This document shows, piece after piece, positions 1 to 64,000 of a stretch of DNA of 64,000 bases; positions within the stretch are counted from its first letter, which is position 1, and the number at the start of each line of letters is the position of its first letter. The notes under the pieces were generated by a model, which saw only the letters and a program-made list of their open reading frames with translations, had not been told where the DNA came from and did no database searches. A program made the position numbers and the translations under genes. This stretch comes from Sulfuricella denitrificans (GTDB lineage: Bacteria > Pseudomonadota > Gammaproteobacteria > Burkholderiales > Sulfuricellaceae), in assembly GCA_002632355.1 (NCBI GenBank), contig NSJJ01000015.1, positions 8,730 through 72,729 of the forward strand, written 5' to 3'.

Positions 1-2
1 GC

Positions 3-1460
3 CCCGACATTGCCGCCGCCCGCTACGCTGTACAGCATGGCGAAGAACTGGCCCGCTCGTCCGACAACCTGAGCCGCGCCTTCCAGCGCATGATGGAAGG
101 CAAGCTCGCCACCATCCGCCTCTTCAACCAGATCGCCCTCATTGCCACCGCCTTGCTGACGGCACTGATCGCCCTGCTGGTTTACCGCAAGATCCTGCGC
201 CCGCTCACCCTCACCGTGGACGGATTTTCCCGCGTCGCCAACGGCGATCTGGGTTACCAGGTGCCGCTGGTGGTGGATAACGAGATCGGCCGCATGACGC
301 AGACCTTCAACCGGCTTTCGGAGCGGATGCGCAGCCTGTTTCGCCTTACTGACCGCATTGGCCGGGGCACCAATCTGCACGACGCGCTGAAATTCGTGTG
401 CGAGGAATTTCGCGCTTTCCTGCCGGTGGAGTGGGTCGGCGTGCTGCTGATCACGCCGGATCGGCGCCGGGTCGCGCTGGAGCGACTCTACAGCGAAACC
501 CCCAGCAGCCTGAAAGAAAACGACCTGTTTGAATTTGCACTCGGTGCGCCGGAAGCCGCACTGGCTCAAGGAAAAGCGCTGGCGATCGACGATCTCAACG
601 CTTTTTCCAGCGACAAAAGCCCTGCATTCCTGTCGGCCCGGCTGGCGCACGACGGCAAACGCTCCGCCCTGTTCGTCCCCCTGCGCCACGACAGCGGCAG
701 CGAAGCGCTGCTGGTATTCGCTTCATCGCAGGGCTGCGCCTACACCCCGGAACATGTGGAATTCCTGACTAACCTAGCCGGCCAGATCGGGCACATCCTG
801 GGCAAAACGCTTTTCATGGAAGGACTGGTCGTCGCTGCAGTGGAAGGCCTGGCGAAACTGGCGGAAAGCCGCGATCCGGAAACCGGCGACCACCTGGTGC
901 GCATGAGCCTTTATTCCGCCATCCTCGCCGAAGAACTGGGCAAGGACGAAACTTACCGCGAACGCATCACCCCGGCCTACGTGCGGGATGTTTTCCGCTT
1001 CGCACCCATGCACGACATCGGCAAGGTCGGCATCCGCGACGACATCCTGCTCAAGCCGGGACGCCTTGACCCTGCCGAGCGTACCGAGATGGAACGTCAC
1101 CCGGTGATCGGCGGACAGGTCTTACGCCGCAGCGAGGAGCAGATGAACACCCTCGGCCACAGCATCTTCCAGACCGGGATCGAGATTGCCGAAGGTCACC
1201 ACGAAAAATTCGACGGCAGCGGCTATCCCGCCGGTCTGGCTGGCGAAGCCATCCCCCTCGCGGCGCGCATCATCGCCGTGGCCGACGTGCTGGACGCCCT
1301 CACTTCGAAACGCCCCTACAAGGAAGCGTGGCCAATGGAAAAAGCCCTGGAAACGATCAACAACGATTCCGGCAAGCACTTCGACCCGGCCGTGATCGCC
1401 GCCCTGCACCGTTCATTGCCGCGCGTGCTGGAGATTTACGAGCGCCTGAAGCATGTCTGA
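3..1460 (+). CDS. HAMP-GAF-HD-GYP c-di-GMP phosphodiesterase (5' truncated by window edge)
   Basis: Frame is open from position 3 to the track ORF 90..1460. TM segment (IALIATALLTALIALLVYRKI), HAMP (PL..L..GFSRVANGDLGYQVPLVVDNEIGRMTQTFN), GAF-like region, HD (MHDIGK) and HHEKFDGSGYP ... ADVLDALTSKRPYK motifs. Confidence 0.9.
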   Translation, partial: PDIAAARYAVQHGEELARSSDNLSRAFQRMMEGKLATIRLFNQIALIATALLTALIALLVYRKILRPLTLTVDGFSRVANGDLGYQVPLVVDNEIGRMTQTFNRLSERMRSLFRLTDRIGRGTNLHDALKFVCEEFRAFLPVEWVGVLLITPDRRRVALERLYSETPSSLKENDLFEFALGAPEAALAQGKALAIDDLNAFSSDKSPAFLSARLAHDGKRSALFVPLRHDSGSEALLVFASSQGCAYTPEHVEFLTNLAGQIGHILGKTLFMEGLVVAAVEGLAKLAESRDPETGDHLVRMSLYSAILAEELGKDETYRERITPAYVRDVFRFAPMHDIGKVGIRDDILLKPGRLDPAERTEMERHPVIGGQVLRRSEEQMNTLGHSIFQTGIEIAEGHHEKFDGSGYPAGLAGEAIPLAARIIAVADVLDALTSKRPYKEAWPMEKALETINNDSGKHFDPAVIAALHRSLPRVLEIYERLKHV

Positions 1461-1541
1461 CGAACATGGCGCAACGCCTCGGAACACTGCGGGCGGCAAT
1501 AACAGTAATATCCCGTCATCTGCCCTGCACTGACATTTCTT

Positions 1542-2075
1542 ATGCGCCCGAAACCCCCGCCGAATTACCTTGCCGGCTACCCTGCCACGCTGGCAGAGCA
1601 AGTGCAGCGACTGATCGAACAGGATCGGCTGGCCGATATATTGCTGCAAAAATATCCGCTTGCACACGCTGTGCGGACCGACAAGGCGCTCTACGATTTC
1701 GTGCTGGAGCTCAAAGGCGCGTATCTGCGCAACGCCAGCCCGTTGAGCAAGGTGGCCTTCGACAGCAAGCTGCATGTCATCCATCACGCACTGGGTACAC
1801 ACACTACCCAATCACGGGTGCAGGGCACGCAACTCAAATCCAAGCAGGAGATCCGCATCGCCGCGGTATTCAGGGAAATGCCCCCCGAGTTTTTGCGCAT
1901 GATCGTGGTTCACGAACTTGCCCACATCAAAGAACGTGAGCACGGCAAGGCTTTTTATCAACTGTGCCAGCACATGGAACCGGATTACCATCGGCTGGAA
2001 TTCGACCTTCGGGCCTATCTCAGCCATCTCGCAGCGACCGGCCGGCCACTCTGGTCGTCCACGACAGGCGGCTAA
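1542..2075 (+). CDS. YgjP-like M48/DUF45 family zinc metallopeptidase
   Basis: HExxH motif (VVHELAHIKEREHGKAFYQLCQHMEPDY); short form typical of the YgjP family. Confidence 0.8.
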   Translation: MRPKPPPNYLAGYPATLAEQVQRLIEQDRLADILLQKYPLAHAVRTDKALYDFVLELKGAYLRNASPLSKVAFDSKLHVIHHALGTHTTQSRVQGTQLKSKQEIRIAAVFREMPPEFLRMIVVHELAHIKEREHGKAFYQLCQHMEPDYHRLEFDLRAYLSHLAATGRPLWSSTTGG

Positions 2076-2088
2076 ATCCGGGATCGGG

Positions 2089-3516
2089 TCAATCCTCCAG
2101 CGCGCGCACCTTCACCGCCTTGCCCTTGACCTTGCCTGACGACAACTTGCGCACCGCTTCGCGGGCGATGTTGCGTGCCACGGCCACATAGGTGAATTGA
2201 TCGGTCACGGTGATCTTGCCGACCTGCTCGCGCGTGAAGCCCGCTTCGCCGGTGAGCGCACCCAGCACGTCGCCGGGACGGATCTTGTCCTTGCGCCCGC
2301 CGAGAATCTGCAGCGTCGCCATCGGTGGCAGCAGCGGCGCGCCCTGCTCGCCTTGCAGTTCTCCGATGTCATGCCATTCCGGTTCGCTGCCCGTCATCTG
2401 GGCGATGCCGGCCACCCGGCGCTTGTCGGCATGGCTGCACAGACTCAGCGCCCAGCCGTCCTCATCGGCACGTCCGGTACGGCCGATGCGGTGGATGTAT
2501 ATTTCCGGATCGGGCGTAACGTCGACATTGATGACCACTTCGAGCTGCGCGATATCCAGGCCGCGCGCCGCCACATCAGTCGCCACCAGCACTGAGCAAC
2601 TCTTGTTGGCAAACTGGATCAGCACCTGGTCGCGCTCACGCTGGTCCAGATCACCATTCAGAGTCAACGCATGGAAACCCTGCGCATGCAGCACATCCAG
2701 CAAATCGCGGCACTGCTGCCGGGTATTGCAGAAAGCCAGCGCGCTGACCGGACGATAGTGTCTGAGCAGGATACCCACGGCCTGCAAGCGCTCCTCGTGT
2801 TTCACTTCGTAGAAGCGCTGGCGGATTTTGCTGCCCTCGTGCAGTTCCGGCAGCTTCACTTCCTGCGGATTACGCAGGAAGTGGCGCGCCAGCCGTGCGA
2901 TGCCATCGGGAAAGGTCGCGGAAAACAGCAGCGTCTGGCGCTCTGCCGGACAATGTTCCGCCACGTAAGCGATGTCGTTGTAAAAACCCATGTCCAGCAT
3001 GCGGTCGGCTTCGTCGAGCACCAGGATATTAAGCGCATCCAGCTTCAGGCTATCGCACCCGAGGTGGTCCATGATGCGGCCCGGCGTGCCGACGACGATA
3101 TGCGCGCCATGCTCCAGGCTATTGATCTGCGGGCGCATGGGCGTGCCGCCGCACAGCGTCACGATCTTGATGTTGTCTTCATGACGCGCCAGACGGCGAA
3201 TCTCCTGCGTCACCTGATCGGCCAGCTCGCGCGTCGGGCACAGCACCATGGCCTGCACCGCAAAGCGGCGCGGATTCAGCCGGGTAAGCAAGGGCAGCGC
3301 GAACGCCGCCGTCTTGCCGCTGCCGGTCTTGGCCTGCGCGATCAGGTCTTTTCCGGCAAGCGCCAGCGGCAGGCTGGCCGCCTGAATGGGGGTCATGGTC
3401 AGGTATTCGAGTTGCCGCAGGGTCGCCTGCATGCCGGGCGATAAAGGCAGTTCACTGAAAGCGTGCCCGGCAGCATCCGCTGCAGGAGAGGAAGAAAACG
3501 AGAGAGTATCGGTCAT
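2089..3516 (-). CDS. dbpA: ATP-dependent 23S rRNA DEAD-box helicase DbpA
   Basis: Q motif, AKTGSGKT, PTRELADQ, DEAD, SAT, ARGLD, HRIGRTGRA and the DbpA C-terminal RNA-binding domain (GGRKDKIRPGDVLGAL). Start taken at ATG 3516. Confidence 0.93.
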   Translation of the reverse strand: MTDTLSFSSSPAADAAGHAFSELPLSPGMQATLRQLEYLTMTPIQAASLPLALAGKDLIAQAKTGSGKTAAFALPLLTRLNPRRFAVQAMVLCPTRELADQVTQEIRRLARHEDNIKIVTLCGGTPMRPQINSLEHGAHIVVGTPGRIMDHLGCDSLKLDALNILVLDEADRMLDMGFYNDIAYVAEHCPAERQTLLFSATFPDGIARLARHFLRNPQEVKLPELHEGSKIRQRFYEVKHEERLQAVGILLRHYRPVSALAFCNTRQQCRDLLDVLHAQGFHALTLNGDLDQRERDQVLIQFANKSCSVLVATDVAARGLDIAQLEVVINVDVTPDPEIYIHRIGRTGRADEDGWALSLCSHADKRRVAGIAQMTGSEPEWHDIGELQGEQGAPLLPPMATLQILGGRKDKIRPGDVLGALTGEAGFTREQVGKITVTDQFTYVAVARNIAREAVRKLSSGKVKGKAVKVRALED

Positions 3517-3743
3517 GCGCAATTATCCGCGATTGAGCCAAAATGTGCCGGTAAATATATGGGGCGGAAGCGACAAGGCCAGAAATGTTCACAGAAATCC
3601 TCTTTGGATCATTTCCAAAACATGCTGATACCAATTTGCCTGGGTTATACTTTTCCTGAGCGCACGCTATTGAAGCGCGGGTTGGTGCCTGCAAGCCAAT
3701 AATTTGTTTAGTTATATTTTCCATATTCCACTATTCCCCAAGA

Positions 3744-4454
3744 ATGAAATCTAACGAAATCCAGGCACATGCAAAGCAGGAGGACGCCACGTCAAGGCTG
3801 GGACGGGTTCTTGTTGTTGACGATGCATCGATTACCCGGGAAATACTCAGAAACCATCTGGAGGGTACGACCGAGATCATTGACGAGGCCGCAGATGGCT
3901 TACAGGCTCTGGAGCGTTTCCAGCAGTTTCGCTACGATGCAATTCTGCTCGATATCGAGATGCCGGGGATGGATGGTTATGACACCCTGCGCGCCATGCG
4001 GGGCTGGGAACGGGAACACACTTTACTTCCCACATTTATTCTGGCGATCACATCCAGCGATTTCCCCGAGGACGAGCAACACATTCTGGAAGCAGGCGCG
4101 TCTGCCTACCTGGAAAAACCTGTCAGAAAACAGAAACTCATGGCAGCACTTGGCATCGACCAGCCCATGCCCGCCAAACCTCATCCCATGGAAAACCTGT
4201 TACCGCAGTTGATTGCCTACGCCGAAAACCTGTTGAATGAGATTGAAACGGAAAACTTCAATGACACCAGCCGGGTTTCAAAGAAATTTCACGAACTGCG
4301 GGGTTCCCTGGCCACCTTCGGCTTTCAGGATCTTGCGGAGAAATCGAGACAGATGCAGTTTATGGCGCAACAGGGAAACAAGCCCACCCAGCTGATGTTC
4401 GAAATGTTCAGGCACGATCTGCGGCTTTCGTCCACAAATCTCCCGCTGAAATGA
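3744..4454 (+). CDS. Response regulator receiver + Hpt domain protein
   Basis: REC motifs VLVVDD, LLDIEMPGMDGY, AIT and EKP; C-terminal Hpt-like helix FHELRGSLATFG. Stop overlaps the exbD start (ATGA). Confidence 0.8.
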   Translation: MKSNEIQAHAKQEDATSRLGRVLVVDDASITREILRNHLEGTTEIIDEAADGLQALERFQQFRYDAILLDIEMPGMDGYDTLRAMRGWEREHTLLPTFILAITSSDFPEDEQHILEAGASAYLEKPVRKQKLMAALGIDQPMPAKPHPMENLLPQLIAYAENLLNEIETENFNDTSRVSKKFHELRGSLATFGFQDLAEKSRQMQFMAQQGNKPTQLMFEMFRHDLRLSSTNLPLK

Positions 4455-4867
4455 GACGATGGCACGAAGAAAAGAAACCCAGGGCGCGCATCGAAATCAT
4501 CCCGATGATCGATGTCATGATGTTCCTGCTCGTGTTTTTTGTTCTGATCAGCATCAATGTAATCCCTGCCTTCAACATCAAAACCCGCCTGCCTTCGTCC
4601 TCAAGTGCGGAGAAGACGCTGGAACAACACAATACCGTTGTATCGCTGGGTCAGAATAGCGAACTGCAACTGGACGGCACACATCTGGGCCTGGATGAAC
4701 TGACCCCTCGCCTGGCTGCGATCAGGCTGCGCGACCCCCAGGTCTCGGTGATTATCCATGGCGACCGGGCCGTCCAGCTGCAACGCATCATAGATGTAAT
4801 GGACCGGGTCAAGTCGGCAGGTTTCCCGGCGCTTTCGATTGCCGTCAAGAAAAGCGGAAACCCGTGA
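4451..4867 (+). CDS. exbD: Biopolymer transport protein ExbD/TolR
   Basis: IEIIPMIDVMMFLLVFF transmembrane motif with the conserved Asp; C-terminal IHGDRAV..Q.IIDVMD..K.AG. Confidence 0.92.
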   Translation: MRRWHEEKKPRARIEIIPMIDVMMFLLVFFVLISINVIPAFNIKTRLPSSSSAEKTLEQHNTVVSLGQNSELQLDGTHLGLDELTPRLAAIRLRDPQVSVIIHGDRAVQLQRIIDVMDRVKSAGFPALSIAVKKSGNP

Positions 4868-5568
4868 CCGAGTTCCTGTTCCGCTTCCGAGAGACAATCT
4901 CGGCCGCCAACGCGACGGCGCTGGTGGCGTTGCTCCTGGTGCTGTTCGGTCCCTTCACGATGCCGCCCAATCCATCCGCCCTCAGTCCGGCTCCCATCGA
5001 AGTCATCCTGGCCACACCAGAAATAGAAGCCTCACCTGACACTCCCCCGCCACAACCAGTAGCAAAAAAAGATCATGTAATGTCCCGTAAGCCAGCCCAA
5101 ACGCATCTTTCGCCTCTGATGCCCGAACATCCACTGCCGATGCCCGACAACACCGCAAGCCCTGCCCTCGCAGAACCGACCCCGCTGCCCGCACCTGCGG
5201 CCGCTCCTGAGACAATACTTGCCCCCCAGGCCCCTCCCCCACCGCGCAATCCGGCAAAGGATGTGGAAGCACTCTACGTTGCCAGGGTGCGCGCGCATAT
5301 CCAGAGCATAAAGCACTACCCGACAGGACGGGAAGCCAGCCTGCAGCGCCCCAGGGGAACTGCCGTTGTCTGGTTTACGCTGCGTCGCAGTGGCGAACTG
5401 GCAGAAGCCGGCGTGGAAAAACCATCGGGTTCGATGCTGCTGGACAGCGCGGCCCTGTCCACCGTTCGCCGCGGCATATACCCGCCTTTCCCCGACAACG
5501 TATGGACAGGCAAAACACAACAACGCTTCTCGGTCGAACTCGATTTCATTCCCTATAATCCATCCTAG
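4864..5568 (+). CDS. tonB: Energy transducer TonB family protein
   Basis: N-terminal hydrophobic anchor, Pro-rich spacer, TonB C-terminal domain (YPTGREA..QRPRGTAVVWFTLRRSG...SSG..LLD.AAL..VR). GTG start overlaps the exbD stop. Confidence 0.85.
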   Translation: MTEFLFRFRETISAANATALVALLLVLFGPFTMPPNPSALSPAPIEVILATPEIEASPDTPPPQPVAKKDHVMSRKPAQTHLSPLMPEHPLPMPDNTASPALAEPTPLPAPAAAPETILAPQAPPPPRNPAKDVEALYVARVRAHIQSIKHYPTGREASLQRPRGTAVVWFTLRRSGELAEAGVEKPSGSMLLDSAALSTVRRGIYPPFPDNVWTGKTQQRFSVELDFIPYNPS

Positions 5569-5580
5569 TGGAGACATCTC

Positions 5581-7920
5581 ATGCAGTTATTCCCAAAATC
5601 CATCGCACTCGTCATCAGCATCCTGTACTCGACGGGTGCGATAGCTGAAGATACCGCTGCTCTTGGCCGTATTCAGGTGGAAGGAGATGCTCCCGGCAGC
5701 GGCTGGATGGTGCAGGAAGAAACACCCAAGGCCCGCAGCTCGATCACGCGTGCCGCCATCGAACAGAACAGCCCGCTGAACAATCCCTTTCAGGCCAGCA
5801 ATCTGCTGCCGGGCATCAATGCCTACAGCTACGATGCCACAGGGCTGTTCGGTGGCGGAATGCGCATGCGGGGTTTCAACAGCGACCAGATCGGCGTTAC
5901 CGTCGATGGTGTCCCGGTAAACGATGCGGGAAACTTCGCTGTCTATGCACCTGAACTCATCGATCTCGAGAACCTGGATGAAATCTTTGTTACCCAGGGC
6001 TCCACAGACACCGACGCACCCCATGTAGGCTCCGTGGGTGGCAATATCGGCATGGTGACATCCAGCCCGACAGACGAGCACCGCTTCCGCGTCCAGCAAA
6101 GCTTCGGCTCCAACAATGCACGCAAGACCTTCCTCCGCGCAGATACCGGATATCTCGGTGATAACCGCTTCAAGGCCTTCATTTCCTACTCCAAGGCGGA
6201 AGCCGACAAATGGAAGGGCTCCGGCGCAGCTGACCGGGAACATGTGGATTTCAAGGGCGTGCTCAACCTTTCCCCTGGCAACAGCATCACTGCCGGCCTG
6301 CTGTGGAACAAGATGCTCAACAACAACCTGCGTTCCCTCACCCTGGCCGAGATAGATACGCTGGGTCGCAATGCCGACTTCGGCACTACGCCGCCCCGGC
6401 ACCTGGCAGGCGTCAACGGCACGGCGCAGATTGAAAGAGGCCCCTCCGATCTTTACTACAACCTCAATCTCAACCCTTTCAAGAACTACATTGCCACCCT
6501 CAAGGGCAACTTCCAGCTGACGCCGGACCTGCACCTGGATGTGGAGCCATACTACTGGTACGGCTATGGCACCGGCGGCAACGAACTGAGAACCGTATCC
6601 GAGAGCAATACGCAAGCCAGGCTCGGGGGCGGCATACGCGACATCAATCTGGATGGCGATACGCTGGATACGGTAATGATCTACAGTGGCGCAATCACCA
6701 AAACCCATCGGCCCGGCATCACCGTCCGCCTGAGCACACAGGTGGATAACCACAAACTGATGGCCGGCTACTGGTACGAGCATGCCAGACATAGCAGAAG
6801 CCAGCCTGCCGTAAATTTCGACGCCACCGGGAATACCGTGGACCCCTGGCTGGAAAACCCGTCGCAATACCTGCTGCGTCAGGACGGATCAGCCTACCAG
6901 GGCCGCGACTTCCTCACCATCAACACCGCCAGATCACTTTTCCTGCAGGACAGCATTGGACTCATGAACGACAAGCTCAACGTGCAACTGGGCCTTCGCC
7001 ACACCGGGATCAACCGCGACTTCACCAACTACGCCAGCGAAGGGGGCGTTGCAACCTACAACATCCAGAAGGATTACGCCAAGACCCTGCCCAGTCTCGG
7101 GGTCCGCTACCAGCTTGCTCCCGAGCAACAGGCATTCTTCAACCTGGCGGAAAACTTCCGTGCGCCGCCCGACTCCGTCTTCTACGGCCTGATCAATGGC
7201 GGCACCTTCAGCAACGGCGTGCTGACCGGGTACACCCTGCGGCCTGTGAACGTCGCTCCCGAAACAGCTACGAACCTGGATATCGGCTACCGTTATGCCG
7301 GCAAAGCGCTCACCTTCTCGGGCTCCCTGTTCCATGTTGACTACCGCGACAGAATTGCTTCCGCCTACGACCCGGTCAATGGGACGAACACCAACTACAA
7401 TGTCGGCGACTCCACAACCCGTGGATTCGAGCTTGAATCTTCCTGGCGCTTCCAGGCAAAATGGAGTCTCTATGCCTCGCTCACATACACTCGCAGCCGT
7501 ATCGGTCAGGATCTGCAAACCGCGGCGAACAGTTATGAAGCCACCGCAGGCAAGCAGTTCCCGGATGTACCCAACTGGATGGCCGGCCTCGCGCTGCAAT
7601 ATCGCAGTGGCCCCTGGTCAGGCAGCCTCTCCGCGAAATATACCGGTCAGCGCTATTCAACCCTGGTCAACGACGAATCTGTCGGCGGGTTCACACTGGT
7701 CAATTTCGACGCAGCCTGTCGCCTGCCCTCCACCAACCTGTTCCGCAATCCCCTGGTGCGCCTGAATGTGTACAATCTGCTCAATACCGACTACCTTTAC
7801 CTGAATGCGGGCAGCGGCGCCAGCTTCACCGCCAGGGCAGTGGGCGCCGGAGGAAGCTCACCCTACTATTATGTCGGGGCGCCACGCACACTAAGCATCA
7901 TGCTGGCATCGGATTTCTGA
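5581..7920 (+). CDS. TonB-dependent outer-membrane receptor, ligand unknown
   Basis: Signal peptide, TonB-box-like RIQVEG, plug domain (NLLPGIN...MRGF..DQIGVTVDGVPVND), barrel C-terminus NVYNLLNTDY ... GAPRTL and terminal Phe. Confidence 0.93.
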   Translation: MQLFPKSIALVISILYSTGAIAEDTAALGRIQVEGDAPGSGWMVQEETPKARSSITRAAIEQNSPLNNPFQASNLLPGINAYSYDATGLFGGGMRMRGFNSDQIGVTVDGVPVNDAGNFAVYAPELIDLENLDEIFVTQGSTDTDAPHVGSVGGNIGMVTSSPTDEHRFRVQQSFGSNNARKTFLRADTGYLGDNRFKAFISYSKAEADKWKGSGAADREHVDFKGVLNLSPGNSITAGLLWNKMLNNNLRSLTLAEIDTLGRNADFGTTPPRHLAGVNGTAQIERGPSDLYYNLNLNPFKNYIATLKGNFQLTPDLHLDVEPYYWYGYGTGGNELRTVSESNTQARLGGGIRDINLDGDTLDTVMIYSGAITKTHRPGITVRLSTQVDNHKLMAGYWYEHARHSRSQPAVNFDATGNTVDPWLENPSQYLLRQDGSAYQGRDFLTINTARSLFLQDSIGLMNDKLNVQLGLRHTGINRDFTNYASEGGVATYNIQKDYAKTLPSLGVRYQLAPEQQAFFNLAENFRAPPDSVFYGLINGGTFSNGVLTGYTLRPVNVAPETATNLDIGYRYAGKALTFSGSLFHVDYRDRIASAYDPVNGTNTNYNVGDSTTRGFELESSWRFQAKWSLYASLTYTRSRIGQDLQTAANSYEATAGKQFPDVPNWMAGLALQYRSGPWSGSLSAKYTGQRYSTLVNDESVGGFTLVNFDAACRLPSTNLFRNPLVRLNVYNLLNTDYLYLNAGSGASFTARAVGAGGSSPYYYVGAPRTLSIMLASDF

Positions 7921-7954
7921 AGCAGAACCACGGACGCGCAAAGAAGGGATACAT

Positions 7955-8596
7955 TTGAACTACCAACTCCTCCATGAGATAACGTTCTACGTGATGTACG
8001 GGGTTGTCGGCCTGGCCACGTTTGTTATCGGCGAACGCCTGATCTTCTTTATGGTCACATTGCGCCAGAGCCGATCCCTCGAATCCCTGCTGATCTCCGC
8101 AGGCGACGACGCCTCAAAGGTCGCCGGGCAGTTCGAAAACAGCCAGAGCGTGCCTGCAGAGGCTTTTCGCCGCATGCTCAGCCTGCGTCACCGGATGATT
8201 TCCAGGCACGATCAGGAGGATATTTCAGAGGCGATCTATCTCGCCCTCAAGGCCAAACTGCGACGCCGCCTGTGGATGCTCGACACAGCGGTCACTGCGG
8301 CGCCTTTGCTGGGCCTGCTGGGCACCATTTTCGGCATAACCGAAACCTTCACCAGCCTCGCACAGACAGGCATATCAGATCCAGCAGGCGTTTCCGCAGG
8401 TATCGGCACAGCACTATTTGCCACCGCGCTGGGCATTGCCATTGCCCTCTATGGCCTGTTTTTTTTCAACCTTTTCCAGTCGCAGGTGGAGCGGATCAGC
8501 GAGCATCTGCGCATCATCATTCTCCATGCAGGCCTGGGCCTCGAAGGGATCAGCGGAGGGGAAAAAACATCCGGTGCGGAGCATCCCCATGCATAG
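7955..8596 (+). CDS. exbB: MotA/TolQ/ExbB proton channel protein
   Basis: AAPLLGLLGTIFGI..TF and AGIGTALFATALGIAIA helices; TTG start. Confidence 0.9.
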   Translation: MNYQLLHEITFYVMYGVVGLATFVIGERLIFFMVTLRQSRSLESLLISAGDDASKVAGQFENSQSVPAEAFRRMLSLRHRMISRHDQEDISEAIYLALKAKLRRRLWMLDTAVTAAPLLGLLGTIFGITETFTSLAQTGISDPAGVSAGIGTALFATALGIAIALYGLFFFNLFQSQVERISEHLRIIILHAGLGLEGISGGEKTSGAEHPHA

Positions 8597-8608
8597 GGCG
8601 CCTGCGCC

Positions 8609-11600
8609 ATGCACATAGGGAACATTCGTCCCCTGTCATATTGCGCCAAGCTTCTCTCCTGGCTTGAACTTTTTGCTTTTCTTTTCCTGGCGACATGCCT
8701 GCCTTCCGCCCTGGCTGCGCCTGCCCATAGTCTGAGATTCGAGCACCTGGGCGCCCTTCCGGCAGAAAACCGCACGATTGTGTCGATGCTCCAGGACAAA
8801 CAGGGATTCATGTGGATAGGCACAACAGATGGACTATACCGTTTCGACGGGTACCGTTCGGTGGTTTTCCGGGTCATCCAGGGTGATGCCCGCAGCCTTC
8901 CGGACAATTACATAACCTCATTGCTGGAGGATGAGCATGGCACGATCTGGGTCGGCACGATAAGCGGACTTGCCCGTTTTGATCCCGAGACAAACAATTT
9001 CAGCCATTTCAAGCCCCGCTTGGCCGGGAACAAGAACGACAGCAACTACATCAGAAAAATCATCAGCGATGGCCGTGGCGGCATGTGGCTGGGAACAAGG
9101 GGGGGGCTGCTGCATTTCGACCCCAGGACTGGGCGTTTCCAGATTTTTCGCCACGACGATGCCCGGCCAGACAGCCTGAAAAACAATAACGTATCCGCTC
9201 TTGCGACCGACGCCAAGGGAGGGCTCTGGGTCGGTACCTGGCCAGGAGGGCTTTGCTATCTGCCGCAGGGCGCATCCGGCTTCAAACATTACACGCTTGA
9301 TGCACCTGTTCCAGCCGGATCTATCAGGAACAATCCAGTCAGGGAACTGTTTGTGGACCATGGGCAAAAATTGTGGATAGGAACTGAAATCGGAGCGGTC
9401 GTTTGGCAAACCGGGGCTGACTGGTCCAAAAGGAGGCCCCTCGCCGCCGAAACCGGCCTGAACACCTACCGGGTCAACCAGATTTACGAGGACCGGGAAG
9501 GAACGGTCTGGATCGCCACCATCGGCTCCGGCCTGTTGTCATGGAACGCCAAACAACAGCAATTGGACAGGTACACTCACCAGCATGAGGACAGTTACAG
9601 TCTTTCGAGCGATCAGATCTCCTCGGTTTTTCAGGATCGTTCCGGCACATTCTGGGTCAGCACCCTGGACCAGGGTATTGACCGGGCCGACCTGTCCAGC
9701 AAGGGTTTTGAACGTATTATTCCTCGTGCACTGGCCACAGGAAATTCAAGAATCAGCAACATTATCTCCGTCATTACTCCAGGCACAGCAGGTCGTCTGT
9801 GGGTTGGGGGATCAGACGGTATTTTTCTTCTGGATTTTGCAAGCCGCAAAGTCATCACCAGCGTCCAGCACCTTCCCCAGCAACACGGCTCTTTCTGGGT
9901 ATATGACGCATTTCAGGAAGCAGACGGAACTCTCTGGATCGGCACACAGTTCGGGCTATACCGGCTTGACCGTCCCGGAGGCAAACTTCACGCAATACAT
10001 TTCGGCGACCCTGCAAGCGAATATGTAAATCGCATCCTCCCGGGGAAAGACGGCTTGCTCTGGCTTGGCACCGGCGGGGGGCTGATCCGCTACAACTCCA
10101 GGACTGGCGCCATCAGAAAATATACCCATGACCCCGCAGACCCCGGCAGCCGAGCCACCAATTCCACCACCGTCATTCTGGAAGACCGTGCTGGCCGGTT
10201 ATGGATGGGCGGGTGGTACGCAGGAGGGGGCCTGGATGTCCTTGATCCCGCCACCGGAAAATTTATCCATCACAGCCATGATCCCAGAAATCCTGCCAGT
10301 CTCAGCAATGACTTCATCACCTGCCTCTACGAAGATGAAAAAGCAAATATATGGATATGCACCCAGGATGGCCTCAATCTGGCCACGCCATCGGGTGAAG
10401 GAAAATGGAAATTTCGTGCCTTCACGACAAAGGACGGGCTGGGATCCAACACCATCTCCGCAATCCAGGCAGACAATACAGGAAAACTCTGGATCAGCAC
10501 CAATGCAGGGATCTCATGTCTTGAGCCAGCAACGGGGAAAATCGAAAACCATGCCGTATCAGACGGGATAACGGATGGCATCTTCTATTACAGATCGTCC
10601 CTGCGCTTACCCGACGGAACACTCTATTTTGGAAGCTATAACGGCATCACGGCGGTTCATCCTGAAGCGGTCCAAAGCAATCAGTTTGTGCCTGATGTTG
10701 TCATTAGCGACATCAGCGTTTTCAACAGTTCGCTCATGGGTGCGGAACGCAGCGAAGACGTCAGGCTGGAGGGAACGGTGACAAGCCCCCGATCCCTGAC
10801 CCTGTCATGGGATCAGTCCATGTTCGCTCTGGAGATCGCCGCTCTGCATTTTTCCGATCCCGGTCGCAACCGATACGCTTACCGCCTGGAAGGCTTCGAC
10901 AAAGATTGGGTGATGGCTGATGCCAGCCACCGGCAGGTCACTTACACCAACCTGGATCCGGGCAACTATGTTTTCCGCGCCAGGGCTGCGAGCAAGAATG
11001 GGGTGTGGAACGAGTCTGGTGTCACCTTGCCAATCACTATCACCCCCCCATTCTGGCAAACATGGTGGTTCCGCATTTTGATGGGGCTCATACTGCTCGG
11101 CCTGCTGGCCGCAGCTTACCGCTGGCGACTCCGGAAATTCGCACTCAACGCCTTGCATCTTGAGCAACTGGTTGAGGAACGCTCCGCCGAACTGATCCAG
11201 ATGCGCGACAAGGCGCTGTCGGCAAACCGTGCCAAGAGCGAGTTCCTGGCCAACATGAGCCACGAAATCCGTACGCCCATGAATGCCATTCTGGGCATGG
11301 TGCAACTGGCCCTGCATACCGAGCTCACGCCCAAACAACTCAACTACCTCAAAAAGGTCGACAGCGCTGCAAAATGGCTGCTTGGCATCATCAACGACAT
11401 CCTCGATTTTTCCAAGATCGAAGCCAGAAAGCTGGAGCTGGAACAAGTCAGCTTCCGCCTCGATGATGTCATGGAGCACCTTGCCGACATGACAATGCTG
11501 AAAGCAGAAACCAGGGGACTTGAACTCGTTATCGAAAGGGCAGCAGATGTTCCGGATTCGCTGGTCGGCGACCCTTTGCGTCTGGAACAGATATTGATCA

Positions 11601-13969
11601 ACCTCGTCAACAATGCCATCAAGTTTACTGAAAAGGGCAGGATATCCGTCAACGTGCGGCGGATTCCTGATGACCACGGCGAAGTGCGCCTCCAGTTCAA
11701 TGTTGCCGATACCGGCATCGGGATGACCGATGAACAGCGTGGCCGCCTCTTCACCCCCTTCAGCCAGGCGGACAGTTCTACCACGAGGCAATTTGGCGGC
11801 ACAGGGCTGGGCCTTTCCATATGCAAGCATCTGGTCGAAATAATGGGAGGTGAGATCGGGGTCGAGAGCAGACCCGGAGAGGGAAGTACCTTCTTTTTCT
11901 CTGCCCGCTTTGGTGCCTGGAATAATGGAGAAAATGAGGAGAAATGCGATGCTGCCGCTTCAGGAAAACAGGACTGGAAAAACCTGGCCAAATCACTTGC
12001 CGGGGCCAGGATTCTTCTTGTTGAAGACAATGTCGTTAACCGGGAACTGATGCTGGAAATTCTCAACAACGCGGGCATTCGTGCCGATGCTGCCTGCAAT
12101 GGCGCAGAAGCCGTGGAGAGAGTCGGCCTGGAGAGATACGATGCCGTGTTCATGGATTGCCAGATGCCGCTAATGGATGGCTTTGAAGCAACGCGACTTA
12201 TACGTTCCGACGAACGTTTCCATGAACTGCCCATCATAGCGCTTACCGCAAATGCAACACATGAAGCACGTGAGCAATGTATCGCATCCGGCATGAACGA
12301 CCATGTTTTCAAGCCGGTTCATGTCGCCGAGTTATTTTCAACGCTGGTTCGCTGGGTTCACCCTCATTCTCGCCACGAAAGCCAGGATGCACCAACTGAA
12401 GTCAGTCAGAATGAAAGCACCATTCCATACCCGGCTGGTGTAAACATTCAGGAGGCCATGGACATCGTCGACGGGAATGTGAGCCTGTATAAAAAATTGC
12501 TGCGTTTATTCCGCGATGAATATTCTGATATTTTTAATCGTATCGCTGCGGCGTATGAAGCGGACGATTTCGAAGACGCATCCAGATTGACGCACACTCT
12601 GAAAGGCGAGGCGGGAAACATCGGCGCAGAAGACCTGGCCAGGAAGGCAAGGGAACTTGAATCGGCGCTCCGGCAACAGCAAACGGAACATGTTGCGCCC
12701 TTGCTGGAAAGTGTAAGGGAAGCTGTCGTCTCCCTTATCGCCGGAATCGACCGGACCCTGGAACAAGGCCCGGTCGAGGTCAAGACGCCTCCTCCACAAG
12801 ACGGTAACGATGCGGATATAAGCGAACTTCTGCCGCAGATACGTGAACTTGCCAAGTTACTGGCAGAGTACGATGCCGACACGCTTGATCATATTTCTTA
12901 CCTGAAAGAAAATCTGCATGGCCGTTCCATGGAAAAGGATTTCATCGATTTTTTCACGAAAGCAACCCGATATGATTTCAGCGGCGCTCTCTCCTCCCTG
13001 AGCGAACTCTCTGTCAAACTCGGCCTGCCATTAGCCACTGAGAATGCAATTGCTATAGCAACGCCTGAAAGCAGGCACACGATTCTGGTGATGGATGACT
13101 CGCCGTCAAATATCGATCTGTTGCAAGAAGCCCTCAGAACGGATTACCGTCTGCAGATTTCAATTAATGGCGAAACCGCGCTCCGCATTGCCAATTTCCG
13201 AAACAAGCCGGACCTAATCCTGCTGGACGTTACGATGCCTGGATTAAGTGGTTACGAGGTTTGCCAGAGACTCAAGGAAAACCCTGAAACACAGAATATT
13301 CCAGTAATTTTCGTGACCGCTCTTTGCAGCGCTGCCGAAGAAGAGCTTGGATTGAAACTGGGCGCCGTGGATTACATTACCAAGCCCATCAGCCCGCCTA
13401 TTGTCCGGGCCAGGGTAAAAAATCACATTGCGCTCAAATTAAAAGAGAAACTGCTGGAATCACAGGCACTGCTGGACCCACTGACCAACATCCCGAACCG
13501 CCGTCGTTTCGATCAGGCACTGGATACTGAATGGAAGCGCAGCGTCCGCACAGGCGCCCCTCTGGCTGTGATTATGCTGGACGTGGACAATTTCAAGACA
13601 TACAACGATGGATATGGGCATGGCGCAGGAGACACCTGTTTATGCAAAGTTGCTGAAACGCTGGCGACCGAAACAATTTCCAGATCCTCTGATCTTATAG
13701 CACGTTATGGGGGTGAAGAATTTATCGTCTTGCTTCCGGATACCGACCTGAACGGCGCCAGACTGCTGGCAGATAGACTTTGCAGCAGCATCGAGGCGTT
13801 GCATATTCCTCACCAATATTCCTCTGCTGCTCCCTGGGTCACGATTAGCTGTGGATATGTTTCCATGACCCCGGAAGAGCATGAGATGGCTGGAGAACTC
13901 ATTGAAAAGGCGGACCAGATGCTCTACAAGGCAAAGACATCCGGGCGCAATCGCACTCATGGTCCATAA
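8609..13969 (+). CDS. Hybrid sensor: two-component regulator propeller repeats, Y_Y_Y, TM, HisKA, HATPase, REC, Hpt, REC, GGDEF diguanylate cyclase
   Basis: About 14 (E/Q)D..G.(L/I)W.GT..GL repeats; [12 protein letters not shown]...[11 protein letters not shown]; [11 protein letters not shown]; H-box [15 protein letters not shown]; N, G1, F and G2 boxes; REC (FMDCQMP); Hpt ([12 protein letters not shown]); REC (LLDVTMP); RSSD I-site plus RYGGEEF. Confidence 0.93.
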
Positions 13970-14057
13970 ATCACTTCCTAACCACAGAAGCCGCTCTGAT
14001 TAAGCAAATATCTCATAATTCTGGCCTGGTCTTTTCAACCAGCATTATTGCGCCAGC

Positions 14058-16046
14058 TTACTTCCTGGCCGGGGTGTCTGGTCTTTGCCGGTGGAAAGTG
14101 ACCGGCGCTGAGGCTGGCTCGCATGAGGGCGACGGCATATTCAGGACGTGCTTCTTCATCTTGCCCATGACGTGCATTTCGCACGCCTTGCAATCGAATA
14201 TCAGCGTCAGCCGCTCTTTGCCATTCTGCAGCGTCATCGGTTCGGCGCGTACCTGGCCCTGAACGCCGGTCACCCCCTTGGCCTGCTTCGGGCACAGGCT
14301 GAACGAGTAGCGCAGGCAGTGCTTGGTGATCATCAGCGATACCTCCCCCGTTTCCTCATGCGCCTCGTAGGCCGCTGCAATCAGCCTGACGCCGTGCCGC
14401 TCGTAGAATGCCCGCGCTGCCCGGTTGTAGACATTGGCGAGATAGGAAAGCGTCTCTTCCGGATAAGCAACCGGCGGTTCCACGGCAGGTTTGCGCAGCG
14501 GGCGCGCATAAGCCTTGAGGCGGGCGGCTTCCAGTTGTCCGACCGCCTCGCGGCGCAACTTGTTGGCAAGAGATGAAGGCACGAACCACGGCTGGCTCCA
14601 TTTGATGGCGAGCACCTGCAGCGAGAAAAGGGTATTACCGAAGCGGTCGAGCTGTTCGCGCAATGCGCTTTCTGCCTCGGCCGGATTCTGCGCCGGCTGC
14701 CTGTCGAATGGGAGGGAAGCCGTTGCCCGGATGCCGTCGCTGTCCTGCAGCGTCAGGCTGAAGCCGTCTGCGCTTTCCTCGAAGCATGCGCTCACATCGA
14801 TGCGGCGCTCGGCAGATTTCTTCGTCAGCGCCTGATCCCAGGCATGGTCGCGGTTGCGGCTGAGCGACACCCCCGCTTTCAGGCCCGGCAGGGCTGCGAT
14901 CGGCTCGTTCGGCCACACGCGCCAGAGTCTCGTCTTTCCGGCGGGTTCGGCGCGGTTGGCCTGGATGCCAACCACCTCGCGCTTGTGCAGATAGGTCAGG
15001 CCGTCGCCGTTGGCGAGCGGCTCGTCAGCTTCCAGTTCAAACCAGTCCGGCCCGACGCGCGTCACCGTGCCGAGTGGAACGCCGACGAAGGCCGGGGTAT
15101 CGAAAGCGCCGATATCGGCCTTGCGTCCGGTGGAAAAATAGTCGGTCGCGCCGCGGTGAAAAGTCTTGTCCGGATTGGGTGTGAAAAGCAGCCGGGTACG
15201 CCCGCTCGAGGCAGCCGCCAGTTCCGGCCGTTCGGCCAGTATCCCGTCGAGCAGCTGGCGGTAATGGCCGGTGATGTTCTTGACGTAGGCGACTTCCTTG
15301 TAACGCCCCTCGATCTTGAAGCTCCGCACCCCGGCATCGACCAGCGCGCGCAGGTTGGCACTCTGGTTGTTGTCCTTGACCGACAGCAGATGCTTGTCGA
15401 AAGCCACCACCCGGCCCTTAGAATCCTGCAGGGTATAGGGCAGACGGCAGGCCTGGGAGCAGTCGCCACGGTTGGCGCTGCGCCCGGTCTGCGCATGGCT
15501 GATGTAGCACTGGCCGGAGAAGGCCACGCACAGCGCACCGTGAATGAAATGCTCGATTGCGGTATCGGCAGGTACGGCCGCACGCACGGCGGTGATCTGT
15601 TGCAGCGTCAGTTCGCGCGCCAGGACGATTTGCGAAAAACCGACATCGGCGAGGAAACGCGCCTTTTCCGGCGTGCGGATGTCGCACTGGGTCGAGGCAT
15701 GCAGGTCGATCGGCGGCAGGTCGAGTTCCAGCAGCCCCATGTCCTGCACGATCAGCGCATCGACCCCGGCATCGTAGAATTCGTGGATCAGGCGGCGCGC
15801 GGATTCCAGCTCGGCATCGTGCAGGATGGTGTTGAGGGTGACGTAGATGCGCGCCCGGTAGCGGTGCGCGAATTCCACCAGCGAGGCGATCTCGCTGACC
15901 GTGTTGACCGCGTTGTGGCGCGCACCGAAAGACGGCCCGCCGATATACACCGCGTCCGCGCCGTGCAGGATGGCCTCGCGGCCAATCGCGGCAGTCTTCG
16001 CCGGGGCGAGCAGTTCGAGAAAATGAGAGGGCGTATTTCCGGACAA
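14058..16046 (-). CDS. rlhA: U32 family protein, 23S rRNA C2501 hydroxylase RlhA (YdcP)-like
   Basis: LELLAPA, GADAVYIG, HASTQ, EHFIHGALCVAFSGQCY, NRGDCSQACR and KIEGR motifs; about 660 aa with C-terminal LMITKHCLR..L..CPK region (DUF3656-like). Confidence 0.85.
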   Translation of the reverse strand: MSGNTPSHFLELLAPAKTAAIGREAILHGADAVYIGGPSFGARHNAVNTVSEIASLVEFAHRYRARIYVTLNTILHDAELESARRLIHEFYDAGVDALIVQDMGLLELDLPPIDLHASTQCDIRTPEKARFLADVGFSQIVLARELTLQQITAVRAAVPADTAIEHFIHGALCVAFSGQCYISHAQTGRSANRGDCSQACRLPYTLQDSKGRVVAFDKHLLSVKDNNQSANLRALVDAGVRSFKIEGRYKEVAYVKNITGHYRQLLDGILAERPELAAASSGRTRLLFTPNPDKTFHRGATDYFSTGRKADIGAFDTPAFVGVPLGTVTRVGPDWFELEADEPLANGDGLTYLHKREVVGIQANRAEPAGKTRLWRVWPNEPIAALPGLKAGVSLSRNRDHAWDQALTKKSAERRIDVSACFEESADGFSLTLQDSDGIRATASLPFDRQPAQNPAEAESALREQLDRFGNTLFSLQVLAIKWSQPWFVPSSLANKLRREAVGQLEAARLKAYARPLRKPAVEPPVAYPEETLSYLANVYNRAARAFYERHGVRLIAAAYEAHEETGEVSLMITKHCLRYSFSLCPKQAKGVTGVQGQVRAEPMTLQNGKERLTLIFDCKACEMHVMGKMKKHVLNMPSPSCEPASAPVTFHRQRPDTPARK

Positions 16047-16153
16047 GATTTAACCTGGGTATGGTTGAAAAACAGCATATGGCGCGAAGGCGAATTTTAC
16101 CCCAGAACCAGGCCGCACGATCGCTGCATCCGGCATGCAGTCACCCCAGCAGA

Positions 16154-16177
16154 TATAATGAAATGATTATTTTCATT
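16154..16177 (+). promoter_or_regulatory. TATAAT -10 element overlapped by a 7-7-7 inverted repeat (candidate operator) in the divergent rlhA/hrpB spacer
   Basis: TATAAT at 16154-16159; AATGAAA (16157-16163), N7, TTTCATT (16171-16177). Confidence 0.45.
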
Positions 16178-16195
16178 CCCAGCCCGCCTTCCCAC

Positions 16196-18733
16196 GTGAC
16201 CAGACCCCTTCCCATCGACGCGATCCTGTCCGAGCTGCGCACCGCGCTTGCCGCCCACTCGGCGGTCGTGCTCGAAGCGCCGCCGGGGGCGGGCAAGACC
16301 ACCCGCATCCCGCTCGCCCTGCTCGACGAACCCTGGCTTAGCGGACAGTCCATCGTGATGCTCGAGCCGCGCCGCCTTGCCGCGCGCGGGGCCGCCGTGT
16401 TCATGGCCGCCGAGCTGGGCGAGGAAGCGGGCGAACGGATCGGCTACCGGGTGCGCTTCGAAAACCGGGTGTCGAAACGTACCCGCGTCGAGGTCGTGAC
16501 CGAGGGCATCCTCACCCGCCGCCTGCAGCACGACCCGGAACTGGCCGGCGTGGGGCTGGTGATCTTCGACGAGTTCCACGAGCGCAATCTCCACAGCGAC
16601 CTCGCCCTGGCGCTGTGTCGCGACGCCCAGAGCGGACTGCGCGAGGACCTGAAAATCCTGGTGATGTCAGCCACCCTTGACGGCGCACGCATCTCTGACC
16701 TGCTCGACGCCCCGCTGGTACGCAGCGCGGGGCGCAGCCACCCGGTCGAGGTGCGCTACCGGGCGGGCAGCGGCGCAGCATCCCAGCCCGGAGAGATGGC
16801 CCAGGCCATGGCACGGGCGGTGGCGGACGCCGCCGGCGAAACGGGTGGAGACATCCTCGCCTTCCTCCCCGGTTCCGGCGAAATCCGCCGTGTCGAGGCC
16901 CTGCTCGCCGAACGCGCGGCCCTCCCCGGCGCGCCCCTGGTCCATCCGCTCTACGGCGATCTGCCCTTCGAGCGCCAGCAGGCGGCCATCGCGCCCGATC
17001 CGCAGGGACGGCGCAAGATCATTCTCGCCACGGCCATCGCCGAGACCTCGCTCACCATCGAGGGCATTACCACCGTGATCGACAGCGGCTGGCGGCGGGT
17101 GCCGCGCTTCGACCCGCCGAGCGGGCTGACCCGCCTGGAAACGGTGCGCGTCTCGCGCGCCTCGGCCGAGCAGCGTGCTGGACGCGCCGGGCGTCTCGGG
17201 CCGGGTATCTGCCTGCGGCTGTGGAACGAGGACATCCAGCGCGGCCTGGTCGCCTTCAACATCCCGGAAATCCTCGAAGCCGACCTCGCCCCCCTCGCGC
17301 TCGAACTGGCCCAATGGGGAGTGAACGATGCCGCCACGCTGACCTGGCTCGACCCGCCCCCCGCCGCTGCCCTGGCCCAGGGGCGCGAACTGCTGCAACA
17401 GCTCGAAGCCCTGGACAGTGCCGGACATATCACTGCCCTGGGGCGGGAGATGGCCGGGTTGCCGCTCCATCCGCGCCTCGCCCACATGCTGCTGCGCGGC
17501 CGGGAGATGGGGCTCGGCACCCTCGCCTGCGACATGGCTGCCGTGGCCGCCGGGCGAGACCCGCTACGCGCCCTTGAAGGCGAGCACCGCTGCGATTTCG
17601 CCCTGCGGGTGGAAGCCCTGCGTGCCCATCGCAACCACGGCAACGCCGGGGTGCGCCGTTTCAGCGCCGACCCCAACGCCTGCGCCGCCGCCGAGCGTGC
17701 CGCGCGCCAGTGGCGCCATTTGCTGGGTTTGGAGGCGGAAAACGTCGAGATGGACGAAGCGGCCATCGGCCTGCTCCTCGCCCTGGCTTACCCGGACCGC
17801 ATCGCCCAGCGCCGCAGTGAGGGCGAGGGGCGCTACCTGCTCGCCAACGGGCGCGGCGCCCGGCTGCTGCCGGGCTGTGCCGGCGGCCCGCCGCTGCTGG
17901 TGGCCGCCAGCCTCGACGGCAAGGGCGACGAGGGGCGCATCTTCCTCGCCGCCGCGCTCGACGCGGACGACCTCACGCGGCAGTTCGGCGAGAAACTGGC
18001 GTGGCAGCCGGTGGTGCGCTGGGAGCGCCAGACCCAGGCGGTGCTGGCGCGCGAAGAACGCCGTCTCGGCGCCCTGATGCTGGCGCAACGCCCGCTGCCG
18101 GCGGGTTCCGCCCAAGCGGCGACGGTGCAGGCCATGCTCGACGGTGTGCGCGACCTCGGCGTCGAAGCCTTGCCCTGGAACGAGGAAGCGCGCCAGCTTC
18201 AGGCACGGATCGCCTCGCTGCGGCAGTGGCAGCCCGGCGCCGGCTGGCCCGATCTTTCTGACACCGCATTGCTCGCCTCGCTGGAAGACTGGCTTGCGCC
18301 CTATCTCGAAGGCGTCACCCGGCGCGACCATCTCGCCCGGCTCGACCTGCCCGCTATCCTCAAGGCCCGTCTCGACTGGGACCGGCAGCAGCAACTCGAA
18401 ATCCTCGCCCCAACCCACATCACCGTGCCGAGCGGCTCGCGCAAGCGCCTGGAATATTTCCCCGACGGCGCCCCGCCGGTGCTGGCGGTCAAACTCCAGG
18501 AACTGTTCGGCCTCGCCCGCACCCCCGCCGTCGCCAACGGCCAGGTCGCGCTGATGCTCCACCTGCTCTCCCCCGCCCAGCGCCCGATCCAGGTCACGCG
18601 CGACTTGAAGAATTTCTGGGACCACACCTACCCTGAGGTGAAGAAGGAACTCAAAGGCCGCTACCCCAAACACCCCTGGCCCGACGACCCGTGGAACGCC
18701 ATACCGACGGCGAGGGCCAAGCCGCGCTCATGA
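16196..18733 (+). CDS. hrpB: ATP-dependent RNA helicase HrpB
   Basis: APPGAGKTT, EPRRLAAR, DEFHER, MSAT, ATAIAETSLTIEG, QRAGRAGR and HrpB C-terminus (LAVKLQELFG...KGRYPKHPWPDDP). Likely GTG start at 16196; ORF is open from 16061. Confidence 0.95.
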   Translation: MTRPLPIDAILSELRTALAAHSAVVLEAPPGAGKTTRIPLALLDEPWLSGQSIVMLEPRRLAARGAAVFMAAELGEEAGERIGYRVRFENRVSKRTRVEVVTEGILTRRLQHDPELAGVGLVIFDEFHERNLHSDLALALCRDAQSGLREDLKILVMSATLDGARISDLLDAPLVRSAGRSHPVEVRYRAGSGAASQPGEMAQAMARAVADAAGETGGDILAFLPGSGEIRRVEALLAERAALPGAPLVHPLYGDLPFERQQAAIAPDPQGRRKIILATAIAETSLTIEGITTVIDSGWRRVPRFDPPSGLTRLETVRVSRASAEQRAGRAGRLGPGICLRLWNEDIQRGLVAFNIPEILEADLAPLALELAQWGVNDAATLTWLDPPPAAALAQGRELLQQLEALDSAGHITALGREMAGLPLHPRLAHMLLRGREMGLGTLACDMAAVAAGRDPLRALEGEHRCDFALRVEALRAHRNHGNAGVRRFSADPNACAAAERAARQWRHLLGLEAENVEMDEAAIGLLLALAYPDRIAQRRSEGEGRYLLANGRGARLLPGCAGGPPLLVAASLDGKGDEGRIFLAAALDADDLTRQFGEKLAWQPVVRWERQTQAVLAREERRLGALMLAQRPLPAGSAQAATVQAMLDGVRDLGVEALPWNEEARQLQARIASLRQWQPGAGWPDLSDTALLASLEDWLAPYLEGVTRRDHLARLDLPAILKARLDWDRQQQLEILAPTHITVPSGSRKRLEYFPDGAPPVLAVKLQELFGLARTPAVANGQVALMLHLLSPAQRPIQVTRDLKNFWDHTYPEVKKELKGRYPKHPWPDDPWNAIPTARAKPRS

Positions 18734-18957
18734 AGTGAACGGGTGAAGAATCGGGTTGCAGTTCGCTTTGAAGGGCTGGAGGTCAACCAAAATGGATGTC
18801 GGAGGCACGGGCATGTAGGCGCAGCTATGTGACAGAACCGGATATTGGCATTTGAAATCCAGAGCACTCTGGAATAGTTGATACCAGTATTGGTAATGCC
18901 CCTCTTTGGTTCGTCAATAGAGTTGTATAATCGCCAAGGGGTTTGATTGGATGAAAA

Positions 18958-19992
18958 ATGGCGAGCGCGGAACAAATAAAAGCACTACTTAGGTCACACA
19001 TTGAGGGTGACGAGGGGCGCTTTTTGTCTATTGCCATGCAGGTTGCCGCGCATGAAGCCAAGCTGGGGCATGGAAAACTGGCCGAAGAACTACGGGACAT
19101 GATCGATGCCGCAAAGTCTCGCAGCCAGAAACCGGCTGGAGGCAGTAAGCTGGCTCCGCTCAACAAGCCTCGTGGCGAATTGGTTGGTCTGCTTAGCGTT
19201 TCTTATCCCCAGACTCGCCTTGCCGAAATGATTCTCGACGATACCGTGTCCATGAAGCTCAAGCGCACGATCAAGGAGCAGCGCTTTTTCGCCAAGCTTA
19301 AGGAACATGGATTGTCGCCACGCCGCAAGCTCCTCTTTGTAGGTCCGCCGGGCACCGGTAAGACGATGACTGCAGCAGCGCTTGCGGGGGAGTTGGGTGT
19401 TCCGCTATTTCTGGTTCGTCTCGATGCGCTAATCACGAAATTTATGGGAGAGACTGCGGCCAAGTTGCGGCAGGTTTTTGATGCCATTACCGAAGTGCGA
19501 GGCATTTATTTTTTCGATGAGTTCGACGCTATCGGTTCGCAGCGAGGTATGTCCAACGATGTGGGTGAAATCCGTCGTGTGCTCAATAGCTTTCTGCAAA
19601 TGATCGAGCAGGATCAGTCTCACAGCGTGATTATTGCCGCGACCAACCACCCAGATATTCTCGACTACGCACTGTTCCGCCGCTTCGATGACATGCTCCA
19701 GTATGGCCTGCCCAATCAAGAGCAAATCGTTGCAATACTTAAGGCGAGACTAGCAGGATTCCATGCCAAGCGTTTTGCCTGGAGCAAAATTGCAGAACAC
19801 GCGGTGGGATTAAGCCATGCGGAAATTTCAAGGGCGGCCGACGAGGCGATCAAAGATAGCATCATCCACGACCGCGACACCCTTTCTCAAGCCGATCTGG
19901 TGCGCATGCTGGAAGAACGAAAGTTGATCAGCGGTAAGCTCGCCAACAACGATAGCGAGCCATCAAGCCATGACGAATCAAGCGCAAGATAA
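18958..19992 (+). CDS. AAA+ ATPase, IetA-like partner of S8 protease
   Basis: Walker A GPPGTGKT, Walker B IYFFDEFD, sensor IIAATN, arginine finger FRRFD; overlaps the downstream protease gene by 23 nt. Confidence 0.9.
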   Translation: MASAEQIKALLRSHIEGDEGRFLSIAMQVAAHEAKLGHGKLAEELRDMIDAAKSRSQKPAGGSKLAPLNKPRGELVGLLSVSYPQTRLAEMILDDTVSMKLKRTIKEQRFFAKLKEHGLSPRRKLLFVGPPGTGKTMTAAALAGELGVPLFLVRLDALITKFMGETAAKLRQVFDAITEVRGIYFFDEFDAIGSQRGMSNDVGEIRRVLNSFLQMIEQDQSHSVIIAATNHPDILDYALFRRFDDMLQYGLPNQEQIVAILKARLAGFHAKRFAWSKIAEHAVGLSHAEISRAADEAIKDSIIHDRDTLSQADLVRMLEERKLISGKLANNDSEPSSHDESSAR

Positions 19993-22468
19993 TCGACCGC
20001 ACTTCGTTCTCACAAATACTTCCGAAGCAAAACCTTTCACTGCCTATGGTGGTGGGAGCCAACCACATGTGCCGGAATTGCCACGCGCCCAGCATGGCGC
20101 ATCCCTGCAAACACAAATCCAAACACTCAAGCCAATTGCCGAGCAGGCTGCAGTCGCACAGCACGTTATAGGGCTAGAGGGCGGTATCGGCCTGCAAATT
20201 CAGTTTCAAAGTCAGCCCGGTGTGGCGCTGGCATTTGAGAGTCTCGCCAACGAAACGCAGCACATTGAGTTACTGAGCATCCGACATGAAGGGGAATATA
20301 CCTACGCCAACGTCTTCGTACCCGACGGAAAACTTGAGCATTTCGAAAAGTATGTGACCGAGTATTTGGCAGAGAGAAAAGACAAGAATGACAAGCCGCT
20401 GGATCACAGGGCGCTGCTGGATACTATCGAGACAATACGCGCAGCCGAACTTCGCGCACTGTGGACGGATGACCCGGCGCTGCTTCCGCGAAACCGGGAT
20501 GAGTCATTCTGGTGGGAGGTGTGGTTACCCGAACGCGGAAATCGTGAGCTAGTGGTGGAGGATTTCCGCAAGCTGGCTTCTGCGGTTGGCTGCTCCGTTA
20601 GCGAAAGACGTGTCGACTTTCCGGAGCGAACAGTCGTGATGATGCATGGCTCCGAACGCCAATTTTCCCAGACAGCAATGACGCTTAATTGTGTCGCTGA
20701 GCTACGGCGCGCCAAGGAAACGGCAGAGTTGTTTGACGGAATGGATGCCACGGAGCAACAGGCGTGGAAGGACGAGTTGCTAGCGCGAACAACCTTCCCG
20801 GCTCACCCGGACGATGTGCCCCGAGTCTGCTTGATCGATAGTGGCGTAAATCGTGGTCACCCCCTGCTCTCGCCTGCATTGACCAGCGCTGACATGCACA
20901 CCGTCGAACAGGAATGGGGTAAAAATGACGAGTGCAATCACGGCACAGGCTTGGCCGGCATAGCCGTCTATGGCGACTTAACCGATGCGCTTGCAACGGC
21001 GATGCCCATTCAAATTGATCACCTGCTTGAGTCAGTTAAGCTCACACGGGGCGAGAGAGATAATTCCGGAAACAACGAATTTCATGCCAACCTGTTTGCG
21101 AAAGCAGTAAGCCGTCCCGAGATCGCTGCACCACAACGCATGCGCGTATTCAGCTCGGCGGTGACGGCTACAGATTACCGTGATCGTGGTCGCCCTTCTT
21201 CATGGTCTGCTATGGTGGACTCGCTGGCGGCTGATGTGCCGGGGGGAGGACTTTTCCCTCGACTGATCGTTCAAGCTGCTGGGAATACCAAAGATGGTAG
21301 CGAGTGGCTGGATTATCCAGAAAGTCTTTCGACAAAAAATCTAATTCACGACCCCGGTCAAGCTTGGAATGCACTGACAGTTGGTGCATTCACCGAAAAA
21401 GTTGAAACCGAAAATGGCCAAATTGAACCTATTGCGCCTTTTGGAGGAATCAGTCCGTACACAACGACATCAGCAACTTGGGATAGGGCATGGCCGCTGA
21501 AACCTGACGTTGTTCTTGAAGGCGGGAACGTTGGGAAAAATGATGGGTTCGCAGGGATGTTACCGAGTCTTAGTCTTTTGACCACTCACTTCAAGCCTAC
21601 CGAAAAACTTTTCACCACCACTAACGCCACCAGCGCCGCATCCGCCTTGTGTTCCCGCATGGCGGCGCAATTGATGGCGGCATATCCACAACTTAGGCCA
21701 GAAACTATTCGTGCGCTCATAGTTCATTCCTCTGAGTGGACCGAAGCTATGCGCAAAATGTATTTGCCAGAGGAGAGATCCCACAACAAGAACGATTACG
21801 CCAACCTTATCCGGCATTGCGGCTGGGGAGTGCCTGATCTGGAAAGAGCATTATGGAGTGCTGCCAATTCGCTGACACTGATTGTCGAAGACATCGTTCA
21901 CCCATACAAAAAAGACGGGAGCACGATCAAGACTCGAGATATGAATCTGCATGCACTGCCTTGGCCCCAAGACGAGCTGGAAGCGCTCGGCGCAACCCAA
22001 GTACAAATGAGAGTCACACTCTCCTATTTCATCGAGCCAAATCCATCCGCTCGCGGCTCAGCATCGAAATACCATTACCCTTCCCACCGCTTACGATTCG
22101 ATGTGCGCCATCACCTTGAATCGGAAGAGGACTTCCTTGCACGAATCAACGCCGCTGCTGCACTTGAGGAAGAAGATAATCAACACGCGAACCCCAAAGA
22201 CCCCGATTGGCGCTTGGGCGAACGTCGACGGCATAGAGGTTCACTACATCAGGATATATGGGAAGGCTCTGCGGCAGACTTGGCCAGTCGAGGCTGTCTT
22301 GCGGTCTATCCCTCATTGGGCTGGTGGCGCACTCGCCCAAAACTAGGCCGTTACAACCTGCCGGCCCACTACACTCTGATCGTCTCCATTCGTGCACCAG
22401 AAACGGAAATTGATCTTTATAGTGCAATCGCAGCAAAAATACAGACCCCGGTTATTATTCCAGCTTGA
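19970..22468 (+). CDS. S8 subtilisin-like serine protease, IetS/Y4bN-like
   Basis: Catalytic Asp (RVCLIDSGV), His (NHGTGLAG), oxyanion Asn (QAAGN), Ser (NATSAASA); KPDVVLEGGN and GWGVPDLERAL family motifs. Confidence 0.9.
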   Translation: MTNQAQDNRPHFVLTNTSEAKPFTAYGGGSQPHVPELPRAQHGASLQTQIQTLKPIAEQAAVAQHVIGLEGGIGLQIQFQSQPGVALAFESLANETQHIELLSIRHEGEYTYANVFVPDGKLEHFEKYVTEYLAERKDKNDKPLDHRALLDTIETIRAAELRALWTDDPALLPRNRDESFWWEVWLPERGNRELVVEDFRKLASAVGCSVSERRVDFPERTVVMMHGSERQFSQTAMTLNCVAELRRAKETAELFDGMDATEQQAWKDELLARTTFPAHPDDVPRVCLIDSGVNRGHPLLSPALTSADMHTVEQEWGKNDECNHGTGLAGIAVYGDLTDALATAMPIQIDHLLESVKLTRGERDNSGNNEFHANLFAKAVSRPEIAAPQRMRVFSSAVTATDYRDRGRPSSWSAMVDSLAADVPGGGLFPRLIVQAAGNTKDGSEWLDYPESLSTKNLIHDPGQAWNALTVGAFTEKVETENGQIEPIAPFGGISPYTTTSATWDRAWPLKPDVVLEGGNVGKNDGFAGMLPSLSLLTTHFKPTEKLFTTTNATSAASALCSRMAAQLMAAYPQLRPETIRALIVHSSEWTEAMRKMYLPEERSHNKNDYANLIRHCGWGVPDLERALWSAANSLTLIVEDIVHPYKKDGSTIKTRDMNLHALPWPQDELEALGATQVQMRVTLSYFIEPNPSARGSASKYHYPSHRLRFDVRHHLESEEDFLARINAAAALEEEDNQHANPKDPDWRLGERRRHRGSLHQDIWEGSAADLASRGCLAVYPSLGWWRTRPKLGRYNLPAHYTLIVSIRAPETEIDLYSAIAAKIQTPVIIPA

Positions 22469-22641
22469 TAGTTCGCGTTGAACTCCGCTTAGGATCGGTA
22501 TCAGCCATCCAAGTTGAGAGTTCAAATATGTCGGCTTTGGCCGAACTCCGGTCACTCTGGAGATCCCAGCCTACTCTACCGCCCAAGGTGTATTTGAATA
22601 ATTACTTAAGGCCAGTTGCGCCGACTCGACGCAGGACACCT

Positions 22642-22842
22642 TCAGCGCGCCAGCTTGCGTGCCACCGGTCGCTGCTTGGTCTTGCCAGCCATGCGAGCTT
22701 CCAGATAGTCGCGCATTTCCTGCCACGGGATGGTTTTGCCGACCGCCACGATGCCGGCATAGCGACTTTCAGCCAGGGCATCGAAATGGGCGCGGCGTTC
22801 GGTTTGCTCGGTAATTGCTTCGAGAATGAAGCCATGAGCCAT
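22642..22842 (-). pseudogene. N-terminally truncated CopG/RHH-family antitoxin
   Basis: Translates as AHGFILEAI...RRAHFDALAESRYAGIVAVGKTIPWQEMRDYLEARMAGK...RPVARKLAR, recalled as the C-terminal part of RHH antitoxins paired with RelE/ParE toxins. The N-terminal RHH strand and helix are missing. Confidence 0.65.
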
Positions 22843-22878
22843 CGATCCGGTACCGTGCCTCATTCCGGCTGTCACTAT

Positions 22879-23976
22879 TCAGGAGGCGTCGAGCATGCGC
22901 TGCAGTGACAGGCGCGCCATTTCGGCTTCCTGTGCCGGCACCTTGATCTGGTTGACCACCTTGCCTTCCACCAGATTTTCCAGGATCCAGGCCAGGTGCT
23001 GCGGGTCGATGCGCGCCATGGTGGAGCACATGCACACCGTCGAGGACATGAACTGCACCAGCTTGCCTTCCGGCTTGAAGCGGTTCGCCAGGCGGTTGAC
23101 CAGGTTCAGTTCGGTGCCGACCAGCCATTTCGTGCCGGGCGCGGATTCGGCGATGGTCTTGATGATGTATTCGGTGGAGCCGACGTAATCGGACAACTGG
23201 CACACCTCGAAGCTGCACTCGGGGTGGGAAATCACCAGCCCGTCCGGGTGCTGGGCGCGGAACTTCTCGATGTGCTGCGGCTGGAACATCTGGTGCACCG
23301 AGCACAGGCCTTTCCATAAAATAATCCTGGCCTTCCTGATCTGCTCCGGCGTCAGCCCGCCCATCGGCTGGTCGTAGTCCCACAGCACCATTTCGTCGAG
23401 CGGGATGCCCATCTTGAAGCCGCTCCAGCGCCCCAGGTTCTGGTCGGGGAAGAACAGCACCTTCTCGCGCCGGGCGAAGGACCATTCGAGGATTCTGGTG
23501 GCGTTGCTGGAAGTGCAGACGATGCCGCCGTGTTCGCCGCAGAAGGCTTTCAGGTCGGCGGCGGAATTGATGTAGGTCACCGGCGTGACGCTTTCGTCGG
23601 GATCGAGCACCGTTTTCAGCTCGCGCCAGGCGCGCTCGACCTTGGCCAGGCTTGCCATGTCTGCCATGGAACAGCCGGCGGAAAGATCGGGCAGGATGGA
23701 AATCTGTTCAGGACGCGAGAGGATGTCCGCCACTTCGGCCATGAAATGCACGCCGCAAAAAACGATGTATTCCGCCTCGGAAGAAGCCGCCTGGCGCGAA
23801 AGCTTGAGCGAGTCGCCGGTAAAATCGGCATGGCAGATCACGTCGTCGCGCTGGTAATGATGCCCCAGAATGACCAGACGTTTGCCCAGTCTGGCCTTGG
23901 CGGCAAGGATGCGGGCCTGGCAGTCGCCGTCCTGCATCTGGCTGAACTTGTCGAAGGTAATGGGACTGACTTGCAT
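22879..23976 (-). CDS. nadA: Quinolinate synthase
   Basis: ILGHHYQ, FCGVHFMAE, AGCSMAD, YINSAA, CSVH and HPEC motifs. Confidence 0.95.
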   Translation of the reverse strand: MQVSPITFDKFSQMQDGDCQARILAAKARLGKRLVILGHHYQRDDVICHADFTGDSLKLSRQAASSEAEYIVFCGVHFMAEVADILSRPEQISILPDLSAGCSMADMASLAKVERAWRELKTVLDPDESVTPVTYINSAADLKAFCGEHGGIVCTSSNATRILEWSFARREKVLFFPDQNLGRWSGFKMGIPLDEMVLWDYDQPMGGLTPEQIRKARIILWKGLCSVHQMFQPQHIEKFRAQHPDGLVISHPECSFEVCQLSDYVGSTEYIIKTIAESAPGTKWLVGTELNLVNRLANRFKPEGKLVQFMSSTVCMCSTMARIDPQHLAWILENLVEGKVVNQIKVPAQEAEMARLSLQRMLDAS

Positions 23977-24038
23977 GGCGTGACTTCGCTTCCGGGAAAA
24001 TTAGCAAACGCTAAACTTACCAGAATATGGGGAAAAAA

Positions 24039-24959
24039 TCAGCCGATCGCGCGAATATCGGGTGAAGCCTTGCCGTCGTTCAGAGGGCGGCACTGTTCCA
24101 GCACCTCTGCCGCGCGTCCGCCGCTGCCCCACAGGCGGATACAACGCTCCACCTCGGCGCGCACCGCTTCCCGGATGCTGCGCTTGAGCGCCATGTAACC
24201 GTTGTCGCCGATGCCGGGGTTGTCCCGGATATGCTGCACGGCGAGGTCGGAGAGCGCAGTGTAGTAGTTGATCTTGGCCACACCGTTGGCAATCAGCTTG
24301 CGGAACTGTTCATCCGACAAACCGCTGCCGCCATGAATCACCAGCGGGATGCCCACGGCCTCGTTGATTTTTGCCAGACGCGCATAATCCAGCCTGGGCG
24401 CGCCTTTCATGCGCCCGTGTACCGTGCCGATGGAGACTGCCAGGCAATCCACACCGGTTCGCGCCACGAACACCCTGGCTTCCGAATGCGAGGTGTATTC
24501 GAATTCGTGCGACAGATTCTCGGCATTCTCGCCCTCCCCTCCCGGCACATAACCCAGTTCGGCCTCGACGGCCACTCCGCTGGCATGCGCCAGGGTGGCC
24601 ACTTCGCGCGTTAGCCGCAGATTGTCCTCGAAGGGCTGATCCGAGCAGTCCACCATCACCCCGCTGAAACCGCAGCGGATCGCCCGTTCGGCGGATTCGA
24701 GACTACGGCCATGATCGAGATGGATTGCCACCGGCACCCTGGCACGCCGCGCAGCCGCCACCGCAGCCGGTGCCAGCAGGTCAAAATCGTAGTAATCGAA
24801 ATGGGATTCGGCCAGATTGAGAATCACCGGCGCACGATAATTCTCCGCTGCCTTGATGATGGCCTCGAGAAAATCCAGCGTGACCACGCCGAACGCCCCA
24901 ACTGCATAAGCGTGGCGATAGGCGTGGCCCAGCATGTCTTTCATGTGCACGAGTGGCAT
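24039..24959 (-). CDS. Class II (metal-dependent) ketose-bisphosphate aldolase family protein, divergent
   Basis: HLDHG, VEAELG, SIGTVHG, VIHGGSG and KIN motifs; not the canonical CbbA/FbaA sequence. Confidence 0.85.
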   Translation of the reverse strand: MPLVHMKDMLGHAYRHAYAVGAFGVVTLDFLEAIIKAAENYRAPVILNLAESHFDYYDFDLLAPAAVAAARRARVPVAIHLDHGRSLESAERAIRCGFSGVMVDCSDQPFEDNLRLTREVATLAHASGVAVEAELGYVPGGEGENAENLSHEFEYTSHSEARVFVARTGVDCLAVSIGTVHGRMKGAPRLDYARLAKINEAVGIPLVIHGGSGLSDEQFRKLIANGVAKINYYTALSDLAVQHIRDNPGIGDNGYMALKRSIREAVRAEVERCIRLWGSGGRAAEVLEQCRPLNDGKASPDIRAIG

Positions 24960-24974
24960 GATGTCCTTGAGTTC

Positions 24975-26120
24975 TTAACCGGTGGATACTTCAGCCGCCA
25001 GCCCGCCACGCAATTCGAGCGCCACCTTGAGAGCAGCATCGGCGCTTTCGGCCAGTACGTTGAAATGCCCCATCTTGCGGCCGGGGCGAGCGCTCTGCTT
25101 GCCATACAGGTGGAGTTTTGCGCGCGGCTGGCTCAGCACCGGGGCCCAGGGCGGCTCCTGCCCGTTGCGCCACAGATCACCCAGCAGGTTGACCATCGCC
25201 ACCGGACGCAACAGATCGGGTGCGCCCAGCGGCACGTCCGCCAGTGCCCGCACCTGCTGCTCGAATTGTGAAGTGAGGCAGGCATTCAGGGTGTAATGTC
25301 CGCTGTTGTGCGGCCGTGGCGCAATTTCGTTAACCACCATCCGGCCGTCGCCAAGCACGAAGAATTCCACCGCCAGCACACCGCAGTAATCGAGCGCGGC
25401 AGCAATAGCGCTGGCGGTCTCGAGCGCCTTCCCGGCCATTTCCTCGGTGACGGAAGCCGGGACGATGCTGATATCGAGAATCCCATCGGCGTGCCGGTTC
25501 TCTGCGACCGGGAAGGCCGCGGTCTGTCCGTCCGTCCGGCGCGCCACCACTACCGAGATTTCCGTTTCTAGCGCAAGCCAGGCTTCCAGCACGCAGGGCA
25601 CCGCGCCCAGCCTTTCGAACGCGCTTTCCAGTTCGGCAAAACTGTTGATCCTGGCCTGTCCCTTGCCGTCGTAGCCGTTGCGTGCGGTCTTGAGCAGGGC
25701 AGGCACGCCGATGCTATGGAATGCGGCAGCCAGGTCGCCCGAATTTTCCACGGTCGCGAACGGGGCAGTCACAAATCCGTGCGACTGCAGGAAAGTCTTT
25801 TCATCACGGCGATTCTGGACAATGGCGACAGCCGCAGCGCCGGGACGCACCGGGCAAAACTGCGCGAGGAATTCCAGGCTGCCGGCCGGCACATTCTCGA
25901 ATTCAATGGTAACCGCCGCGCAAGCCCGCCCCATGCGCTCCAGCGCGGCATGGTCGCGGTAGTCCGCGCACAGATGAATGTCGGCCAGCGCACCCGCCGG
26001 GCTTTCTGGATCGGGGTCCAGCACCATCACGCGGTAGCCCATGCTGCGCGCGGCCACAGCAAACATGCGCCCGAGCTGGCCACCACCGAGAATGCCAAGC
26101 GTGGCAGACGGCAGGATCAT
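24975..26120 (-). CDS. purK: N5-carboxyaminoimidazole ribonucleotide synthase
   Basis: [36 protein letters not shown] and [11 protein letters not shown] at 26120 overlaps the purE stop. Confidence 0.96.
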
Positions 26121-26614
26121 GACAATTCCGGCAGGGTCGAGTTTTGTGCGGCCTCGCTCTGGGCAGCGCGAAAGACCTCCAGCCGGCTGGCTGTTTCGGG
26201 ATCGTGCAGCGCCAGCATGGCGGCGGCGAACAGGGCAGCATTGGCTGCGCCGGCCTCGCCAAGGGCAAAAGTGGCGACGGGTATCCCTTTCGGCATCTGC
26301 ACGATGGACAGCAGCGAATCGATGCCCTTCAGGTAACGCGATGGCACCGGAACGCCCAAAACCGGCACCGCCGTCTTGGCTGCCAGCATGCCGGGCAGGT
26401 GTGCCGCGCCGCCCGCACCGGCGATGATGCAAGCCAGTCCGCGCCCAGCAGCCTCCTCGGCGTATTTGAACAGCAGGTCGGGGGTACGATGGGCTGACAC
26501 CACGCGCGCTTCATAGCTCACACCCAGGTTGCGCAGCATGTCGCAGGCATGCCGCATGATTTCCCAGTCGCTGGTGCTGCCCATGACGACACCGACTTTC
26601 ACTTTTTCAAGCAT
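26117..26614 (-). CDS. purE: N5-CAIR mutase
   Basis: [30 protein letters not shown] and [13 protein letters not shown]. Start is 26614 or 26623. Confidence 0.96.
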
Positions 26615-26655
26615 TTCTCTCATTCCCTGATCTTTGCCCCTTGATGTTCCGGCAG

Positions 26656-27294
26656 TCACGATAGTGCGTCGAAACTGTTGCTGACCGGGTTGTAGCGCAG
26701 CAATTCCCCGCGTTCCATATCAAAATACCAGCCGTGCAGTGCCAGTTTCTTTTGCGCGACCCGCTCCAGAATCCAGGGAAAAGTCAGAAGATTGTCCAGC
26801 GACACCAGAATGGCCTCCTGCTCGCAGGCCCGCGCCTGCACTTCCAGCGGGTCGCCATGCATACGGGAAATCACCCGGTTGCGCGCATTGCTGGCGACTT
26901 TCATCCAGCTGGAAATAAATCCTGCCTGAGCGTCCGCCTCCGGCGCATGCTTCAGTAATGACCGGATACCGCCACATTGAGCGTGTCCCAGCACGATAAT
27001 ATTTTCCACTTCGAGGTGGCGCACCCCGAATTCGAGGGCCGCGCTGGTACCGTGATAATTCCCGCTGGTCTCGAACGGCGGAACCAGGTTAGCCACATTG
27101 CGAATGATGAACAGATCGCCCGGATCGCAATCGGTCACAATGGCCGGGTCCACCCTGGAATCGCAACACCCCACCACAATCGTCTTGGGTGACTGGCCCT
27201 GCTTTGTGAGGCGGTCGAACAGGGCGCGATTCTCCGCATAATTCTGGCTATGGAAGCGTTTGAAGCCATCAACAAGTTTTTCAATGTGATTCAT
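26656..27294 (-). CDS. can: Beta-class carbonic anhydrase
   Basis: Zinc ligands in GCCDSRV and LGHAQCGG; [12 protein letters not shown]. Confidence 0.93.
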
Positions 27295-27296
27295 GT

Positions 27297-27731
27297 TCAA
27301 TTCTTAGATGAGTGATTGTTTCGCGTTTCTGCAGCCTGCACTTCGCCAGGATAGGGGTAGCGCAGGTGGCCAAAGCGGATCAGCAGCACCGCCAGGGTCA
27401 GCATCAGGATCGAACCGGTGACCGCGAGCATGCGCCAGTCGTCCATGGCCTTCATGTCCAGGATCAGGTAGCGCGCCAGCGCCACCATGCCGATATACAG
27501 CGGAAAGCGCACCGGCAATTTGCCTGTGCCGTAATACAGCCCGACCATCGCCAGCACTTCCAGGTAGAGAAAGAGCAGCAGCAGATCGGCCAGGGTGACC
27601 TGTGCTGCCCGCACCATGACCACGACTTCGCTGCCCATGGCGAACACCGTGGCAATGGCGATCACCAGCAAGCCGATATGCTCGACCAGTGAGAGCATCC
27701 ACTTGTTGAATTCCTGAATCGGCTTTTTCAT
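27297..27731 (-). CDS. PsiE family membrane protein
   Basis: Four hydrophobic helices with LADLLLLFLYLEVLAMVGLYY and LPVRFPLYIGMVALARYLIL. Confidence 0.8.
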   Translation of the reverse strand: MKKPIQEFNKWMLSLVEHIGLLVIAIATVFAMGSEVVVMVRAAQVTLADLLLLFLYLEVLAMVGLYYGTGKLPVRFPLYIGMVALARYLILDMKAMDDWRMLAVTGSILMLTLAVLLIRFGHLRYPYPGEVQAAETRNNHSSKN

Positions 27732-27799
27732 CGTTCCTCTCCCCAATACTGCGCAATGCATGGATAATCATCACAGGCTGTTCAAATCACGGAGTGCGC

Positions 27800-28210
27800 A
27801 TGGAAATCACCTGCTATCGCGACCCGGAGCTGGCACGCGAATCCCACCTGCTGCCTGCCGCAACCTACAATCTGGCACACACCCTGCTGGCCCGCAACCC
27901 GTCAGGCAGCCTGTTCGTCCCGATCCGCGCCATGCAGTACCTGGCGATTCTGGATGCGGAGGAATTCGTCTTCCTCGACGGCGCGCGCAAATGCTGGATC
28001 GACATCGCCTGGCAGAATTTCCGGCCTCAGGCCCGTACCTCACTGGATGAACCGGTGGCGTATGAAGCGGTTTACTATCAGACTGGCGCCGCAAATCTCA
28101 TGCCACGCCTGCAGGCAGAACTGCCCCGCGCCCTGAACGCCCTGGCCGCGAAGGGGCGCATCGACGGGCCGGCGCGGGTACTCAAATTCCCTTCACCGGC
28201 GCGTCAGTAA
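27800..28210 (+). CDS. Conserved hypothetical protein
   Basis: Fills the gap between psiE and the cbb operon with host-like codon usage; motif FVPIRAMQYLAILDAEEFVF; no recognisable domain. Confidence 0.7.
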   Translation: MEITCYRDPELARESHLLPAATYNLAHTLLARNPSGSLFVPIRAMQYLAILDAEEFVFLDGARKCWIDIAWQNFRPQARTSLDEPVAYEAVYYQTGAANLMPRLQAELPRALNALAAKGRIDGPARVLKFPSPARQ

Positions 28211-28213
28211 TTT

Positions 28214-28516
28214 TTAATCGTCCTCACCCAGCTCCGGGTCCCATCCCTCTTCGCGGGCGGCACTGATGGCCTGGGCATAAAAGCGGGCGTGCCGCTCGCG
28301 CAGGGCTTCCGGCAAGCGGCTGGGAATATGCGCATAGGGCTCCCAGGCAGCATAAACCTGCTCGTAGAGGTTCTGCATGCGCGCCGAATCCCATCCTGCG
28401 CAGGTTTCTGTTTCAGGCAGGATGCCGAACACCCAGGCATCGCGCACCAGGCGGCCGAGGTGGGTCAGGCCGGCATTGGTATCCTGATCGATACCGACAT
28501 AAGTTTGTAGCGTCAT
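28214..28516 (-). CDS. Conserved hypothetical protein translationally coupled to cbbO
   Basis: ATG overlaps the cbbO stop (ATGA); 100 aa with RDAWVFGILPETETCAGW and GWDPEL motifs. Confidence 0.75.
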   Translation of the reverse strand: MTLQTYVGIDQDTNAGLTHLGRLVRDAWVFGILPETETCAGWDSARMQNLYEQVYAAWEPYAHIPSRLPEALRERHARFYAQAISAAREEGWDPELGEDD

Positions 28517-30852
28517 CGTGTGAGCCCCGCATAAAGTACCGGCAATTTCTCCGGCAGACGTTCCACATGATCCACGACCATGTAGTTCCTGGCCCCGAAA
28601 ATCCGTGAGACATATTGATCCGCACGCGGATCGAGCGACATGCAGAAAGTGGTCACGCCGGAACGCGCCATTTCCTCCACGGCTTTCTTGGTATCGTAAC
28701 GCAGATACTGCGGATCGCGCACATCCACGTCAGCCGGCTCGCCGTCGGTGATCACCAGAAGGAGTTTCCTGGCCGACTTCTGCAGCTTCAGATAGTGCCC
28801 GGCATGGCGGATGGCCGCGCCCATGCGCGTGGAAAGCTGCCCGCTCATGCCTGCCAGACGGGATTTCGGTGTTTCGTTGTAGGGTTGGTCGAAATCCTTG
28901 AAACGGGAATATTCTACGTTGTGGCGCCCATCCGAGCAGAAACCGTGAATCGCGAAGGGGTCGCCGATCTTGTTGATGGCGTCCGCCAGGAGCACAGTGG
29001 CCTGGCGCTGCAGATCCAGCACACTGTAATCCTGCCCGCTCACTTTATCGTTGGTGGATTCCGACAGGTCAAGCAGCACCATCACTGAAATATCGCGCAC
29101 CTTGCGCACCGAACGCATCATGATGCGCGAGTCGGGTTGCTGCCCCATGCGGATATCGATCATGGCACGGATGGCCGCGTTGACGTCAACCTCGTCACCA
29201 TCTTCCAGCTTGCGGATGCGCGTCACACCCTGCGGCTGCAGCGCATCGAGCAGGAATTTAAGCCTGCCGATGGTGCGCTTGTGCTGTGAGGTGATATCGT
29301 CAATGAGCTGCAGATCACCGGCTTTCGGACGCTTTTCCAGCACGGTGGCCCAGGCAGGGCGTTCGAGCTGGATCTGGTAATCCCATTCCGAGTAATGGTA
29401 GGGCTCCGAAACCGGCTCCTTGCCTTCCAGCTCGTTGTAGGATTTGCCCATGTCCTCATAGGGGAAGAGCTCCGTGCCCAGCACCCAGATTTCTTCCGCG
29501 TCGTCGCCGGCGTTCTCCACATCGATTTCGTTGGCGAACTCCATCAGGCTGACGTGTTTGCGCACCTGTTTCGGAGCGTCATAACCCGCCGCCATGGCCT
29601 TGTCGAAATCGAACTCTTCGAATTCCCAGAAATAGCGGTTGTCGTCGCGGTAGGGTGCGGTGAGCGTGTCGCTACGGGGATTGAATGGAATGCGCTTTGC
29701 CATGAACTCGTGCGCCAGCTGCACGCCGATGTCCCAGGAGACCTGGTTGGTATCGAGGCGCTCCGCAGCCTGCTTGAACAATACCCGCCCCTGGGCGATC
29801 CACGGATCGTTGTCCTGGTGACCTTCATCCAGCAGCGCGCGTGCCAGTCGATTTAGATAATCACCCGCCGACTTGCCCTGGCTGGATTCAATCGTGTGCA
29901 ACTGCGCCCACAGATGGCCGAGGCCTGGAAACTTGCGGATCGACAGCGTTTCCACCCGGGCATCCTCGATCACGCTGATCACCGCCATCTGCCAGGGATT
30001 CAGCGCTTCGGCAGAAATCGGGTCGCGAGTATAGACGATATGCGCGGCGCTATGGGCGGCTGCAGCGCGATACATTTCCAGGCCGGGCAGTCTGGTGTCA
30101 CCAATACTTTGATCATCGTAAGCATCCGGCAGGTGGATGAAATATCCTTCCACGAAAGGCTGGTATCCCTCCCGCGTCTCGAAGTCGCCGGAAGTGGGCT
30201 TCATGAAGAAATCCCGTGCCCACAATGCGCGCAGATACATATTGATGCGCCGCTGCACGTCGATGAAAAGCGTGCCCTTGCGCTCTTTCTGCAGCATGGC
30301 CAGCGATTCCTTGGACTGCAGGCTGAAGTAGTTGCCCTGCTCCGGATAGTTGGTGCGATGGGCGTGCGCGCCCCACAACGCCCAGCGGCGCAGCCCACCC
30401 AGGGTGAGCTGGCTGAACAGCATTTCCAGATTTTCCAGCATCGGGCGCACGCCGCGCGGCGCCTGCGACAGCAGGGTGTTTAGGAATTGCAGGTAGGAGC
30501 GGAACAGGGTTTCGTCACCGAGACGGTTGGCTGCGGTGGGCGATGTGCTGAGCACCAGCTCGATCACCGCACCCGAGGTCTTGGAAGCCAGCTCCAGTGC
30601 AGTCTGCACCAGATCTGGAATGATGTCCTCACCGATTTCCTTGGCCACCAGCGGTGCATGGTCAATCCAGGTGGCGATCAGGTCATCGCCTTTTCCCAGG
30701 CTCTTCAGCGCGGCAGCGCCTTTGAGGTAATTATCCAGACCGCGCGCACTGAACACCTTGGCGGCTTCCAGCCAGGCGGACTGCAGGCTTTCCTGCAATT
30801 CCGGAGAAAGTGCGTCGATCAGTTCCTGATAGTCTTCGAGATTGATAGCCAT
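28513..30852 (-). CDS. cbbO: RubisCO activase adaptor CbbO (VWA domain)
   Basis: C-terminal VWA MIDAS LLDLSES ... STRMGAAIRHA ... VITDGEP; lies directly downstream of cbbQ. Confidence 0.93.
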   Translation of the reverse strand: MAINLEDYQELIDALSPELQESLQSAWLEAAKVFSARGLDNYLKGAAALKSLGKGDDLIATWIDHAPLVAKEIGEDIIPDLVQTALELASKTSGAVIELVLSTSPTAANRLGDETLFRSYLQFLNTLLSQAPRGVRPMLENLEMLFSQLTLGGLRRWALWGAHAHRTNYPEQGNYFSLQSKESLAMLQKERKGTLFIDVQRRINMYLRALWARDFFMKPTSGDFETREGYQPFVEGYFIHLPDAYDDQSIGDTRLPGLEMYRAAAAHSAAHIVYTRDPISAEALNPWQMAVISVIEDARVETLSIRKFPGLGHLWAQLHTIESSQGKSAGDYLNRLARALLDEGHQDNDPWIAQGRVLFKQAAERLDTNQVSWDIGVQLAHEFMAKRIPFNPRSDTLTAPYRDDNRYFWEFEEFDFDKAMAAGYDAPKQVRKHVSLMEFANEIDVENAGDDAEEIWVLGTELFPYEDMGKSYNELEGKEPVSEPYHYSEWDYQIQLERPAWATVLEKRPKAGDLQLIDDITSQHKRTIGRLKFLLDALQPQGVTRIRKLEDGDEVDVNAAIRAMIDIRMGQQPDSRIMMRSVRKVRDISVMVLLDLSESTNDKVSGQDYSVLDLQRQATVLLADAINKIGDPFAIHGFCSDGRHNVEYSRFKDFDQPYNETPKSRLAGMSGQLSTRMGAAIRHAGHYLKLQKSARKLLLVITDGEPADVDVRDPQYLRYDTKKAVEEMARSGVTTFCMSLDPRADQYVSRIFGARNYMVVDHVERLPEKLPVLYAGLTR

Positions 30853-30863
30853 GGCTTAGCCCC

Positions 30864-30964
30864 GTGAAAAGTGAAAAGTGACTCGCCGTCATGCGGCTCA
30901 GGTGAAACGTGGGGACGGGATCGGATTTCTCGCGCTTCACATTTCACGTTTCACCCTTCACACA
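30864..30964. repeat. Inverted arrays of GTGAAAN / NTTTCAC heptamers in the cbbQ-cbbO spacer
   Basis: GTGAAAA x2 + GTGA (30864-30881), GTGAAACGTG (30902-30911), and CTTCAC-ATTTCAC-GTTTCAC-CCTTCAC (30935-30961). Confidence 0.85.
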
Positions 30965-31768
30965 TCAGAAAAATGTGGTTACTGCCGCATCCAGCGCATC
31001 GCGCATATCGGGATCGTCGGTGATCGGACGCACCAGGGCCACGCGGCAGGCCTTGACCGGATCGACACCGGTGGCGATCAGACTTCCAGCGTAAATCAGC
31101 ATGCGCGTCGAGATGCCTTCGTCCAGTCCGTGGCCCTTGAGATTGCGGGCGCGCTCGGCGATGGAAACCAGCTTGCCGGCCACTTCTGCGTTGACGCCGG
31201 TTTCGTGGGCAACGATCTCGGTTTCGATGGCGTGCTCGGGATAGTTGAAGTCAAGGCCGCCGAAACGCTGCTTGGTGGACTGCTTCAGATCCTTCATCAG
31301 GCTCTGGTAGCCGGGGTTGTAGGAAATCACCAGCTGGAAATCGGGATGGGCGTTCACCAGCTCGCCCTTCTTTTCCAGCGGCAGCACGCGGCGGTTGTCG
31401 GTCAGCGGGTGGATCACCACGGTGGTGTCCTGGCGCGCTTCCACCACTTCGTCCAGATAGCAGATCGCACCGTGCCGTGCGGCGATTGCCAGCGGGCCAT
31501 CCTGCCAGCGCGTGCCGTTGGCATCGAGCAGAAAGCGGCCGACCAGGTCGGAAGCGGTCATGTCCTCGTTGCAGGCCACGGTGATCAGCGGCTTGCCCAG
31601 TTTCCAGGCCATGTGTTCGACGAAGCGGGTCTTGCCGCAGCCGGTCGGGCCTTTGAGCATCATCGGCATACGCACGCTGTAGGCGGCTTCGTACAATTCA
31701 ACCTCGTCCGAGACGGGGTGGTAGTAGGGCTCTTTTTCGATACGGTACTGCTGGATGATGTCGCTCAT
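30965..31768 (-). CDS. cbbQ: RubisCO activase AAA+ ATPase CbbQ (MoxR type)
   Basis: [28 protein letters not shown] and LKQSTKQRF. Start at ATG 31768 (MSDIIQQY). Confidence 0.96.
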
Positions 31769-31861
31769 GGTCGGTCTCCATCTATCGGTCAACACAGGGG
31801 CGTAAACGGCCGACTTTCTCAGCCGCTTGCGTTCCCATGCGGAAAACGTCATTTATCTGTT

Positions 31862-31900
31862 TTTTAAAAACCCCCGCTGCCGAAAAGGATGGCAGCAGGG
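31862..31900 (-). terminator. Intrinsic terminator after cbbS
   Basis: Minus strand CCCTGCTGCC-atccttttc-GGCAGCGGGG followed by TTTTT. Confidence 0.7.
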
Positions 31901-31911
31901 AAACCGCTACA

Positions 31912-32268
31912 TCAAATGGTCTTGCCGCGGAAAATTACCATCGCTGCGCCTTGGGACTGGTTGAAGTTGTTGTAACCAATCAGACGCACATGGTTGTTGG
32001 GATTGGCCTTGTGGCAAGCTTCGGCTTCCGCCAGCACCTTGGTCACATCGGTTTCGCCGAACATCGGCAGCTTCCACATGTACCAGTAGGAATCCATCAG
32101 GTATTCCGGTTCGACATGCTCAATCGCCGGGTTCCAGCCTTTGGAAACCAGGTATTCCACTTGCGTCTTGATCTCGTCTGCTGTCATGGCAGGCAGGTAG
32201 GAGAAGGTCTCGAACTTGCGGCTGGCAGGATCGCTCAGACGCGATTTGTAATCCATCACTTCACTCAT
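31912..32268 (-). CDS. cbbS: RubisCO small subunit (form IA)
   Basis: [28 protein letters not shown] and HVRLIGY. Confidence 0.98.
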
Positions 32269-32333
32269 GATTTGCTCCTTAAATTAAGTCTCAGGGCGGG
32301 TCAGGCCACGGGGCCATAACCCGCCATCGGTGA

Positions 32334-33755
32334 TTACTTGTGCGCTACGTCCAGTTTGTCGACGGTGTCGAACTCGAACTTGATTTCCTTCCATGTTTCC
32401 ATGGCGATTTTCAGTTCCGGGCTGCTGGCTGCCGCCTTGGTCAGGATGTCCTTGCCTTCTTTCTCAATTTCACGGCCCTCGTTACGTGCTGCCACACTGG
32501 CTTCCAGTGCGACGCGGTTTGCCGCTGCACCGGCTGCGTTGCCCCAGGGGTGACCCAGCGTGCCGCCGCCGAACTGCAGCACGGAGTCGTCACCAAAGAT
32601 ATTGACCAGTGCCGGCATGTGCCACACGTGGATACCGCCGGATGCAACCGGCATCACGCCAGGCATGGAACCGAAGTCCTGATCGAACATGATGCCGCGG
32701 CTGCGGTCTTCCTTGATGAACTCGTCGCGCATGATGTCGATCCAGCCCAGGGTTGCATCACGGTCGCCTTCCAGCTTGCCCACCACGGTACCGGAGTGCA
32801 GGTGGTCGCCACCAGACAGACGCAAGCACTTGGTGAGGACGCGGAAGTGAATGCCGTGGTGCGGGTTGCGGTCGAGCACAGCGTGCATGGCACGGTGGAT
32901 GTGCAACAGCATGCCGTTGTTGCGGCACCAGTTGGCCAGCCCTGTGTTGGCAGTGAAGCCGCCGGTCAGGTAGTCGTGCATGATGATCGGTGCGCCGATT
33001 TCCTTGGCGAACTCGGCACGCTTGTACATTTCTTCCGGTGTCGGAGCGGTCACGTTCAGGTAGTGACCCTTGCGCTCGCCGGTTTCGCGCTCTGCCTTCA
33101 GAGTGGCTTCCTGCACGAACTCGAAACGATCGCGCCAACGCATGAACGGCTGGCTGTTAACGTTCTCGTCGTCCTTGGTGAAGTCCAGACCACCGCGCAG
33201 GCACTCGTAAACTGCACGACCGTAGTTCTTGGCGGACAGGCCCAGTTTTGGCTTGATGGTGCAGCCCAGCAGCGGACGTCCATACTTGTTCATCTTGTCG
33301 CGCTCGACCTGAATACCCTGAGGAGGTCCACCGCAGGTCTTCACATAAGCGATCGGGAAGCGGATGTCTTCCAGACGCAAAGCGCGCAGGGCCTTGAAGC
33401 CGAATACGTTACCAACCAGCGAGGTCAGCACGTTAACGATGGAGCCTTCTTCGAACAGGTCGATCGGGTAAGCCACAAAAGCGTAGAAACAGGTGTCATC
33501 GCCAGGGACGTCTTCGATGCGATAGGCTCGGCCCTTGTAGTAATCCAGATCGGTCAGCAGATCGGTCCACACCGTGGTCCAGGTACCGGTTGAAGATTCG
33601 GCGGCCACAGCTGCGGCAACTTCTTCACGGGGCACACCAGGCTGCGGGGTGATTTTGAAACAGGCGAGGATGTCGGTATCCAGCGGGGTGTATTCCGGCG
33701 TCCAGTAAGTTGCGCGATATTCTTTCACGCCAGCGTTGTAGGTCTTGACTGCCAT
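32334..33755 (-). CDS. cbbL: RubisCO large subunit, form IA
   Basis: [21 protein letters not shown], catalytic [18 protein letters not shown] and VASGGIH. Confidence 0.99.
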
Positions 33756-33836
33756 TGCAAGCTCCTTGATTTCAGGTTAAAACATTTATCTTCCACCTCG
33801 GAAGATCGTGTGGCTCGTTAGAGCGTGATGCCACTA

Positions 33837-33901
33837 TAAACACATCAATACATAAATAATAATTGTAATTTTAAAGGCTAATGATAGATAATTATCTATG
33901 A
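33837..33901. promoter_or_regulatory. AT-rich cbbR/cbbL divergent control region with overlapping CbbR-type TNA-N7-TNA boxes
   Basis: TAA-N7-TGA (33872-33884), TGA-N7-TTA (33882-33894), TAA-N7-TGA (33889-33901); perfect palindrome ATAGATAATTATCTAT at 33884-33899. Confidence 0.7.
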
Positions 33902-33923
33902 TATTTTTTTCGGGGGAATCGCC

Positions 33924-34874
33924 ATGAGACACGCCACCCTGCGCCAGCTGAAGGTTTTCGAATCGGTGGCGCGCAATCTGAGTTTCACCCGCGCTGCCGA
34001 GGAACTTCACCTGACCCAGCCAACTGTCTCCATCCAGCTCAGGCAGTTGAGTGACATCGTCGGCCTGCCACTGCTGGAACAGGTCGGCAAGCGGATATTT
34101 CTGACCGATGCCGGACGCGAACTGCTCAAGGTCAGCCACGATATCTTTGAGGGTTTGGCCCGATTCGAGATGCAGGTATCCGACATGAAGGGGGTGAAGG
34201 CGGGCAAACTGCGCCTGGCGGTGATCACAACCGCAAAATATTTCATTCCGCGGCTGCTCGGGCCATTCTGCCAGCGCTACCCCGGCATCGACGTGTCGCT
34301 CAAGGTAACCAATCGCGAACGCGTATTGCAGCGCATGGCCGATAATGAGGATGATCTTTATGTGCTCGGGCAGCCCCCGGAACACATAGACGTAGAACTT
34401 GAGCCTTTCCTGGAAAATCCGCTGGTGGTTCTGGCCGCGCGCGACCACCCTCTGGCAGAAGAAAAGAACATTCCGCTATCGCGTCTGGTAGAGCAGCCGT
34501 TTCTGATGCGCGAAGCGGGATCTGGTACCCGTCTCGCCACCGAACGTTTTTTCAATGAGCAGGGGTTGAAACTCAAGGTCAGAATGGAGCTAGGCAGCAA
34601 TGAGGCGATCAAGCAGGCTGTGGCGGGTGGACTGGGGATCGCCGTGCTGTCGGCGCACACCCTTGCGCTGGAACGCAGCAGCGACGAGCTGACCTGCCTT
34701 GACGTCGAGGGTTTTCCGATCCGGCGCCACTGGTACGTGGCCCACCTCAAGGACAAGCAACCCACCGTGGTCGCGCTCGCTTTTCTCGACTTCCTGCGCG
34801 AGGAAAGCAAGCTGCTGGGCGAACACTATCTGCGGGGAATTCCGGGGTTTCCCGGTTTTATTCAGAACGACTGA
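33924..34874 (+). CDS. cbbR: LysR-type regulator CbbR
   Basis: ATLRQLKVF...LSFTRAAEELHLTQPTVS HTH, MREAGSGTR and LGSNEAIKQAV; divergent from cbbL. Confidence 0.95.
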   Translation: MRHATLRQLKVFESVARNLSFTRAAEELHLTQPTVSIQLRQLSDIVGLPLLEQVGKRIFLTDAGRELLKVSHDIFEGLARFEMQVSDMKGVKAGKLRLAVITTAKYFIPRLLGPFCQRYPGIDVSLKVTNRERVLQRMADNEDDLYVLGQPPEHIDVELEPFLENPLVVLAARDHPLAEEKNIPLSRLVEQPFLMREAGSGTRLATERFFNEQGLKLKVRMELGSNEAIKQAVAGGLGIAVLSAHTLALERSSDELTCLDVEGFPIRRHWYVAHLKDKQPTVVALAFLDFLREESKLLGEHYLRGIPGFPGFIQND

Positions 34875-35307
34875 GCCTCTCCGGCAGCGTTTTGATCGCC
34901 GCCACATTGGTCCATGAAAATGCTTTTGCGGCGGCTTCTTCCCACGGCAGCCAGACATGGCTCAGATGTTCGCGTGGAGCAAGCCGGACAGCTACAGGTT
35001 GCGGCACTTCCAGCCCGAAGACGTGTTCGGTATTATGGGTCACGCCGGGTGCATAGCGATGACGCCACTCGGCATAAATCTCGAAAACGTTGTGCACTTT
35101 CCAGTCAGCCAGCCCGAGCGTTTCGGCATTCAGCCCGGTTTCCTCGGCCACTTCGCGCACCGCAGTCTGGCGCAGGTTTTCGCCGGGATCGCAACTCCCG
35201 GTCACCGATTGCCAGTAACCCGGATGATCCGCGCGTTCCAGCAGCAACACCTGCAGATCGGGCGTATAGATGACCACCAGGACGGAAACAGGTGTTTTAT
35301 AAGCCAT
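34858..35307 (-). CDS. nudB: Dihydroneopterin triphosphate pyrophosphatase
   Basis: YKTPVSVLVV, WQSVTGS and Nudix box AVREVAEETG. 3' end overlaps cbbR by 17 nt. Confidence 0.92.
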   Translation of the reverse strand: MAYKTPVSVLVVIYTPDLQVLLLERADHPGYWQSVTGSCDPGENLRQTAVREVAEETGLNAETLGLADWKVHNVFEIYAEWRHRYAPGVTHNTEHVFGLEVPQPVAVRLAPREHLSHVWLPWEEAAAKAFSWTNVAAIKTLPERLSRSE

Positions 35308-35326
35308 CCGGGGGAAAATACCGGAA

Positions 35327-35707
35327 TTACTCGAAGTTGATCGGTTCTGGCTTCTCGGTTGGGCGCTGCTCGGTATTCCACTGATCAAAGCCGCCCATCA
35401 TGGACATCACATCGGTATAGCCCAGCCGGTGCAACTGTACGGCGGAGAGGGCTGCACGGCCGCTGGTGCGGCAGTAGATCAGCAGCGAGGCATCGCGGGG
35501 GGCCGCCTCCGGCACCATGCCGATCTTGAATTCGAGCACTCCGCGCGGAATGTTGATCGCTCCGGGCAAATGACCGGCGGAAAATTCGTCATATTCGCGC
35601 ACATCCAGCACCACGCGCTTGCCAAGCAATGCCTGGGCTTCGTCGCAACTGATTTCCCGTATCTGGGATTTGGCTTCGACCACCAGGTCGTGAGGGGTTA
35701 CAGGCAT
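35327..35707 (-). CDS. Single-domain rhodanese-like sulfurtransferase
   Basis: LDVREYDEFSAGHLPGAINIP, active-site loop YCRTSGRA, and MMGGFDQW. Confidence 0.9.
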   Translation of the reverse strand: MPVTPHDLVVEAKSQIREISCDEAQALLGKRVVLDVREYDEFSAGHLPGAINIPRGVLEFKIGMVPEAAPRDASLLIYCRTSGRAALSAVQLHRLGYTDVMSMMGGFDQWNTEQRPTEKPEPINFE

Positions 35708-35734
35708 TTCGATTCTCCGGTTTTCATTCTTTAC

Positions 35735-37534
35735 TTAATTGCTGCCGACTTCCACCTGCGTCTGCACCTGCTGACGCAAACGGATATGCAGTTCGCGCAA
35801 CTGCTTCTCGTCCACGGTATTCGGTGCCTGGGTCATGAGGCAGGCGGCGCGCTGGGTCTTGGGGAAGGCGATGACATCGCGGATCGACTCGGCTCCGGCC
35901 ATCAGCGTCACCAGACGATCGAGGCCGAAGGCCAGGCCGCCATGGGGCGGCGCACCGAATTGCAGGGCTTCGAGCAGAAAGCCGAATTTTTCCTGGGCTT
36001 CCGCATCGCTGATATTGAGCGCCTGGAATACCTTGGCCTGCACTTCCTGACGGTGAATACGCACCGAGCCGCCACCCACTTCCCAGCCGTTCAGCACCAT
36101 GTCGTAGGCCTTGGACAAGGCCTTGCCGGGATCGCTGGAAAGCAGGTCCTCGTGACCGTCGGCGGGCGCGGTGAAGGGATGATGCAGCGCCGCCCAGCGG
36201 TTGTTTTCCTCGTCGCGCTCAAACATGGGAAAGTCCACTACCCACAAAGGCTTCCAGCCCGATTCGGCAAGGCCACGCTCGTGGCCGACCTTGGCGCGCA
36301 GGGCGCCGAGGGCCTCATTCACCACCTTGGCCTTGTCGGCACCGAAGAAAATCAGGTCGCCATCGGTGGCGCCGGTACGCTCGATGATCGCTTTCAGTGC
36401 AGCATCATCCAGGTTCTTGACGATGGGCGACTGCAGGCCGTCTCGGCCCTTGGCCACTTCGTTGACCTTGATGTAGGCCAGCCCCTTGGCGCCGTAGATG
36501 CCAACGAATGTCGTGTAATCGTCGATTTCCTTGCGCGACAGGGAAGCGCCGCCCGGCACCTTCAGCGCCGCCACGCGACCGCCTTCCATATCGGCTGCAC
36601 CACGGAACACCTTGAATTCCACGGTCTTCATCACATCGCTCAGTTCGGTCAGTTCCAGTGCGACGCGCATGTCGGGCTTGTCCGAACCATAGCGGCCCAT
36701 CGCCTCGCTGTAGGGCATGCGCGGGAAGGGGTTGGGCAGGTCGATATCCATCACGGTTTTGAACATGCCGCGGATCATGGTTTCGACGGTATCCATGATC
36801 TCGTTTTCGCTCATGAACGAGGTCTCGATGTCCACCTGGGTGAATTCCGGCTGGCGGTCGGCGCGAAGGTCCTCGTCGCGGAAGCATTTGGTGATCTGGA
36901 AATAGCGGTCGAAACCGGCCACCATCAGCAGTTGCTTGAATATCTGCGGCGATTGCGGCAAGGCGAAGAACTGGCCCGGATGGACGCGGCTCGGCACCAG
37001 GTAATCGCGCGCGCCTTCCGGCGTGGAGCGGGTCAGCATGGGGGTTTCGATTTCCATGAAGCCGTGCTGGTCGAGGTAGTCGCGCAGGGTCTTGGAAACG
37101 CGGTAGCGCAGCTTCATGTTTTCCTGCATGGCAGGGCGACGCAGGTCGATGTAGCGGTGCGTCAGGCGCACGTTCTCGGACAGGTTGTCGTCATCGAGCT
37201 GGAACGGCGGCGTGGCGGAGGCGTTGAGAATTTCAATGCTGTCGGCGATGACTTCGATCTCGCCAGTCGGCAAGTTGGGATTGACCGTCCCCTCAGGGCG
37301 CGGATTAACGCGACCCGTCACCTTGAGCACGAACTCGTTGCGGATTTTCTCGGCAATGGCGAAAGTGTCCACCTTGTCCGGATTGCAGACCACCTGCACC
37401 AGACCTTCGCGGTCGCGCAGGTCGATGAAAATCACCCCGCCATGGTCGCGGCGGCGGTGCGCCCAGCCGGACAAGGTGACAGTTTGCTGCAAATGGGCGC
37501 TGTTGACCGCGCCGCAATAGTGAGTACGCATCAT
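35735..37534 (-). CDS. aspS: Aspartyl-tRNA synthetase, non-discriminating type
   Basis: [30 protein letters not shown] and GAPPHGG; His in RDHGG and Gly in RPEGT match the non-discriminating signature. Confidence 0.97.
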
Positions 37535-37636
37535 GGTTGAATCCGATTCGAGTTGGAACGAGCGAAACAAAAGGGCGAATTATACCCGAGCAGCCTGCCG
37601 GACTTAAAGCAAATCGGCTGCAGGCTGATTGATTCC

Positions 37637-38254
37637 CTAGTCGCCGGGATAGATGGCCGAGGTAATTTCTTTTCTGGGTGCGACCACACCCATGGAAACA
37701 ATAGACTTCAGAGCGTCATCCACGCTCATGCTGAGCTCGATGGTCTCGCTCTTCCTGACGTAGAAATAGAAGCCGTTGACCGGACTGGGCGTAGTGGGAA
37801 TAAATACCCCCACGTATTCCTCATCGAAACGCCGGGCCACTTCACTGGGCACGTTGGTCTGAAAAGCCAGCGACCAGGCTTCAGGATGAGGATAACGCAC
37901 CAGCAATACCTTGCGAAAGGCCTCTCCTTTGCCGGAAAAAAGTGTGTCGCTGACCTGCTTGACGCTGTAATAGATGGATTTGACTACCGGTATGCGTGCA
38001 AGTAGCGCCTCCCAGAACAATACCAGTCTCTGGCCGATGATATTTGCCGCAAGGACCCCGGTAAGGAAGATGACCAGTAGCGTGAGAATGGCACCGATAC
38101 CGGGGATATTGAGTCCCAGCAATGCCAGCGGACGTATGGCCTCAGGCAGAATCAGCAAACTCTGGTCCAGAGTACCAATCAGCAGATTGAGCACCCAGAG
38201 CGTAATCACCAAGGGCACCCAGATCAGCAAACCAGTAATGAAATAGCGTCTCAT
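37637..38254 (-). CDS. DUF502 family membrane protein
   Basis: YFITGLLIWVPL, RIPVVKSIY and FIPTTPSPVNG; usual neighbour of aspS in Betaproteobacteria. Confidence 0.88.
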   Translation of the reverse strand: MRRYFITGLLIWVPLVITLWVLNLLIGTLDQSLLILPEAIRPLALLGLNIPGIGAILTLLVIFLTGVLAANIIGQRLVLFWEALLARIPVVKSIYYSVKQVSDTLFSGKGEAFRKVLLVRYPHPEAWSLAFQTNVPSEVARRFDEEYVGVFIPTTPSPVNGFYFYVRKSETIELSMSVDDALKSIVSMGVVAPRKEITSAIYPGD

Positions 38255-38317
38255 GGCTCTAAACTGAACATTTGCGCGACAGGCGCGGAAGCGAGTCCGC
38301 GCATCACCATCGACGAA

Positions 38318-38566
38318 TTAATGGCAGGCACAGCCGCCGCCACAGCCGCCACTGGCAGGCTTTGTTTCTTCCTTGGGCTTGGTGCCGCCTTTGAAATCGG
38401 TCTGATACCAGCCGCCACCCTTAAGCTGGAAGCCAGCCGCGCTGAGCATTTTTGCAAAGGTTTCCTTGCCGCATTCCGGACAGGCGGTAAGCGGGGCATC
38501 ACTCATCTTCTGAATGTATTCCTTCTGGAATCCGCAATCGGAACAACGGTATTCATAAATTGGCAT
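38318..38566 (-). CDS. FmdB family zinc-ribbon protein
   Basis: MPIYEYRCSDCG ... CPECG ... FQLKGGGWYQTDF. Confidence 0.9.
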   Translation of the reverse strand: MPIYEYRCSDCGFQKEYIQKMSDAPLTACPECGKETFAKMLSAAGFQLKGGGWYQTDFKGGTKPKEETKPASGGCGGGCACH

Positions 38567-38640
38567 CACAAGCTCCACTCAAAATCAAAAAGGGACAGGC
38601 AGTAAATGGGGGTATGCGCCATCCAGTTCAAGACAGCATT

Positions 38641-39090
38641 TTAAAAAGGGATATCATCCTCGAAATCATCAAATTCGCCACCCGCCTTTTTAGCTGGTTT
38701 CGCCGTTCCGGCCCCGGCAGGTTCTTTATCTACCACTTCAAAAGTATTGCTGCTGCCTCCGCGTGACCCCAGCATCTGCATGCGGTCCGCAACGATTTCT
38801 GTGGTATAGCGATCATGACCTTCCTTGTCCTGCCATTTGCGGGTTTGCAGACGGCCTTCGACGTACACCTGACTGCCCTTCTTCAGATATTCTCCAGCAA
38901 TTTCGGCAAGCTTGCCGAAAAAAGCGACGCGATGCCACTCGGTGCGCTCCTGTTTTTCGCCGCCCTTGTCCTTCCAGGTATCTGTAGTCGCCACGGTGAT
39001 ATTGGTAATCGCCTCACCGCTGGGCATATAACGGACTTCCGGATCCTTACCCAGATTGCCGACCAGAATCACCTTGTTCACTGATGCCAT
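38641..39090 (-). CDS. ssb: Single-stranded DNA-binding protein
   Basis: [21 protein letters not shown] and acidic tail DDFEDDIPF. Confidence 0.98.
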
Positions 39091-39091
39091 G

Positions 39092-40471
39092 TCACACTCC
39101 TCCGTCGATTAGTTTTAACACCTGTTCCTCATCCCAGCCAGACATGCTGACCTTGAGGTATGCCACGCCTTCTTCTGCAGAGACGGCCACCTCGGCCACC
39201 CCCGGCACTGCCGACAATCGCTGCGCCAGGAGCCGCGCCCTGGCGACATCCATTGTTTCAAGATGATACATCTGGGTTTTCACCGCTGGCGGGGTACGCA
39301 TGGAAAGCGCCAGCCACAACCATACAGCCGACAGGCATGCGCCAAAAGCGAACACCGCATACTGACCGAACTGATGCGCCAGCACCCCACCTGACACGCC
39401 GCCAACGAACAGGCCGAGCGCCTGCGACGTATTATACACGCCCATCGCAGTCCCCTTGGCCTGGGCAGGTGCCAGTTTAGAAATCAGCGACGGCAGGGTG
39501 GCTTCCAGGATATTGAATGCGATAAAGAATGTCATCAGCGCTGTCACGATTCCCCAGAAATGGCTGACCAGCACAGTCAGCATCAGTTGGGTCAGTAACA
39601 GCAAAGTAACGGCTATGACGAACACCTGCTTCAACCTGGCTTTTTTCTCGCCGACAATGATGGCCGGAACCATGATGGCGAACGCCAGCAACATGACCGG
39701 CAGGTAAATTTTCCAGTGCTGGCTTTCTGCCAGATGACCGGTATCCATCAGCGCCAGGGGGATGACAGTAAACATGGCCATCTGTGCGGCATGCAGGGAA
39801 AAAATACCGTAATTCAGGCGCAACAGCTGTTTGTCTTTCAATACGTCCTTTAGCCGTGCAGGCACCACTTCGGCGTCGGAATGAAAATGGCTGGCGCCTG
39901 GATCCGGAATCACCACGGCCACCACGACCAGCGCCAGCAAAGACAGCCCCCCTGTCAGGGCGAACATGCCGGGGACGCCGATAAACTGGTAAAGCGCGGG
40001 CCCGAGTACCATGGACAGGGCGAACATGAGGCCGATGGTGGAGCCAATCATGGCCATGGCCTTGGTGCGATGCTCCTCGCGTGTCAGATCGGCCAGCAGT
40101 GCCGTCACTGCAGCGGAGATTGCACCTGCGCCCTGAATCGAACGCCCGGCGATGACCCAGTAGATATCATGCGCCGACGCCGCCACAAAACTGCCAATGG
40201 CGAACAGGATCAGGCCGAAATAAATAACCCGTTTGCGTCCGTAACGATCGGATGCCATGCCGAAAGGCAACTGTAGCAGCGCCTGCGTCAGTCCGTAGGC
40301 CCCCAGAGCCAGGCCGATCATGGCGTGATTCTCGCCCCCCGGGATGCCCGTCGCATAAATTGCAAACACCGGCAGGATCAGGAACATGCCCAGCATACGC
40401 AGCCCGAAAATTCCCGCCAGACCAATACTGGCGCGCAATTCAACAGGATTCATCCGATCAGCTTGTTGCAT
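39092..40471 (-). CDS. yajR: YajR-like MFS transporter with C-terminal YAM-like domain
   Basis: [15 protein letters not shown] motif, 12-TM pattern, and a soluble C-terminal tail ([18 protein letters not shown]). Confidence 0.8.
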
Positions 40472-40534
40472 GGAATTAGTTCTTGCAAGCAAAGTTGGGT
40501 ATATTAGCAGGTTACGTTTAACTCTGCTTTGGCC

Positions 40535-43363
40535 ATGTCCTTCATAAAGATTCGCGGTGCCCGCACCCACAACCTGAAAAACATCAGTCTGGATATTCCA
40601 CGCAATCAGCTGGTGGTCATCACCGGGTTATCTGGTTCAGGGAAATCTTCTCTCGCCTTCGATACCCTCTATGCCGAAGGGCAACGGCGCTACGTCGAAT
40701 CCCTCTCCGCCTATGCACGCCAGTTCCTGCAACTGATGGAAAAACCCGATGTCGACCTGATCGAGGGTCTTTCTCCGGCTATTTCCATCGAGCAGAAAGC
40801 CACCAGCCACAATCCGCGTTCGACCGTCGGCACAGTGACCGAAATCCATGATTACCTGCGCCTGCTCTTTGCCCGGGTAGGCGACCCGCACTGTCCGGAA
40901 CATCACATCAAGCTTGAATCCCAGAGCGTCTCGCAGATGGTGGACCATGTGCTGGCACTGCCGGAAGAGACCAAGCTGATGATTCTTTCACCGCTGGTGG
41001 CTGGTCGCAAGGGTGAACAGGTTGAATTGTTCGATGAACTGCGTGCACAGGGCTTTGTCAGGCTACGCGTGGATGGTGATGTCTACGAAATCGACCAACA
41101 TCCGAAACTGGAGAAGAACAAGAAACATACCATCGAGGTCGTGGTGGACCGGATCAAGATTCGCCCTGACATGAAGCAGCGCCTGGCGGAATCGTTTGAA
41201 ACCGCATTGCGCCACTCAGACGGGCGGGCCCTGGCCGTCGAGATGGAGAGTGGCAAGGAACATCTGTTTTCAGCCAAGTTTGCCTGCCCGGTCTGCAGCT
41301 ACTCGCTGGCGGAACTCGAGCCGCGCCTGTTTTCCTTCAATAACCCAATGGGCGCATGCCCCAAGTGCGATGGCCTGGGGCAGATCAACTTCTTCGATCC
41401 CAAACGGGTGGTAGCTTTCCCACACATGTCGCTGGCATCGGGCGCAGTCAAGGGCTGGGACCGGCGCAACCAGTTTTTCTTCCAGATGCTGCAGGCGCTG
41501 GCCATGCATTACGGCTTCGATCTCGAGCACCCTTTCGATGAACTGCCTCCCCGAGTACAGGAAATACTGCTGTATGGTAGTGGTACGGAGGAAATCGGGT
41601 TTAAATACCTTGGCGAACGCGGCGGATTCCAGACCCGCAAACACACTTTTGAAGGCATTCTGCGCAACCTGGAGCGACGCTACCAAGAGACGGACTCCAT
41701 CGCTGTACGAGAAGAACTGGCAAAATATCTCAACCACCAGATCTGCCCCAGTTGCGAAGGTACGCGCCTGAGACTGGAAGCCCGAAATGTCACCGTTGCC
41801 GGACGCCCCATTTTTGAATTAAGCCATCTGCCGCTGAAACTTGCACTGGAATTTTTTCAGGCTGTTTCTCTGAGCGGACAGAAACAGGCCATCGCAGAAC
41901 GCATCATCAAGGAAATTGCCAGCCGCCTCCAGTTTCTGACCAATGTCGGACTCGATTATCTTTCGCTCGATCGCTCTGCCGACACGCTTTCCGGCGGTGA
42001 AGCCCAACGCATTCGCCTGGCCAGTCAGATCGGTTCCGGCCTCACTGGTGTCATGTATGTACTCGACGAACCCTCAATCGGCCTGCACCAGCGCGACAAT
42101 GACAGGCTACTTGCCACTCTGATCCGCCTGCGTGATCTTGGCAACAGCGTTATTGTCGTCGAGCACGACGAAGATGCCATTCTCACGGCAGACTATGTCG
42201 TCGACATGGGACCAGCAGCAGGTGAGCATGGGGGCGAAGTGGTTGCAGAGGGCACCCCGGCAGAAATCATGTCCAACCCGTCATCGCTTACAGGGCAGTA
42301 TCTGGGGGGGCAGCGCAGAATAGTTGTTCCTGTACAGCGGCAAGAGCCTGATCCTACACGGATACTGCAACTTACCGAAGCAAGTGGGAACAACTTGAAA
42401 CGGGTTACGCTTAATTTGCCCGTAGGCTTGTTGATTGCCATAACAGGGGTTTCAGGATCAGGCAAATCCACTTTGATCAACGATACACTTTACAACGCCG
42501 TCGCACGCCATCTCTATGGCAGCAATGCCGAACCCGCCCCCTATTGTGAACTCAACGGACTGGAATACTTCGACAAGGTCATCAGCGTCGATCAAAGCCC
42601 GATTGGCCGCACCCCCCGCTCCAACCCTGCCACCTATACCGGTCTGTTTACACCGATCCGGGATTTATTTGCGGGCGTACCGCAAGCCCGTGAACGCGGA
42701 TACGGGCCCGGGAGATTTTCTTTCAACGTCAAAGGGGGACGCTGTGAGGCCTGCCAGGGAGATGGCGTTATAAAGGTTGAAATGCATTTCCTGCCGGATA
42801 TATATGTCCCGTGCGACATATGCCACGGTCACCGTTACAACCGTGAAACGCTAGAAATTCAGTACAAGGGTAAAAACATTCACGAAATTCTACAGATGAA
42901 CGTAGAGCAGGCTCGTGAATTTTTCAGTCCCGTTCCGGTTGTTGCGCGTAAATTGCAAACATTGCTAGATGTCGGCCTTGGGTATATCACGCTGGGACAA
43001 AGTGCAACTACGCTTTCCGGTGGAGAAGCCCAACGCGTAAAACTATCTCTGGAGCTTTCTAAGCGGGACACAGGCAGAACGCTTTATATTCTGGATGAAC
43101 CAACCACCGGCTTGCACTTCCAGGATATTGAAATGCTGCTTACGGTACTGCACCGGTTACGTGAGCACGGCAACACTATCGTGGTCATAGAACACAATCT
43201 GGATGTCGTCAAAACGGCAGATTGGGTTGTAGATATGGGCCCTGAAGGCGGAAATGGCGGAGGGGAAATCATTGCTGAGGGTACCCCGGAACAGGTTGCC
43301 AGCAACGGGGCGAGTCACACGGGAGCCTACCTTGCCAAAGCGCTGATTCAGCCTGGCAAATGA
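40535..43363 (+). CDS. uvrA: Excinuclease ABC subunit A
   Basis: GARTHNLKN, two Walker A motifs ([18 protein letters not shown]), two LSGGEAQR signatures and zinc fingers. Confidence 0.98.
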
Positions 43364-44082
43364 ATATCGAACCGGTCGCCCACCCGGACACCAAGAAAAG
43401 ACGCGGCATTCGCCCCATTTAAAGCAAATTCCACTAATCCCAGGCTGTTTCCATACCAGAAGGTTTGTGCAGGCAATCCTTCTGAAAAAACAGGCGCATG
43501 GCTGATCGAACATGACCCGATCTGGAAAAGCGTACCTTGCGGGATATGCTCACTTCTTACACCTGTCATAATATTGCCGAAATGATCAATGTAAATCACC
43601 TCGGCCAAATCATCACTATCGAACTTGATTTGCAGCTGCGCCATGTCAGAGAGTTTGTCATGGGGAAAAATGCCCATCTCAATCCAGGCACCTATCGGAG
43701 CAAAAAGGTCACGGCCATGAAAAGAAATGGACAGCATTTCCGGCCGCCAGTCGATGCGCCACAGCTCCACCTTACTTGATCTACCCGCTATGACCGAAAG
43801 CAGGCCATTATCAGGCCCGACGTACCATATCTCATCAGCGAGCATGACAACCGCTTCACGATTTGTTCCCACGCCCGGATCGATTACGGCAATACAAACG
43901 CTGCCAACCTGAATTCCCGCAACCAATGCAGCAAGCAAATGGGCTCCTGCAGAAACATTGTAATCTGATGCGCAATGGAGCAAATCAACTATGACAACGC
44001 CAGGCGCGATCGCCCAGATTGCCGATTTCAAGAGGCCGCTGTAAGGGTCATTGACCCCATAATCAGTAAATAGGGCGATCAT
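43348..44082 (-). CDS. DUF62 family SAM hydrolase (SAM hydroxide adenosyltransferase)
   Basis: [30 protein letters not shown] and YIDHFGN; Asp-Arg-His triad present. Confidence 0.88.
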
Positions 44083-44111
44083 TTACTCATGCAATCCAAA
44101 CAAGGCCTACA

Positions 44112-44149
44112 TACGTAAAAAAAGCCGGAATATCCGGCTCTTTTTACGT
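44112..44149. terminator. Intrinsic terminator after rplQ, flanked by A and T runs
   Basis: AAAAAA-AGCCGGA-ATA-TCCGGCT-CTTTTT; stem at 44123-44139. Confidence 0.85.
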
Positions 44150-44160
44150 TACTCAGATAC

Positions 44161-44550
44161 TTAAGCTGCGGCTTCAACCACTTCAGCATCCGGTGCGCGG
44201 TCTACCAGTTCGACAATTGCCATAGGGGCATTATCTCCCAAGCGAAAACCACACTTAAGAATACGCAAATAGCCGCCATTACGTGACTGAAAACGTGGGC
44301 CCAGTTCATCAAATAGTTTAACCACGATCTCACGGTCACGCAGACGATCAAATGCAAGGCGCCGGTTTGCCAGGCTAGGCTTTTTGCCCAAAGTGATCAA
44401 AGGTTCCGCCACACGACGTAATTCTTTTGCCTTAGGCAGGGTCGTCTTGATGACTTCATGACGAAGCAATGAATTAGCCATATTACGCAACATTGCCAGA
44501 CGATGGCTAGATGTACGGTTCAGCTTGCGATTAGATAAACGGTGACGCAT
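44161..44550 (-). CDS. rplQ: 50S ribosomal protein L17
   Basis: [17 protein letters not shown]; [10 protein letters not shown]. Confidence 0.98.
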
Positions 44551-44595
44551 AACAAATCCTTTTTTTCAAAGTTACCTGAACGGCTATGCCGTAAT

Positions 44596-45579
44596 TCAGG
44601 CCTTTTCAAGACCGACAGGCGGCCAGTTTTCCAGTTTCATACCTAACGTAAGGCCTTTGGAAGCCAATACATCCTTTATTTCATTCAGTGATTTACGACC
44701 GAGATTCGGCGTTTTTAATAACTCAGTTTCAGAACGCTGTATCAGATCACCAATGTAGTAAATATTTTCAGCTTTAAGACAATTTGCCGAACGCACAGTC
44801 AACTCGAGATCATCTACTGGACGCAGCAATATCGGATCTACCTGCGGACTACGCGGAGCCTCGACTTCAGCAGGCGTGCCCTTAAGTTCCGCAAAAACAG
44901 ACAACTGATCAACCAGAATACGGGCAGCTGAACGAATCGCCTCTTCTGGATCAATAACACCATTTGTCTCAATTTCAACTACCAGTTTGTCTAGATCTGT
45001 GCGTTGTTCAACTCGAGCGCTTTCAACAGCGTAACTGACGCGACGCACAGGACTGTAAGATGCATCAAGCATCATCGCACCGACAAGTCGGTCATCTTCT
45101 GATATACGACGAGAGCTTACAGGAACATAACCGCGCCCCTGCTCAATCTTGATCGTCATATTGAGCTTCCCACCCTTTGTCAGATGTGCGATTACATGAC
45201 CAGGGTTTACGATTTCCACATCGTGAGAGGTTTCAATATCACCCGCTGTAACAGGACCTTCACCACTTTTGGAAAGTGATAATGTAGTCTCAGCGCGATT
45301 GTGCAATTTCAATGCAATACCCTTGAGATTCAAAAGTATATCTACAACATCTTCCTGCACACCATCAAGAGAAGAATATTCGTGCACTACGCCATCAATC
45401 TGAACCTGTGTAATTGCGTAACCAGGCATGGATGACAACAAAATGCGACGCAACGCATTTCCAAGAGTATGACCATAACCGCGTTCAAACGGCTCCATTG
45501 TCACTCTGGCGCGCATTGGTGTTTGACTCTGGACGTCAACTATCCGAGGCTTAAGAAACTCAGCGGCACTGCTTTGCAT
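44596..45579 (-). CDS. rpoA: RNA polymerase alpha subunit
   Basis: [22 protein letters not shown]; [11 protein letters not shown]. Confidence 0.99.
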
Positions 45580-45614
45580 GGATCGTAATTCCTCTAAATT
45601 TGTTGCCTGCTCAA

Positions 45615-46244
45615 TTATTTCGAGTACAACTCGACTACGAGGTGCTCATTAATTGTTGCCGGCAGTTCGGAGCGTTGCGGCTTAGCCTTAAAGGTACCTT
45701 TGAGCAACTTGATATCGACTTCGATCCACTCGGGGAAAGTACGTTGCTCGGCTGCTTCCGCGGCACCTTTGACACGCAGGTGTGTTTTGGCACGTTCAGC
45801 CACTTCGACCACATCACCAGGCTTGACCTGATAAGAGGGAATATTGACACGACGACCATTAACAAGAATGCCATTATGACGCACTACCTGACGAGCTTCT
45901 GTACGCGAAGCACCAAAGCCCATACGATAGGCAACGTTGTCCAGACGGCACTCAAGCAACTGCAGCAGGTTTTCGCCAGTAATACCGCGAACACGGTCTG
46001 CTTCCTGATAGTAGCCACGAAATTGCTTCTCAAGAATTCCATAAATACGACGGAGCTTCTGCTTCTCGCGCAATTGCACGCCATAACCCGAAAGGCGGGT
46101 ATTTTGTTTCTGACCGTGCTGACCTGGCGCATAACTTCTTCTCTCGACCGAACACTTATCGGTAAAGCACTTTTCGCCCTTCAGAAACAGTTTTTCACCC
46201 TCACGGCGGCACTGACGGCACTTGGGATCAAGATTTCTAGCCAA
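45615..46244 (-). CDS. rpsD: 30S ribosomal protein S4
   Basis: [10 protein letters not shown]; [13 protein letters not shown]. Confidence 0.98.
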
Positions 46245-46273
46245 AGTAATTCTCCTGCAAAATATTTGCCGTT

Positions 46274-46663
46274 TTAAATGCGCCGCTTTTTGGGCGGACG
46301 ACAGCCGTTATGTGGAATCGGCGTCACATCAGTAATACCGGTAATCTTAAAGCCAACCGCATTAAGTGCGCGCACAGCAGACTCACGACCAGGCCCAGGA
46401 CCTTTGATTCGTACTTCAAGGTTTTTGACACCATATTCCTGAGCAGCCTTGCCGGCATGTTCTGCAGCAATCTGTGCAGCAAAAGGGGTGCTCTTACGTG
46501 AACCACGGAAGCCACTGCCACCGGAAGTAGCCCATGAAAGCGCATTACCCTGACGATCTGTAATAGTCACAATCGTATTATTAAAAGATGCGTGAACATG
46601 GGCGATACCTTCAGCCACATTCTTCTTTACCTTTTTACGCACCCGAACATTTGATTTAGCCAT
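46274..46663 (-). CDS. rpsK: 30S ribosomal protein S11
   Basis: ASFNNTIVT; [17 protein letters not shown]. Confidence 0.98.
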
Positions 46664-46692
46664 AATTTATCCTTTACTTATCCGCTATCGAA

Positions 46693-47049
46693 TTATTTGC
46701 GGATAGCTTTGCGCGGACCCTTACGAGTACGTGCATTGGTACGTGTGCGCTGGCCTCTGACAGGCAGACCACGGCGATGCCGCAAGCCTCTATAGCACCC
46801 AAGATCCATCAGGCGCTTGATGCTCATCGTAACCTCACGACGCAAATCACCCTCTACGACAATTTTACCTACCTCGTCGCGCAACCTTTCAACGTCGCTA
46901 TCGCTCAGATCCTTGATTTTAGTAGACGTATTTACACCAGCAGCCGCGCAAATCTGGCGAGACCGAGTACGTCCAATGCCGTAGATGGCTGTCAGCGCAA
47001 TCTCGGTGTGTTGATGGTTAGGGATATTTACCCCAGCAATGCGGGCCAT
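46693..47049 (-). CDS. rpsM: 30S ribosomal protein S13
   Basis: [10 protein letters not shown]; [18 protein letters not shown]. Confidence 0.98.
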
Positions 47050-47090
47050 GCAGTCACTCCCAACAGCTAATTAGAATGGAAAAACGACGA

Positions 47091-47119
47091 ATTTTATCAG
47101 CAAACATAGCAACAATCAA
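47091..47119 (-). promoter_or_regulatory. Sigma70-type promoter of the alpha operon
   Basis: Minus strand TTGATT-17 nt-TAAAAT; the -35 overlaps the rpmJ stop codon. Confidence 0.65.
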
Positions 47120-47229
47120 CCTTGACGTTGCTTGTGGCGCGGGTCGTCACAAATCACACGAAGTACACCTTGACGGCGCACCATTTTGCACTTACGGCAT
47201 AGTTTCTTAACTGAAGCACGAACTCTCAT
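47116..47229 (-). CDS. rpmJ: 50S ribosomal protein L36 (not in the ORF track)
   Basis: Hand translation gives [37 protein letters not shown], the zinc-ribbon C+ form. Confidence 0.97.
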
Positions 47230-47273
47230 TTAAAATCTCCTTAAATCTGCTGTTGGCAACTGCCAACTCAATA

Positions 47274-47492
47274 TCATTTAGCCCTGAACACAATCCGTGC
47301 CCTGCTTAAATCATAAGGCGTAAGTTCAACCGTTACCTTGTCTCCGGGCAGAATTCTGATGTAATGCATGCGCATTTTTCCAGAAATATAGCCAAGAACA
47401 ATGTGGCCATTTTCAAGTTTGACGCGGAAGGTTGCATTGGGCAGATTTTCAAGAATCTCCCCTTGCATCTCTATCGTGTCTTCTTTCGCCAT
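47274..47492 (-). CDS. infA: Translation initiation factor IF-1
   Basis: [14 protein letters not shown]; [10 protein letters not shown]. Confidence 0.98.
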
Positions 47493-47513
47493 ACCAGTAT
47501 TCCGCTCAGCCCA

Positions 47514-48830
47514 TCAGCGAGGTAAAACGCCGCCTTTGAAATTAGCCTTTTTTAGCAGGCTTTCGTACTGATGCGACATCAAGTAGGACTGCACCTGAGC
47601 CATAAAATCCATTGTCACAACCACTATGATCAAAAGGGATGTCCCACCAAAGTAGAAAGGAACATTCCACTTAACAATCAAGAACTCGGGCAACAAGCAG
47701 ACCAATGTGATATACAAAGCACCGGCCAATGTCAATCGCGCCATAATGCGGTCTATATATTTTGCAGTCTGTTCACCAGGTCGAATACCTGGAACAAACG
47801 CGCCACTTTTTTTCAAATTGTCAGCAGTTTCCTTGGGGTTGAAAACCAGTGCAGTATAAAAGAAGCAGAAGAAAATAATCGCCGCAGCATAAAACATCAC
47901 GTAAAGAGGCTGACCGGGAGAAAGCGTAGAGCCAACATCTTTCAACCACATCATATTCTCGGAACTGCCAAACCAACCGGCCAGAGTGGCGGGAAACAAA
48001 ATAATACTTGACGCAAAGATTGGAGGAATAACGCCAGCCATATTCAATTTAAGCGGAAGATGTGAGCTTTGGCCGCCAACGATCTGCCTGCCAACTTGGC
48101 GCTTCGCATAATTTACAAGAATCTTTCGCTGACCACGCTCAACAAATACAACAAAACCGGTCACTGCTATTGCCGCGATAAAAAGCATTACCACCAAGGG
48201 GATTGAAAAGGCACCAGTTCGTGTTAATTCAAGAGTTCCACCTATTGCATGAGGCAATCCAGAAACAATTCCACCAAAAATAATGATCGAAATCCCATTA
48301 CCGATTCCACGTTCAGTAATTTGCTCTCCCAGCCACATCAAGAACAGCGTGCCTGTCATTAACGTTATCACCGCCGTTGCACGAAACATAAGACCGGGTT
48401 CAATAACCAAACCTGGCTGCGCTTCAAGAGCAATCGCAATTCCAATTCCCTGAAAAAGCGCAAGAAATACAGTCCCGTAACGAGTATATTGAGTAATCTT
48501 TTTCCTGCCTGCCTCACCTTCTTTCTTGATCTGTTCAAGTTGTGGCGACACGACCGTCAGCAATTGCATAATGATCGAAGATGAAATATAAGGCATGATA
48601 CCAAGTGCAAAAACAGTAAATCGCGACAGCGCCCCACCCGAGAACATGTTAAACATTCCCAGAATTCCACCCTGCTGCGACTTGAACAAGTCAGCAAGCA
48701 CACCAGGATCTATCCCTGGAACTGGAATATGTGCACCAATGCGGTACACAACCATAGCTCCAAGAACAAAAAGCAATCGCTGCTTGAGATCCGAAAACTT
48801 GCCTGATGAACCTACACTAGGATTAGCCAA
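47514..48830 (-). CDS. secY: Preprotein translocase SecY
   Basis: [39 protein letters not shown] and FIPG-like [11 protein letters not shown] start at 48830. Confidence 0.97.
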
Positions 48831-48837
48831 GAAACGC

Positions 48838-49278
48838 TTACTCCAGACCTGAGATATTTCCGCCAGCCGCCTCAATTGCAGCTCTCGCACCCTTGGTCAC
48901 AAAAATACCTTGCAGAGACATCGATTTCTCAACTTTTCCACACAAGAAAACCTTTGCTCCCAGACAGGAACCTGGAACAACACCAGCTTGTTTTAGAACA
49001 AGCAGATCAACAGAATCAACGGGCAAATCATTCAACGCAGACAAACGAACTTGCGCAACATTGCCTTTCGTGAGCGACTTGAAACCTCTTTTTGGCAGAC
49101 GACGCTGTAAAGGCATCTGGCCGCCTTCGAATCCAACCTTATGAAAACCACCAGCGCGAGATTTCTGTCCCTTATGACCGCGACCAGCAGTCTTTCCAAG
49201 TCCGCTACCAATGCCGCGACCTACACGACGTTTGGAATGCTTGCTACCTAAAGCAGGTTTTAGAGTATTTAATTGCAT
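48838..49278 (-). CDS. rplO: 50S ribosomal protein L15
   Basis: [21 protein letters not shown]; GFEGGQMPL. Confidence 0.98.
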
Positions 49279-49467
49279 TTATTCCTCGCACTTCAAGAGG
49301 TAATTTACTTTATTAATCATTCCACGGTTTTCAGGCGTGTCTGCAACCTGAACAGTGTGATTAAGGCGGCGGAGACCAAGACCGCGAACACAGGCGCGAT
49401 GCTTCTCGATTGTACCAATCGTGCTTTTTACAAGTGTAACTTTTATATTCTTAGCGGTATTCGACAT
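49279..49467 (-). CDS. rpmD: 50S ribosomal protein L30
   Basis: [13 protein letters not shown]; RGMINKV. Confidence 0.97.
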
Positions 49468-49470
49468 TTC

Positions 49471-49980
49471 TTACCCCAAAATCTCTTCCACAGACTTACC
49501 GCGCTTGGCGGCAATCTCGGAGGGTGTATTCATCGCAGCAAGTCCATTTATGGTTGCACGCACCAAGTTATACGGGTTGGTCGAACCAATACATTTAGCA
49601 AGAACGTTATGCACACCCATCACTTCAAAAATTGCACGCATTGGGCCGCCAGCAATAATTCCGGTACCTTCAGAAGCAGGTTGCATGTAAACCTTGGCAG
49701 CACCATGTTCACCAATAACAGCATGATGCAAGGTTCCATTCTTCAGGTTAACCTTAACCAGGTTACGTCGCGCCTCATCCATAGCCTTTTGCACAGCGAC
49801 AGGCACCTCCTTCGCTTTGCCCTTACCCATACCAATCCCACCATCGCCATCACCAACAACAGTCAGGGCAGCAAATCCCATGATCCGGCCACCCTTTACA
49901 ACTTTGGTTACCCGATTCACCGAGATCATCTTTTCGCGCAAACCGTCGCCGCGATCTTCCATATCCATTTTTGCCATCAT
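49471..49980 (-). CDS. rpsE: 30S ribosomal protein S5
   Basis: [12 protein letters not shown]; GTGIIAGG. Confidence 0.98.
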
Positions 49981-49989
49981 CGTCCCCGA

Positions 49990-50343
49990 TTAGAACACCA
50001 AGCCGTTTTCACGCGCCGCATCGGCCAATGACTTCACTCGACCATGGTACCTGAAGCCGGAGCGGTCAAAAGCAACTTTTTCAATCCCAAGGCTCTTTGC
50101 CTTGTCAGCAATTCGCTTTCCTACAAGAGCCGCAGCTGCAGAATTGCCGCCATTTGCAACTTCCTTACGCACATCAGGCTCAACTGTAGATGCGCTAGCA
50201 AGCACCCTTCCGCCAGATGCATCAATAATTTGAGCATACATGTGGCAATTAGTACGGAATACAGACAGCCGAACCATTTTCAACTCTGCGAGTTTGGCAC
50301 GTGTTTTACGTGACCTGCGCAAACGAGCTTGATTTTTATCCAT
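49990..50343 (-). CDS. rplR: 50S ribosomal protein L18
   Basis: [24 protein letters not shown]. Confidence 0.98.
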
Positions 50344-50357
50344 GACCCTTGCCTCGA

Positions 50358-50891
50358 TTATTTCTTCTTGGTTTCCTTGATCACTACAACCTCATCGGAG
50401 TAGCGAACACCTTTGCCCTTATAAGGCTCAGGACTACGATAGGCGCGCACATCTGCAGCCACCTGACCAACCTGCTGCTTGTCGATACCCTTGATCAGCA
50501 CTTCGGTCTGCGTCGGAGTTTCGACTTTAACACCGGAAGGCATCTGATGCTCAACAGGATGCGAGAAACCCAGCGACAAACTCAGCACATCACCTTTGGC
50601 CTGAGCGCGATAGCCCACACCGACCAGGATTAATTTGCGCTCAAAGCCTTGAGATACACCCTTAACCATATTTGCAATCAAGGCACGCATCGTCCCTGAC
50701 ATTGCATTAGCCTGCATCGAGTCATTTGCTGCAGAACACTGCAGATTGTCACCTTCGCGCACCACAGCGATATCAGAACTCATTAGCTGAGTAAGCGAAC
50801 CAAGAGGACCCTTAACCGTAATTTCATTCGCAGAAAGTTTAACTTCCACACCGGCTGGAATAATTACCGGATTTTTAGCTATTCTGGACAT
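50358..50891 (-). CDS. rplF: 50S ribosomal protein L6
   Basis: MSRIAKNPV; [11 protein letters not shown]. Confidence 0.98.
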
Positions 50892-50903
50892 GCATTCACC
50901 TCA

Positions 50904-51299
50904 TCATGCCACGACACACAGGATTTCACCGCCGACACCGCTTGCACGTGCCTTACGATCTGTCATCACACCCCGGGAGGTTGAGACAATAGCGACACCC
51001 AAACCATTCATGACAGTGGGCAAATCCTGGCTGCCTTTATAAATACGCAAGCCTGGACGACTTACGCGCTGTATTTTTTCGATAACCGGACGACCTGCGT
51101 AGTATTTCAAACGCATTTCAAGCAAGGGCTTACCCTCTTCATCACGCACACCGAAATCTTCAATATAACCCTCTTCCTTCAAAACACCGGCAATAGATAC
51201 CTTTAGCTTCGAAGAAGGCATTGAGACTACAATTTTCTCGGCCTTTTGCGCATTCCGAATACGGGTCAGCATATCGGCGATCGGATCACTCATACTCAT
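50904..51299 (-). CDS. rpsH: 30S ribosomal protein S8
   Basis: [13 protein letters not shown]; VSRPGLRIY; STSRGVMT. Confidence 0.98.
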
Positions 51300-51313
51300 T
51301 CTGTATTCTCCCG

Positions 51314-51619
51314 TTACCAGCTGGCCTTGGTCATACCCGGTATTTCACCGCGCATGGCCAAATCACGCAATTTGCTCCGACCGAGCCCAAACTTGCGGTA
51401 CGTGCCACGCGGACGCCCGGTCAACGCGCAACGATTACGCAGACGAACAGGACTAGAATCACGCGGCAACTGTTGCAGCTTAACTCGAGCAGCATAACGC
51501 TCCTCATCACTCAGCTTAACGTTACTGATGATTTCATTCAGCTCAGCACGCTTCGCAGCATATTTTTTAACCGTTTCACGACGCTTAAGATCGCGGTTAA
51601 TCAAAGAAGTTTTTGCCAT
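51314..51619 (-). CDS. rpsN: 30S ribosomal protein S14 (101-aa C- form)
   Basis: [10 protein letters not shown] ... [12 protein letters not shown] ... [11 protein letters not shown]. Start at ATG 51619. Confidence 0.97.
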
Positions 51620-51626
51620 ATCGACC

Positions 51627-52166
51627 TCAGTTCTTGAACGGGAAGCTAAACGCCGCCAGCAAAGCACGCGCCTCTGCATCGGTTTTGGCAGTTGTGGTAA
51701 TGGTAATGTTCATACCTCGCAGCGCATCAATTTTCTCGTACTCGATTTCCGGGAATATGATTTGCTCTTTTACACCCATATTATAATTTCCACGACCATC
51801 AAATGATTTACCTGAAATTCCACGGAAATCGCGAATGCGCGGAATTGCCACAGTAATCAAACGATCCAGAAACTCATACATCTGCTCTTTGCGAAGCGTC
51901 ACCTTGCAACCCACCGGGTAACCTTCACGTATCTTGAAACCTGCAATGGATTTTTTTGCATTTGTAACCACCGGCTTCTGACCTGCAATTTTTTGCATAT
52001 CACCTACCGCATGCTCCATCACCTTTTTGTCCGCAACAGCTTCGCCCACACCCATATTGAGTGTGATCTTCTGAATTCGCGGCACTTCCATCACGGATTT
52101 ATAGCCAAACTGCTCTTTGAGCTGCTTCGCTACTGTTTCCTTATAAAAATCATGCAAACGGGCCAT
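51627..52166 (-). CDS. rplE: 50S ribosomal protein L5
   Basis: KITLNMGVG; PRIRDFRG; DGRGNY. Confidence 0.98.
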
Positions 52167-52175
52167 GTTAATTCC

Positions 52176-52490
52176 TTACGCGTCAATCACTTCGCCGTTG
52201 GACTTGAAAAAGCGAACCTTTCGTCCGTCTTCCAGCTGCTTCACACCAACACGGTCAGCCTTTTTGGTAACCGGATTAAACAATGCCACATTAGAAATCT
52301 GAATCGGCATTTCCATATCCACGATACCGCCAGCAGAGCCCTTCATCGGGTTTGGCTTCTGGTGCTTTTTAACTTTATTCGCACCTTCAACAACAACCTT
52401 GCCCTCAAGAACGCGAAGAACCGCACCACGCTTGCCTTTGTCTTTACCTGTGGTAATGACTACATCATCACCCTTACGAATCTTGTTCAT
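52176..52490 (-). CDS. rplX: 50S ribosomal protein L24
   Basis: [19 protein letters not shown]. Confidence 0.98.
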
Positions 52491-52500
52491 TCTTAGCCCC

Positions 52501-52869
52501 TTAAAGAACTTCAGGCGCCAGCGACACGATCTTCATGAATCGCTCAGTGCGCAACTCACGAGTAACCGGCCCGAAAATACGGGTGCCAATTGGCTCAAGT
52601 TTATTGTTCAGGAGTACAGCAGCATTCGCATCAAACTTCACCAACGAGCCGTCCGGACGACGAACACCCTTGGCCGTGCGAACAACCACAGCATTATAGA
52701 CGTCGCCTTTTTTGACGCGTCCACGTGGCGCTGCATCTTTGATTGTTACTTTAATGATATCGCCGATAGCGGCGTAGCGACGCTTGGATCCACCCAGCAC
52801 CTTAATGCACATAACCGAGCGTGCACCGGTATTGTCGGCAACATCCAGCCGAGTTTGCATCTGAATCAT
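52501..52869 (-). CDS. rplN: 50S ribosomal protein L14
   Basis: [16 protein letters not shown]; GTRIFGPV. Confidence 0.98.
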
Positions 52870-52995
52870 GAATTTCTCCAACTTAAGCCGTCCATGCCTC
52901 GGTTCCTTGCAGAACCGGAGCGAATGCCAACGGTCAGTTTTGGTTCCCTACAGCAGCGACGGCCACATTAAGGGGGTTCGCCAACAAAGACGGCA

Positions 52996-53024
52996 AGTAT
53001 ATAGTGATTTCGTTACTACTGCAA
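52996..53024 (-). promoter_or_regulatory. Sigma70-type promoter of the spc operon
   Basis: Minus strand TTGCAG-17 nt-TATACT, just downstream of the rpsQ stop. Confidence 0.75.
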
Positions 53025-53032
53025 GAAAAAGC

Positions 53033-53293
53033 TTATACCGCTTTTTCAACCAGTCGACTTACCCGCCAGGCCTTTGTTCTGGCAATTGGTCGGCATTCTT
53101 GAATTTCGACCAGATCACCTTCATGAAATTCATTGTTCTCATCATGGGCATGGTATTTCTTCGAACGGCGAATAATCTTACCGTATAAGGGGTGCTTCAC
53201 CTTACGCTCAACAAGAACAGTTACGGTTTTGCTCATCTTGTCGCTCACAACGCGCCCGATTAGTGCGCGCGTAGTTACATTAGCTTCGCTCAT
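53033..53293 (-). CDS. rpsQ: 30S ribosomal protein S17
   Basis: [11 protein letters not shown]; HPLYGK. Confidence 0.98.
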
Positions 53294-53484
53294 GCTTGCC
53301 TCGCTTTTTCACTCATAATGGTACGCACCCGGGCAATGTCCTTACGCACTTTGCCAAGCTGATCCACCTTGTTGCTTTGCTGAGTGGAAAGCTGCATGCG
53401 CAGACTAAATTGCGCGCGCAACAACTCGACCAACTCCTGGTTCAACTCTTCAGCCGATTTGGCTTTCAATTCGCTGGCTTTCAT
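53290..53484 (-). CDS. rpmC: 50S ribosomal protein L29
   Basis: [12 protein letters not shown]; [10 protein letters not shown]. Confidence 0.97.
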
Positions 53485-53486
53485 AA

Positions 53487-53903
53487 TTAGCTACCTACAC
53501 TTCGAAGCACAAAAGTAGTGGCAATTGGAAGCTTTGCCGATGCAAGGCGGAACGCCTCACGCGCCAATTCTTCACTCACCCCGTCCATTTCATACAGAAC
53601 CTTCCCAGGCTGAATTTCAGCCACGAAGTACTCTGGATTACCCTTACCGTTACCCATACGAACTTCGGCAGGCTTGGAAGAAATCGGCTTATCCGGAAAC
53701 ACACGGATCCAGATACGACCGCCACGCTTGATATGACGCGTCATTGCACGACGTGCAGCTTCAATCTGACGTGCAGTCAGACGACCACGCCCAATTGCCT
53801 TCAGTCCGAAATCACCAAAATTTACTTTATTACCGCGTGTAGCGATGCCGGTATTACGGCCTTTATGCTGTTTGCGGAATTTTTGTCTAGCTGGCTGCAG
53901 CAT
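53487..53903 (-). CDS. rplP: 50S ribosomal protein L16
   Basis: [16 protein letters not shown]; RMGNGKG. Confidence 0.98.
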
Positions 53904-54597
53904 GTTTCGCTCCTGGCTTTCTCACTCTCTTGACTGGTTCTACCGGGGCAGCAACTGGCTGCTCGCCCTTGCCCATCACCTCGCCTTTGAATACCCATAC
54001 CTTGATTCCGATAATTCCGTATGTGGTCTTGGCTTCGGCTACGCCATAATCAATATCTGCACGCAATGTATGCAGAGGAACACGACCTTCACGATACCAT
54101 TCAGTACGTGCAATTTCGATTCCATTCAGGCGGCCTGCACTCATGATCTTGATGCCTTGAGCACCCAAGCGCATCGCATTTTGCATAGAGCGCTTCATCG
54201 CGCGGCGAAACATCACTCGCTTCTCGAGCTGCGATGCAATGTTTTCTGCTATCAGAGTTGCGTCGATTTCAGGCTTACGAATTTCTTCAATATTGAGATG
54301 AACAGGCACGCCCATCATCTTCTTCAGCTCCACTTTAAGAGCTTCAATATCTTCACCCTTCTTGCCGATCACAATACCCGGACGTGCGCTGTAAATCGTA
54401 ATCTTTGCATCGCGTGCTGGACGCTCGATAAGAATGCGACCAACCGCAGCATGAGATAGCTTCTTTTTCAGGAATGCACGCACCTTGATGTCTTCGTGCA
54501 GCATACCGGCAAAGTTCTTGCTATTTGCAAACCATTTCGACGACCAGTTTTTCAGAACACTCAGGCGAAAGCCAGTCGGATTAATCTTCTGTCCCAT
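53887..54597 (-). CDS. rpsC: 30S ribosomal protein S3
   Basis: [12 protein letters not shown]; [13 protein letters not shown]. Confidence 0.98.
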
Positions 54598-54622
54598 AAT
54601 TTTCCTCTTAATACCCTAACAG

Positions 54623-54955
54623 TTAGTCGCCAACCGTTACGGTAATATGGCAGGTCGGTTTAAGGATGCGTGCACCACGGCCTTTAGCGCGAGCGCGGAA
54701 ACGCTTGAGCGTAGAACCTTCGTCCACAAAAATGGTAGAAACCTTCAGATCGTCAATGTCAGCACCTTCGTTGTGCTCAGCATTGGCAATCGCTGATTCC
54801 AGAACCTTCTTAATAATTACCGCACCCTTTTTCGGGCTGAAGGCCAGGATATTCAGGGCACGCTCAACCGGCAAACCGCGAATCTGATCTGCAACCAGAC
54901 GGCCTTTTTGAGCCGAGAGGCGGGTACCGCGTAATACAGCGCTAACTCTCATCAT
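54623..54955 (-). CDS. rplV: 50S ribosomal protein L22
   Basis: SAIANAEHN; RARAKGRG. Confidence 0.98.
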
Positions 54956-54961
54956 GATCTC

Positions 54962-55237
54962 CTATTTCTTAGCCTTCTTGTCCGCTGCATGGCCTTTAAA
55001 TGTCCGCGTCAAGGAAAACTCTCCCAGCTTGTGACCAACCATATTCTCGTTAACAAAAACAGGAATATGCTGCTTGCCATTATGCACAGCAATCGTCAAA
55101 CCAACGAAATCAGGCAACACTGTTGAACGGCGAGACCATGTCTTTATAGGACGCTTGTCGCTAGTAGCACGTGCCGTTTCGATCTTCTTGATCAGATGCA
55201 CATCAACAAACGGGCCTTTTTTAATAGAACGAGCCAT
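54962..55237 (-). CDS. rpsS: 30S ribosomal protein S19
   Basis: [10 protein letters not shown]; [11 protein letters not shown]. Confidence 0.98.
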
Positions 55238-55242
55238 TTACA

Positions 55243-56076
55243 TTACCTCTTATTCGATGGACGACGACGCACGATCATGTTCTGAGTGCGCTTGTTCCGA
55301 CGTGTACGATAACCTTTGGTCTGCGTACCCCATGGGCTAACAGGATGACGACCGGCAGAAGTTCTGCCTTCACCACCGCCGTGCGGGTGATCAACCGGGT
55401 TCATCACCACACCACGAACGGTTGGACGAACACCGCGCCAGCGCATTGCACCAGCCTTACCGATCGAACGCAAACTATGCTCGGAGTTACCGACTTCACC
55501 AATGGTTGCCTTGCAATCCACATGAACTTTGCGGATCTCGCCAGAGCGCAAACGCAACTGGGCATAAGCACCTTCACGAGCCAGCAACTGCACAGAAGTG
55601 CCTGCAGAGCGTGAAATCTGCGCACCCTTGCCTGGCATCATCTCTACACAGTGAACCGTTGTACCTACAGGAATGTTGCGCAAAGGCAATGTGTTACCAA
55701 CCTTAATCGGTGAGTCAGAACCACTGATCAGCTGCATACCAACCGTCACGCCTTTGGGTGCAATGATATAGCGACGCTCACCATCGACGTAACAGAGCAG
55801 CGCAATATGCGCACTACGGTTAGGATCGTACTCAAGACGCTCAACCTTTGCAGGAACACCGTCTTTATTGCGGCGAAAATCGATCACGCGGTAGTGCTGC
55901 TTGTGACCACCGCCCTGATGACGCACAGTGATTCGACCATTGTGGTTACGACCGGCATGCTTGAACTGGCTTTCCAGCAAAGGCGCATGCGGAGCACCTT
56001 TATGAAGGTCCGGGTTAACAACCTTAATGACGGCACGCCGTCCGGCGGATGTTGGTTTTACTTTAATCAATGCCAT
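55243..56076 (-). CDS. rplB: 50S ribosomal protein L2
   Basis: EYDPNRSA; [12 protein letters not shown]. Start at ATG 56076. Confidence 0.98.
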
Positions 56077-56086
56077 ATCAGCTCTC

Positions 56087-56398
56087 CTACTCGCCAACCA
56101 TGAGGTTAAGTTCCTGGCCCGGCTTAAGTGAAACATAAGCCTTTTTCCAGTCCTTGCGGCGGCCCATGGTACGACCAGAGCGCTTCACTTTGCCCTTGAC
56201 ATTGGCAATCTGCACACCAGCCACTTCAACCTTGAACAACATCTCAACCGCAGCCTTTACCTCAGGCTTGGTTGCACTACCGACCACCCTAAAAACCACC
56301 TGCTGATACTTATCAGCCAGCATCGTAGCTTTCTCGGAAATTTGCGGCGCGAGAATGACTTGCATCAAGCGCTCTTGATTCGCAGTATTCGCAATCAT
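56087..56398 (-). CDS. rplW: 50S ribosomal protein L23
   Basis: PQISEKA; WKKAYVSL. Confidence 0.97.
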
Positions 56399-57015
56399 CC
56401 CAGCATCTCCTCAAATTTCTTCACAGCACTGCGGGTCAACAACACATTTGAAAAACGCACCAGGTTTACTGGGTCAGCGTGTTGCGCCTCTACAACCAGA
56501 ATATGCGGTAGGTTGCGCGAAGAAAGATACAGATTTTCATCAACATCATCAGTCACAACAAGCACGCTCTTGAAGCCAAGCGACTTGATTTTCTGCACCA
56601 TTTGCTTGGTCTTTGGAGTGTCAATCTTGAACTCTTCAACCACCTGAAGGCGACCCAAACGCGCCAATTCAGAAAGAATCGACTGCATCCCGGCACGGTG
56701 CATCTTCTTGTTGACCTTGTGGGAATAGTTTTCCTCAGAGGTATTAGGGAATGTCTTACCACCACCGCGCCATAACGGACTAGAAGCCATACCAGCACGA
56801 GCATTGCCCGTACCTTTCTGACGGAATGGTTTTTTAGTACTCTTGGCAACCTCACTACGACCTTTTTGCGCACTTGTGGAAGTACGCGCATTTGCCATAT
56901 ATGCAGTGACTACCTGATGCACAAGGTCTTCATTGAATTCACGCCCAAACGCGACGTCGGAAGCATTTACGCTTGAGGTCGCCTGGCCCTGATCATTAAT
57001 AAGTTTAAGTTCCAT
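56395..57015 (-). CDS. rplD: 50S ribosomal protein L4
   Basis: [14 protein letters not shown]; RGGG. Confidence 0.98.
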
Positions 57016-57662
57016 TATGCACCTGCCTTCACAGCGGGGCGAATCATCACATCGCCACCTTTGGAGCCGGGAATCGCGCCTTTAATCAGCAGCAGCTGAC
57101 GCTCGACATCGACACGTACGATTTCAAGATTTTGCGTAGTGCGACGCACCGCACCCAGATGGCCTGCCATGCGCTTACCAGGAAATACACGACCAGGATC
57201 CTGATTCTGACCAATCGAACCAGGACTGTTATGTGAACGCGAGTTACCGTGAGTTGCGCGATTGGAACTGAAGTGATGACGCTTGATCGCACCAGCAAAA
57301 CCCTTACCCTGGGTTGTACCTGTCACATCCACCAGCTGCCCCGCCTGAAACACGTCCGCGCTTACGCTTGCGCCCAACGTAAATTGAGACAACTGATCAG
57401 CTTTGGCAATGAATTCCTTGATGGAGCGGCCTGCTTCCACACCCGCTTTTGAGTAATGACCGGCCATAGCCTTTGTCACACGACTGACACGGCGTTCGCC
57501 GCAAGTCATCTGGACGGCTGAATAGCCGTCAGTTTCTGCACTCTTGATTTGAGTCACGCGGTTACCTGACACATCAATCACACTTACCGGGACACTTGTT
57601 CCATCATCGGTAAAGATGCGCGTCATGCCAACCTTGCGACCAATTAGTCCGAGGCTCATCAT
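57015..57662 (-). CDS. rplC: 50S ribosomal protein L3
   Basis: GRKVGMT; [20 protein letters not shown]. Confidence 0.98.
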
Positions 57663-57742
57663 TATTTTCCTTAAACAATGCCGATTTCGATTGACCGGCG
57701 GTTTTTAATAGCAAAAGAACTATACGGCTAAAAAGACGGCGA

Positions 57743-57771
57743 AGTATACACCGTTTTTTTAACCGTTACAA
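57743..57771 (-). promoter_or_regulatory. Sigma70-type promoter between rpsJ and rplC
   Basis: Minus strand TTGTAA-17 nt-TATACT. Confidence 0.7.
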
Positions 57772-57789
57772 ACTACGCAACACCTATGC

Positions 57790-58098
57790 TTACAACTTGA
57801 TCTCTACATCGACGCCCGCAGGCAGATCCAACTTCATCAGCGCATCAACAGTTTTATCCGTTGGATCGATAATATCCATCAGGCGCAGATGAGTACGAAT
57901 TTCAAACTGATCGCGTGAAGTCTTGTTGACGTGCGGTGAACGAAGAACGTCGAAACGCTCGATGCGAGTAGGAAGAGGAACAGGGCCGCGAACTACAGCA
58001 CCCGTACGCTTCGCAGTATCCACGATCTCAAGAGCAGATTGATCAATCAAACGGTAGTCAAATGCTTTAAGACGGATACGGATTTTTTGGCTTTGCAT
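57790..58098 (-). CDS. rpsJ: 30S ribosomal protein S10
   Basis: IRIRLKAFD; GPVPLPT; LRSPHVNK. Start at ATG 58098. Confidence 0.98.
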
Positions 58099-58117
58099 GA
58101 TTTTCCTAAAGAGCGAA

Positions 58118-58139
58118 GCGGCGAACATGAGTTCGCCGC
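58118..58139 (-). terminator. Perfect 9-bp hairpin between tuf and rpsJ (weak terminator or stabiliser)
   Basis: GCGGCGAAC-ATGA-GTTCGCCGC; followed on the minus strand by TTCGCTCTTT, a poor U-tract. Confidence 0.5.
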
Positions 58140-58151
58140 AAATTTAAATTT

Positions 58152-59342
58152 TTACTCGATAACCTTTGCCACGACACCGGCGCCGACGGTACGACCGCCT
58201 TCACGAATCGCGAAACGCAGGCCTTCTTCCATGGCGATCGGCTGGATCAGCGCTACGTTGATCGAGATGTTGTCGCCCGGCATCACCATTTCAGTGCCCG
58301 CTGGCAGTTCGATCGCTCCAGTCACGTCGGTGGTTCGGAAGTAGAACTGGGGACGGTAGCCCTGGAAGAATGGGGTGTGACGACCCCCCTCGTCTTTGCT
58401 CAGCACGTAGATCTCTGCCGCAAATTTGGTGTGCGGGGTGATGGAGCCCGGCTTGGCCAGTACCTGGCCACGCTCGACTTCTTCACGCTTGGTACCGCGC
58501 AGCAGTACACCGACGTTGTCGCCTGCCTGACCTTGATCCAGCAGTTTGCGGAACATCTCAACACCGGTGCAGGTGGTTTTGATGGTGGGCTTGATGCCGA
58601 CGATTTCGACTTCTTCACCGACCTTGACGATGCCGCGCTCGATACGTCCAGTCACTACAGTACCGCGACCGGAGATGGAGAAGACGTCTTCTACGGGCAT
58701 CAGGAAGGTGCCGTCAATGGCGCGTTCCGGTTGCGGGATGTAGGTGTCGAGGGCTTCTGCCAGTTTGAAGATGCTGGGCTCGCCGATGTCGCTCTGGTCG
58801 CCTTCGAGGGCTTTCAGGGCGGAACCGATGATGATGGGGGTGTCGTCGCCAGGGAAGTCGTATTTGGAAAGCAGTTCGCGGATTTCCATTTCGACCAGTT
58901 CAAGCAACTCCGGATCATCCACCATGTCGGCTTTGTTCATGTAGACGATGATGTAAGGCACGCCAACCTGACGGGCAAGCAGGATGTGCTCGCGAGTCTG
59001 GGGCATGGGGCCGTCTGCTGCAGACACAACCAGTACGGCGCCGTCCATCTGGGCCGCACCGGTAATCATGTTCTTGACGTAGTCAGCGTGACCCGGGCAG
59101 TCAACGTGGGCGTAGTGACGCGCTTGCGTCTCGTATTCCACGTGAGCGGTGTTAATGGTAATACCACGCGCCTTTTCTTCAGGCGCCGAGTCAATCTGGT
59201 CGTAGCCTTTGGCTTCACCACCAAATTTCTTCGACAGAATCGTCGTGATCGCCGCCGTCAAAGTCGTCTTGCCATGATCCACGTGACCAATCGTGCCCAC
59301 GTTTACGTGCGGTTTGGTACGCTCAAACTTGCCTTTTGCCAT
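58152..59342 (-). CDS. tuf: Elongation factor Tu
   Basis: GHVDHGKTT; DCPGH; NKAD. Confidence 0.99.
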
Positions 59343-59371
59343 GATCTAATACCCTCTCAATCTAATAACAG

Positions 59372-61465
59372 TTATTTCTTGTTCATGATCGCTTCGGCGA
59401 CGTTCTTAGGCGCCTCGGCATAGTGTTTGAATTCCATGGTATAGGTCGCCCGACCCTGAGTCAGAGAACGTAAGGTAGTCGAGTAACCAAACATCTCTGA
59501 AAGCGGAACTTCAGCCCGGATTGCTTTGCCGCCACCAGCCATGTCATCCATACCCTGAATCATGCCGCGACGTGAGGACAGATCGCCCATGACGTCACCC
59601 ATTTTCTCTTCAGGCGTCTCGACTTCAACAGCCATCATAGGCTCGAGCAGCACCGGATTAGCCTTGCGCATCCCGTCCTTGAAGCCCATCGAAGCCGCCA
59701 TCTTGAATGCGTTTTCGTTGGAATCCACATCATGGTAGGAACCGTCAAACAGGGTGACTTTCACGTCGACTACAGGGAAGCCGGCCAGCACGCCATTCGG
59801 AAGCGTATCGATCAAGCCTTTTTCTACAGCAGGAATGTATTCACGCGGAACCGTACCGCCTTTGATAGCATCAACGAACTCAAAACCCTTACCTGCCTCA
59901 TTCGGCTCCATTTTGAGCCAGACGTGGCCATACTGACCGCGACCGCCAGACTGCTTGACGAACTTGCCTTCGACCTCAACCGCCTTGCGGATGGCTTCAC
60001 GATATGCAACCTGGGGCGCTCCTACGTTGGCTTCAACACCAAACTCACGCTTCATGCGATCAACCAGAATCTCAAGGTGCAATTCGCCCATTCCGGAAAT
60101 AATAGTCTGGTTGGTTTCTTCGTCGGTACGCACACGGAAAGAAGGATCTTCCTGAGCCAGACGGTTCAGAGCGATACCCATTTTTTCCTGATCCGCCTTG
60201 GTTTTCGGCTCGACGGCAACGTGGATCACCGGCTCAGGGAAAACCATGCGCTCAAGAATAATGACCTTGTTCAGATCACATAGCGTATCACCAGTTGTAG
60301 CTTCTTTCAGACCCACAGCAGCAGCAATATCACCCGCACGCACTTCCTTGATCTCTTCGCGCTGGTTCGCGTGCATCTGAAGAATGCGACCGATACGCTC
60401 TTTCTTACCCTTGACCGGGTTATAGATGGTATCGCCGGAATTCACCACACCCGAATACACCCGGAAGAAAATCAGTTGACCAACATACGGGTCAGTCATG
60501 ATCTTGAATGCAAGACCAGAGAAGGCTTCGTCGTCAGCAGCCCGGCGCTCGCCTTCGCTCTCGTCTTCCAAGATACCCTTGACCGGAGGCACATCCAGCG
60601 GCGAAGGCATAAACTCCACCACAGCATCCAGCATTGCCTGAACACCTTTGTTCTTGAATGCGGAGCCGCACATCATCGGAACGATTTCGCTGGCGATCGT
60701 GCGCTGACGAATACCCTTCTTGATATCAGCAACCGACAGGTCGCCTTCTTCAAGGTATTTGTTCATCAGTTCTTCAGAAGCTTCTGCAGCGCTTTCCACC
60801 ATCTTCTCACGCCACTCCTGGCAGGTAGGCAGCAAATCCGCTGGAATCTCGCGCTCTTCGAATTTCATGCCCTGGGTAGAATCATCCCAGAAAATCGCCT
60901 TCATCTTGATCAGGTCAACCACGCCGGCAAAGGTGTCTTCAGCACCAATCGGCACCTGCAGCGGGACCGGGTTTGCCTTGAGGCGGGCGCGCATCTGATC
61001 GTAAACTTTGAAGAAGTTGGCACCAGAACGGTCCATCTTGTTCACAAAAGCAAGGCGCGGAACGCCATACTTGTTAGCCTGACGCCACACAGTCTCGGAC
61101 TGCGGCTGAACGCCACCCACAGCACAGTACACCATGCATGCACCATCCAGCACACGCATGGAACGTTCAACTTCGATCGTGAAGTCTACGTGACCCGGGG
61201 TGTCAATAATATTGATGTGATGCTCAGGGAAGTTATTATCCATTCCCTTCCAGAAACATGTGGTTGCAGCTGAGGTAATGGTAATACCACGCTCCTGCTC
61301 CTGCTCCATCCAGTCCATGGTTGCAGCGCCGTCATGCACTTCACCAATCTTGTGAGACACACCGGTGTAAAACAGAATACGCTCGGTGGTCGTGGTTTTG
61401 CCTGCGTCAATATGAGCACTAATGCCGATATTACGGTAACGTTCAATGGGTGTTTTACGTGCCAC
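59372..61465 (-). CDS. fusA: Elongation factor G
   Basis: AHIDAGKTT; DTPGHVDF; GMGELHLE. Confidence 0.99.
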
Positions 61466-61499
61466 AGCTATGCAACCTTAATTATCTAGAGACTGAAAT

Positions 61500-61973
<474 letters not shown>

Positions 61974-61988
61974 CTAAACCTCAATCAA

Positions 61989-62366
61989 TTAAGCGGCTTT
62001 AGGACGCTTGGCGCCGTACTTGGAACGGCTTTGTTTACGATCTTTCACGCCAGCCGTATCGAGGCTACCGCGCACAGTGTGGTAACGTACACCCGGCAAG
62101 TCTTTTACACGACCACCACGAATCAGCACAACCGAGTGCTCCTGAAGATTATGGCCTTCACCGCCGATGTAGCTGATAACCTCAAAACCATTTGTCAGGC
62201 GCACCTTTGCAACCTTACGCAGTGCAGAGTTTGGCTTCTTTGGCGTGGTGGTGTAGACACGAGTGCAAACACCGCGACGCTGCGGGCAGCTCTCCAAAGC
62301 GGGCACCTTGCTTTTTTCTTTCTGCAGGGCGCGCGGCTTGCGCACTAATTGGTTGATGGTTGGCAT
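61989..62366 (-). CDS. rpsL: 30S ribosomal protein S12
   Basis: [10 protein letters not shown]; [10 protein letters not shown]. Confidence 0.99.
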
Positions 62367-62467
62367 GCGTTAATTCCTAAATAAAATTACGGGACGGCCA
62401 GGCCGTCCCTGAATTCAAATGCTGCACCCAGGAAGTTCTATTTAGCCCGGATGTAAAAAGACTGAGG

Positions 62468-62496
62468 ATTTTATTGAGTTAATACCCCGCTGTCAA
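62468..62496 (-). promoter_or_regulatory. Near-consensus sigma70 promoter of the str operon
   Basis: Minus strand TTGACA-17 nt-TAAAAT; the -35 overlaps the rpoC stop codon. Confidence 0.85.
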
Positions 62497-64000
62497 GCAG
62501 GTTGTTTATCATCCTGTGCTTCCACTGGCGTTTCATCTACCAGTATATTTTCGCCCATGTCTTTACCCAGCTTCTGATTGCGACGCGTGTTATGGTACGC
62601 AAGTCCTGTACCGGCGGGAATGAGGCGCCCGACGATGACATTTTCCTTAAGGCCGCGCAATTCGTCTTTCTTGCCCATAATTGCTGCTTCGGTAAGCACT
62701 CGGGTTGTTTCCTGGAAGGAAGCGGCAGAAATGAAGGAATCCGTTGATAGCGACGCCTTGGTGATCCCCAGCAACATATAGGTATAGGTCGCACCTTGCT
62801 TGCCATCTGCCTCCATGCGCTCGTTTTCGTCCAGTACCTCGGCGCGCTCGACTTGCTCACCTTGAATGAAGCGGGTATCACCGGAATCGGAAATAGTCAC
62901 ACGACGCAGCATTTGGCGCACGATGACTTCGATATGCTTGTCGTTGATCTTCACACCCTGGAGACGATAGACGTCCTGCACTTCGTCTGCGATATAGCGT
63001 GCCAATGCTTCAACACCCAGCAAACGCAGAATATCGTGCGGGTCTGCGGGACCGTCCACAATCGATTCACCCTTGTTTACCACTTGTCCATCGTGAGCAG
63101 TGACGTGTTTATCCTTGGCGATCAGGTATTCGTTGGGGCTGCCATCAAGATCAGTGATCACCAGACGCTGCTTGCCCTTCGTATCCTTGCCGAAGGATAT
63201 CGTGCCTGTCACTTCCGCAAGCAGGCCAGCATCCTTGGGTGAGCGCGCTTCAAACAGTTCTGCAACGCGCGGCAGACCGCCCGTAATATCGCGCGTCTTT
63301 GAAGTCTCCTGTGGAATACGCGCCAGCACTTCACCCACGTTTACGTCCTGACCATTCTTTACGGTAATAATGGAACCCACGTGGAAAGTCACATTCACAT
63401 GCAGGTCGGTACCTGCGATTTTGACTTCTTCACCCTTTTCATCCAGCAACTTCACCTGCGGGCGCAAGCCCTTTGACTGGCTGCTTCCACGACGCTTGGG
63501 ATCGATAACCACCAAGGTTGAAAGACCGGTCACCTCGTCAATCTGCTTGGCGACTGTGACGCCTTCTTCCACGTTTTCGAAACGTACGTTACCTGCATAT
63601 TCGGTAATAATCGGACGGGTATGCGGATCCCAGGTCGCAAGAACGTGTCCAGCCTTGACAACTGTGCCGTCCATGGATAACAGGGTAGAACCGTAGGGAA
63701 CCTTGTGACGCTCACGCTCACGGCCGTTGTCATCCACAATCATCACTTCACCGCTTCGGGAAATGACGATCAGCTCGTTCTTGGTGTTTGTAACGTAGCG
63801 CATGCCGGAGGTAAAACGCAGCGTACCGTTGGATTTGATTTCTATCTGGCTGGTTACCGCCGCACGTGATGCTGCACCACCAATATGGAAGGTGCGCATG
63901 GTCAGCTGGGTACCCGGCTCGCCAATTGATTGAGCCGCAATGACGCCCACAGCTTCACCGACATTTACCAGCGTACCGCGACCAAGATCGCGACCATAGC
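62493..64000 (-). CDS. rpoC: RNA polymerase beta' subunit (3' part; gene continues beyond the window)
   Basis: [18 protein letters not shown]; [16 protein letters not shown]; [12 protein letters not shown]; [16 protein letters not shown]. Confidence 0.99.

Follow-up and report, generated by a model that had tools for sequence, protein, structure and literature searches.

A TonB-dependent receptor clade paired with a double-propeller sensor kinase clade in Proteobacteria, a candidate import-then-sense module with predicted c-di-GMP output in Sulfuricella denitrificans

Comparative analysis of a six-gene cluster in Sulfuricella denitrificans, located in a 64,000-nucleotide stretch of contig NSJJ01000015.1 (the window), showed that its TonB-dependent receptor (TBDR) belongs to a clade paired with one clade of periplasmic propeller sensor kinases; a propeller kinase gene follows the TBDR gene, directly or past exbB, in all 19 homologues of at least 57% identity with readable downstream DNA. 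We lean toward reading the module as an import-then-sense device with the biofilm signal c-di-GMP as output, in which the TBDR would deliver a compound to the periplasm and the kinase would detect it there. Periplasmic sensors see only compounds that cross the outer membrane, and to our knowledge the input signal of most c-di-GMP enzymes is not known; the conserved pairing of a single TBDR clade with a single clade of sensors points to a definite gate for the signal. The features of the cluster and its upstream side are as follows.

2089-3522, - strand: dbpA-like gene, divergent from the operon
3523-3743, + strand: upstream intergenic region of 221 nt, presumed promoter and leader
3744-4454, + strand: REC-Hpt gene
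4451-4867, + strand: exbD (PF02472)
4864-5568, + strand: tonB (PF03544)
5581-7920, + strand: TBDR gene (Plug and TonB_dep_Rec_b-barrel)
7955-8596, + strand: exbB, TTG start (PF01618)
8609-13969, + strand: gene for the sensor kinase and predicted diguanylate cyclase (multidomain in Pfam)

The preliminary description had reported six genes on one strand, the first three overlapping at ATGA/GTGA junctions (4 nt) and the others 12-34 nt apart, and all six open reading frames lie where it placed them. Read directly from the sequence, the REC-Hpt gene and exbD overlap in ATGA (4451-4454), and exbD and tonB overlap in GTGA (4864-4867). A 12-nt gap separates tonB from the TBDR gene, which is preceded by a GGAGA ribosome-binding site; a 34-nt gap containing AAGAAGGGA follows the TBDR gene, and 12 nt separate exbB from the kinase gene. 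The TTG start of exbB is supported by its orthologues, which align from residue 1. Judging by this spacing, the six genes would form a single transcript. Terminator-like sites within the cluster were about as frequent as chance would give (11 against 11.9 expected), and the scanned region held one promoter-like match, on the - strand, against 6.5 expected. The upstream intergenic region (3523-3743) contains no sigma-70 consensus site and has no Rfam match, and the leader folds no more strongly than shuffled sequence (z = +2.0); the blank Rfam search and the folding score together ruled out a riboswitch or structured leader. A GC anomaly pointing to recent transfer was likewise rejected: the GC content of the cluster is 55.4%, against 55.6% elsewhere in the window, and it is higher solely in the immediate flanks of the cluster. 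A clean insertion site was not demonstrable when the flanking U32 peptidase gene was followed in 13 genomes of the genus, because its neighbors vary and dbpA is out of reach.

The sensor kinase (1786 aa) has Pfam matches to Reg_prop, Y_Y_Y, HisKA, HATPase_c, Response_reg (twice), Hpt, and GGDEF, in the order double propeller and Y_Y_Y, HisKA/HATPase, REC1, Hpt, REC2, GGDEF. Its periplasmic part (residues ~40-815), lying between transmembrane segments 12-39 and 818-841, carries 14 Reg_prop repeats at intervals of 42-50 aa. The sensor domain matched the BT4663 sensor structure (PDB 4a2l) with an E value of 1e-100, and 3v9f and 3ott were also matched; the domain is a true homologue of the BT4663 periplasmic domain. 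All catalytic residues are intact; they comprise H885 (SHEIRTP), the N and G boxes, D1183, H1329 (HTLKG), and D1540, among which the set for a His-Asp-His-Asp relay is complete. A GGEEF motif at 1701-1705 with an RSSD I-site five residues upstream (GGDEF, E = 2e-50) shows that the cyclase active site is intact, and we predict the protein to be a diguanylate cyclase. The HisKA-REC-Hpt core scored 498 bits against BarA and 392 bits against TorS, below the equivalog cut-offs, and the REC-GGDEF tail scored 314 bits against PleD in NCBIfam. Pfam detected no helix-turn-helix or AraC-type DNA-binding domain in the sensor kinase, which ends in Hpt-REC-GGDEF.

The TBDR (779 aa) exceeds the Pfam cut-offs for Plug and TonB_dep_Rec_b-barrel and has a visible signal peptide and C-terminal Phe. 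A TonB-box-like LGRIQVEG, a weak match to the consensus, follows the predicted signal peptide, and this region leads directly into the plug, which begins at residue 45; no N-terminal signaling (STN) domain was matched. AlphaFold2 modeled a plug inside a 22-strand barrel (pLDDT 87, pTM 0.85) that is closest in fold to FecA, FhuA, and PqqU/YncD, with which it shares 14-19% identity; TM-scores normalised to the target were 0.74-0.84 for FecA, FhuA, and PqqU. An assignment of substrate from solved structures was rejected, as the fold search yielded nothing beyond generic transporters of siderophores, citrate, and PQQ; a sequence search of the PDB at 1e-5 gave no match, and the receptor fell beneath every cut-off of the substrate-specific NCBIfam families.

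The energising set is complete, with PF01618, PF02472, and PF03544 each above the Pfam cut-off. ExbD (138 aa; PF02472, E = 1e-27) has one N-terminal transmembrane segment (12-45), ExbB (213 aa; MotA_ExbB, E = 8e-27) has three, and in TonB (234 aa; TonB_C, 33.6 bits) a Pro-rich linker comes after the transmembrane segment (10-35). All three proteins score under the NCBIfam equivalog cut-offs and are thus divergent paralogues. The genome has four TonB_C genes, of which the operon's copy is the most divergent; judged by sequence, it is a dedicated paralogue. The REC-Hpt protein (236 aa; Response_reg, E = 5e-25) retains D70 and K125, and its Hpt domain scored 22.8 bits, slightly below the 24.6 cut-off. 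The Hpt assignment is supported by H183, which is invariant in four orthologues within an HxLRG motif (HELRG here), and by the AlphaFold2 model, in which the REC fold is joined to a predicted four-helix bundle (residues 149-231, pLDDT ~80-88). A whole-chain fold search with this model matched mostly receiver domains and was uninformative for the Hpt part. The protein is a candidate stand-alone phosphorelay intermediate.

The 19 paired receptors are those above the identity threshold with readable downstream DNA (the window, L024, L015, L014, L013, L016, L025, L020, L018, L017, L019, L021, L022, L027, L029, L030, L032, L033, and L034), and they span Sulfuricellaceae, Gallionellaceae, Rhodocyclaceae, and Methylococcales. 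The preliminary description had counted a rarity of homologous receptors beside propeller kinases against its own reading, and the opposite was found. A twentieth pair came from the sensor side: the Rhodocyclus tenuis homologue (P0191), which had been chosen as an outgroup, is encoded directly after a TBDR. Within Sulfuricellaceae the sensor is present in 5 of 40 genomes, and four of these five carry the clade's TBDR, the fifth being a fragmentary genome (G042) outside the TBDR search. Pairwise identities of the TBDRs and of their neighboring sensors are strongly correlated (Mantel r = 0.86; none of 5,000 permutations was as high). We rejected the stronger proposition that every close sensor homologue is TBDR linked, since genomes G001 and G041 contain propeller kinase paralogues with no adjoining TBDR and an Undibacterium sensor, 42% identical, has no TBDR link. 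Because the arrangement recurs in related and unrelated genomes, it is, on comparative grounds, more than chance adjacency.

The nearest related receptors form a sister clade (36-56% identity) in which the gene order exbD-tonB-TBDR-exbB-X is common. A 5'-nucleotidase-family or PhoD-like gene adjoins the TBDR or exbB at 15 of 17 sister loci, downstream in the kinase's slot at 14 and upstream of exbD at one (L026), and none of the 17 has a propeller kinase. The phosphoesterase-linked TBDRs constitute one clade in the TBDR tree (SH-aLRT 100), apart from the kinase-linked TBDRs. Conversely, tblastn found no 5'-nucleotidase or PhoD homologue in the window, where the kinase fills the phosphoesterase slot. 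As its last slot holds a periplasmic hydrolase, the sister cluster is probably a phosphorus-scavenging system; no published experiments on the proteobacterial exbD-tonB-TBDR-exbB-phosphoesterase cluster were found in the literature. A Pho-box scan upstream of the operon gave a best match of 10/14, on the - strand, with 11-12/14 at about one-third of the sister loci, so that the clades are poorly separated by this measure. The module described here appears to derive from, or to share an ancestor with, such an organophosphate-scavenging cluster, and the fact that phosphoesterases hold the sensor's place beside the nearest related receptors suggests that a sensing device arose from a system for nutrient uptake. 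The earlier remark that the operon lacks catabolic genes was correct, and it gains weight from the phosphoesterase in the corresponding slot of the sister clade.

It could be argued that the neighbors are functionally uncoupled: an ordinary TBDR for some nutrient or metal, along with its TonB set, would have been inherited and transferred as one block with an envelope sensor to which it has no relation. The functional links that we draw are all deduced, the synteny counts are not phylogenetically independent, and among related lineages in common habitats a few block transfers could explain much of the synteny. We nevertheless regard this explanation as very unlikely, because the pair has been kept through at least eight distinct flanking contexts that vary by lineage, while exbB was gained or lost between TBDR and kinase and accessory genes turned over completely. 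Moreover, the kinase-adjacent state divides the TBDR tree on one branch, and the sensor was missing from four of the five checked genomes with only the sister TBDR.

Other parts of the cluster are less constant. The exbBD-tonB genes are absent beside the pair in Methylococcales and Rhodocyclaceae, REC-Hpt orthologues were confined to Sulfuricellaceae among the loci examined, and GGDEF is present in 8 of the 16 complete kinases of the clade. Given this variation among lineages, comparison of the loci indicates that the conserved core is the TBDR and the sensor, with ExbBD-TonB, REC-Hpt, and the fused cyclase as lineage-specific additions. Of the proposed module of TonB machine, phosphorelay, and cyclase, all found together in the window, only the TBDR and sensor are conserved. 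The same applies to the proposed wiring to c-di-GMP: the GGEEF motif is intact here, but c-di-GMP is not a universal output of the module, since half of the complete kinases have no GGDEF. It is fused in the Sulfuricellaceae kinases and in most Methylobacter kinases; in Gallionella the kinase has none, and exbD comes after genes for a PilZ protein and a cNMP-binding protein. The connection to c-di-GMP recurs independently.

The direction of regulation might also be the reverse. The kinase might sense some other envelope or periplasmic cue and its output, either c-di-GMP or a regulator fed through REC-Hpt, might control the expression or activity of the uptake system, making the TBDR the target. 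Regulators are often encoded beside the genes that they control, the REC-Hpt gene would offer a route to an unlinked DNA-binding regulator, and clade kinases without GGDEF have to act through partners encoded elsewhere. We consider this reversal improbable: the conserved core includes no gene for a DNA-binding protein or c-di-GMP receptor, the pairing persists at loci that hold nothing of the module but TBDR and kinase, and covariation between an extracytoplasmic sensor and a receptor is not expected from a purely transcriptional link.

In the import-then-sense reading, the TBDR, powered by its own ExbB-ExbD-TonB, would carry a specific extracellular compound into the periplasm, probably one whose size or scarcity bars entry through porins. 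On binding this compound, the double-propeller/Y_Y_Y domain would switch on the kinase, and phosphate would pass from H885 to D1183, H1329, and finally D1540. The phosphorylated second receiver would then activate the GGEEF cyclase, as happens in PleD or WspR, raising c-di-GMP, while the separate REC-Hpt protein could serve as a side branch or phosphate sink able to relay to other regulators. The slot of an ancestral periplasmic enzyme would now be filled by a periplasmic sensor. Import, ligand binding by the propeller, the direction of phosphotransfer, and cyclase activation are all steps that we infer; in the hybrid two-component sensors of Bacteroides, it is imported oligosaccharide that the homologous domain binds.

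Signaling by contact would dispense with both import and binding of the ligand by the kinase. Here, as in FecA-FecR-type transducers, a surface ligand and TonB would alter the TBDR on its periplasmic side, a change that the propeller would read through protein contact. The tight co-inheritance of TBDR and sensor and the covariation of their distances are what would be seen for physical partners, and in betaproteobacteria a dedicated TonB system stands alongside the pair. We judge such a mechanism to be unlikely, as the TBDR has no STN extension, the sensor fold is a known binder of small ligands, and the soluble periplasmic enzyme in the same slot of the sister cluster requires an imported substrate.

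Within the import-then-sense reading, the search for a ligand is narrowed by the pairing of the sister receptors with phosphoesterases, and an organophosphate or nucleotide-like compound may be taken, as a lead only, as the ligand of the module. All ligands known for this type of sensor fold are glycans rather than phosphoesters. A bolder version, which we hold to be doubtful, is that an uptake system has become a sense organ: the compound class of the sister cluster would be imported and read by the propeller unhydrolysed, with c-di-GMP as the result, and the compounds would be extracellular nucleotides, nucleic-acid fragments, or other organophosphates. If this were true, these chemolithotrophs and methanotrophs would choose whether to attach or to make matrix by "tasting" extracellular nucleotides or organophosphates, such as DNA released within a biofilm; the sensor fold would gain its first ligand other than a glycan, and c-di-GMP signaling its first TonB-gated input. 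As cultured strains also carry the pair (Methylobacter tundripaludum, Methylomonas sp. LL1, and Rhodocyclus tenuis), the module is directly testable; in M. tundripaludum the TBDR is P0023, and its neighbor is a kinase of 1638 aa.

The module is best described as a variant of the Bacteroidota SusC/hybrid-sensor logic, and it would carry the "transporter feeds sensor" principle of polysaccharide loci in Bacteroidota over to Proteobacteria, with a second messenger as the output. As in Bacteroidota HTCS such as BT4663, the homologous periplasmic sensor comprises two 7-bladed propellers and Y_Y_Y, kinase and receiver share one polypeptide, and the gene lies beside that of a TonB-dependent transporter thought to deliver the ligand. 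Unlike in HTCS/PUL systems, the host is a proteobacterium and the receptor is a classical TBDR with no SusD partner; neither a SusD-like gene nor a CAZyme gene, glycoside hydrolases included, was found among the six genes or the flanks. Furthermore, a predicted Hpt-REC-GGDEF relay to c-di-GMP stands in place of the AraC DNA-binding domain, and the cluster has its own ExbBD-TonB set. The sister phosphoesterase cluster of Burkholderiales shares the TBDR family, the gene order, and a dedicated TonB set but has a periplasmic hydrolase where the sensor kinase is found here; conceptually, that cluster resembles the Pi-induced PUS clusters of Flavobacterium (PMC8115612).

Literature searches returned nothing specific for this operon layout, in keeping with the preliminary description, which knew of no such system, but its components are not without precedent, as propeller/Y_Y_Y domains on c-di-GMP enzymes are known. 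LchP of Lysobacter enzymogenes (PMC6182147) and GdpX2/3 of Xanthomonas oryzae (PMC6637768) are Reg_prop/Y_Y_Y-containing c-di-GMP enzymes, and Oxalobacteraceae have [quoted passage not shown] of ~1030 aa with this sensor type. In all of these the same type of periplasmic sensor governs c-di-GMP metabolism, but it is fused straight to GGDEF or GGDEF-EAL and no kinase relay intervenes, and a linked TBDR has not been reported for LchP (PMC6182147) or GdpX2/3 (PMC6637768). The FecA-FecR-FecI transducers share with our proposal the use of a TBDR as a TonB-dependent signal entry, whereas the TBDR here has no N-terminal signaling domain and the operon contains no anti-sigma or ECF sigma gene. The cluster also differs from the NCBIfam TBDR/YfiR-like/kinase trio (NF053590-NF053592): the TBDR scored 38.9 bits against a cut-off of 645 for NF053590, the cluster lacks a YfiR-like gene, and its sensor domain is of another type. 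Finally, the HisKA-REC-Hpt core resembles BarA and TorS among the unorthodox kinases (ArcB, BarA, and TorS), and the REC-GGDEF tail resembles PleD among the REC-GGDEF cyclases (PleD and WspR), but here both types are fused in one chain behind an HTCS-type sensor.

Six + strand genes (3744-13969) had been proposed in the preliminary description to join a complete TonB uptake machine to a phosphorelay and a diguanylate cyclase, and an ORF check of the window bore out all six; the layout itself was confirmed by the ORFs, their junctions, and the following Pfam matches.

Gene 1 (+): REC and Hpt
Gene 2 (+): ExbD
Gene 3 (+): TonB_C
Gene 4 (+): Plug and TonB-dependent barrel (the TonB-dependent receptor, TBDR)
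Gene 5 (+): MotA/ExbB
Gene 6 (+): 1786-aa kinase with Reg_prop, Y_Y_Y, HisKA, HATPase_c, REC, Hpt, REC, and GGDEF
Flank (-): DbpA-type helicase gene
Flank (-): U32 peptidase gene

Start and stop codons overlap at ATGA (4451-4454) and GTGA (4864-4867), and the remaining gaps are 12, 34, and 12 nt, with purine-rich ribosome-binding sites; because of this spacing, the six genes are likely cotranscribed. Terminator-like sites within the cluster occurred at chance level only, the sole promoter-like match of the scanned region lay on the - strand within the kinase gene, and no Rfam family was found in the operon region. The Hpt match of the gene 1 product is 1.8 bits below the Pfam cutoff, and this domain is supported by the His of HxLRG, invariant in four orthologs, and by a four-helix bundle confidently predicted after the receiver fold in a structure model. 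A profile search of NCBIfam returned no named equivalog for any of the six proteins. The genome holds 3 further TonB_C genes and 8 further TBDR barrels; therefore, the TonB set of the operon is a dedicated paralog.

A gene cut by the window start (3-1460, + strand) encodes a HAMP-GAF-HD-GYP protein, a probable c-di-GMP phosphodiesterase with HD at residue 337, HHE at 399, and GYP at 407 of the translated fragment. It lies 2.3 kb upstream of the operon, with a YgjP-like peptidase gene and dbpA in between, and this closeness may be chance, since the module has other surroundings in other genomes. Elsewhere in the window (18958-22468, + strand), Pfam identified an AAA ATPase gene (344 aa) overlapping a subtilase gene (832 aa).

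Hydrophobic segments at residues 12-39 and 818-841 of the kinase enclose about 775 periplasmic residues, and its 14 propeller repeats recur every 42-50 aa. The kinase contains an H box with H885, N and G boxes, D1183, H1329 as the histidine of Hpt, and D1540, in addition to GGEEF and an RSSD I-site. By sequence, the sensor domain is a clear homolog of the ligand-binding periplasmic domain of a Bacteroides hybrid two-component system (HTCS; PDB 4a2l, E = 1e-100). Sequence features of the receptor include a signal peptide, a TonB-box-like motif, and a C-terminal Phe, but no N-terminal signaling domain; fold search with its confident structure model (pLDDT 87) identified a standard 22-strand transporter. 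In Bacteroides HTCSs, the periplasmic domain binds the product imported by the neighboring TonB-dependent transporter. This analogy, together with synteny, leads us to favor import followed by periplasmic binding: a compound would enter via the TBDR and be bound by the sensor domain of the kinase, phosphate would pass from H885 through D1183 and H1329 to D1540, and the second receiver, once phosphorylated, would activate the GGEEF domain, with the REC-Hpt protein as a putative branch or sink.

The earlier import-sense reading survives its refutation test, namely, that homologous receptors almost never sit beside propeller kinases. The opposite was found: with all loci pooled, the kinase lies directly downstream in 19/19 receptors of at least 57% identity. 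When 41 related genomes were searched with the TBDR as query, all six genes recurred in the same layout in one congeneric species (81% identity) and in a different genus of the same family (73%). A wider scan, with a single genome for each prokaryotic species, yielded 16 loci, and a propeller kinase follows every receptor of at least 58% identity; these kinase-linked loci come from Sulfuricella, Gallionella, and other members of their families (Sulfuricellaceae and Gallionellaceae), from one MAG each of Rhodocyclaceae and Burkholderiales, and from Methylobacter and further Methylococcaceae. Six further loci came from contigs looked up with their precomputed Pfam matches, including Methylobacter tundripaludum, Methylomonas sp. 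LL1, two Rhodocyclaceae-like contigs, and another Methylococcales contig, with the kinase adjoining the TBDR in all; Pfam annotation of one Gallionella and one Methylobacter locus from the earlier scan gave the same arrangement. Even the Rhodocyclus tenuis sensor chosen as outgroup has a TBDR immediately upstream, while no TBDR neighbors an Undibacterium sensor 42% identical.

The sensor is present in 5 of 40 Sulfuricellaceae genomes, and the receptor was found in the four of these that were searched for it, the fifth (G042) being fragmentary. Pairwise identities of receptors and adjoining sensors are strongly correlated (Mantel r = 0.86; 0/5000 permutations as high), and the sensor evolves faster (mean identity, 46% versus 65% for the receptor). 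Two genomes with a linked pair also carry, elsewhere, an orphan kinase paralog (about 1400 aa, HK-REC-Hpt, no GGDEF).

L036 8125-12360: orphan kinase paralog, genome G001
L037 8378-12565: orphan kinase paralog, genome G041

One neighbors parE/parC and a phage-type integrase gene, the other an RND efflux pump and an HDOD protein. In a Sulfuricella MAG (L014 11148-20447, the same as L038 831-11735), two tandem propeller kinases lie behind exbB, both followed by REC and GGDEF regions and with sensor domains about 50% identical to that of the window, which looks like a duplicated sensor behind one receptor.

Betaproteobacterial loci usually have exbD-tonB ahead of the receptor and exbB behind it, Methylococcales and Rhodocyclaceae loci have the pair alone, and the REC-Hpt gene is confined to Sulfuricellaceae. 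Flanking genes vary by lineage and include a type I secretion adhesin locus, nqr genes, a dctP/dctQM TRAP transporter, aconitase and fumarase genes, and a multicopper oxidase gene. At three loci (L032 and L033, Rhodocyclaceae-like, and L066, Rhodocyclus tenuis), the pair lies between dctP and convergent dctQ-dctM, and a histidine-phosphatase-family gene adjoins the TRAP genes and the pair; in this lineage, the transporter could carry the same ligand across the inner membrane.

GGDEF occurs in 8/16 complete kinases of the clade, and the output differs among lineages.

Sulfuricellaceae: HK-REC-Hpt-REC-GGDEF
Most Methylobacter: HK-REC-(Hpt)-REC-GGDEF
Methylomonas-like and Gallionella loci: HK-REC or HK-REC-Hpt
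Rhodocyclaceae: different kinase core

In a Gallionella sp. (L039 7651-8616), the slot of the Sulfuricellaceae REC-Hpt gene, just ahead of exbD-tonB-TBDR-exbB-kinase, is occupied by a PilZ gene and a cNMP-binding gene, a second, independent tie to c-di-GMP. At a single Methylobacter tundripaludum locus (L029 1-9829), the pair has directly upstream of it a type I secretion locus with genes for a giant RTX/HCBP-repeat adhesin (>3580 aa), an ABC exporter, and a TolC-like protein. Adhesins of this kind are often controlled by c-di-GMP.

Receptors 36-56% identical to that of the window (17 sister-clade loci) are never linked to the kinase. An enzyme gene adjoins the TBDR or exbB gene in 15 of the 17, downstream in the slot of the kinase at 14 and upstream of exbD in L026. 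It encodes either a Metallophos plus 5_nucleotid_C protein of the 5'-nucleotidase/UshA/CpdB family, for which SoxB was ruled out, or a PhoD-like phosphatase. The frequent order exbD-tonB-TBDR-exbB-enzyme, recurrent in Burkholderiales (L011, L026, L028, L031, L035, and L042-L051), looks like a dedicated organophosphate-scavenging system, on which we found no experimental paper; some loci have other phosphorus genes close by, for alkaline phosphatase, NUDIX, CYTH-CHAD, and polyphosphate kinase. An even sampling of the order (401 genomes) contributed ten of the loci; the sister-clade TBDR occurred in 10 of these genomes (enzyme gene adjoining in 9) and the kinase-linked clade only in the window's own genome. 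At L031, a group II intron reverse transcriptase gene (RVT_1 and GIIM; 14410-15630, - strand) directly follows the 5'-nucleotidase gene.

Phosphoesterase-linked receptors formed one clade (SH-aLRT 100) in a 27-receptor tree, and the neighbor label required the minimum possible number of changes; the nested position of Methylococcales receptors among those of betaproteobacteria suggests that the pair was transferred between orders. The propeller sensor was absent from four of five sister-clade genomes checked. Most simply, receptors of this family would handle a phosphoester, and in one lineage a periplasmic sensor would have taken the place of a periplasmic hydrolase; we hypothesize that the kinase-linked receptors retained the ligand class of the sister clade. 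In a Pho-box scan, the best match upstream of the operon scored 10 of 14 (- strand), and about a third of the sister loci reached 11-12 of 14, so the scan did not clearly set the two clades apart.

Full-text literature searches found no paper describing the present module. The sister clade has a conceptual counterpart in the Pi-induced TBDT-phosphoesterase clusters of Flavobacterium (PMC8115612). The window TBDR lacks the signaling domain that defines FecA-type transducers, and an NCBIfam search did not place the operon in the TBDR/YfiR-like/kinase trio. The Reg_prop/Y_Y_Y c-di-GMP enzymes LchP (PMC6182147) and GdpX2/3 (PMC6637768) and the many Oxalobacteraceae [quoted passage not shown] share the sensor-to-c-di-GMP idea, but a receptor link is unreported for them. 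The Bacteroidota SusC/D plus HTCS systems share the sensor and the logic, whereas the window module has a classical TBDR and c-di-GMP output and lacks SusD, CAZymes, and an AraC domain. What is new is a proteobacterial TBDR clade conserved and coinherited with an HTCS-type sensor kinase, in the window module joined by a dedicated TonB motor and a full relay ending in a diguanylate cyclase, as well as the phosphoesterase in the slot of the sensor in the sister clade; the module is a variant within a known category rather than a category of its own.

What the first reader, a model, noticed from the sequence alone, without database searches (positions are those of the whole stretch)
18958..22468. 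AAA-ATPase plus subtilisin-like protease pair: IetAS-type toxin-antitoxin / anti-phage module
Seen: two overlapping genes with intact Walker A/B and arginine finger, and a full Asp-His-Ser triad. The protease has no signal peptide and a long N-terminal region. GC is lower than both flanks, and a TATAAT lies at 18926-18931. Known: IetAS was described as a plasmid-stabilising toxin-antitoxin pair in Agrobacterium, and homologues were later reported to confer phage resistance. To my knowledge the protease target and trigger are unresolved. The nucleophile context is ATSAA rather than the usual GTSxA.
Basis: partly seen in the sequence, partly recalled or inferred. Interest (0 to 1): 0.62.

Follow-up and report, generated by a model that had tools for sequence, protein, structure and literature searches.

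The report
IetAS protease-ATPase defence gene pair
Two overlapping genes form an intact, horizontally acquired copy of IetAS, a known pair in which an ATP-driven partner restrains a toxic internal protease, so this is a correct identification of an ordinary system.

Summary
ietA (18958-19992, 344 aa) and ietS (19970-22468, 832 aa) overlap by 23 nt.

- The pair aligns end to end with the founding IetA/IetS of Agrobacterium plasmid pTiC58 (56% and 41% identity).
- It scores higher on the PADLOC IetA/IetS models than the founding pair does.
- The 'unusual' ATSAA nucleophile context is normal for the family: only 11 of 74 representatives have Gly there.

- The pair is the only cargo of a 3.8-kb low-GC insert (GC3 0.52-0.58 against 0.84 in the flanks).
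- The hrpB-nadA slot it occupies holds a restriction-modification system, a Schlafen-like gene or an unknown gene in sister species.
- The TATAAT box keeps its position in four independent copies of the module.
- IetA has invariant pore loops and folds like p97, PAN and FtsH unfoldases.
- The IetS N-terminal region is modelled as two propeptide-like domains.

The protease substrate is unknown. The trigger is unknown for this clade. This scan has already noted IetAS in at least 189 other genomes. Verdict: new member of a known kind, low interest.

The parts
18761..22530 (.). Inserted low-GC islet between the core genes hrpB and nadA. IetAS is its only cargo.
   Evidence: Sequence shared with sister species stops at 18755-18760, 22-27 nt after the hrpB stop. 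It resumes at 22531 (G038) or at 22858-22879 in the others. GC3 is 0.52-0.58 against 0.84 in both flanking genes.
18924..18931 (+). Probable -10 promoter element, TGTATAAT (the TATAAT is at 18926-18931), carried with the module
   Evidence: Read directly. TGTA(T/C)AAT lies at the same distance from the ATG in independent copies L039/L040, L009 and L035. No good -35.
18947..18952 (+). Ribosome-binding region TTGGAT (TTGGAG in homologues), ending 5 nt before the ietA ATG
   Evidence: Conserved block in the alignment of upstream regions.
18958..19992 (+). ietA: 344-aa classical-clade AAA+ ATPase, the predicted antitoxin. It has an N-terminal three-helix bundle (4-56), an ATPase core (about 79-250) and a helical lid (254-330).
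   Evidence: Pfam AAA 1.1e-31. PADLOC IetA 1.2e-78. 56% identical to pTiC58 IetA. Motifs. AF2 model pLDDT 75. Nearest folds are p97 D2, PAN/Rpt and FtsH. The start at 18958 is supported by invariant M1-A2-S3-A4 in homologues.
19970..22468 (+). ietS: 832-aa cytoplasmic S8 subtilase, the predicted toxin. It has an N-terminal Y4kK_N region (1 to about 275), a catalytic domain (285-620; D290, H324, N439, S555) and a conserved C-terminal domain (about 625-832).
   Evidence: Pfam Peptidase_S8 1.6e-51. PADLOC IetS 6.8e-37. 41% identical over the full length to pTiC58 IetS. Triad invariant. AF2 model pLDDT 82, pTM 0.72. Best folds are pro-subtilases with C-terminal beta domains. The start at 19970 is supported by conserved H11 (69 of 74 representatives in A1, 114 of 114 in A2) and full coverage in homologues.

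Best explanation
This is an intact chromosomal copy of the IetAS two-gene module, acquired by horizontal transfer into a variable slot between hrpB and nadA.

Shown here:
- Both genes are complete, translationally coupled and homologous over their whole length to IetA/IetS of pTiC58.
- All catalytic residues are present.
- The protease has no export signal.
- The ATPase has the conserved pore loops and the fold of protein-unfolding AAA+ machines.
- The module carries its own conserved -10 box.

Inferred from experiments on homologues (pTiC58 IetAS, SGI1 SgiAT, Mycoplasma A132/T133, B. cereus and E. coli ietAS):
- IetS is a toxic intracellular protease.
- IetA, probably as an ATP-hydrolysing hexamer, keeps it harmless in uninfected cells.
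- A phage protein or a phage-induced disturbance breaks this restraint. IetS then cleaves essential cell or phage proteins, and the infected cell stops growing or dies before phage are released (abortive infection).
- The same toxin-antitoxin logic makes the module hard to lose.

My own inference on how the restraint works: IetA engages IetS through its pore loops and acts on the N-terminal, propeptide-like part of IetS, holding the enzyme in a zymogen-like or partly unfolded state. The substrate, and the trigger in this host, are unknown.
For: - ORFs and overlap.
- Families.
- Homology to the pTiC58 pair.
- Control: the founding pair scores lower than this pair on the same PADLOC and NCBIfam models.
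- Tree: this protease and pTiC58 IetS fall in one well-supported clade, with more distant AAA-linked S8 proteins outside it.
- Family size: 3865 clusters at E<=1e-3 and 1134 at E<=1e-30.
- The AAA gene lies immediately upstream of the S8 gene in every homologous locus inspected.
- Catalytic residues are invariant.
- Foreign composition and insertion boundaries.
- Patchy presence: 1 of 14 other genomes of the genus and 4 of 39 of the family.
- Defence-type neighbours and slot-mates: a type I R-M system next to the closest named homologue; an R-M system and a Schlafen/AlbA_2 gene in the same slot in sister species.
- Literature: toxin-antitoxin function of homologues (PMC5006074; PMC8562856); abortive infection and the YosG trigger; protease activity needed for defence and ietA mutants not obtainable (PMC13069673).
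- Unfoldase-like fold of IetA.
Against: - No experiment exists on this copy or on its 57-93% identical clade. The tested systems are 36-41% identical at the protease level, or more distant.
- Both proteins score far below NCBIfam's equivalog cut-offs (IteA 217 bits against 510; IteS 70 against 900). They are therefore not equivalogs of the system on which those models were built.
- The step 'IetA acts on the IetS N-terminal region' rests only on a predicted secondary-structure pattern and on Foldseek matches with poor global rmsd (22-25 A).
Confidence: 0.85

Rival explanations
1. The pair is purely a selfish addiction (toxin-antitoxin) module that stabilises itself in the chromosome and has no role in phage defence in this host.
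For: The founding pTiC58 system and SGI1 SgiAT were described as stability determinants. The Mycoplasma pair is a chromosomal toxin-antitoxin system with no known phage link. The islet carries nothing else.
Against: Homologues from B. cereus and E. coli protect against phages. The same slot holds an R-M system and a Schlafen-like gene in sister species. The closest named homologue lies beside a type I R-M system. The two roles do not exclude each other.
Confidence: 0.2
2. The pair is a housekeeping protein-quality-control machine, an unfoldase feeding a protease in the manner of ClpXP, FtsH or PAN-proteasome.
For: IetA resembles FtsH, PAN and p97 in sequence and fold and keeps its pore loops.
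Against: It is present in only 1 of 14 other genomes of the genus. Its codon composition is foreign. It is often carried on plasmids. Homologous proteases are toxic when expressed alone. A subtilase is not a self-compartmentalised protease.
Confidence: 0.03
3. The pair is secretion-linked, analogous to mycosin and EccA of type VII secretion, or it is an exported subtilase with a dedicated chaperone.
For: Weak NCBIfam hits to T7SS mycosin (33 bits) and EccA (51 bits).
Against: Both hits are far below their cut-offs (279 and 467 bits). There is no signal peptide or membrane anchor. No secretion genes lie in the islet. IetA/IetS models score far better.
Confidence: 0.02
4. It is a silent or decaying remnant that is no longer expressed.
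For: There is no transcription evidence and the -35 is poor.
Against: Both frames are intact over the full length. All invariant family residues are present. The -10 box and ribosome-binding site are conserved.
Confidence: 0.05

Closest known systems
IetA/IetS of Agrobacterium Ti plasmid pTiC58 (Yamamoto et al. 2009, J Bacteriol 191:4656, as cited in PMC5006074 and PMC13069673; genes ATU_RS23410 and ATU_RS23415 in NC_003065.3)
   Same: Same gene order, sizes (328/836 aa against 344/832 aa), domain layout and catalytic residues. Alignment is full-length at 56% (IetA) and 41% (IetS) identity. Both proteases fall in one clade of the family tree.
   Different: This copy is chromosomal, not on a plasmid. 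Its genes overlap by 23 nt, whereas the pTiC58 genes are 3 nt apart. There is no DUF6088 gene upstream. The precomputed Pfam Y4kK_N model (PF27160) hits this clade but not the pTiC58 clade.
The same pair on Klebsiella, E. coli and Serratia IncF plasmids (for example NZ_CP083037.1)
   Same: These are the nearest annotated relatives: IetS 57% identical over the full length, the same 23-nt overlap, and the same starred clade in the tree.
   Different: They are carried on plasmids and flanked by IS elements. I know of no experiment on them.
SgiAT of Salmonella Genomic Island 1 (PMC5006074)
   Same: An AAA-ATPase antitoxin with a subtilase toxin, proven by toxicity and neutralisation tests in E. 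coli. It sits on an integrated element, not a plasmid.
   Different: It is reported as 50% and 36% identical to pTiC58 IetA and IetS. Its sequence was not compared here.
ietAS anti-phage systems (Gao et al. 2020; B. cereus m1293 in bioRxiv 10.1101/2022.08.27.505566; E. coli ECOR52 in 10.1101/2022.08.21.504612; the ietHAS variant in PMC13069673)
   Same: Same two-gene architecture. PADLOC and NCBIfam models built on these systems give this pair as their top hit.
   Different: This pair scores far below the NCBIfam equivalog cut-offs, so it belongs to a different subfamily. There is no SNF2 helicase partner. The upstream hrpB helicase is a core gene, 89-92% identical in sister species that lack IetAS.
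Mycoplasma mycoides A132/T133 AAA-ATPase/subtilase toxin-antitoxin pair (PMC8562856)
   Same: A chromosomal AAA antitoxin with an S8 toxin. Deleting the antitoxin alone is lethal.
   Different: It comes from a distant lineage and has a smaller toxin (757 aa). It was not compared by sequence here.

Membership tests
IetAS (PADLOC IetAS / DefenseFinder Gao_Iet) | Two adjacent co-directional genes, with the AAA+ ATPase directly upstream of an S8 peptidase | tested here: met
   18958-19992 and 19970-22468, same strand, 23-nt overlap.
IetAS (PADLOC IetAS / DefenseFinder Gao_Iet) | The ATPase matches IetA profiles and the founding IetA over its full length | tested here: met
   PDLC02196 at 1.2e-78, residues 2-325. 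56% identity to pTiC58 IetA over 323 residues, E 4e-129. pTiC58 IetA itself scores lower on the same model, 239 bits against 263.
IetAS (PADLOC IetAS / DefenseFinder Gao_Iet) | The protease matches IetS profiles and the founding IetS over its full length, including the N- and C-terminal domains | tested here: met
   PDLC02198 at 6.8e-37, residues 60-780. 41% identity to pTiC58 IetS over residues 10-824, E 2e-179. pTiC58 IetS scores 85.6 bits against 124.8 here.
IetAS (PADLOC IetAS / DefenseFinder Gao_Iet) | Intact ATPase motifs and an intact Asp-His-Ser triad | tested here: met
IetAS (PADLOC IetAS / DefenseFinder Gao_Iet) | The protease is cytoplasmic (no signal peptide or membrane anchor) | tested here: met
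   No hydrophobic segment; the highest 19-residue Kyte-Doolittle mean is 1.09. This is a crude test, not a dedicated predictor.
IetAS (PADLOC IetAS / DefenseFinder Gao_Iet) | The protease is toxic alone and is neutralised by the ATPase | not testable with these tools
   Known only for homologues.
IetAS (PADLOC IetAS / DefenseFinder Gao_Iet) | Confers phage resistance that depends on the protease active site | not testable with these tools
   Known only for distant homologues.
NCBIfam equivalogs IteA_antiphage (NF042959) and IteS_antiphage (NF042956) | Whole-protein score at or above the curated cut-off (510 and 900 bits) | tested here: not met
   216.6 and 69.7 bits. The founding pTiC58 pair also fails, at 198.8 bits and no hit. 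These models therefore define a narrower subfamily.
ietHAS (helicase-containing variant, PMC13069673) | An SNF2-family helicase gene as a third component of the operon | tested here: not met
   The upstream gene is HrpB, a DEAH helicase with GC3 of 0.845. It is a core gene present in sister species without IetAS.

The most novel reading that the evidence does not exclude
IetS may be an intracellular zymogen. In the model, its Y4kK_N region folds as a long helix followed by two beta-alpha-beta-beta-alpha-beta units of the kind that forms the inhibitory propeptide of secreted subtilases. IetA, a pore-loop-bearing unfoldase, would control the protease by acting on these units. Antitoxin action and the phage trigger would then converge on propeptide handling. 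Separately, the hrpB-nadA slot may be a genus-wide defence hotspot, and its 782-aa cargo of unknown family in one sister species may be an undescribed defence gene.
Probability: 0.25. Interest if true: 0.55.

Novelty: new member of a known kind. Interest (0 to 1): 0.2.

Why it matters
On its own this adds one more intact IetAS copy, in a chemolithotrophic betaproteobacterium. The nearest homologues are named Gallionella or Gallionellaceae; the organism itself was not identified.

The modest value lies in three points.
- It shows a clean case of a two-gene defence module, with its own promoter, swapped into a fixed chromosomal slot.
- It documents family-wide invariants outside the catalytic triad: the IetA pore loops; IetS H11, H42, E183, E244 and R246; and the C-terminal S685, S758-x-H760-x-D762 and W785.
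- It offers a testable structural idea for how the ATPase restrains the protease, which published work still calls unknown.

Tried and rejected
- Sequence search of IetS against PDB chains found nothing at E<=1e-3. A family profile reached only the Asp/His and Ser motifs of ordinary subtilisins. No IetS-like structure is solved.
- Pfam scans of the N-terminal (1-280) and C-terminal (625-832) parts alone gave nothing usable. The local Pfam copy lacks PF27160.
- Rfam found no RNA family in the islet or in the slots of sister species. ARAGORN found no tRNA or tmRNA within 10 kb.
- There are no convincing flanking direct or inverted repeats and no integrase or transposase in the islet. How it was inserted remains unknown.
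- Generic promoter and terminator scans were at background level.
- A 16-nt palindrome at 18858-18873 is not shared by homologous modules, so I do not call it an operator.
- The BFVD fold search gave only generic viral subtilases.
- The original papers (Yamamoto 2009, Gao 2020) are not held in the library. They are cited through papers that cite them.
- The mycosin/EccA resemblance was considered and rejected (see rival explanations).
Full report
**1. What is in the sequence**

The second ATG lies 23 nt before the TAA stop of the first, so the genes are translationally coupled.

The first protein carries a single classical AAA module (Pfam PF00004, 1.1e-31). Its motifs are Walker A GPPGTGKT (129-136), Walker B IYFFDE (183-188), sensor-1 N230, arginine fingers R241/R242, and pore loop 1 K161-F-M-G-E165.

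The second protein carries a Peptidase_S8 domain at 285-620 (1.6e-51). Its catalytic residues are D290, H324, oxyanion N439 and S555. It has no hydrophobic N-terminus or membrane segment.

Both genes have 0.531 GC and GC3 of 0.58 and 0.52. The flanking hrpB and nadA have GC3 of 0.845 and 0.839. TATAAT is at 18926-18931.

**2. Identity**

PADLOC's best hits are IetA (PDLC02196, 1.2e-78, residues 2-325) and IetS (PDLC02198, 6.8e-37, residues 60-780). NCBIfam's best hits are IteA_antiphage and IteS_antiphage, but far below their equivalog cut-offs: 217 against 510 bits and 70 against 900.

To judge what those modest scores mean, I fetched the name-giving pair. A tblastn against plasmids found 495 records, including Agrobacterium Ti plasmids. 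The protein on pTi1D1460 is 100% identical to the one encoded at 98863-101373 of pTiC58 itself (NC_003065.3), which lies directly after an 'ATP-binding protein' gene.

Against this founding pair, the window's IetA is 56% identical over 323 residues (E 4e-129). Its IetS is 41% identical over residues 10-824 (E 2e-179).

As a control, the pTiC58 proteins score lower than the window's on the same PADLOC models (239 against 263 bits; 85.6 against 124.8). They also score lower on the NCBIfam models (199 against 217 bits; no hit against 70). The NCBIfam equivalogs therefore define a narrow subfamily, and failing them does not argue against IetAS membership.

For comparison, SGI1's SgiAT is a proven toxin-antitoxin pair and is reported as only 50% and 36% identical to pTiC58 IetA and IetS (PMC5006074).

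**3. The family**

An exhaustive HMMER search of 1.84 billion cluster representatives found 3865 clusters at E<=1e-3 and 1134 at E<=1e-30. Nearly all of the best 150 are full-length at about 820-850 aa.

In an alignment of 74 representatives, D290, H324 and S555 are invariant and N439 nearly so. The residue before Thr-Ser is A in 27, D in 21, G in 11, E in 8 and M in 7.

Further residues are invariant or nearly so outside the catalytic domain:
- H11, H42, E183, E244 and R246 in the N-terminal region.
- S685, W747, S758-x-H760-x-D762 and W785 in the C-terminal domain.

These mark functionally constrained surfaces of unknown role.

A FastTree of these proteins puts the window's protease in a 100%-supported group with the Klebsiella/E. 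coli IncF-plasmid version (57% identity). Both this group and pTiC58 IetS lie inside one 100%-supported clade. More distant AAA-linked S8 proteins from Pseudomonas and Synechocystis plasmids fall outside it.

In every homologous locus I inspected, the AAA gene lies immediately upstream of the S8 gene, while the neighbours differ. In this clade the two genes usually overlap by 11-26 nt.

IetA is even more conserved. Walker motifs, both arginines, pore loop 1 (K-F/Y-M-G-E-T) and the whole 200-215 segment NDVGEIRRVLNSFLQM are invariant in 37-50 sequences.

**4. Gene starts**

The protein database holds this genome's own calls as 799 aa and 322 aa (P0001, P0123). Those calls start at an internal GTG and an internal TTG. 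Homologues align from residue 1 of the longer forms. H11 of IetS is conserved (69 of 74 representatives, 114 of 114 in the second alignment) and M1-A2-S3-A4 of IetA is invariant.

**5. Genomic setting**

The window is contig 9 of a 3.09-Mb, 36-contig genome. The nearest homologues are named Gallionella or Gallionellaceae.

Upstream lies HrpB (16061-18733). Downstream on the other strand lie a 77-aa ORF and NadA.

IetS is found in only 1 of 14 other genomes of the genus and 4 of 39 of the family.

In sister species, sequence shared with the window stops at 18755-18760. It resumes at 22531 in one species, or at the nadA stop in the others. The insert is therefore about 18761-22530.

The nucleotide similarity (about 80%) to IetAS copies in other family members spans 18945/18955-22468, which is just the two genes.

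hrpB and nadA are neighbours in three sister species, and the gap between them holds different cargo in each:
- G036: a Dcm-type methyltransferase fused to an HNH domain, plus an EcoRII-C fragment.
- G035: a 392-aa Schlafen/AlbA_2 protein (PADLOC candidate PDC-S50).
- G038: a 782-aa protein with no family hit.

The slot therefore behaves as a small defence hotspot.

The closest named homologue, in a Gallionella MAG, sits beside a type I R-M system. Other homologues sit beside a CHAT-domain giant protein with an integrase nearby, or beside a HigBA-like pair.

HrpB is not an analogue of the IetH helicase of the ietHAS variant. It is a core gene, 89-92% identical in species without IetAS, with native GC3.

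No tRNA, Rfam family, integrase or flanking repeat marks the insert.

**6. Promoter**

The generic scan is at background level and does not score the site, because there is no good -35. However, aligning the 80 nt before ietA from four independent genomic contexts shows two conserved blocks with fixed spacing. One is CAAT-n5-TGTA(T/C)AAT. The other is TTGGAG, 5-6 nt before the ATG.

Earlier notes of this scan reported operator-like promoter repeats in other IetAS clades. I found none conserved here. The palindrome at 18858-18873 is private to this copy.

**7. Structure-based anatomy**

The AlphaFold2 model of IetS was built on 114 homologues (mean pLDDT 82, pTM 0.72). It shows:
- a long helix at 39-67;
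- two units with beta-alpha-beta-beta-alpha-beta order at about 74-158 and 179-247;
- a helical linker;
- the catalytic domain from 285;
- a mostly beta C-terminal domain at 634-808.

Foldseek against the PDB gives subtilases that carry propeptides and C-terminal beta domains as the best matches: ProN-Tk-SP (3afg, 1.8e-18), KP-43, EpiP, unprocessed pro-subtilisin E, and furin/Kex2. For the pro-forms the global rmsd is poor (22-25 A). The propeptide reading of the N-terminal units is therefore a hypothesis, not a result. No IetS structure is in the PDB up to April 2026.

The IetA model (pLDDT 75) has an N-terminal three-helix bundle, an AAA+ core and a lid. Its nearest folds are p97 D2, PAN/Rpt and FtsH (TM up to 0.85 on the target; sequence hits). 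All of these are protein unfoldases.

**8. Mechanism**

From the literature:
- ietAS-type pairs are toxin-antitoxin systems in which the protease is the toxin and the ATPase the antitoxin.
- The B. cereus system defends by abortive infection and becomes toxic when SPbeta YosG is expressed.
- Protease activity is required for defence, and ietA mutants could not be built.
- The anti-phage mechanism 'remains unknown' as of April 2026.

For this copy I therefore propose the following. IetA hexamers use ATP and their pore loops to keep cytoplasmic IetS inactive, most plausibly by engaging its propeptide-like N-terminal region. Infection removes or overloads IetA, and IetS then degrades essential proteins.

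The first part, membership with intact parts, is shown. The toxin-antitoxin and abortive-infection logic is inferred from homologues that are 36-56% identical or more distant. The propeptide-handling step is my own inference.

**9. Verdict**

The system is known and very common, and this scan has already noted it 225 times in at least 189 genomes. This is a new member of a known kind. Its interest is low, slightly raised by the hotspot context and the structural lead.

Noticed in passing
window 18734-22878; L030 (G035), L031 (G036), L032 (G038): The gap between the core genes hrpB and nadA is a variable slot in this genus. It holds IetAS here, a Dcm-type methylase-HNH fusion plus an EcoRII-C fragment in G036, and a Schlafen/AlbA_2 protein (PADLOC PDC-S50) in G035. 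In G038 it holds an unknown protein. In G026 the two genes are not adjacent.
   Followed up: partly
L032 429-2777 (+): A 782-aa protein occupies the same slot in a sister species. It has no Pfam or PADLOC hit, and its position makes it a candidate undescribed defence gene.
   Followed up: no
window 18958-19026 and 19970-20068: The public gene calls for this genome start later: IetA at 322 aa from an internal TTG, and IetS at 799 aa from an internal GTG. Conserved N-terminal residues in homologues support the longer forms.
   Followed up: yes
window 18858-18873: A 16-nt palindrome, TCCAGAG-CA-CTCTGGA, lies about 55 nt upstream of the -10 box. It is not found upstream of homologous modules, so its role is unclear.
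   Followed up: partly
window 22642-22875 (-): A 77-aa ORF lies just downstream of nadA. It has native-like GC (0.607) and is conserved at the DNA level in two sister species (L015, L020), but has no Pfam hit.
   Followed up: partly
L002 2141-2734; L041 969-1559: A DUF6088 gene lies just upstream of the IetAS pair on both pTiC58-type Ti plasmids and a Pseudomonas aeruginosa plasmid whose protease is only 24% identical to this one. It may be a recurrent accessory gene. It is absent here.
   Followed up: no
L030 509-808 and L031 3929-4252: A stretch of about 300 nt next to nadA is shared by two sister species but absent from the window. It has no Rfam match.
   Followed up: partly
IetS residues 685, 747, 758-762, 785-786 (window about 22022-22330): The C-terminal domain of IetS carries invariant or nearly invariant residues across 74 diverse representatives (S685, W747, S758-x-H760-x-D762, W785, W786). 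It has no Pfam model and no obvious role.
   Followed up: no

Follow-up and report, generated by a model that had tools for sequence, protein, structure and literature searches.

The gene at positions 24039–24959 (minus strand) of the DNA analysed here, a window of 64,000 nucleotides, encodes a Rubisco-operon-linked class II aldolase paralogue (PF01116), which we call P0001. We propose, at a probability of about one half and chiefly from sequence comparison, that it is an active, DHAP-forming aldolase of the Rubisco-operon 'CbbA-Dabb' family which has lost its Dabb domain, carries a non-FBP acceptor site and serves CO2 fixation. Its enzyme activity, its non-FBP preference and its supporting role in CO2 fixation are what we infer; the evidence on the gene, its family and its surroundings is laid out below.

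The reading frame runs on the minus strand from 24959 to 24039 and specifies a 306 amino acid protein. PF01116 is its only Pfam domain, matched over the full profile (1–277) with a score of 293.6 bits (cut-off 25.5), and with this full-length match, the Zn ligands (three His and a Glu), the Asp and the KxN motif P0001 belongs to the class II aldolase superfamily. Among the NCBIfam models the sole cut-off passed was that of the subfamily TIGR00167 ('ketose-bisphosphate aldolase'). None of the FBA or tagatose equivalogs was reached: the best, NF005284, scored 288 bits versus a required 406, NF005288 gave 255 versus 396 and TIGR01859 250 versus 343, and the FBA equivalog cut-offs were missed by more than 90 bits each. 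Since the Dabb-bearing orthologues likewise fall below the FBA equivalog cut-offs, the family lies outside every curated functional model. The AF2 model of P0001 had a pLDDT of 94.7, and Foldseek returned the short class IIb aldolases SqiA, Bacillus FBA and YdjI as top matches (TM 0.91–0.96), without separating FBA, SqiA and YdjI as the nearest fold.

The genome, which is 100% complete, contains exactly two PF01116 genes. The second lies on contig 27, adjoins the pyruvate kinase gene and encodes a 354 amino acid FBA carrying FNVNN, SPVIMQGS and DPR, that is, all three of the distal residues considered below. With this canonical enzyme elsewhere in the genome, P0001 is therefore probably not the housekeeping FBP/SBP aldolase. 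The first-pass annotation had judged P0001 probably not to be the Calvin-cycle aldolase, which is reasonable for the main or housekeeping role given the canonical FBA and the missing distal residues; the canonical cbbA that it had wished to see looked for is this gene beside pyruvate kinase.

The catalytic core of P0001 is complete. The zinc-ligand and DHAP-side motifs previously read by eye were located at residues 80–84 (HLDHG), 178–182 (GTVHG), 209–213 (HGGSG) and 229–231 (KIN). All seven metal-binding and catalytic residues (D82, H83, E134, H181, H209, K229 and N231) are intact and align with their E. coli and class IIb counterparts in both HMMER and MAFFT alignments, and the loop Glu142/144 and Lys185 are also present. 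Lys185 (His+4) is the counterpart of the 1-phosphate lysine of H. pylori FBA, Lys184, and by homology with that residue Arg183 probably belongs to the DHAP side (PMC10665668). Arg183 is family-specific and stands next to His181, where it could in principle bind phosphate, a point against our preferred explanation.

A scan of one genome per species found at least 593 stretches encoding relatives, of which the best 80 loci (59–94% identity) were analysed; together with P0001 they form a conservation set of 81 sequences. All seven catalytic residues were kept in 76 of these 81 (P0001 and the best 80 of at least 593). Between P0001 and its four closest relatives (L034–L037) dN/dS was 0.07–0.09 over codons 1–288, and the barrel core, catalytic residues included, is under strong purifying selection. 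Judged by these conserved residues, P0001 very likely binds DHAP and forms a zinc-stabilised enediolate like any class II aldolase.

At the other end of the substrate the picture is different. Asn35, Ser61 and Arg331 of E. coli FbaA bind the glyceraldehyde-3-phosphate/6-phosphate half of the substrate, and single mutants of these distal residues reportedly keep some activity, which counts against our preferred explanation. Class IIb enzymes use Ser49, Arg259 and, from the partner subunit, Arg280' to hold the 6-phosphate of FBP (PMC10665668). P0001 was aligned pairwise by HMMER to the solved class IIb aldolases 7ncc, 7nc7 and 1rv8, and by MAFFT to E. coli FbaA, GatY, KbaY, YdjI and the canonical FBA of the same genome; the residue equivalences are based on these sequence alignments and on the secondary structure of the AF2 model. 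The sequence alignments place Gly24, Ala50 and Met256 at the positions of Asn35, Ser61 and Arg331, respectively. Gly24 (codon at 24888–24890, minus strand; Asp or Gly in the family) is part of FGVVT (residues 23–27), which replaces FNxxN, and Ala50 is part of PVILNLAE (residues 44–51); they stand opposite Asn35 and Ser61 in all HMMER and MAFFT alignments. The codons of Ala50-Glu51-Ser52-His53, in the beta2-alpha2 loop, occupy 24801–24812 (minus strand). The counterpart of the DPR turn is D252-N253-G254-Y255-M256, with DNG at 252–254 and register shifts of at most 2 residues between methods; the codons of Gly254-Tyr255-Met256, found by alignment instead of the Asp-Pro-Arg turn that holds FbaA Arg331, lie at 24192–24200 (minus strand). 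Residues 252–258 contain no Arg or Lys in any alignment register, and a long C-terminal helix starts in the AF2 model at residue 255, the place of DPR in canonical enzymes. A compensating conserved Arg or Lys near residues 252–262 was considered and rejected, K259 and R260, which follow one turn of the helix later, not being kept in relatives. The three replacements listed in the first-pass annotation (FNxxN by FGVVT, the Ser after PVIL, DPR by DNG) thus survive proper alignment, and comparison with FbaA, GatY, KbaY and the solved class IIb enzymes found no equivalent Asn, Ser or Arg.

As judged from the alignments, replacement of the distal trio is a family trait and not chance drift. Among the 81 sequences (P0001 and the best 80 of at least 593), position 24 is Asp in 51, Gly in 25, Glu in three, and Ser and Asn in one each; position 50 is Ala in 58, Ile in 19, Leu in two, and Val and Pro in one each, with Ser or Thr in none; and position 256 is Thr, Ser, Met, Gly and others, with Arg or Lys in none. 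Apart from the one Asn at position 24, the residues of the trio are absent from this set. Other residues have become characteristic of it: within the same best 80 of at least 593 plus P0001, Glu51 occurs in 77/81 and Tyr or His255 in 76/81. The family-specific conserved residues of the beta2-alpha2 loop are L49, E51, S52, H53, D58 and F59, and elsewhere on the active-site face they are Y137-V138-P139, R183-M184, Y232-Y233 and Y/H255. In SqiA the sulfonate pocket is formed by residues 51–52 of the beta2-alpha2 loop (PMC10665668), and by analogy an alternative anion pocket in this loop of P0001 is conceivable.

Comparison with characterised enzymes sharpens this picture. The canonical class II FBAs (FbaA, those of Bacillus, Thermus and H. 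pylori, and the organism's own 354 amino acid FBA) have their fold in common with P0001 (TM 0.82–0.94) and resemble it in the Zn ligands, catalytic Asp, loop Glu and DHAP 1-phosphate site, whereas P0001 lacks equivalents of Asn35, Ser61 and Arg331 (Ser49 and Arg280' in H. pylori). GatY and KbaY share the short class IIb architecture with P0001 at ~33–36% identity, but retain the Asn, a Thr and the DPR Arg, and depend on GatZ/KbaZ. The distal Arg is lacking in just two characterised class II aldolases, namely YdjI, an L-glycero-L-galacto-octuluronate-1-phosphate aldolase, and SqiA, a sulfofructose-1-phosphate aldolase, both of which act on ketose 1-monophosphates. Like P0001 they are short and class IIb-like, SqiA having Ala257 and YdjI no DPR, and their structures are among its best structural matches (8q59, SqiA, TM 0.94; 6ofu, YdjI, TM 0.96). 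SqiA, with its non-bisphosphate substrate, has Ala instead of Arg280 (PMC10665668). Taken as analogues, YdjI and SqiA show that loss of the Arg accompanies non-bisphosphate substrates. They differ from P0001 in several respects: identity is 36–38%, YdjI retains the Asn, the P0001 locus has no sulfoglycolysis or ydj-type neighbours, and the P0001 family has an AESHF beta2-alpha2 loop and a Tyr-rich periphery of its own.

Phylogenetic placement used 149 sequences, made up of the nearest 50%-identity cluster representatives and reference sequences of sufficient length. Of these, 115 lie outside the clade of P0001, and 104 of the 115 have no (D/E)P(R/K) motif; absence of the Arg is thus the rule in a large, mostly uncharacterised radiation of short class IIb-like aldolases, of which YdjI and SqiA are the two characterised members. 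The remodelled 6-phosphate site of P0001 is consequently real but, as regards the missing Arg, not peculiar to this protein.

P0001 and its four closest relatives (L034–L037; 89–94% identity) are 292–306 amino acids long and Dabb-less. Beyond these four, the orthologues at the best 80 of at least 593 loci have 385–427 amino acids and a C-terminal Dabb domain (PF07876) of ~100 amino acids. Neither this domain of the orthologues nor the minus-strand orientation of the gene had been noticed in the first-pass annotation. Where Dabb starts in the orthologues, P0001 has an unconserved 15-residue C-terminal tail (24042–24086, minus strand; pLDDT 50–73), and among the five Dabb-less relatives the tail varies in both length and sequence. 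PF07876 found no match anywhere in the genome, and the possibility that Dabb had split off as a separate gene was rejected for this reason. With Dabb gone and the core at the dN/dS values given above, it follows that the P0001 lineage has recently shed Dabb and retained a barrel that is constrained and catalytically complete.

P0001 is 59–72% identical to Dabb-bearing proteins from Sulfuricella, Gallionella and other organisms. A FastTree phylogeny placed P0001 within a clade of 34 representatives (support 0.999), mostly Dabb-fused. P0001 shares with the 'CbbA-Dabb' family its clade and its place at the 3' end of a Rubisco/activase cluster, and not the Dabb domain. Losses of one or more of the seven catalytic residues affect 21 of the 34 clade representatives versus 2 of the 115 outside. 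Examples are L027–L029, in which QIEV replaces HLDH and VNRMN replaces GTVHG, and which are sited after cbbQ-cbbO-dabB-dabA. The wider family is therefore prone to the pseudoenzyme state while staying in inorganic-carbon/Rubisco clusters. Catalytic loss on this scale in the deeper clade suggests that the shared function of the family may be non-catalytic, which counts against the explanation we prefer.

In the window, the aldolase gene closes a minus-strand unit, psiE-CA-purE-purK-aldolase, that begins with a gene for a PsiE-family membrane protein (27297–27761; PF06146) and continues with a beta-carbonic anhydrase (26656–27300; PF00484, 159 bits), purE (26117–26659; PF00731, 208 bits) and purK, coding for N5-CAIR synthase (24975–26120; NF004677, 567 bits against a cut-off of 441), the listed ORF of which is over-extended at its 5' end. 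From psiE to purK each gene overlaps the next by 4 nt. The spacer between purK and the aldolase gene (24960–24974, minus strand) is 15 nt long and reads as containing an AAGGA Shine-Dalgarno sequence. Sixty-two nt downstream of the aldolase gene lies nadA, for quinolinate synthase (22879–23976, minus strand; TIGR00550 passed); no terminator-like site was found between purK, the aldolase gene and nadA, including the purK-aldolase spacer. The form I Rubisco and CbbQO activase genes cbbL-cbbS-cbbQ-cbbO (28513–33755, minus strand; PF00016/PF02788, PF00101, PF08406/PF07728, VWA) are on the same strand, with cbbO 3.6 kb upstream of the aldolase gene, and orf100, orf138, psiE, the carbonic anhydrase gene and purEK lie between. 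The first of these, a conserved 100-amino-acid gene 3' of cbbO (28214–28516, minus strand; no Pfam match), was found at 35/80 orthologous loci, and the second, a conserved 138-amino-acid gene between the two transcription units (27794–28210, plus strand; no Pfam match), occupies the same inverted position at 22/80, both among the best 80 of at least 593. The P0001 gene thus stands behind purK in a transcription unit apart from cbbLSQO, and this separation too is a point against our preferred explanation.

The surroundings were surveyed at 47 orthologous loci whose upstream sequence extended over 7 kb or more. At 35 of the 47, cbbL/S/Q/O lie upstream on the same strand; purE is upstream at 17 and purK at 4. 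No recurrent downstream gene was found among the orthologous loci, and the aldolase gene is therefore typically the last of its operon. CbbX, SbtA, carbonic anhydrase and DabBA are other neighbours at individual loci, and a minority of loci are without cbb linkage, the gene of Thermopetrobacter, for example, being preceded by a 2-oxoacid:ferredoxin oxidoreductase. In a sample of the order, Rubisco was present in 13/13 genomes carrying the paralogue versus 59/121 overall, the 13 carriers and the 121 genomes being mutually related and not independent, and the 59 including an unpublished genome (G026). It is because cbb genes lie upstream at this share of loci, all 13 carriers have Rubisco, and CA-purEK sits beside cbbLSQO that we describe P0001 as Rubisco-operon-linked.

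The 15-nt distance behind purK noted in the first-pass annotation is correct; the hint of nucleotide or sugar-salvage metabolism drawn from it does not hold up, purK being upstream at 4 loci against 35 for cbb. A purE-like gene is upstream at 28/80 loci (best 80 of at least 593). The genome has two copies of purE, the second adjoining form II Rubisco, and its pur genes are split over the two Rubisco loci, with carbonic anhydrase. This arrangement fits a CO2/bicarbonate theme over salvage. The nadA gene is present in a single copy, and its adjacency to the aldolase gene was seen at 2/80 loci (best 80 of at least 593), those of the closest relatives L034 and L037; a functional meaning of this adjacency was rejected on that count.

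The architecture is not new, since an orthologous arrangement is already in the literature. The cbb1 operon of A. ferrooxidans ends in a 'cbbA' (Pfam01116+Pfam07876) that is co-transcribed with cbbL1S1-cso-cbbQ1O1 (PMC2942843), and the canonical cbbA of that organism is in the pyk-containing cbb3 operon (PMC2942843; PMC6458275). We matched the cbb1 CbbA (AFE_1676, ACK80290), an aldolase with Dabb that comes last after cbbQ-cbbO, by its described architecture. It and P0001 are alike in being a second aldolase beside a canonical, pyk-linked one; P0001 differs in being Dabb-less and in lying behind purK in a neighbouring unit instead of directly after cbbO. The function of the A. ferrooxidans cbb1 'cbbA' is an annotation, and our literature search found no enzyme assay of the aldolase(-Dabb) family. 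The cbbA of Hydrogenophilus thermoluteolus, cited in the Pfam description of Dabb, is presumably of the same kind as A. ferrooxidans CbbA.

Taking the 'cbbA' annotation at face value, P0001 would be a second Calvin-cycle FBP/SBP aldolase isoenzyme that binds the distal phosphate via other residues or water. Its intact catalytic and DHAP site, the linkage to Rubisco operons, the passing of TIGR00167 ('ketose-bisphosphate aldolase') and the conserved Arg183 and Lys185 near the active site all speak for this. We nevertheless consider it possible but doubtful: within the 81 sequences (best 80 of at least 593 plus P0001) the distal trio is missing bar one Asn24, and acidic residues, Asp24 in 51/81 and Glu51 in 77/81, line the would-be phosphate site; P0001 stays more than 90 bits short of every FBA equivalog cut-off; the genome already has a canonical FBA; and residues 183 and 185 are, by homology to H. 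pylori Lys184, on the 1-phosphate side. The pseudoenzymes of the deeper clade raise another alternative, namely that P0001 mainly serves the Rubisco/CbbQO/inorganic-carbon module as a scaffold, regulator or sensor, its aldolase chemistry being vestigial. Catalytic loss in 21/34 clade representatives (support 0.999) versus 2/115 outside, and the persistence of the dead copies L027–L029 beside cbbQO-dabBA, are what it would explain. It appears improbable for P0001 itself, whose subfamily (at least 59% identity) keeps all seven residues in 76/81 sequences (best 80 of at least 593), whose core is under strong purifying selection, catalytic residues included, and whose lineage discarded Dabb, the likeliest mediator of a non-enzymatic role, while keeping the barrel.

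The immediate neighbours would suggest either a nucleotide or sugar-salvage aldolase tied to purK, acting for example on deoxy- or methylthio-pentulose 1-phosphates, or a supplier of DHAP to NadA. The aldolase gene does share its strand with purK, 15 nt ahead of it, and with nadA, 62 nt further on, no terminator being predicted; NadA consumes DHAP, and purE-like genes are upstream at 28/80 loci (best 80 of at least 593). We think it very unlikely all the same, given purK upstream at 4/47 loci and nadA downstream at 2/80 (best 80 of at least 593), the single housekeeping copy of nadA, and the fact that the known 5-deoxy- and methylthio-ribulose-1-phosphate aldolases are of a different fold family (PF00596); moreover, the pur genes accompany carbonic anhydrase and Rubisco, and this company suggests that CO2/bicarbonate, rather than salvage, is the common theme. 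Hardly any credence is left for a GatY/KbaY-type tagatose-1,6-bisphosphate aldolase, which the ~33–36% identity and the short class IIb architecture in common might recommend: TIGR01858 gave 210 bits against a cut-off of 443, GatY and KbaY retain the Asn, Thr and DPR Arg, and no GatZ/KbaZ partner (PF08013) is encoded in the 100%-complete genome. On the TIGR01858 score and the absence of PF08013 this reading was rejected.

We therefore return to the preferred reading, an active Dabb-less aldolase with a non-FBP acceptor site. Its acceptor half-site would be built from Glu51, His53, Tyr137, Tyr232/233 and Tyr255 instead of the Asn/Ser/Arg phosphate clamp, and its preferred substrate would be other than FBP. 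More likely this would be a ketose 1-phosphate whose far end is short, lacks a phosphate or sits in another pocket, since the Arg-less YdjI and SqiA are enzymes of such a kind. That P0001 may cleave a different ketose phosphate, as had been suggested from its sequence at first, is supported by the distal half-site without Asn, Ser and Arg and by the canonical FBA elsewhere. Bulk FBP/SBP chemistry would be left to the 354 amino acid aldolase beside pyruvate kinase. In CO2 fixation P0001 might serve, for instance, in the disposal or recycling of a sugar phosphate or aldehyde derived from Rubisco or photorespiration; xylulose-1,5-bisphosphate and glycolaldehyde (or ketose phosphates derived from it) may be named, as speculation, among candidate compounds.

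A more specific version of this idea, rather unlikely as it stands, is that the aldolase(-Dabb) family serves the Rubisco module in metabolite repair or recycling, a role so far unrecognised, as a DHAP-dependent aldolase with an acceptor pocket rebuilt for a Rubisco misfire or photorespiratory product. It might, for example, split the inhibitor xylulose-1,5-bisphosphate into DHAP and phosphoglycolaldehyde, or condense glycolaldehyde with DHAP, and would then complement the co-located CbbY/CbbZ phosphatases and the CbbQO/CbbX activases.

Annotation and metabolic models count genes of the P0001 type as Calvin-cycle FBP aldolases; on the alignment evidence, the G3P-recognising half of the active site appears to be built differently in every member of the family. 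Few genes accompany proteobacterial Rubisco operons as regularly as those of this family, with CbbQO, CbbX, carbonic anhydrase, DAB and SbtA nearby. P0001, consisting of the barrel only, catalytically intact and strongly selected, is a convenient minimal form of it, and the substrate of the family, or its non-catalytic role, could reveal a Rubisco support function of relevance to the engineering of CO2 fixation.

The genes psiE, beta-carbonic anhydrase, purE and purK (window 26117-27761) each overlap the next by 4 nt, an arrangement suggesting that carbonic anhydrase and the AIR-carboxylation enzymes are translationally coupled to a PsiE-family membrane protein. In an uncultured Gallionella genome (L056), SAICAR synthetase (PurC) and beta-carbonic anhydrase are fused in a single 508 amino acid ORF (7897-9423), directly downstream of which lie purE and the aldolase-Dabb gene.

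Two small genes without Pfam matches, one of 138 amino acids (window 27794-28210, plus strand) and one of 100 amino acids (28214-28516, minus strand), are conserved companions of cbbO and the aldolase. The latter was found at 35 of the 80 best orthologous loci and the former at 22, in all but one of which it occupies the opposite strand.

Among the 47 loci with at least 7 kb of upstream sequence, 12 lack cbb genes upstream. These include that of Thermopetrobacter sp. TC1 (L083, 6488-11173), in which a two-subunit 2-oxoacid:ferredoxin oxidoreductase, not Rubisco genes, precedes the aldolase-Dabb gene. Aldolase-like paralogues (approximately 46% identity) which lack the zinc ligands, the catalytic Asp and the Dabb domain follow cbbQ-cbbO-dabB-dabA at L027 (7878-8876), L028 (7884-8846) and L029 (7999-8922). 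The next gene at L029 encodes Sua5/TsaC, an enzyme which uses bicarbonate.

The chain of 8q57 is named "Tagatose-1,6-bisphosphate aldolase kbaY" in the PDB sequence file, while YaSqiA, a class II sulfofructose-phosphate aldolase, is what the entry title gives (PDB 8q57/8q59). The names that the sequence table assigns to molecules can be misleading.

A second Rubisco locus is present in the genome that contains the window (L114; contig 7, 9000-26000), where cbbR is divergent from cbbM (form II)-cbbQ-cbbO-methyltransferase-DNA alkylation repair-purC-purE2. The form I locus in the window is adjoined by purE1-purK and the form II locus by purC-purE2; from this gene order, the purine carboxylation genes are divided between the two Rubisco loci of the genome.
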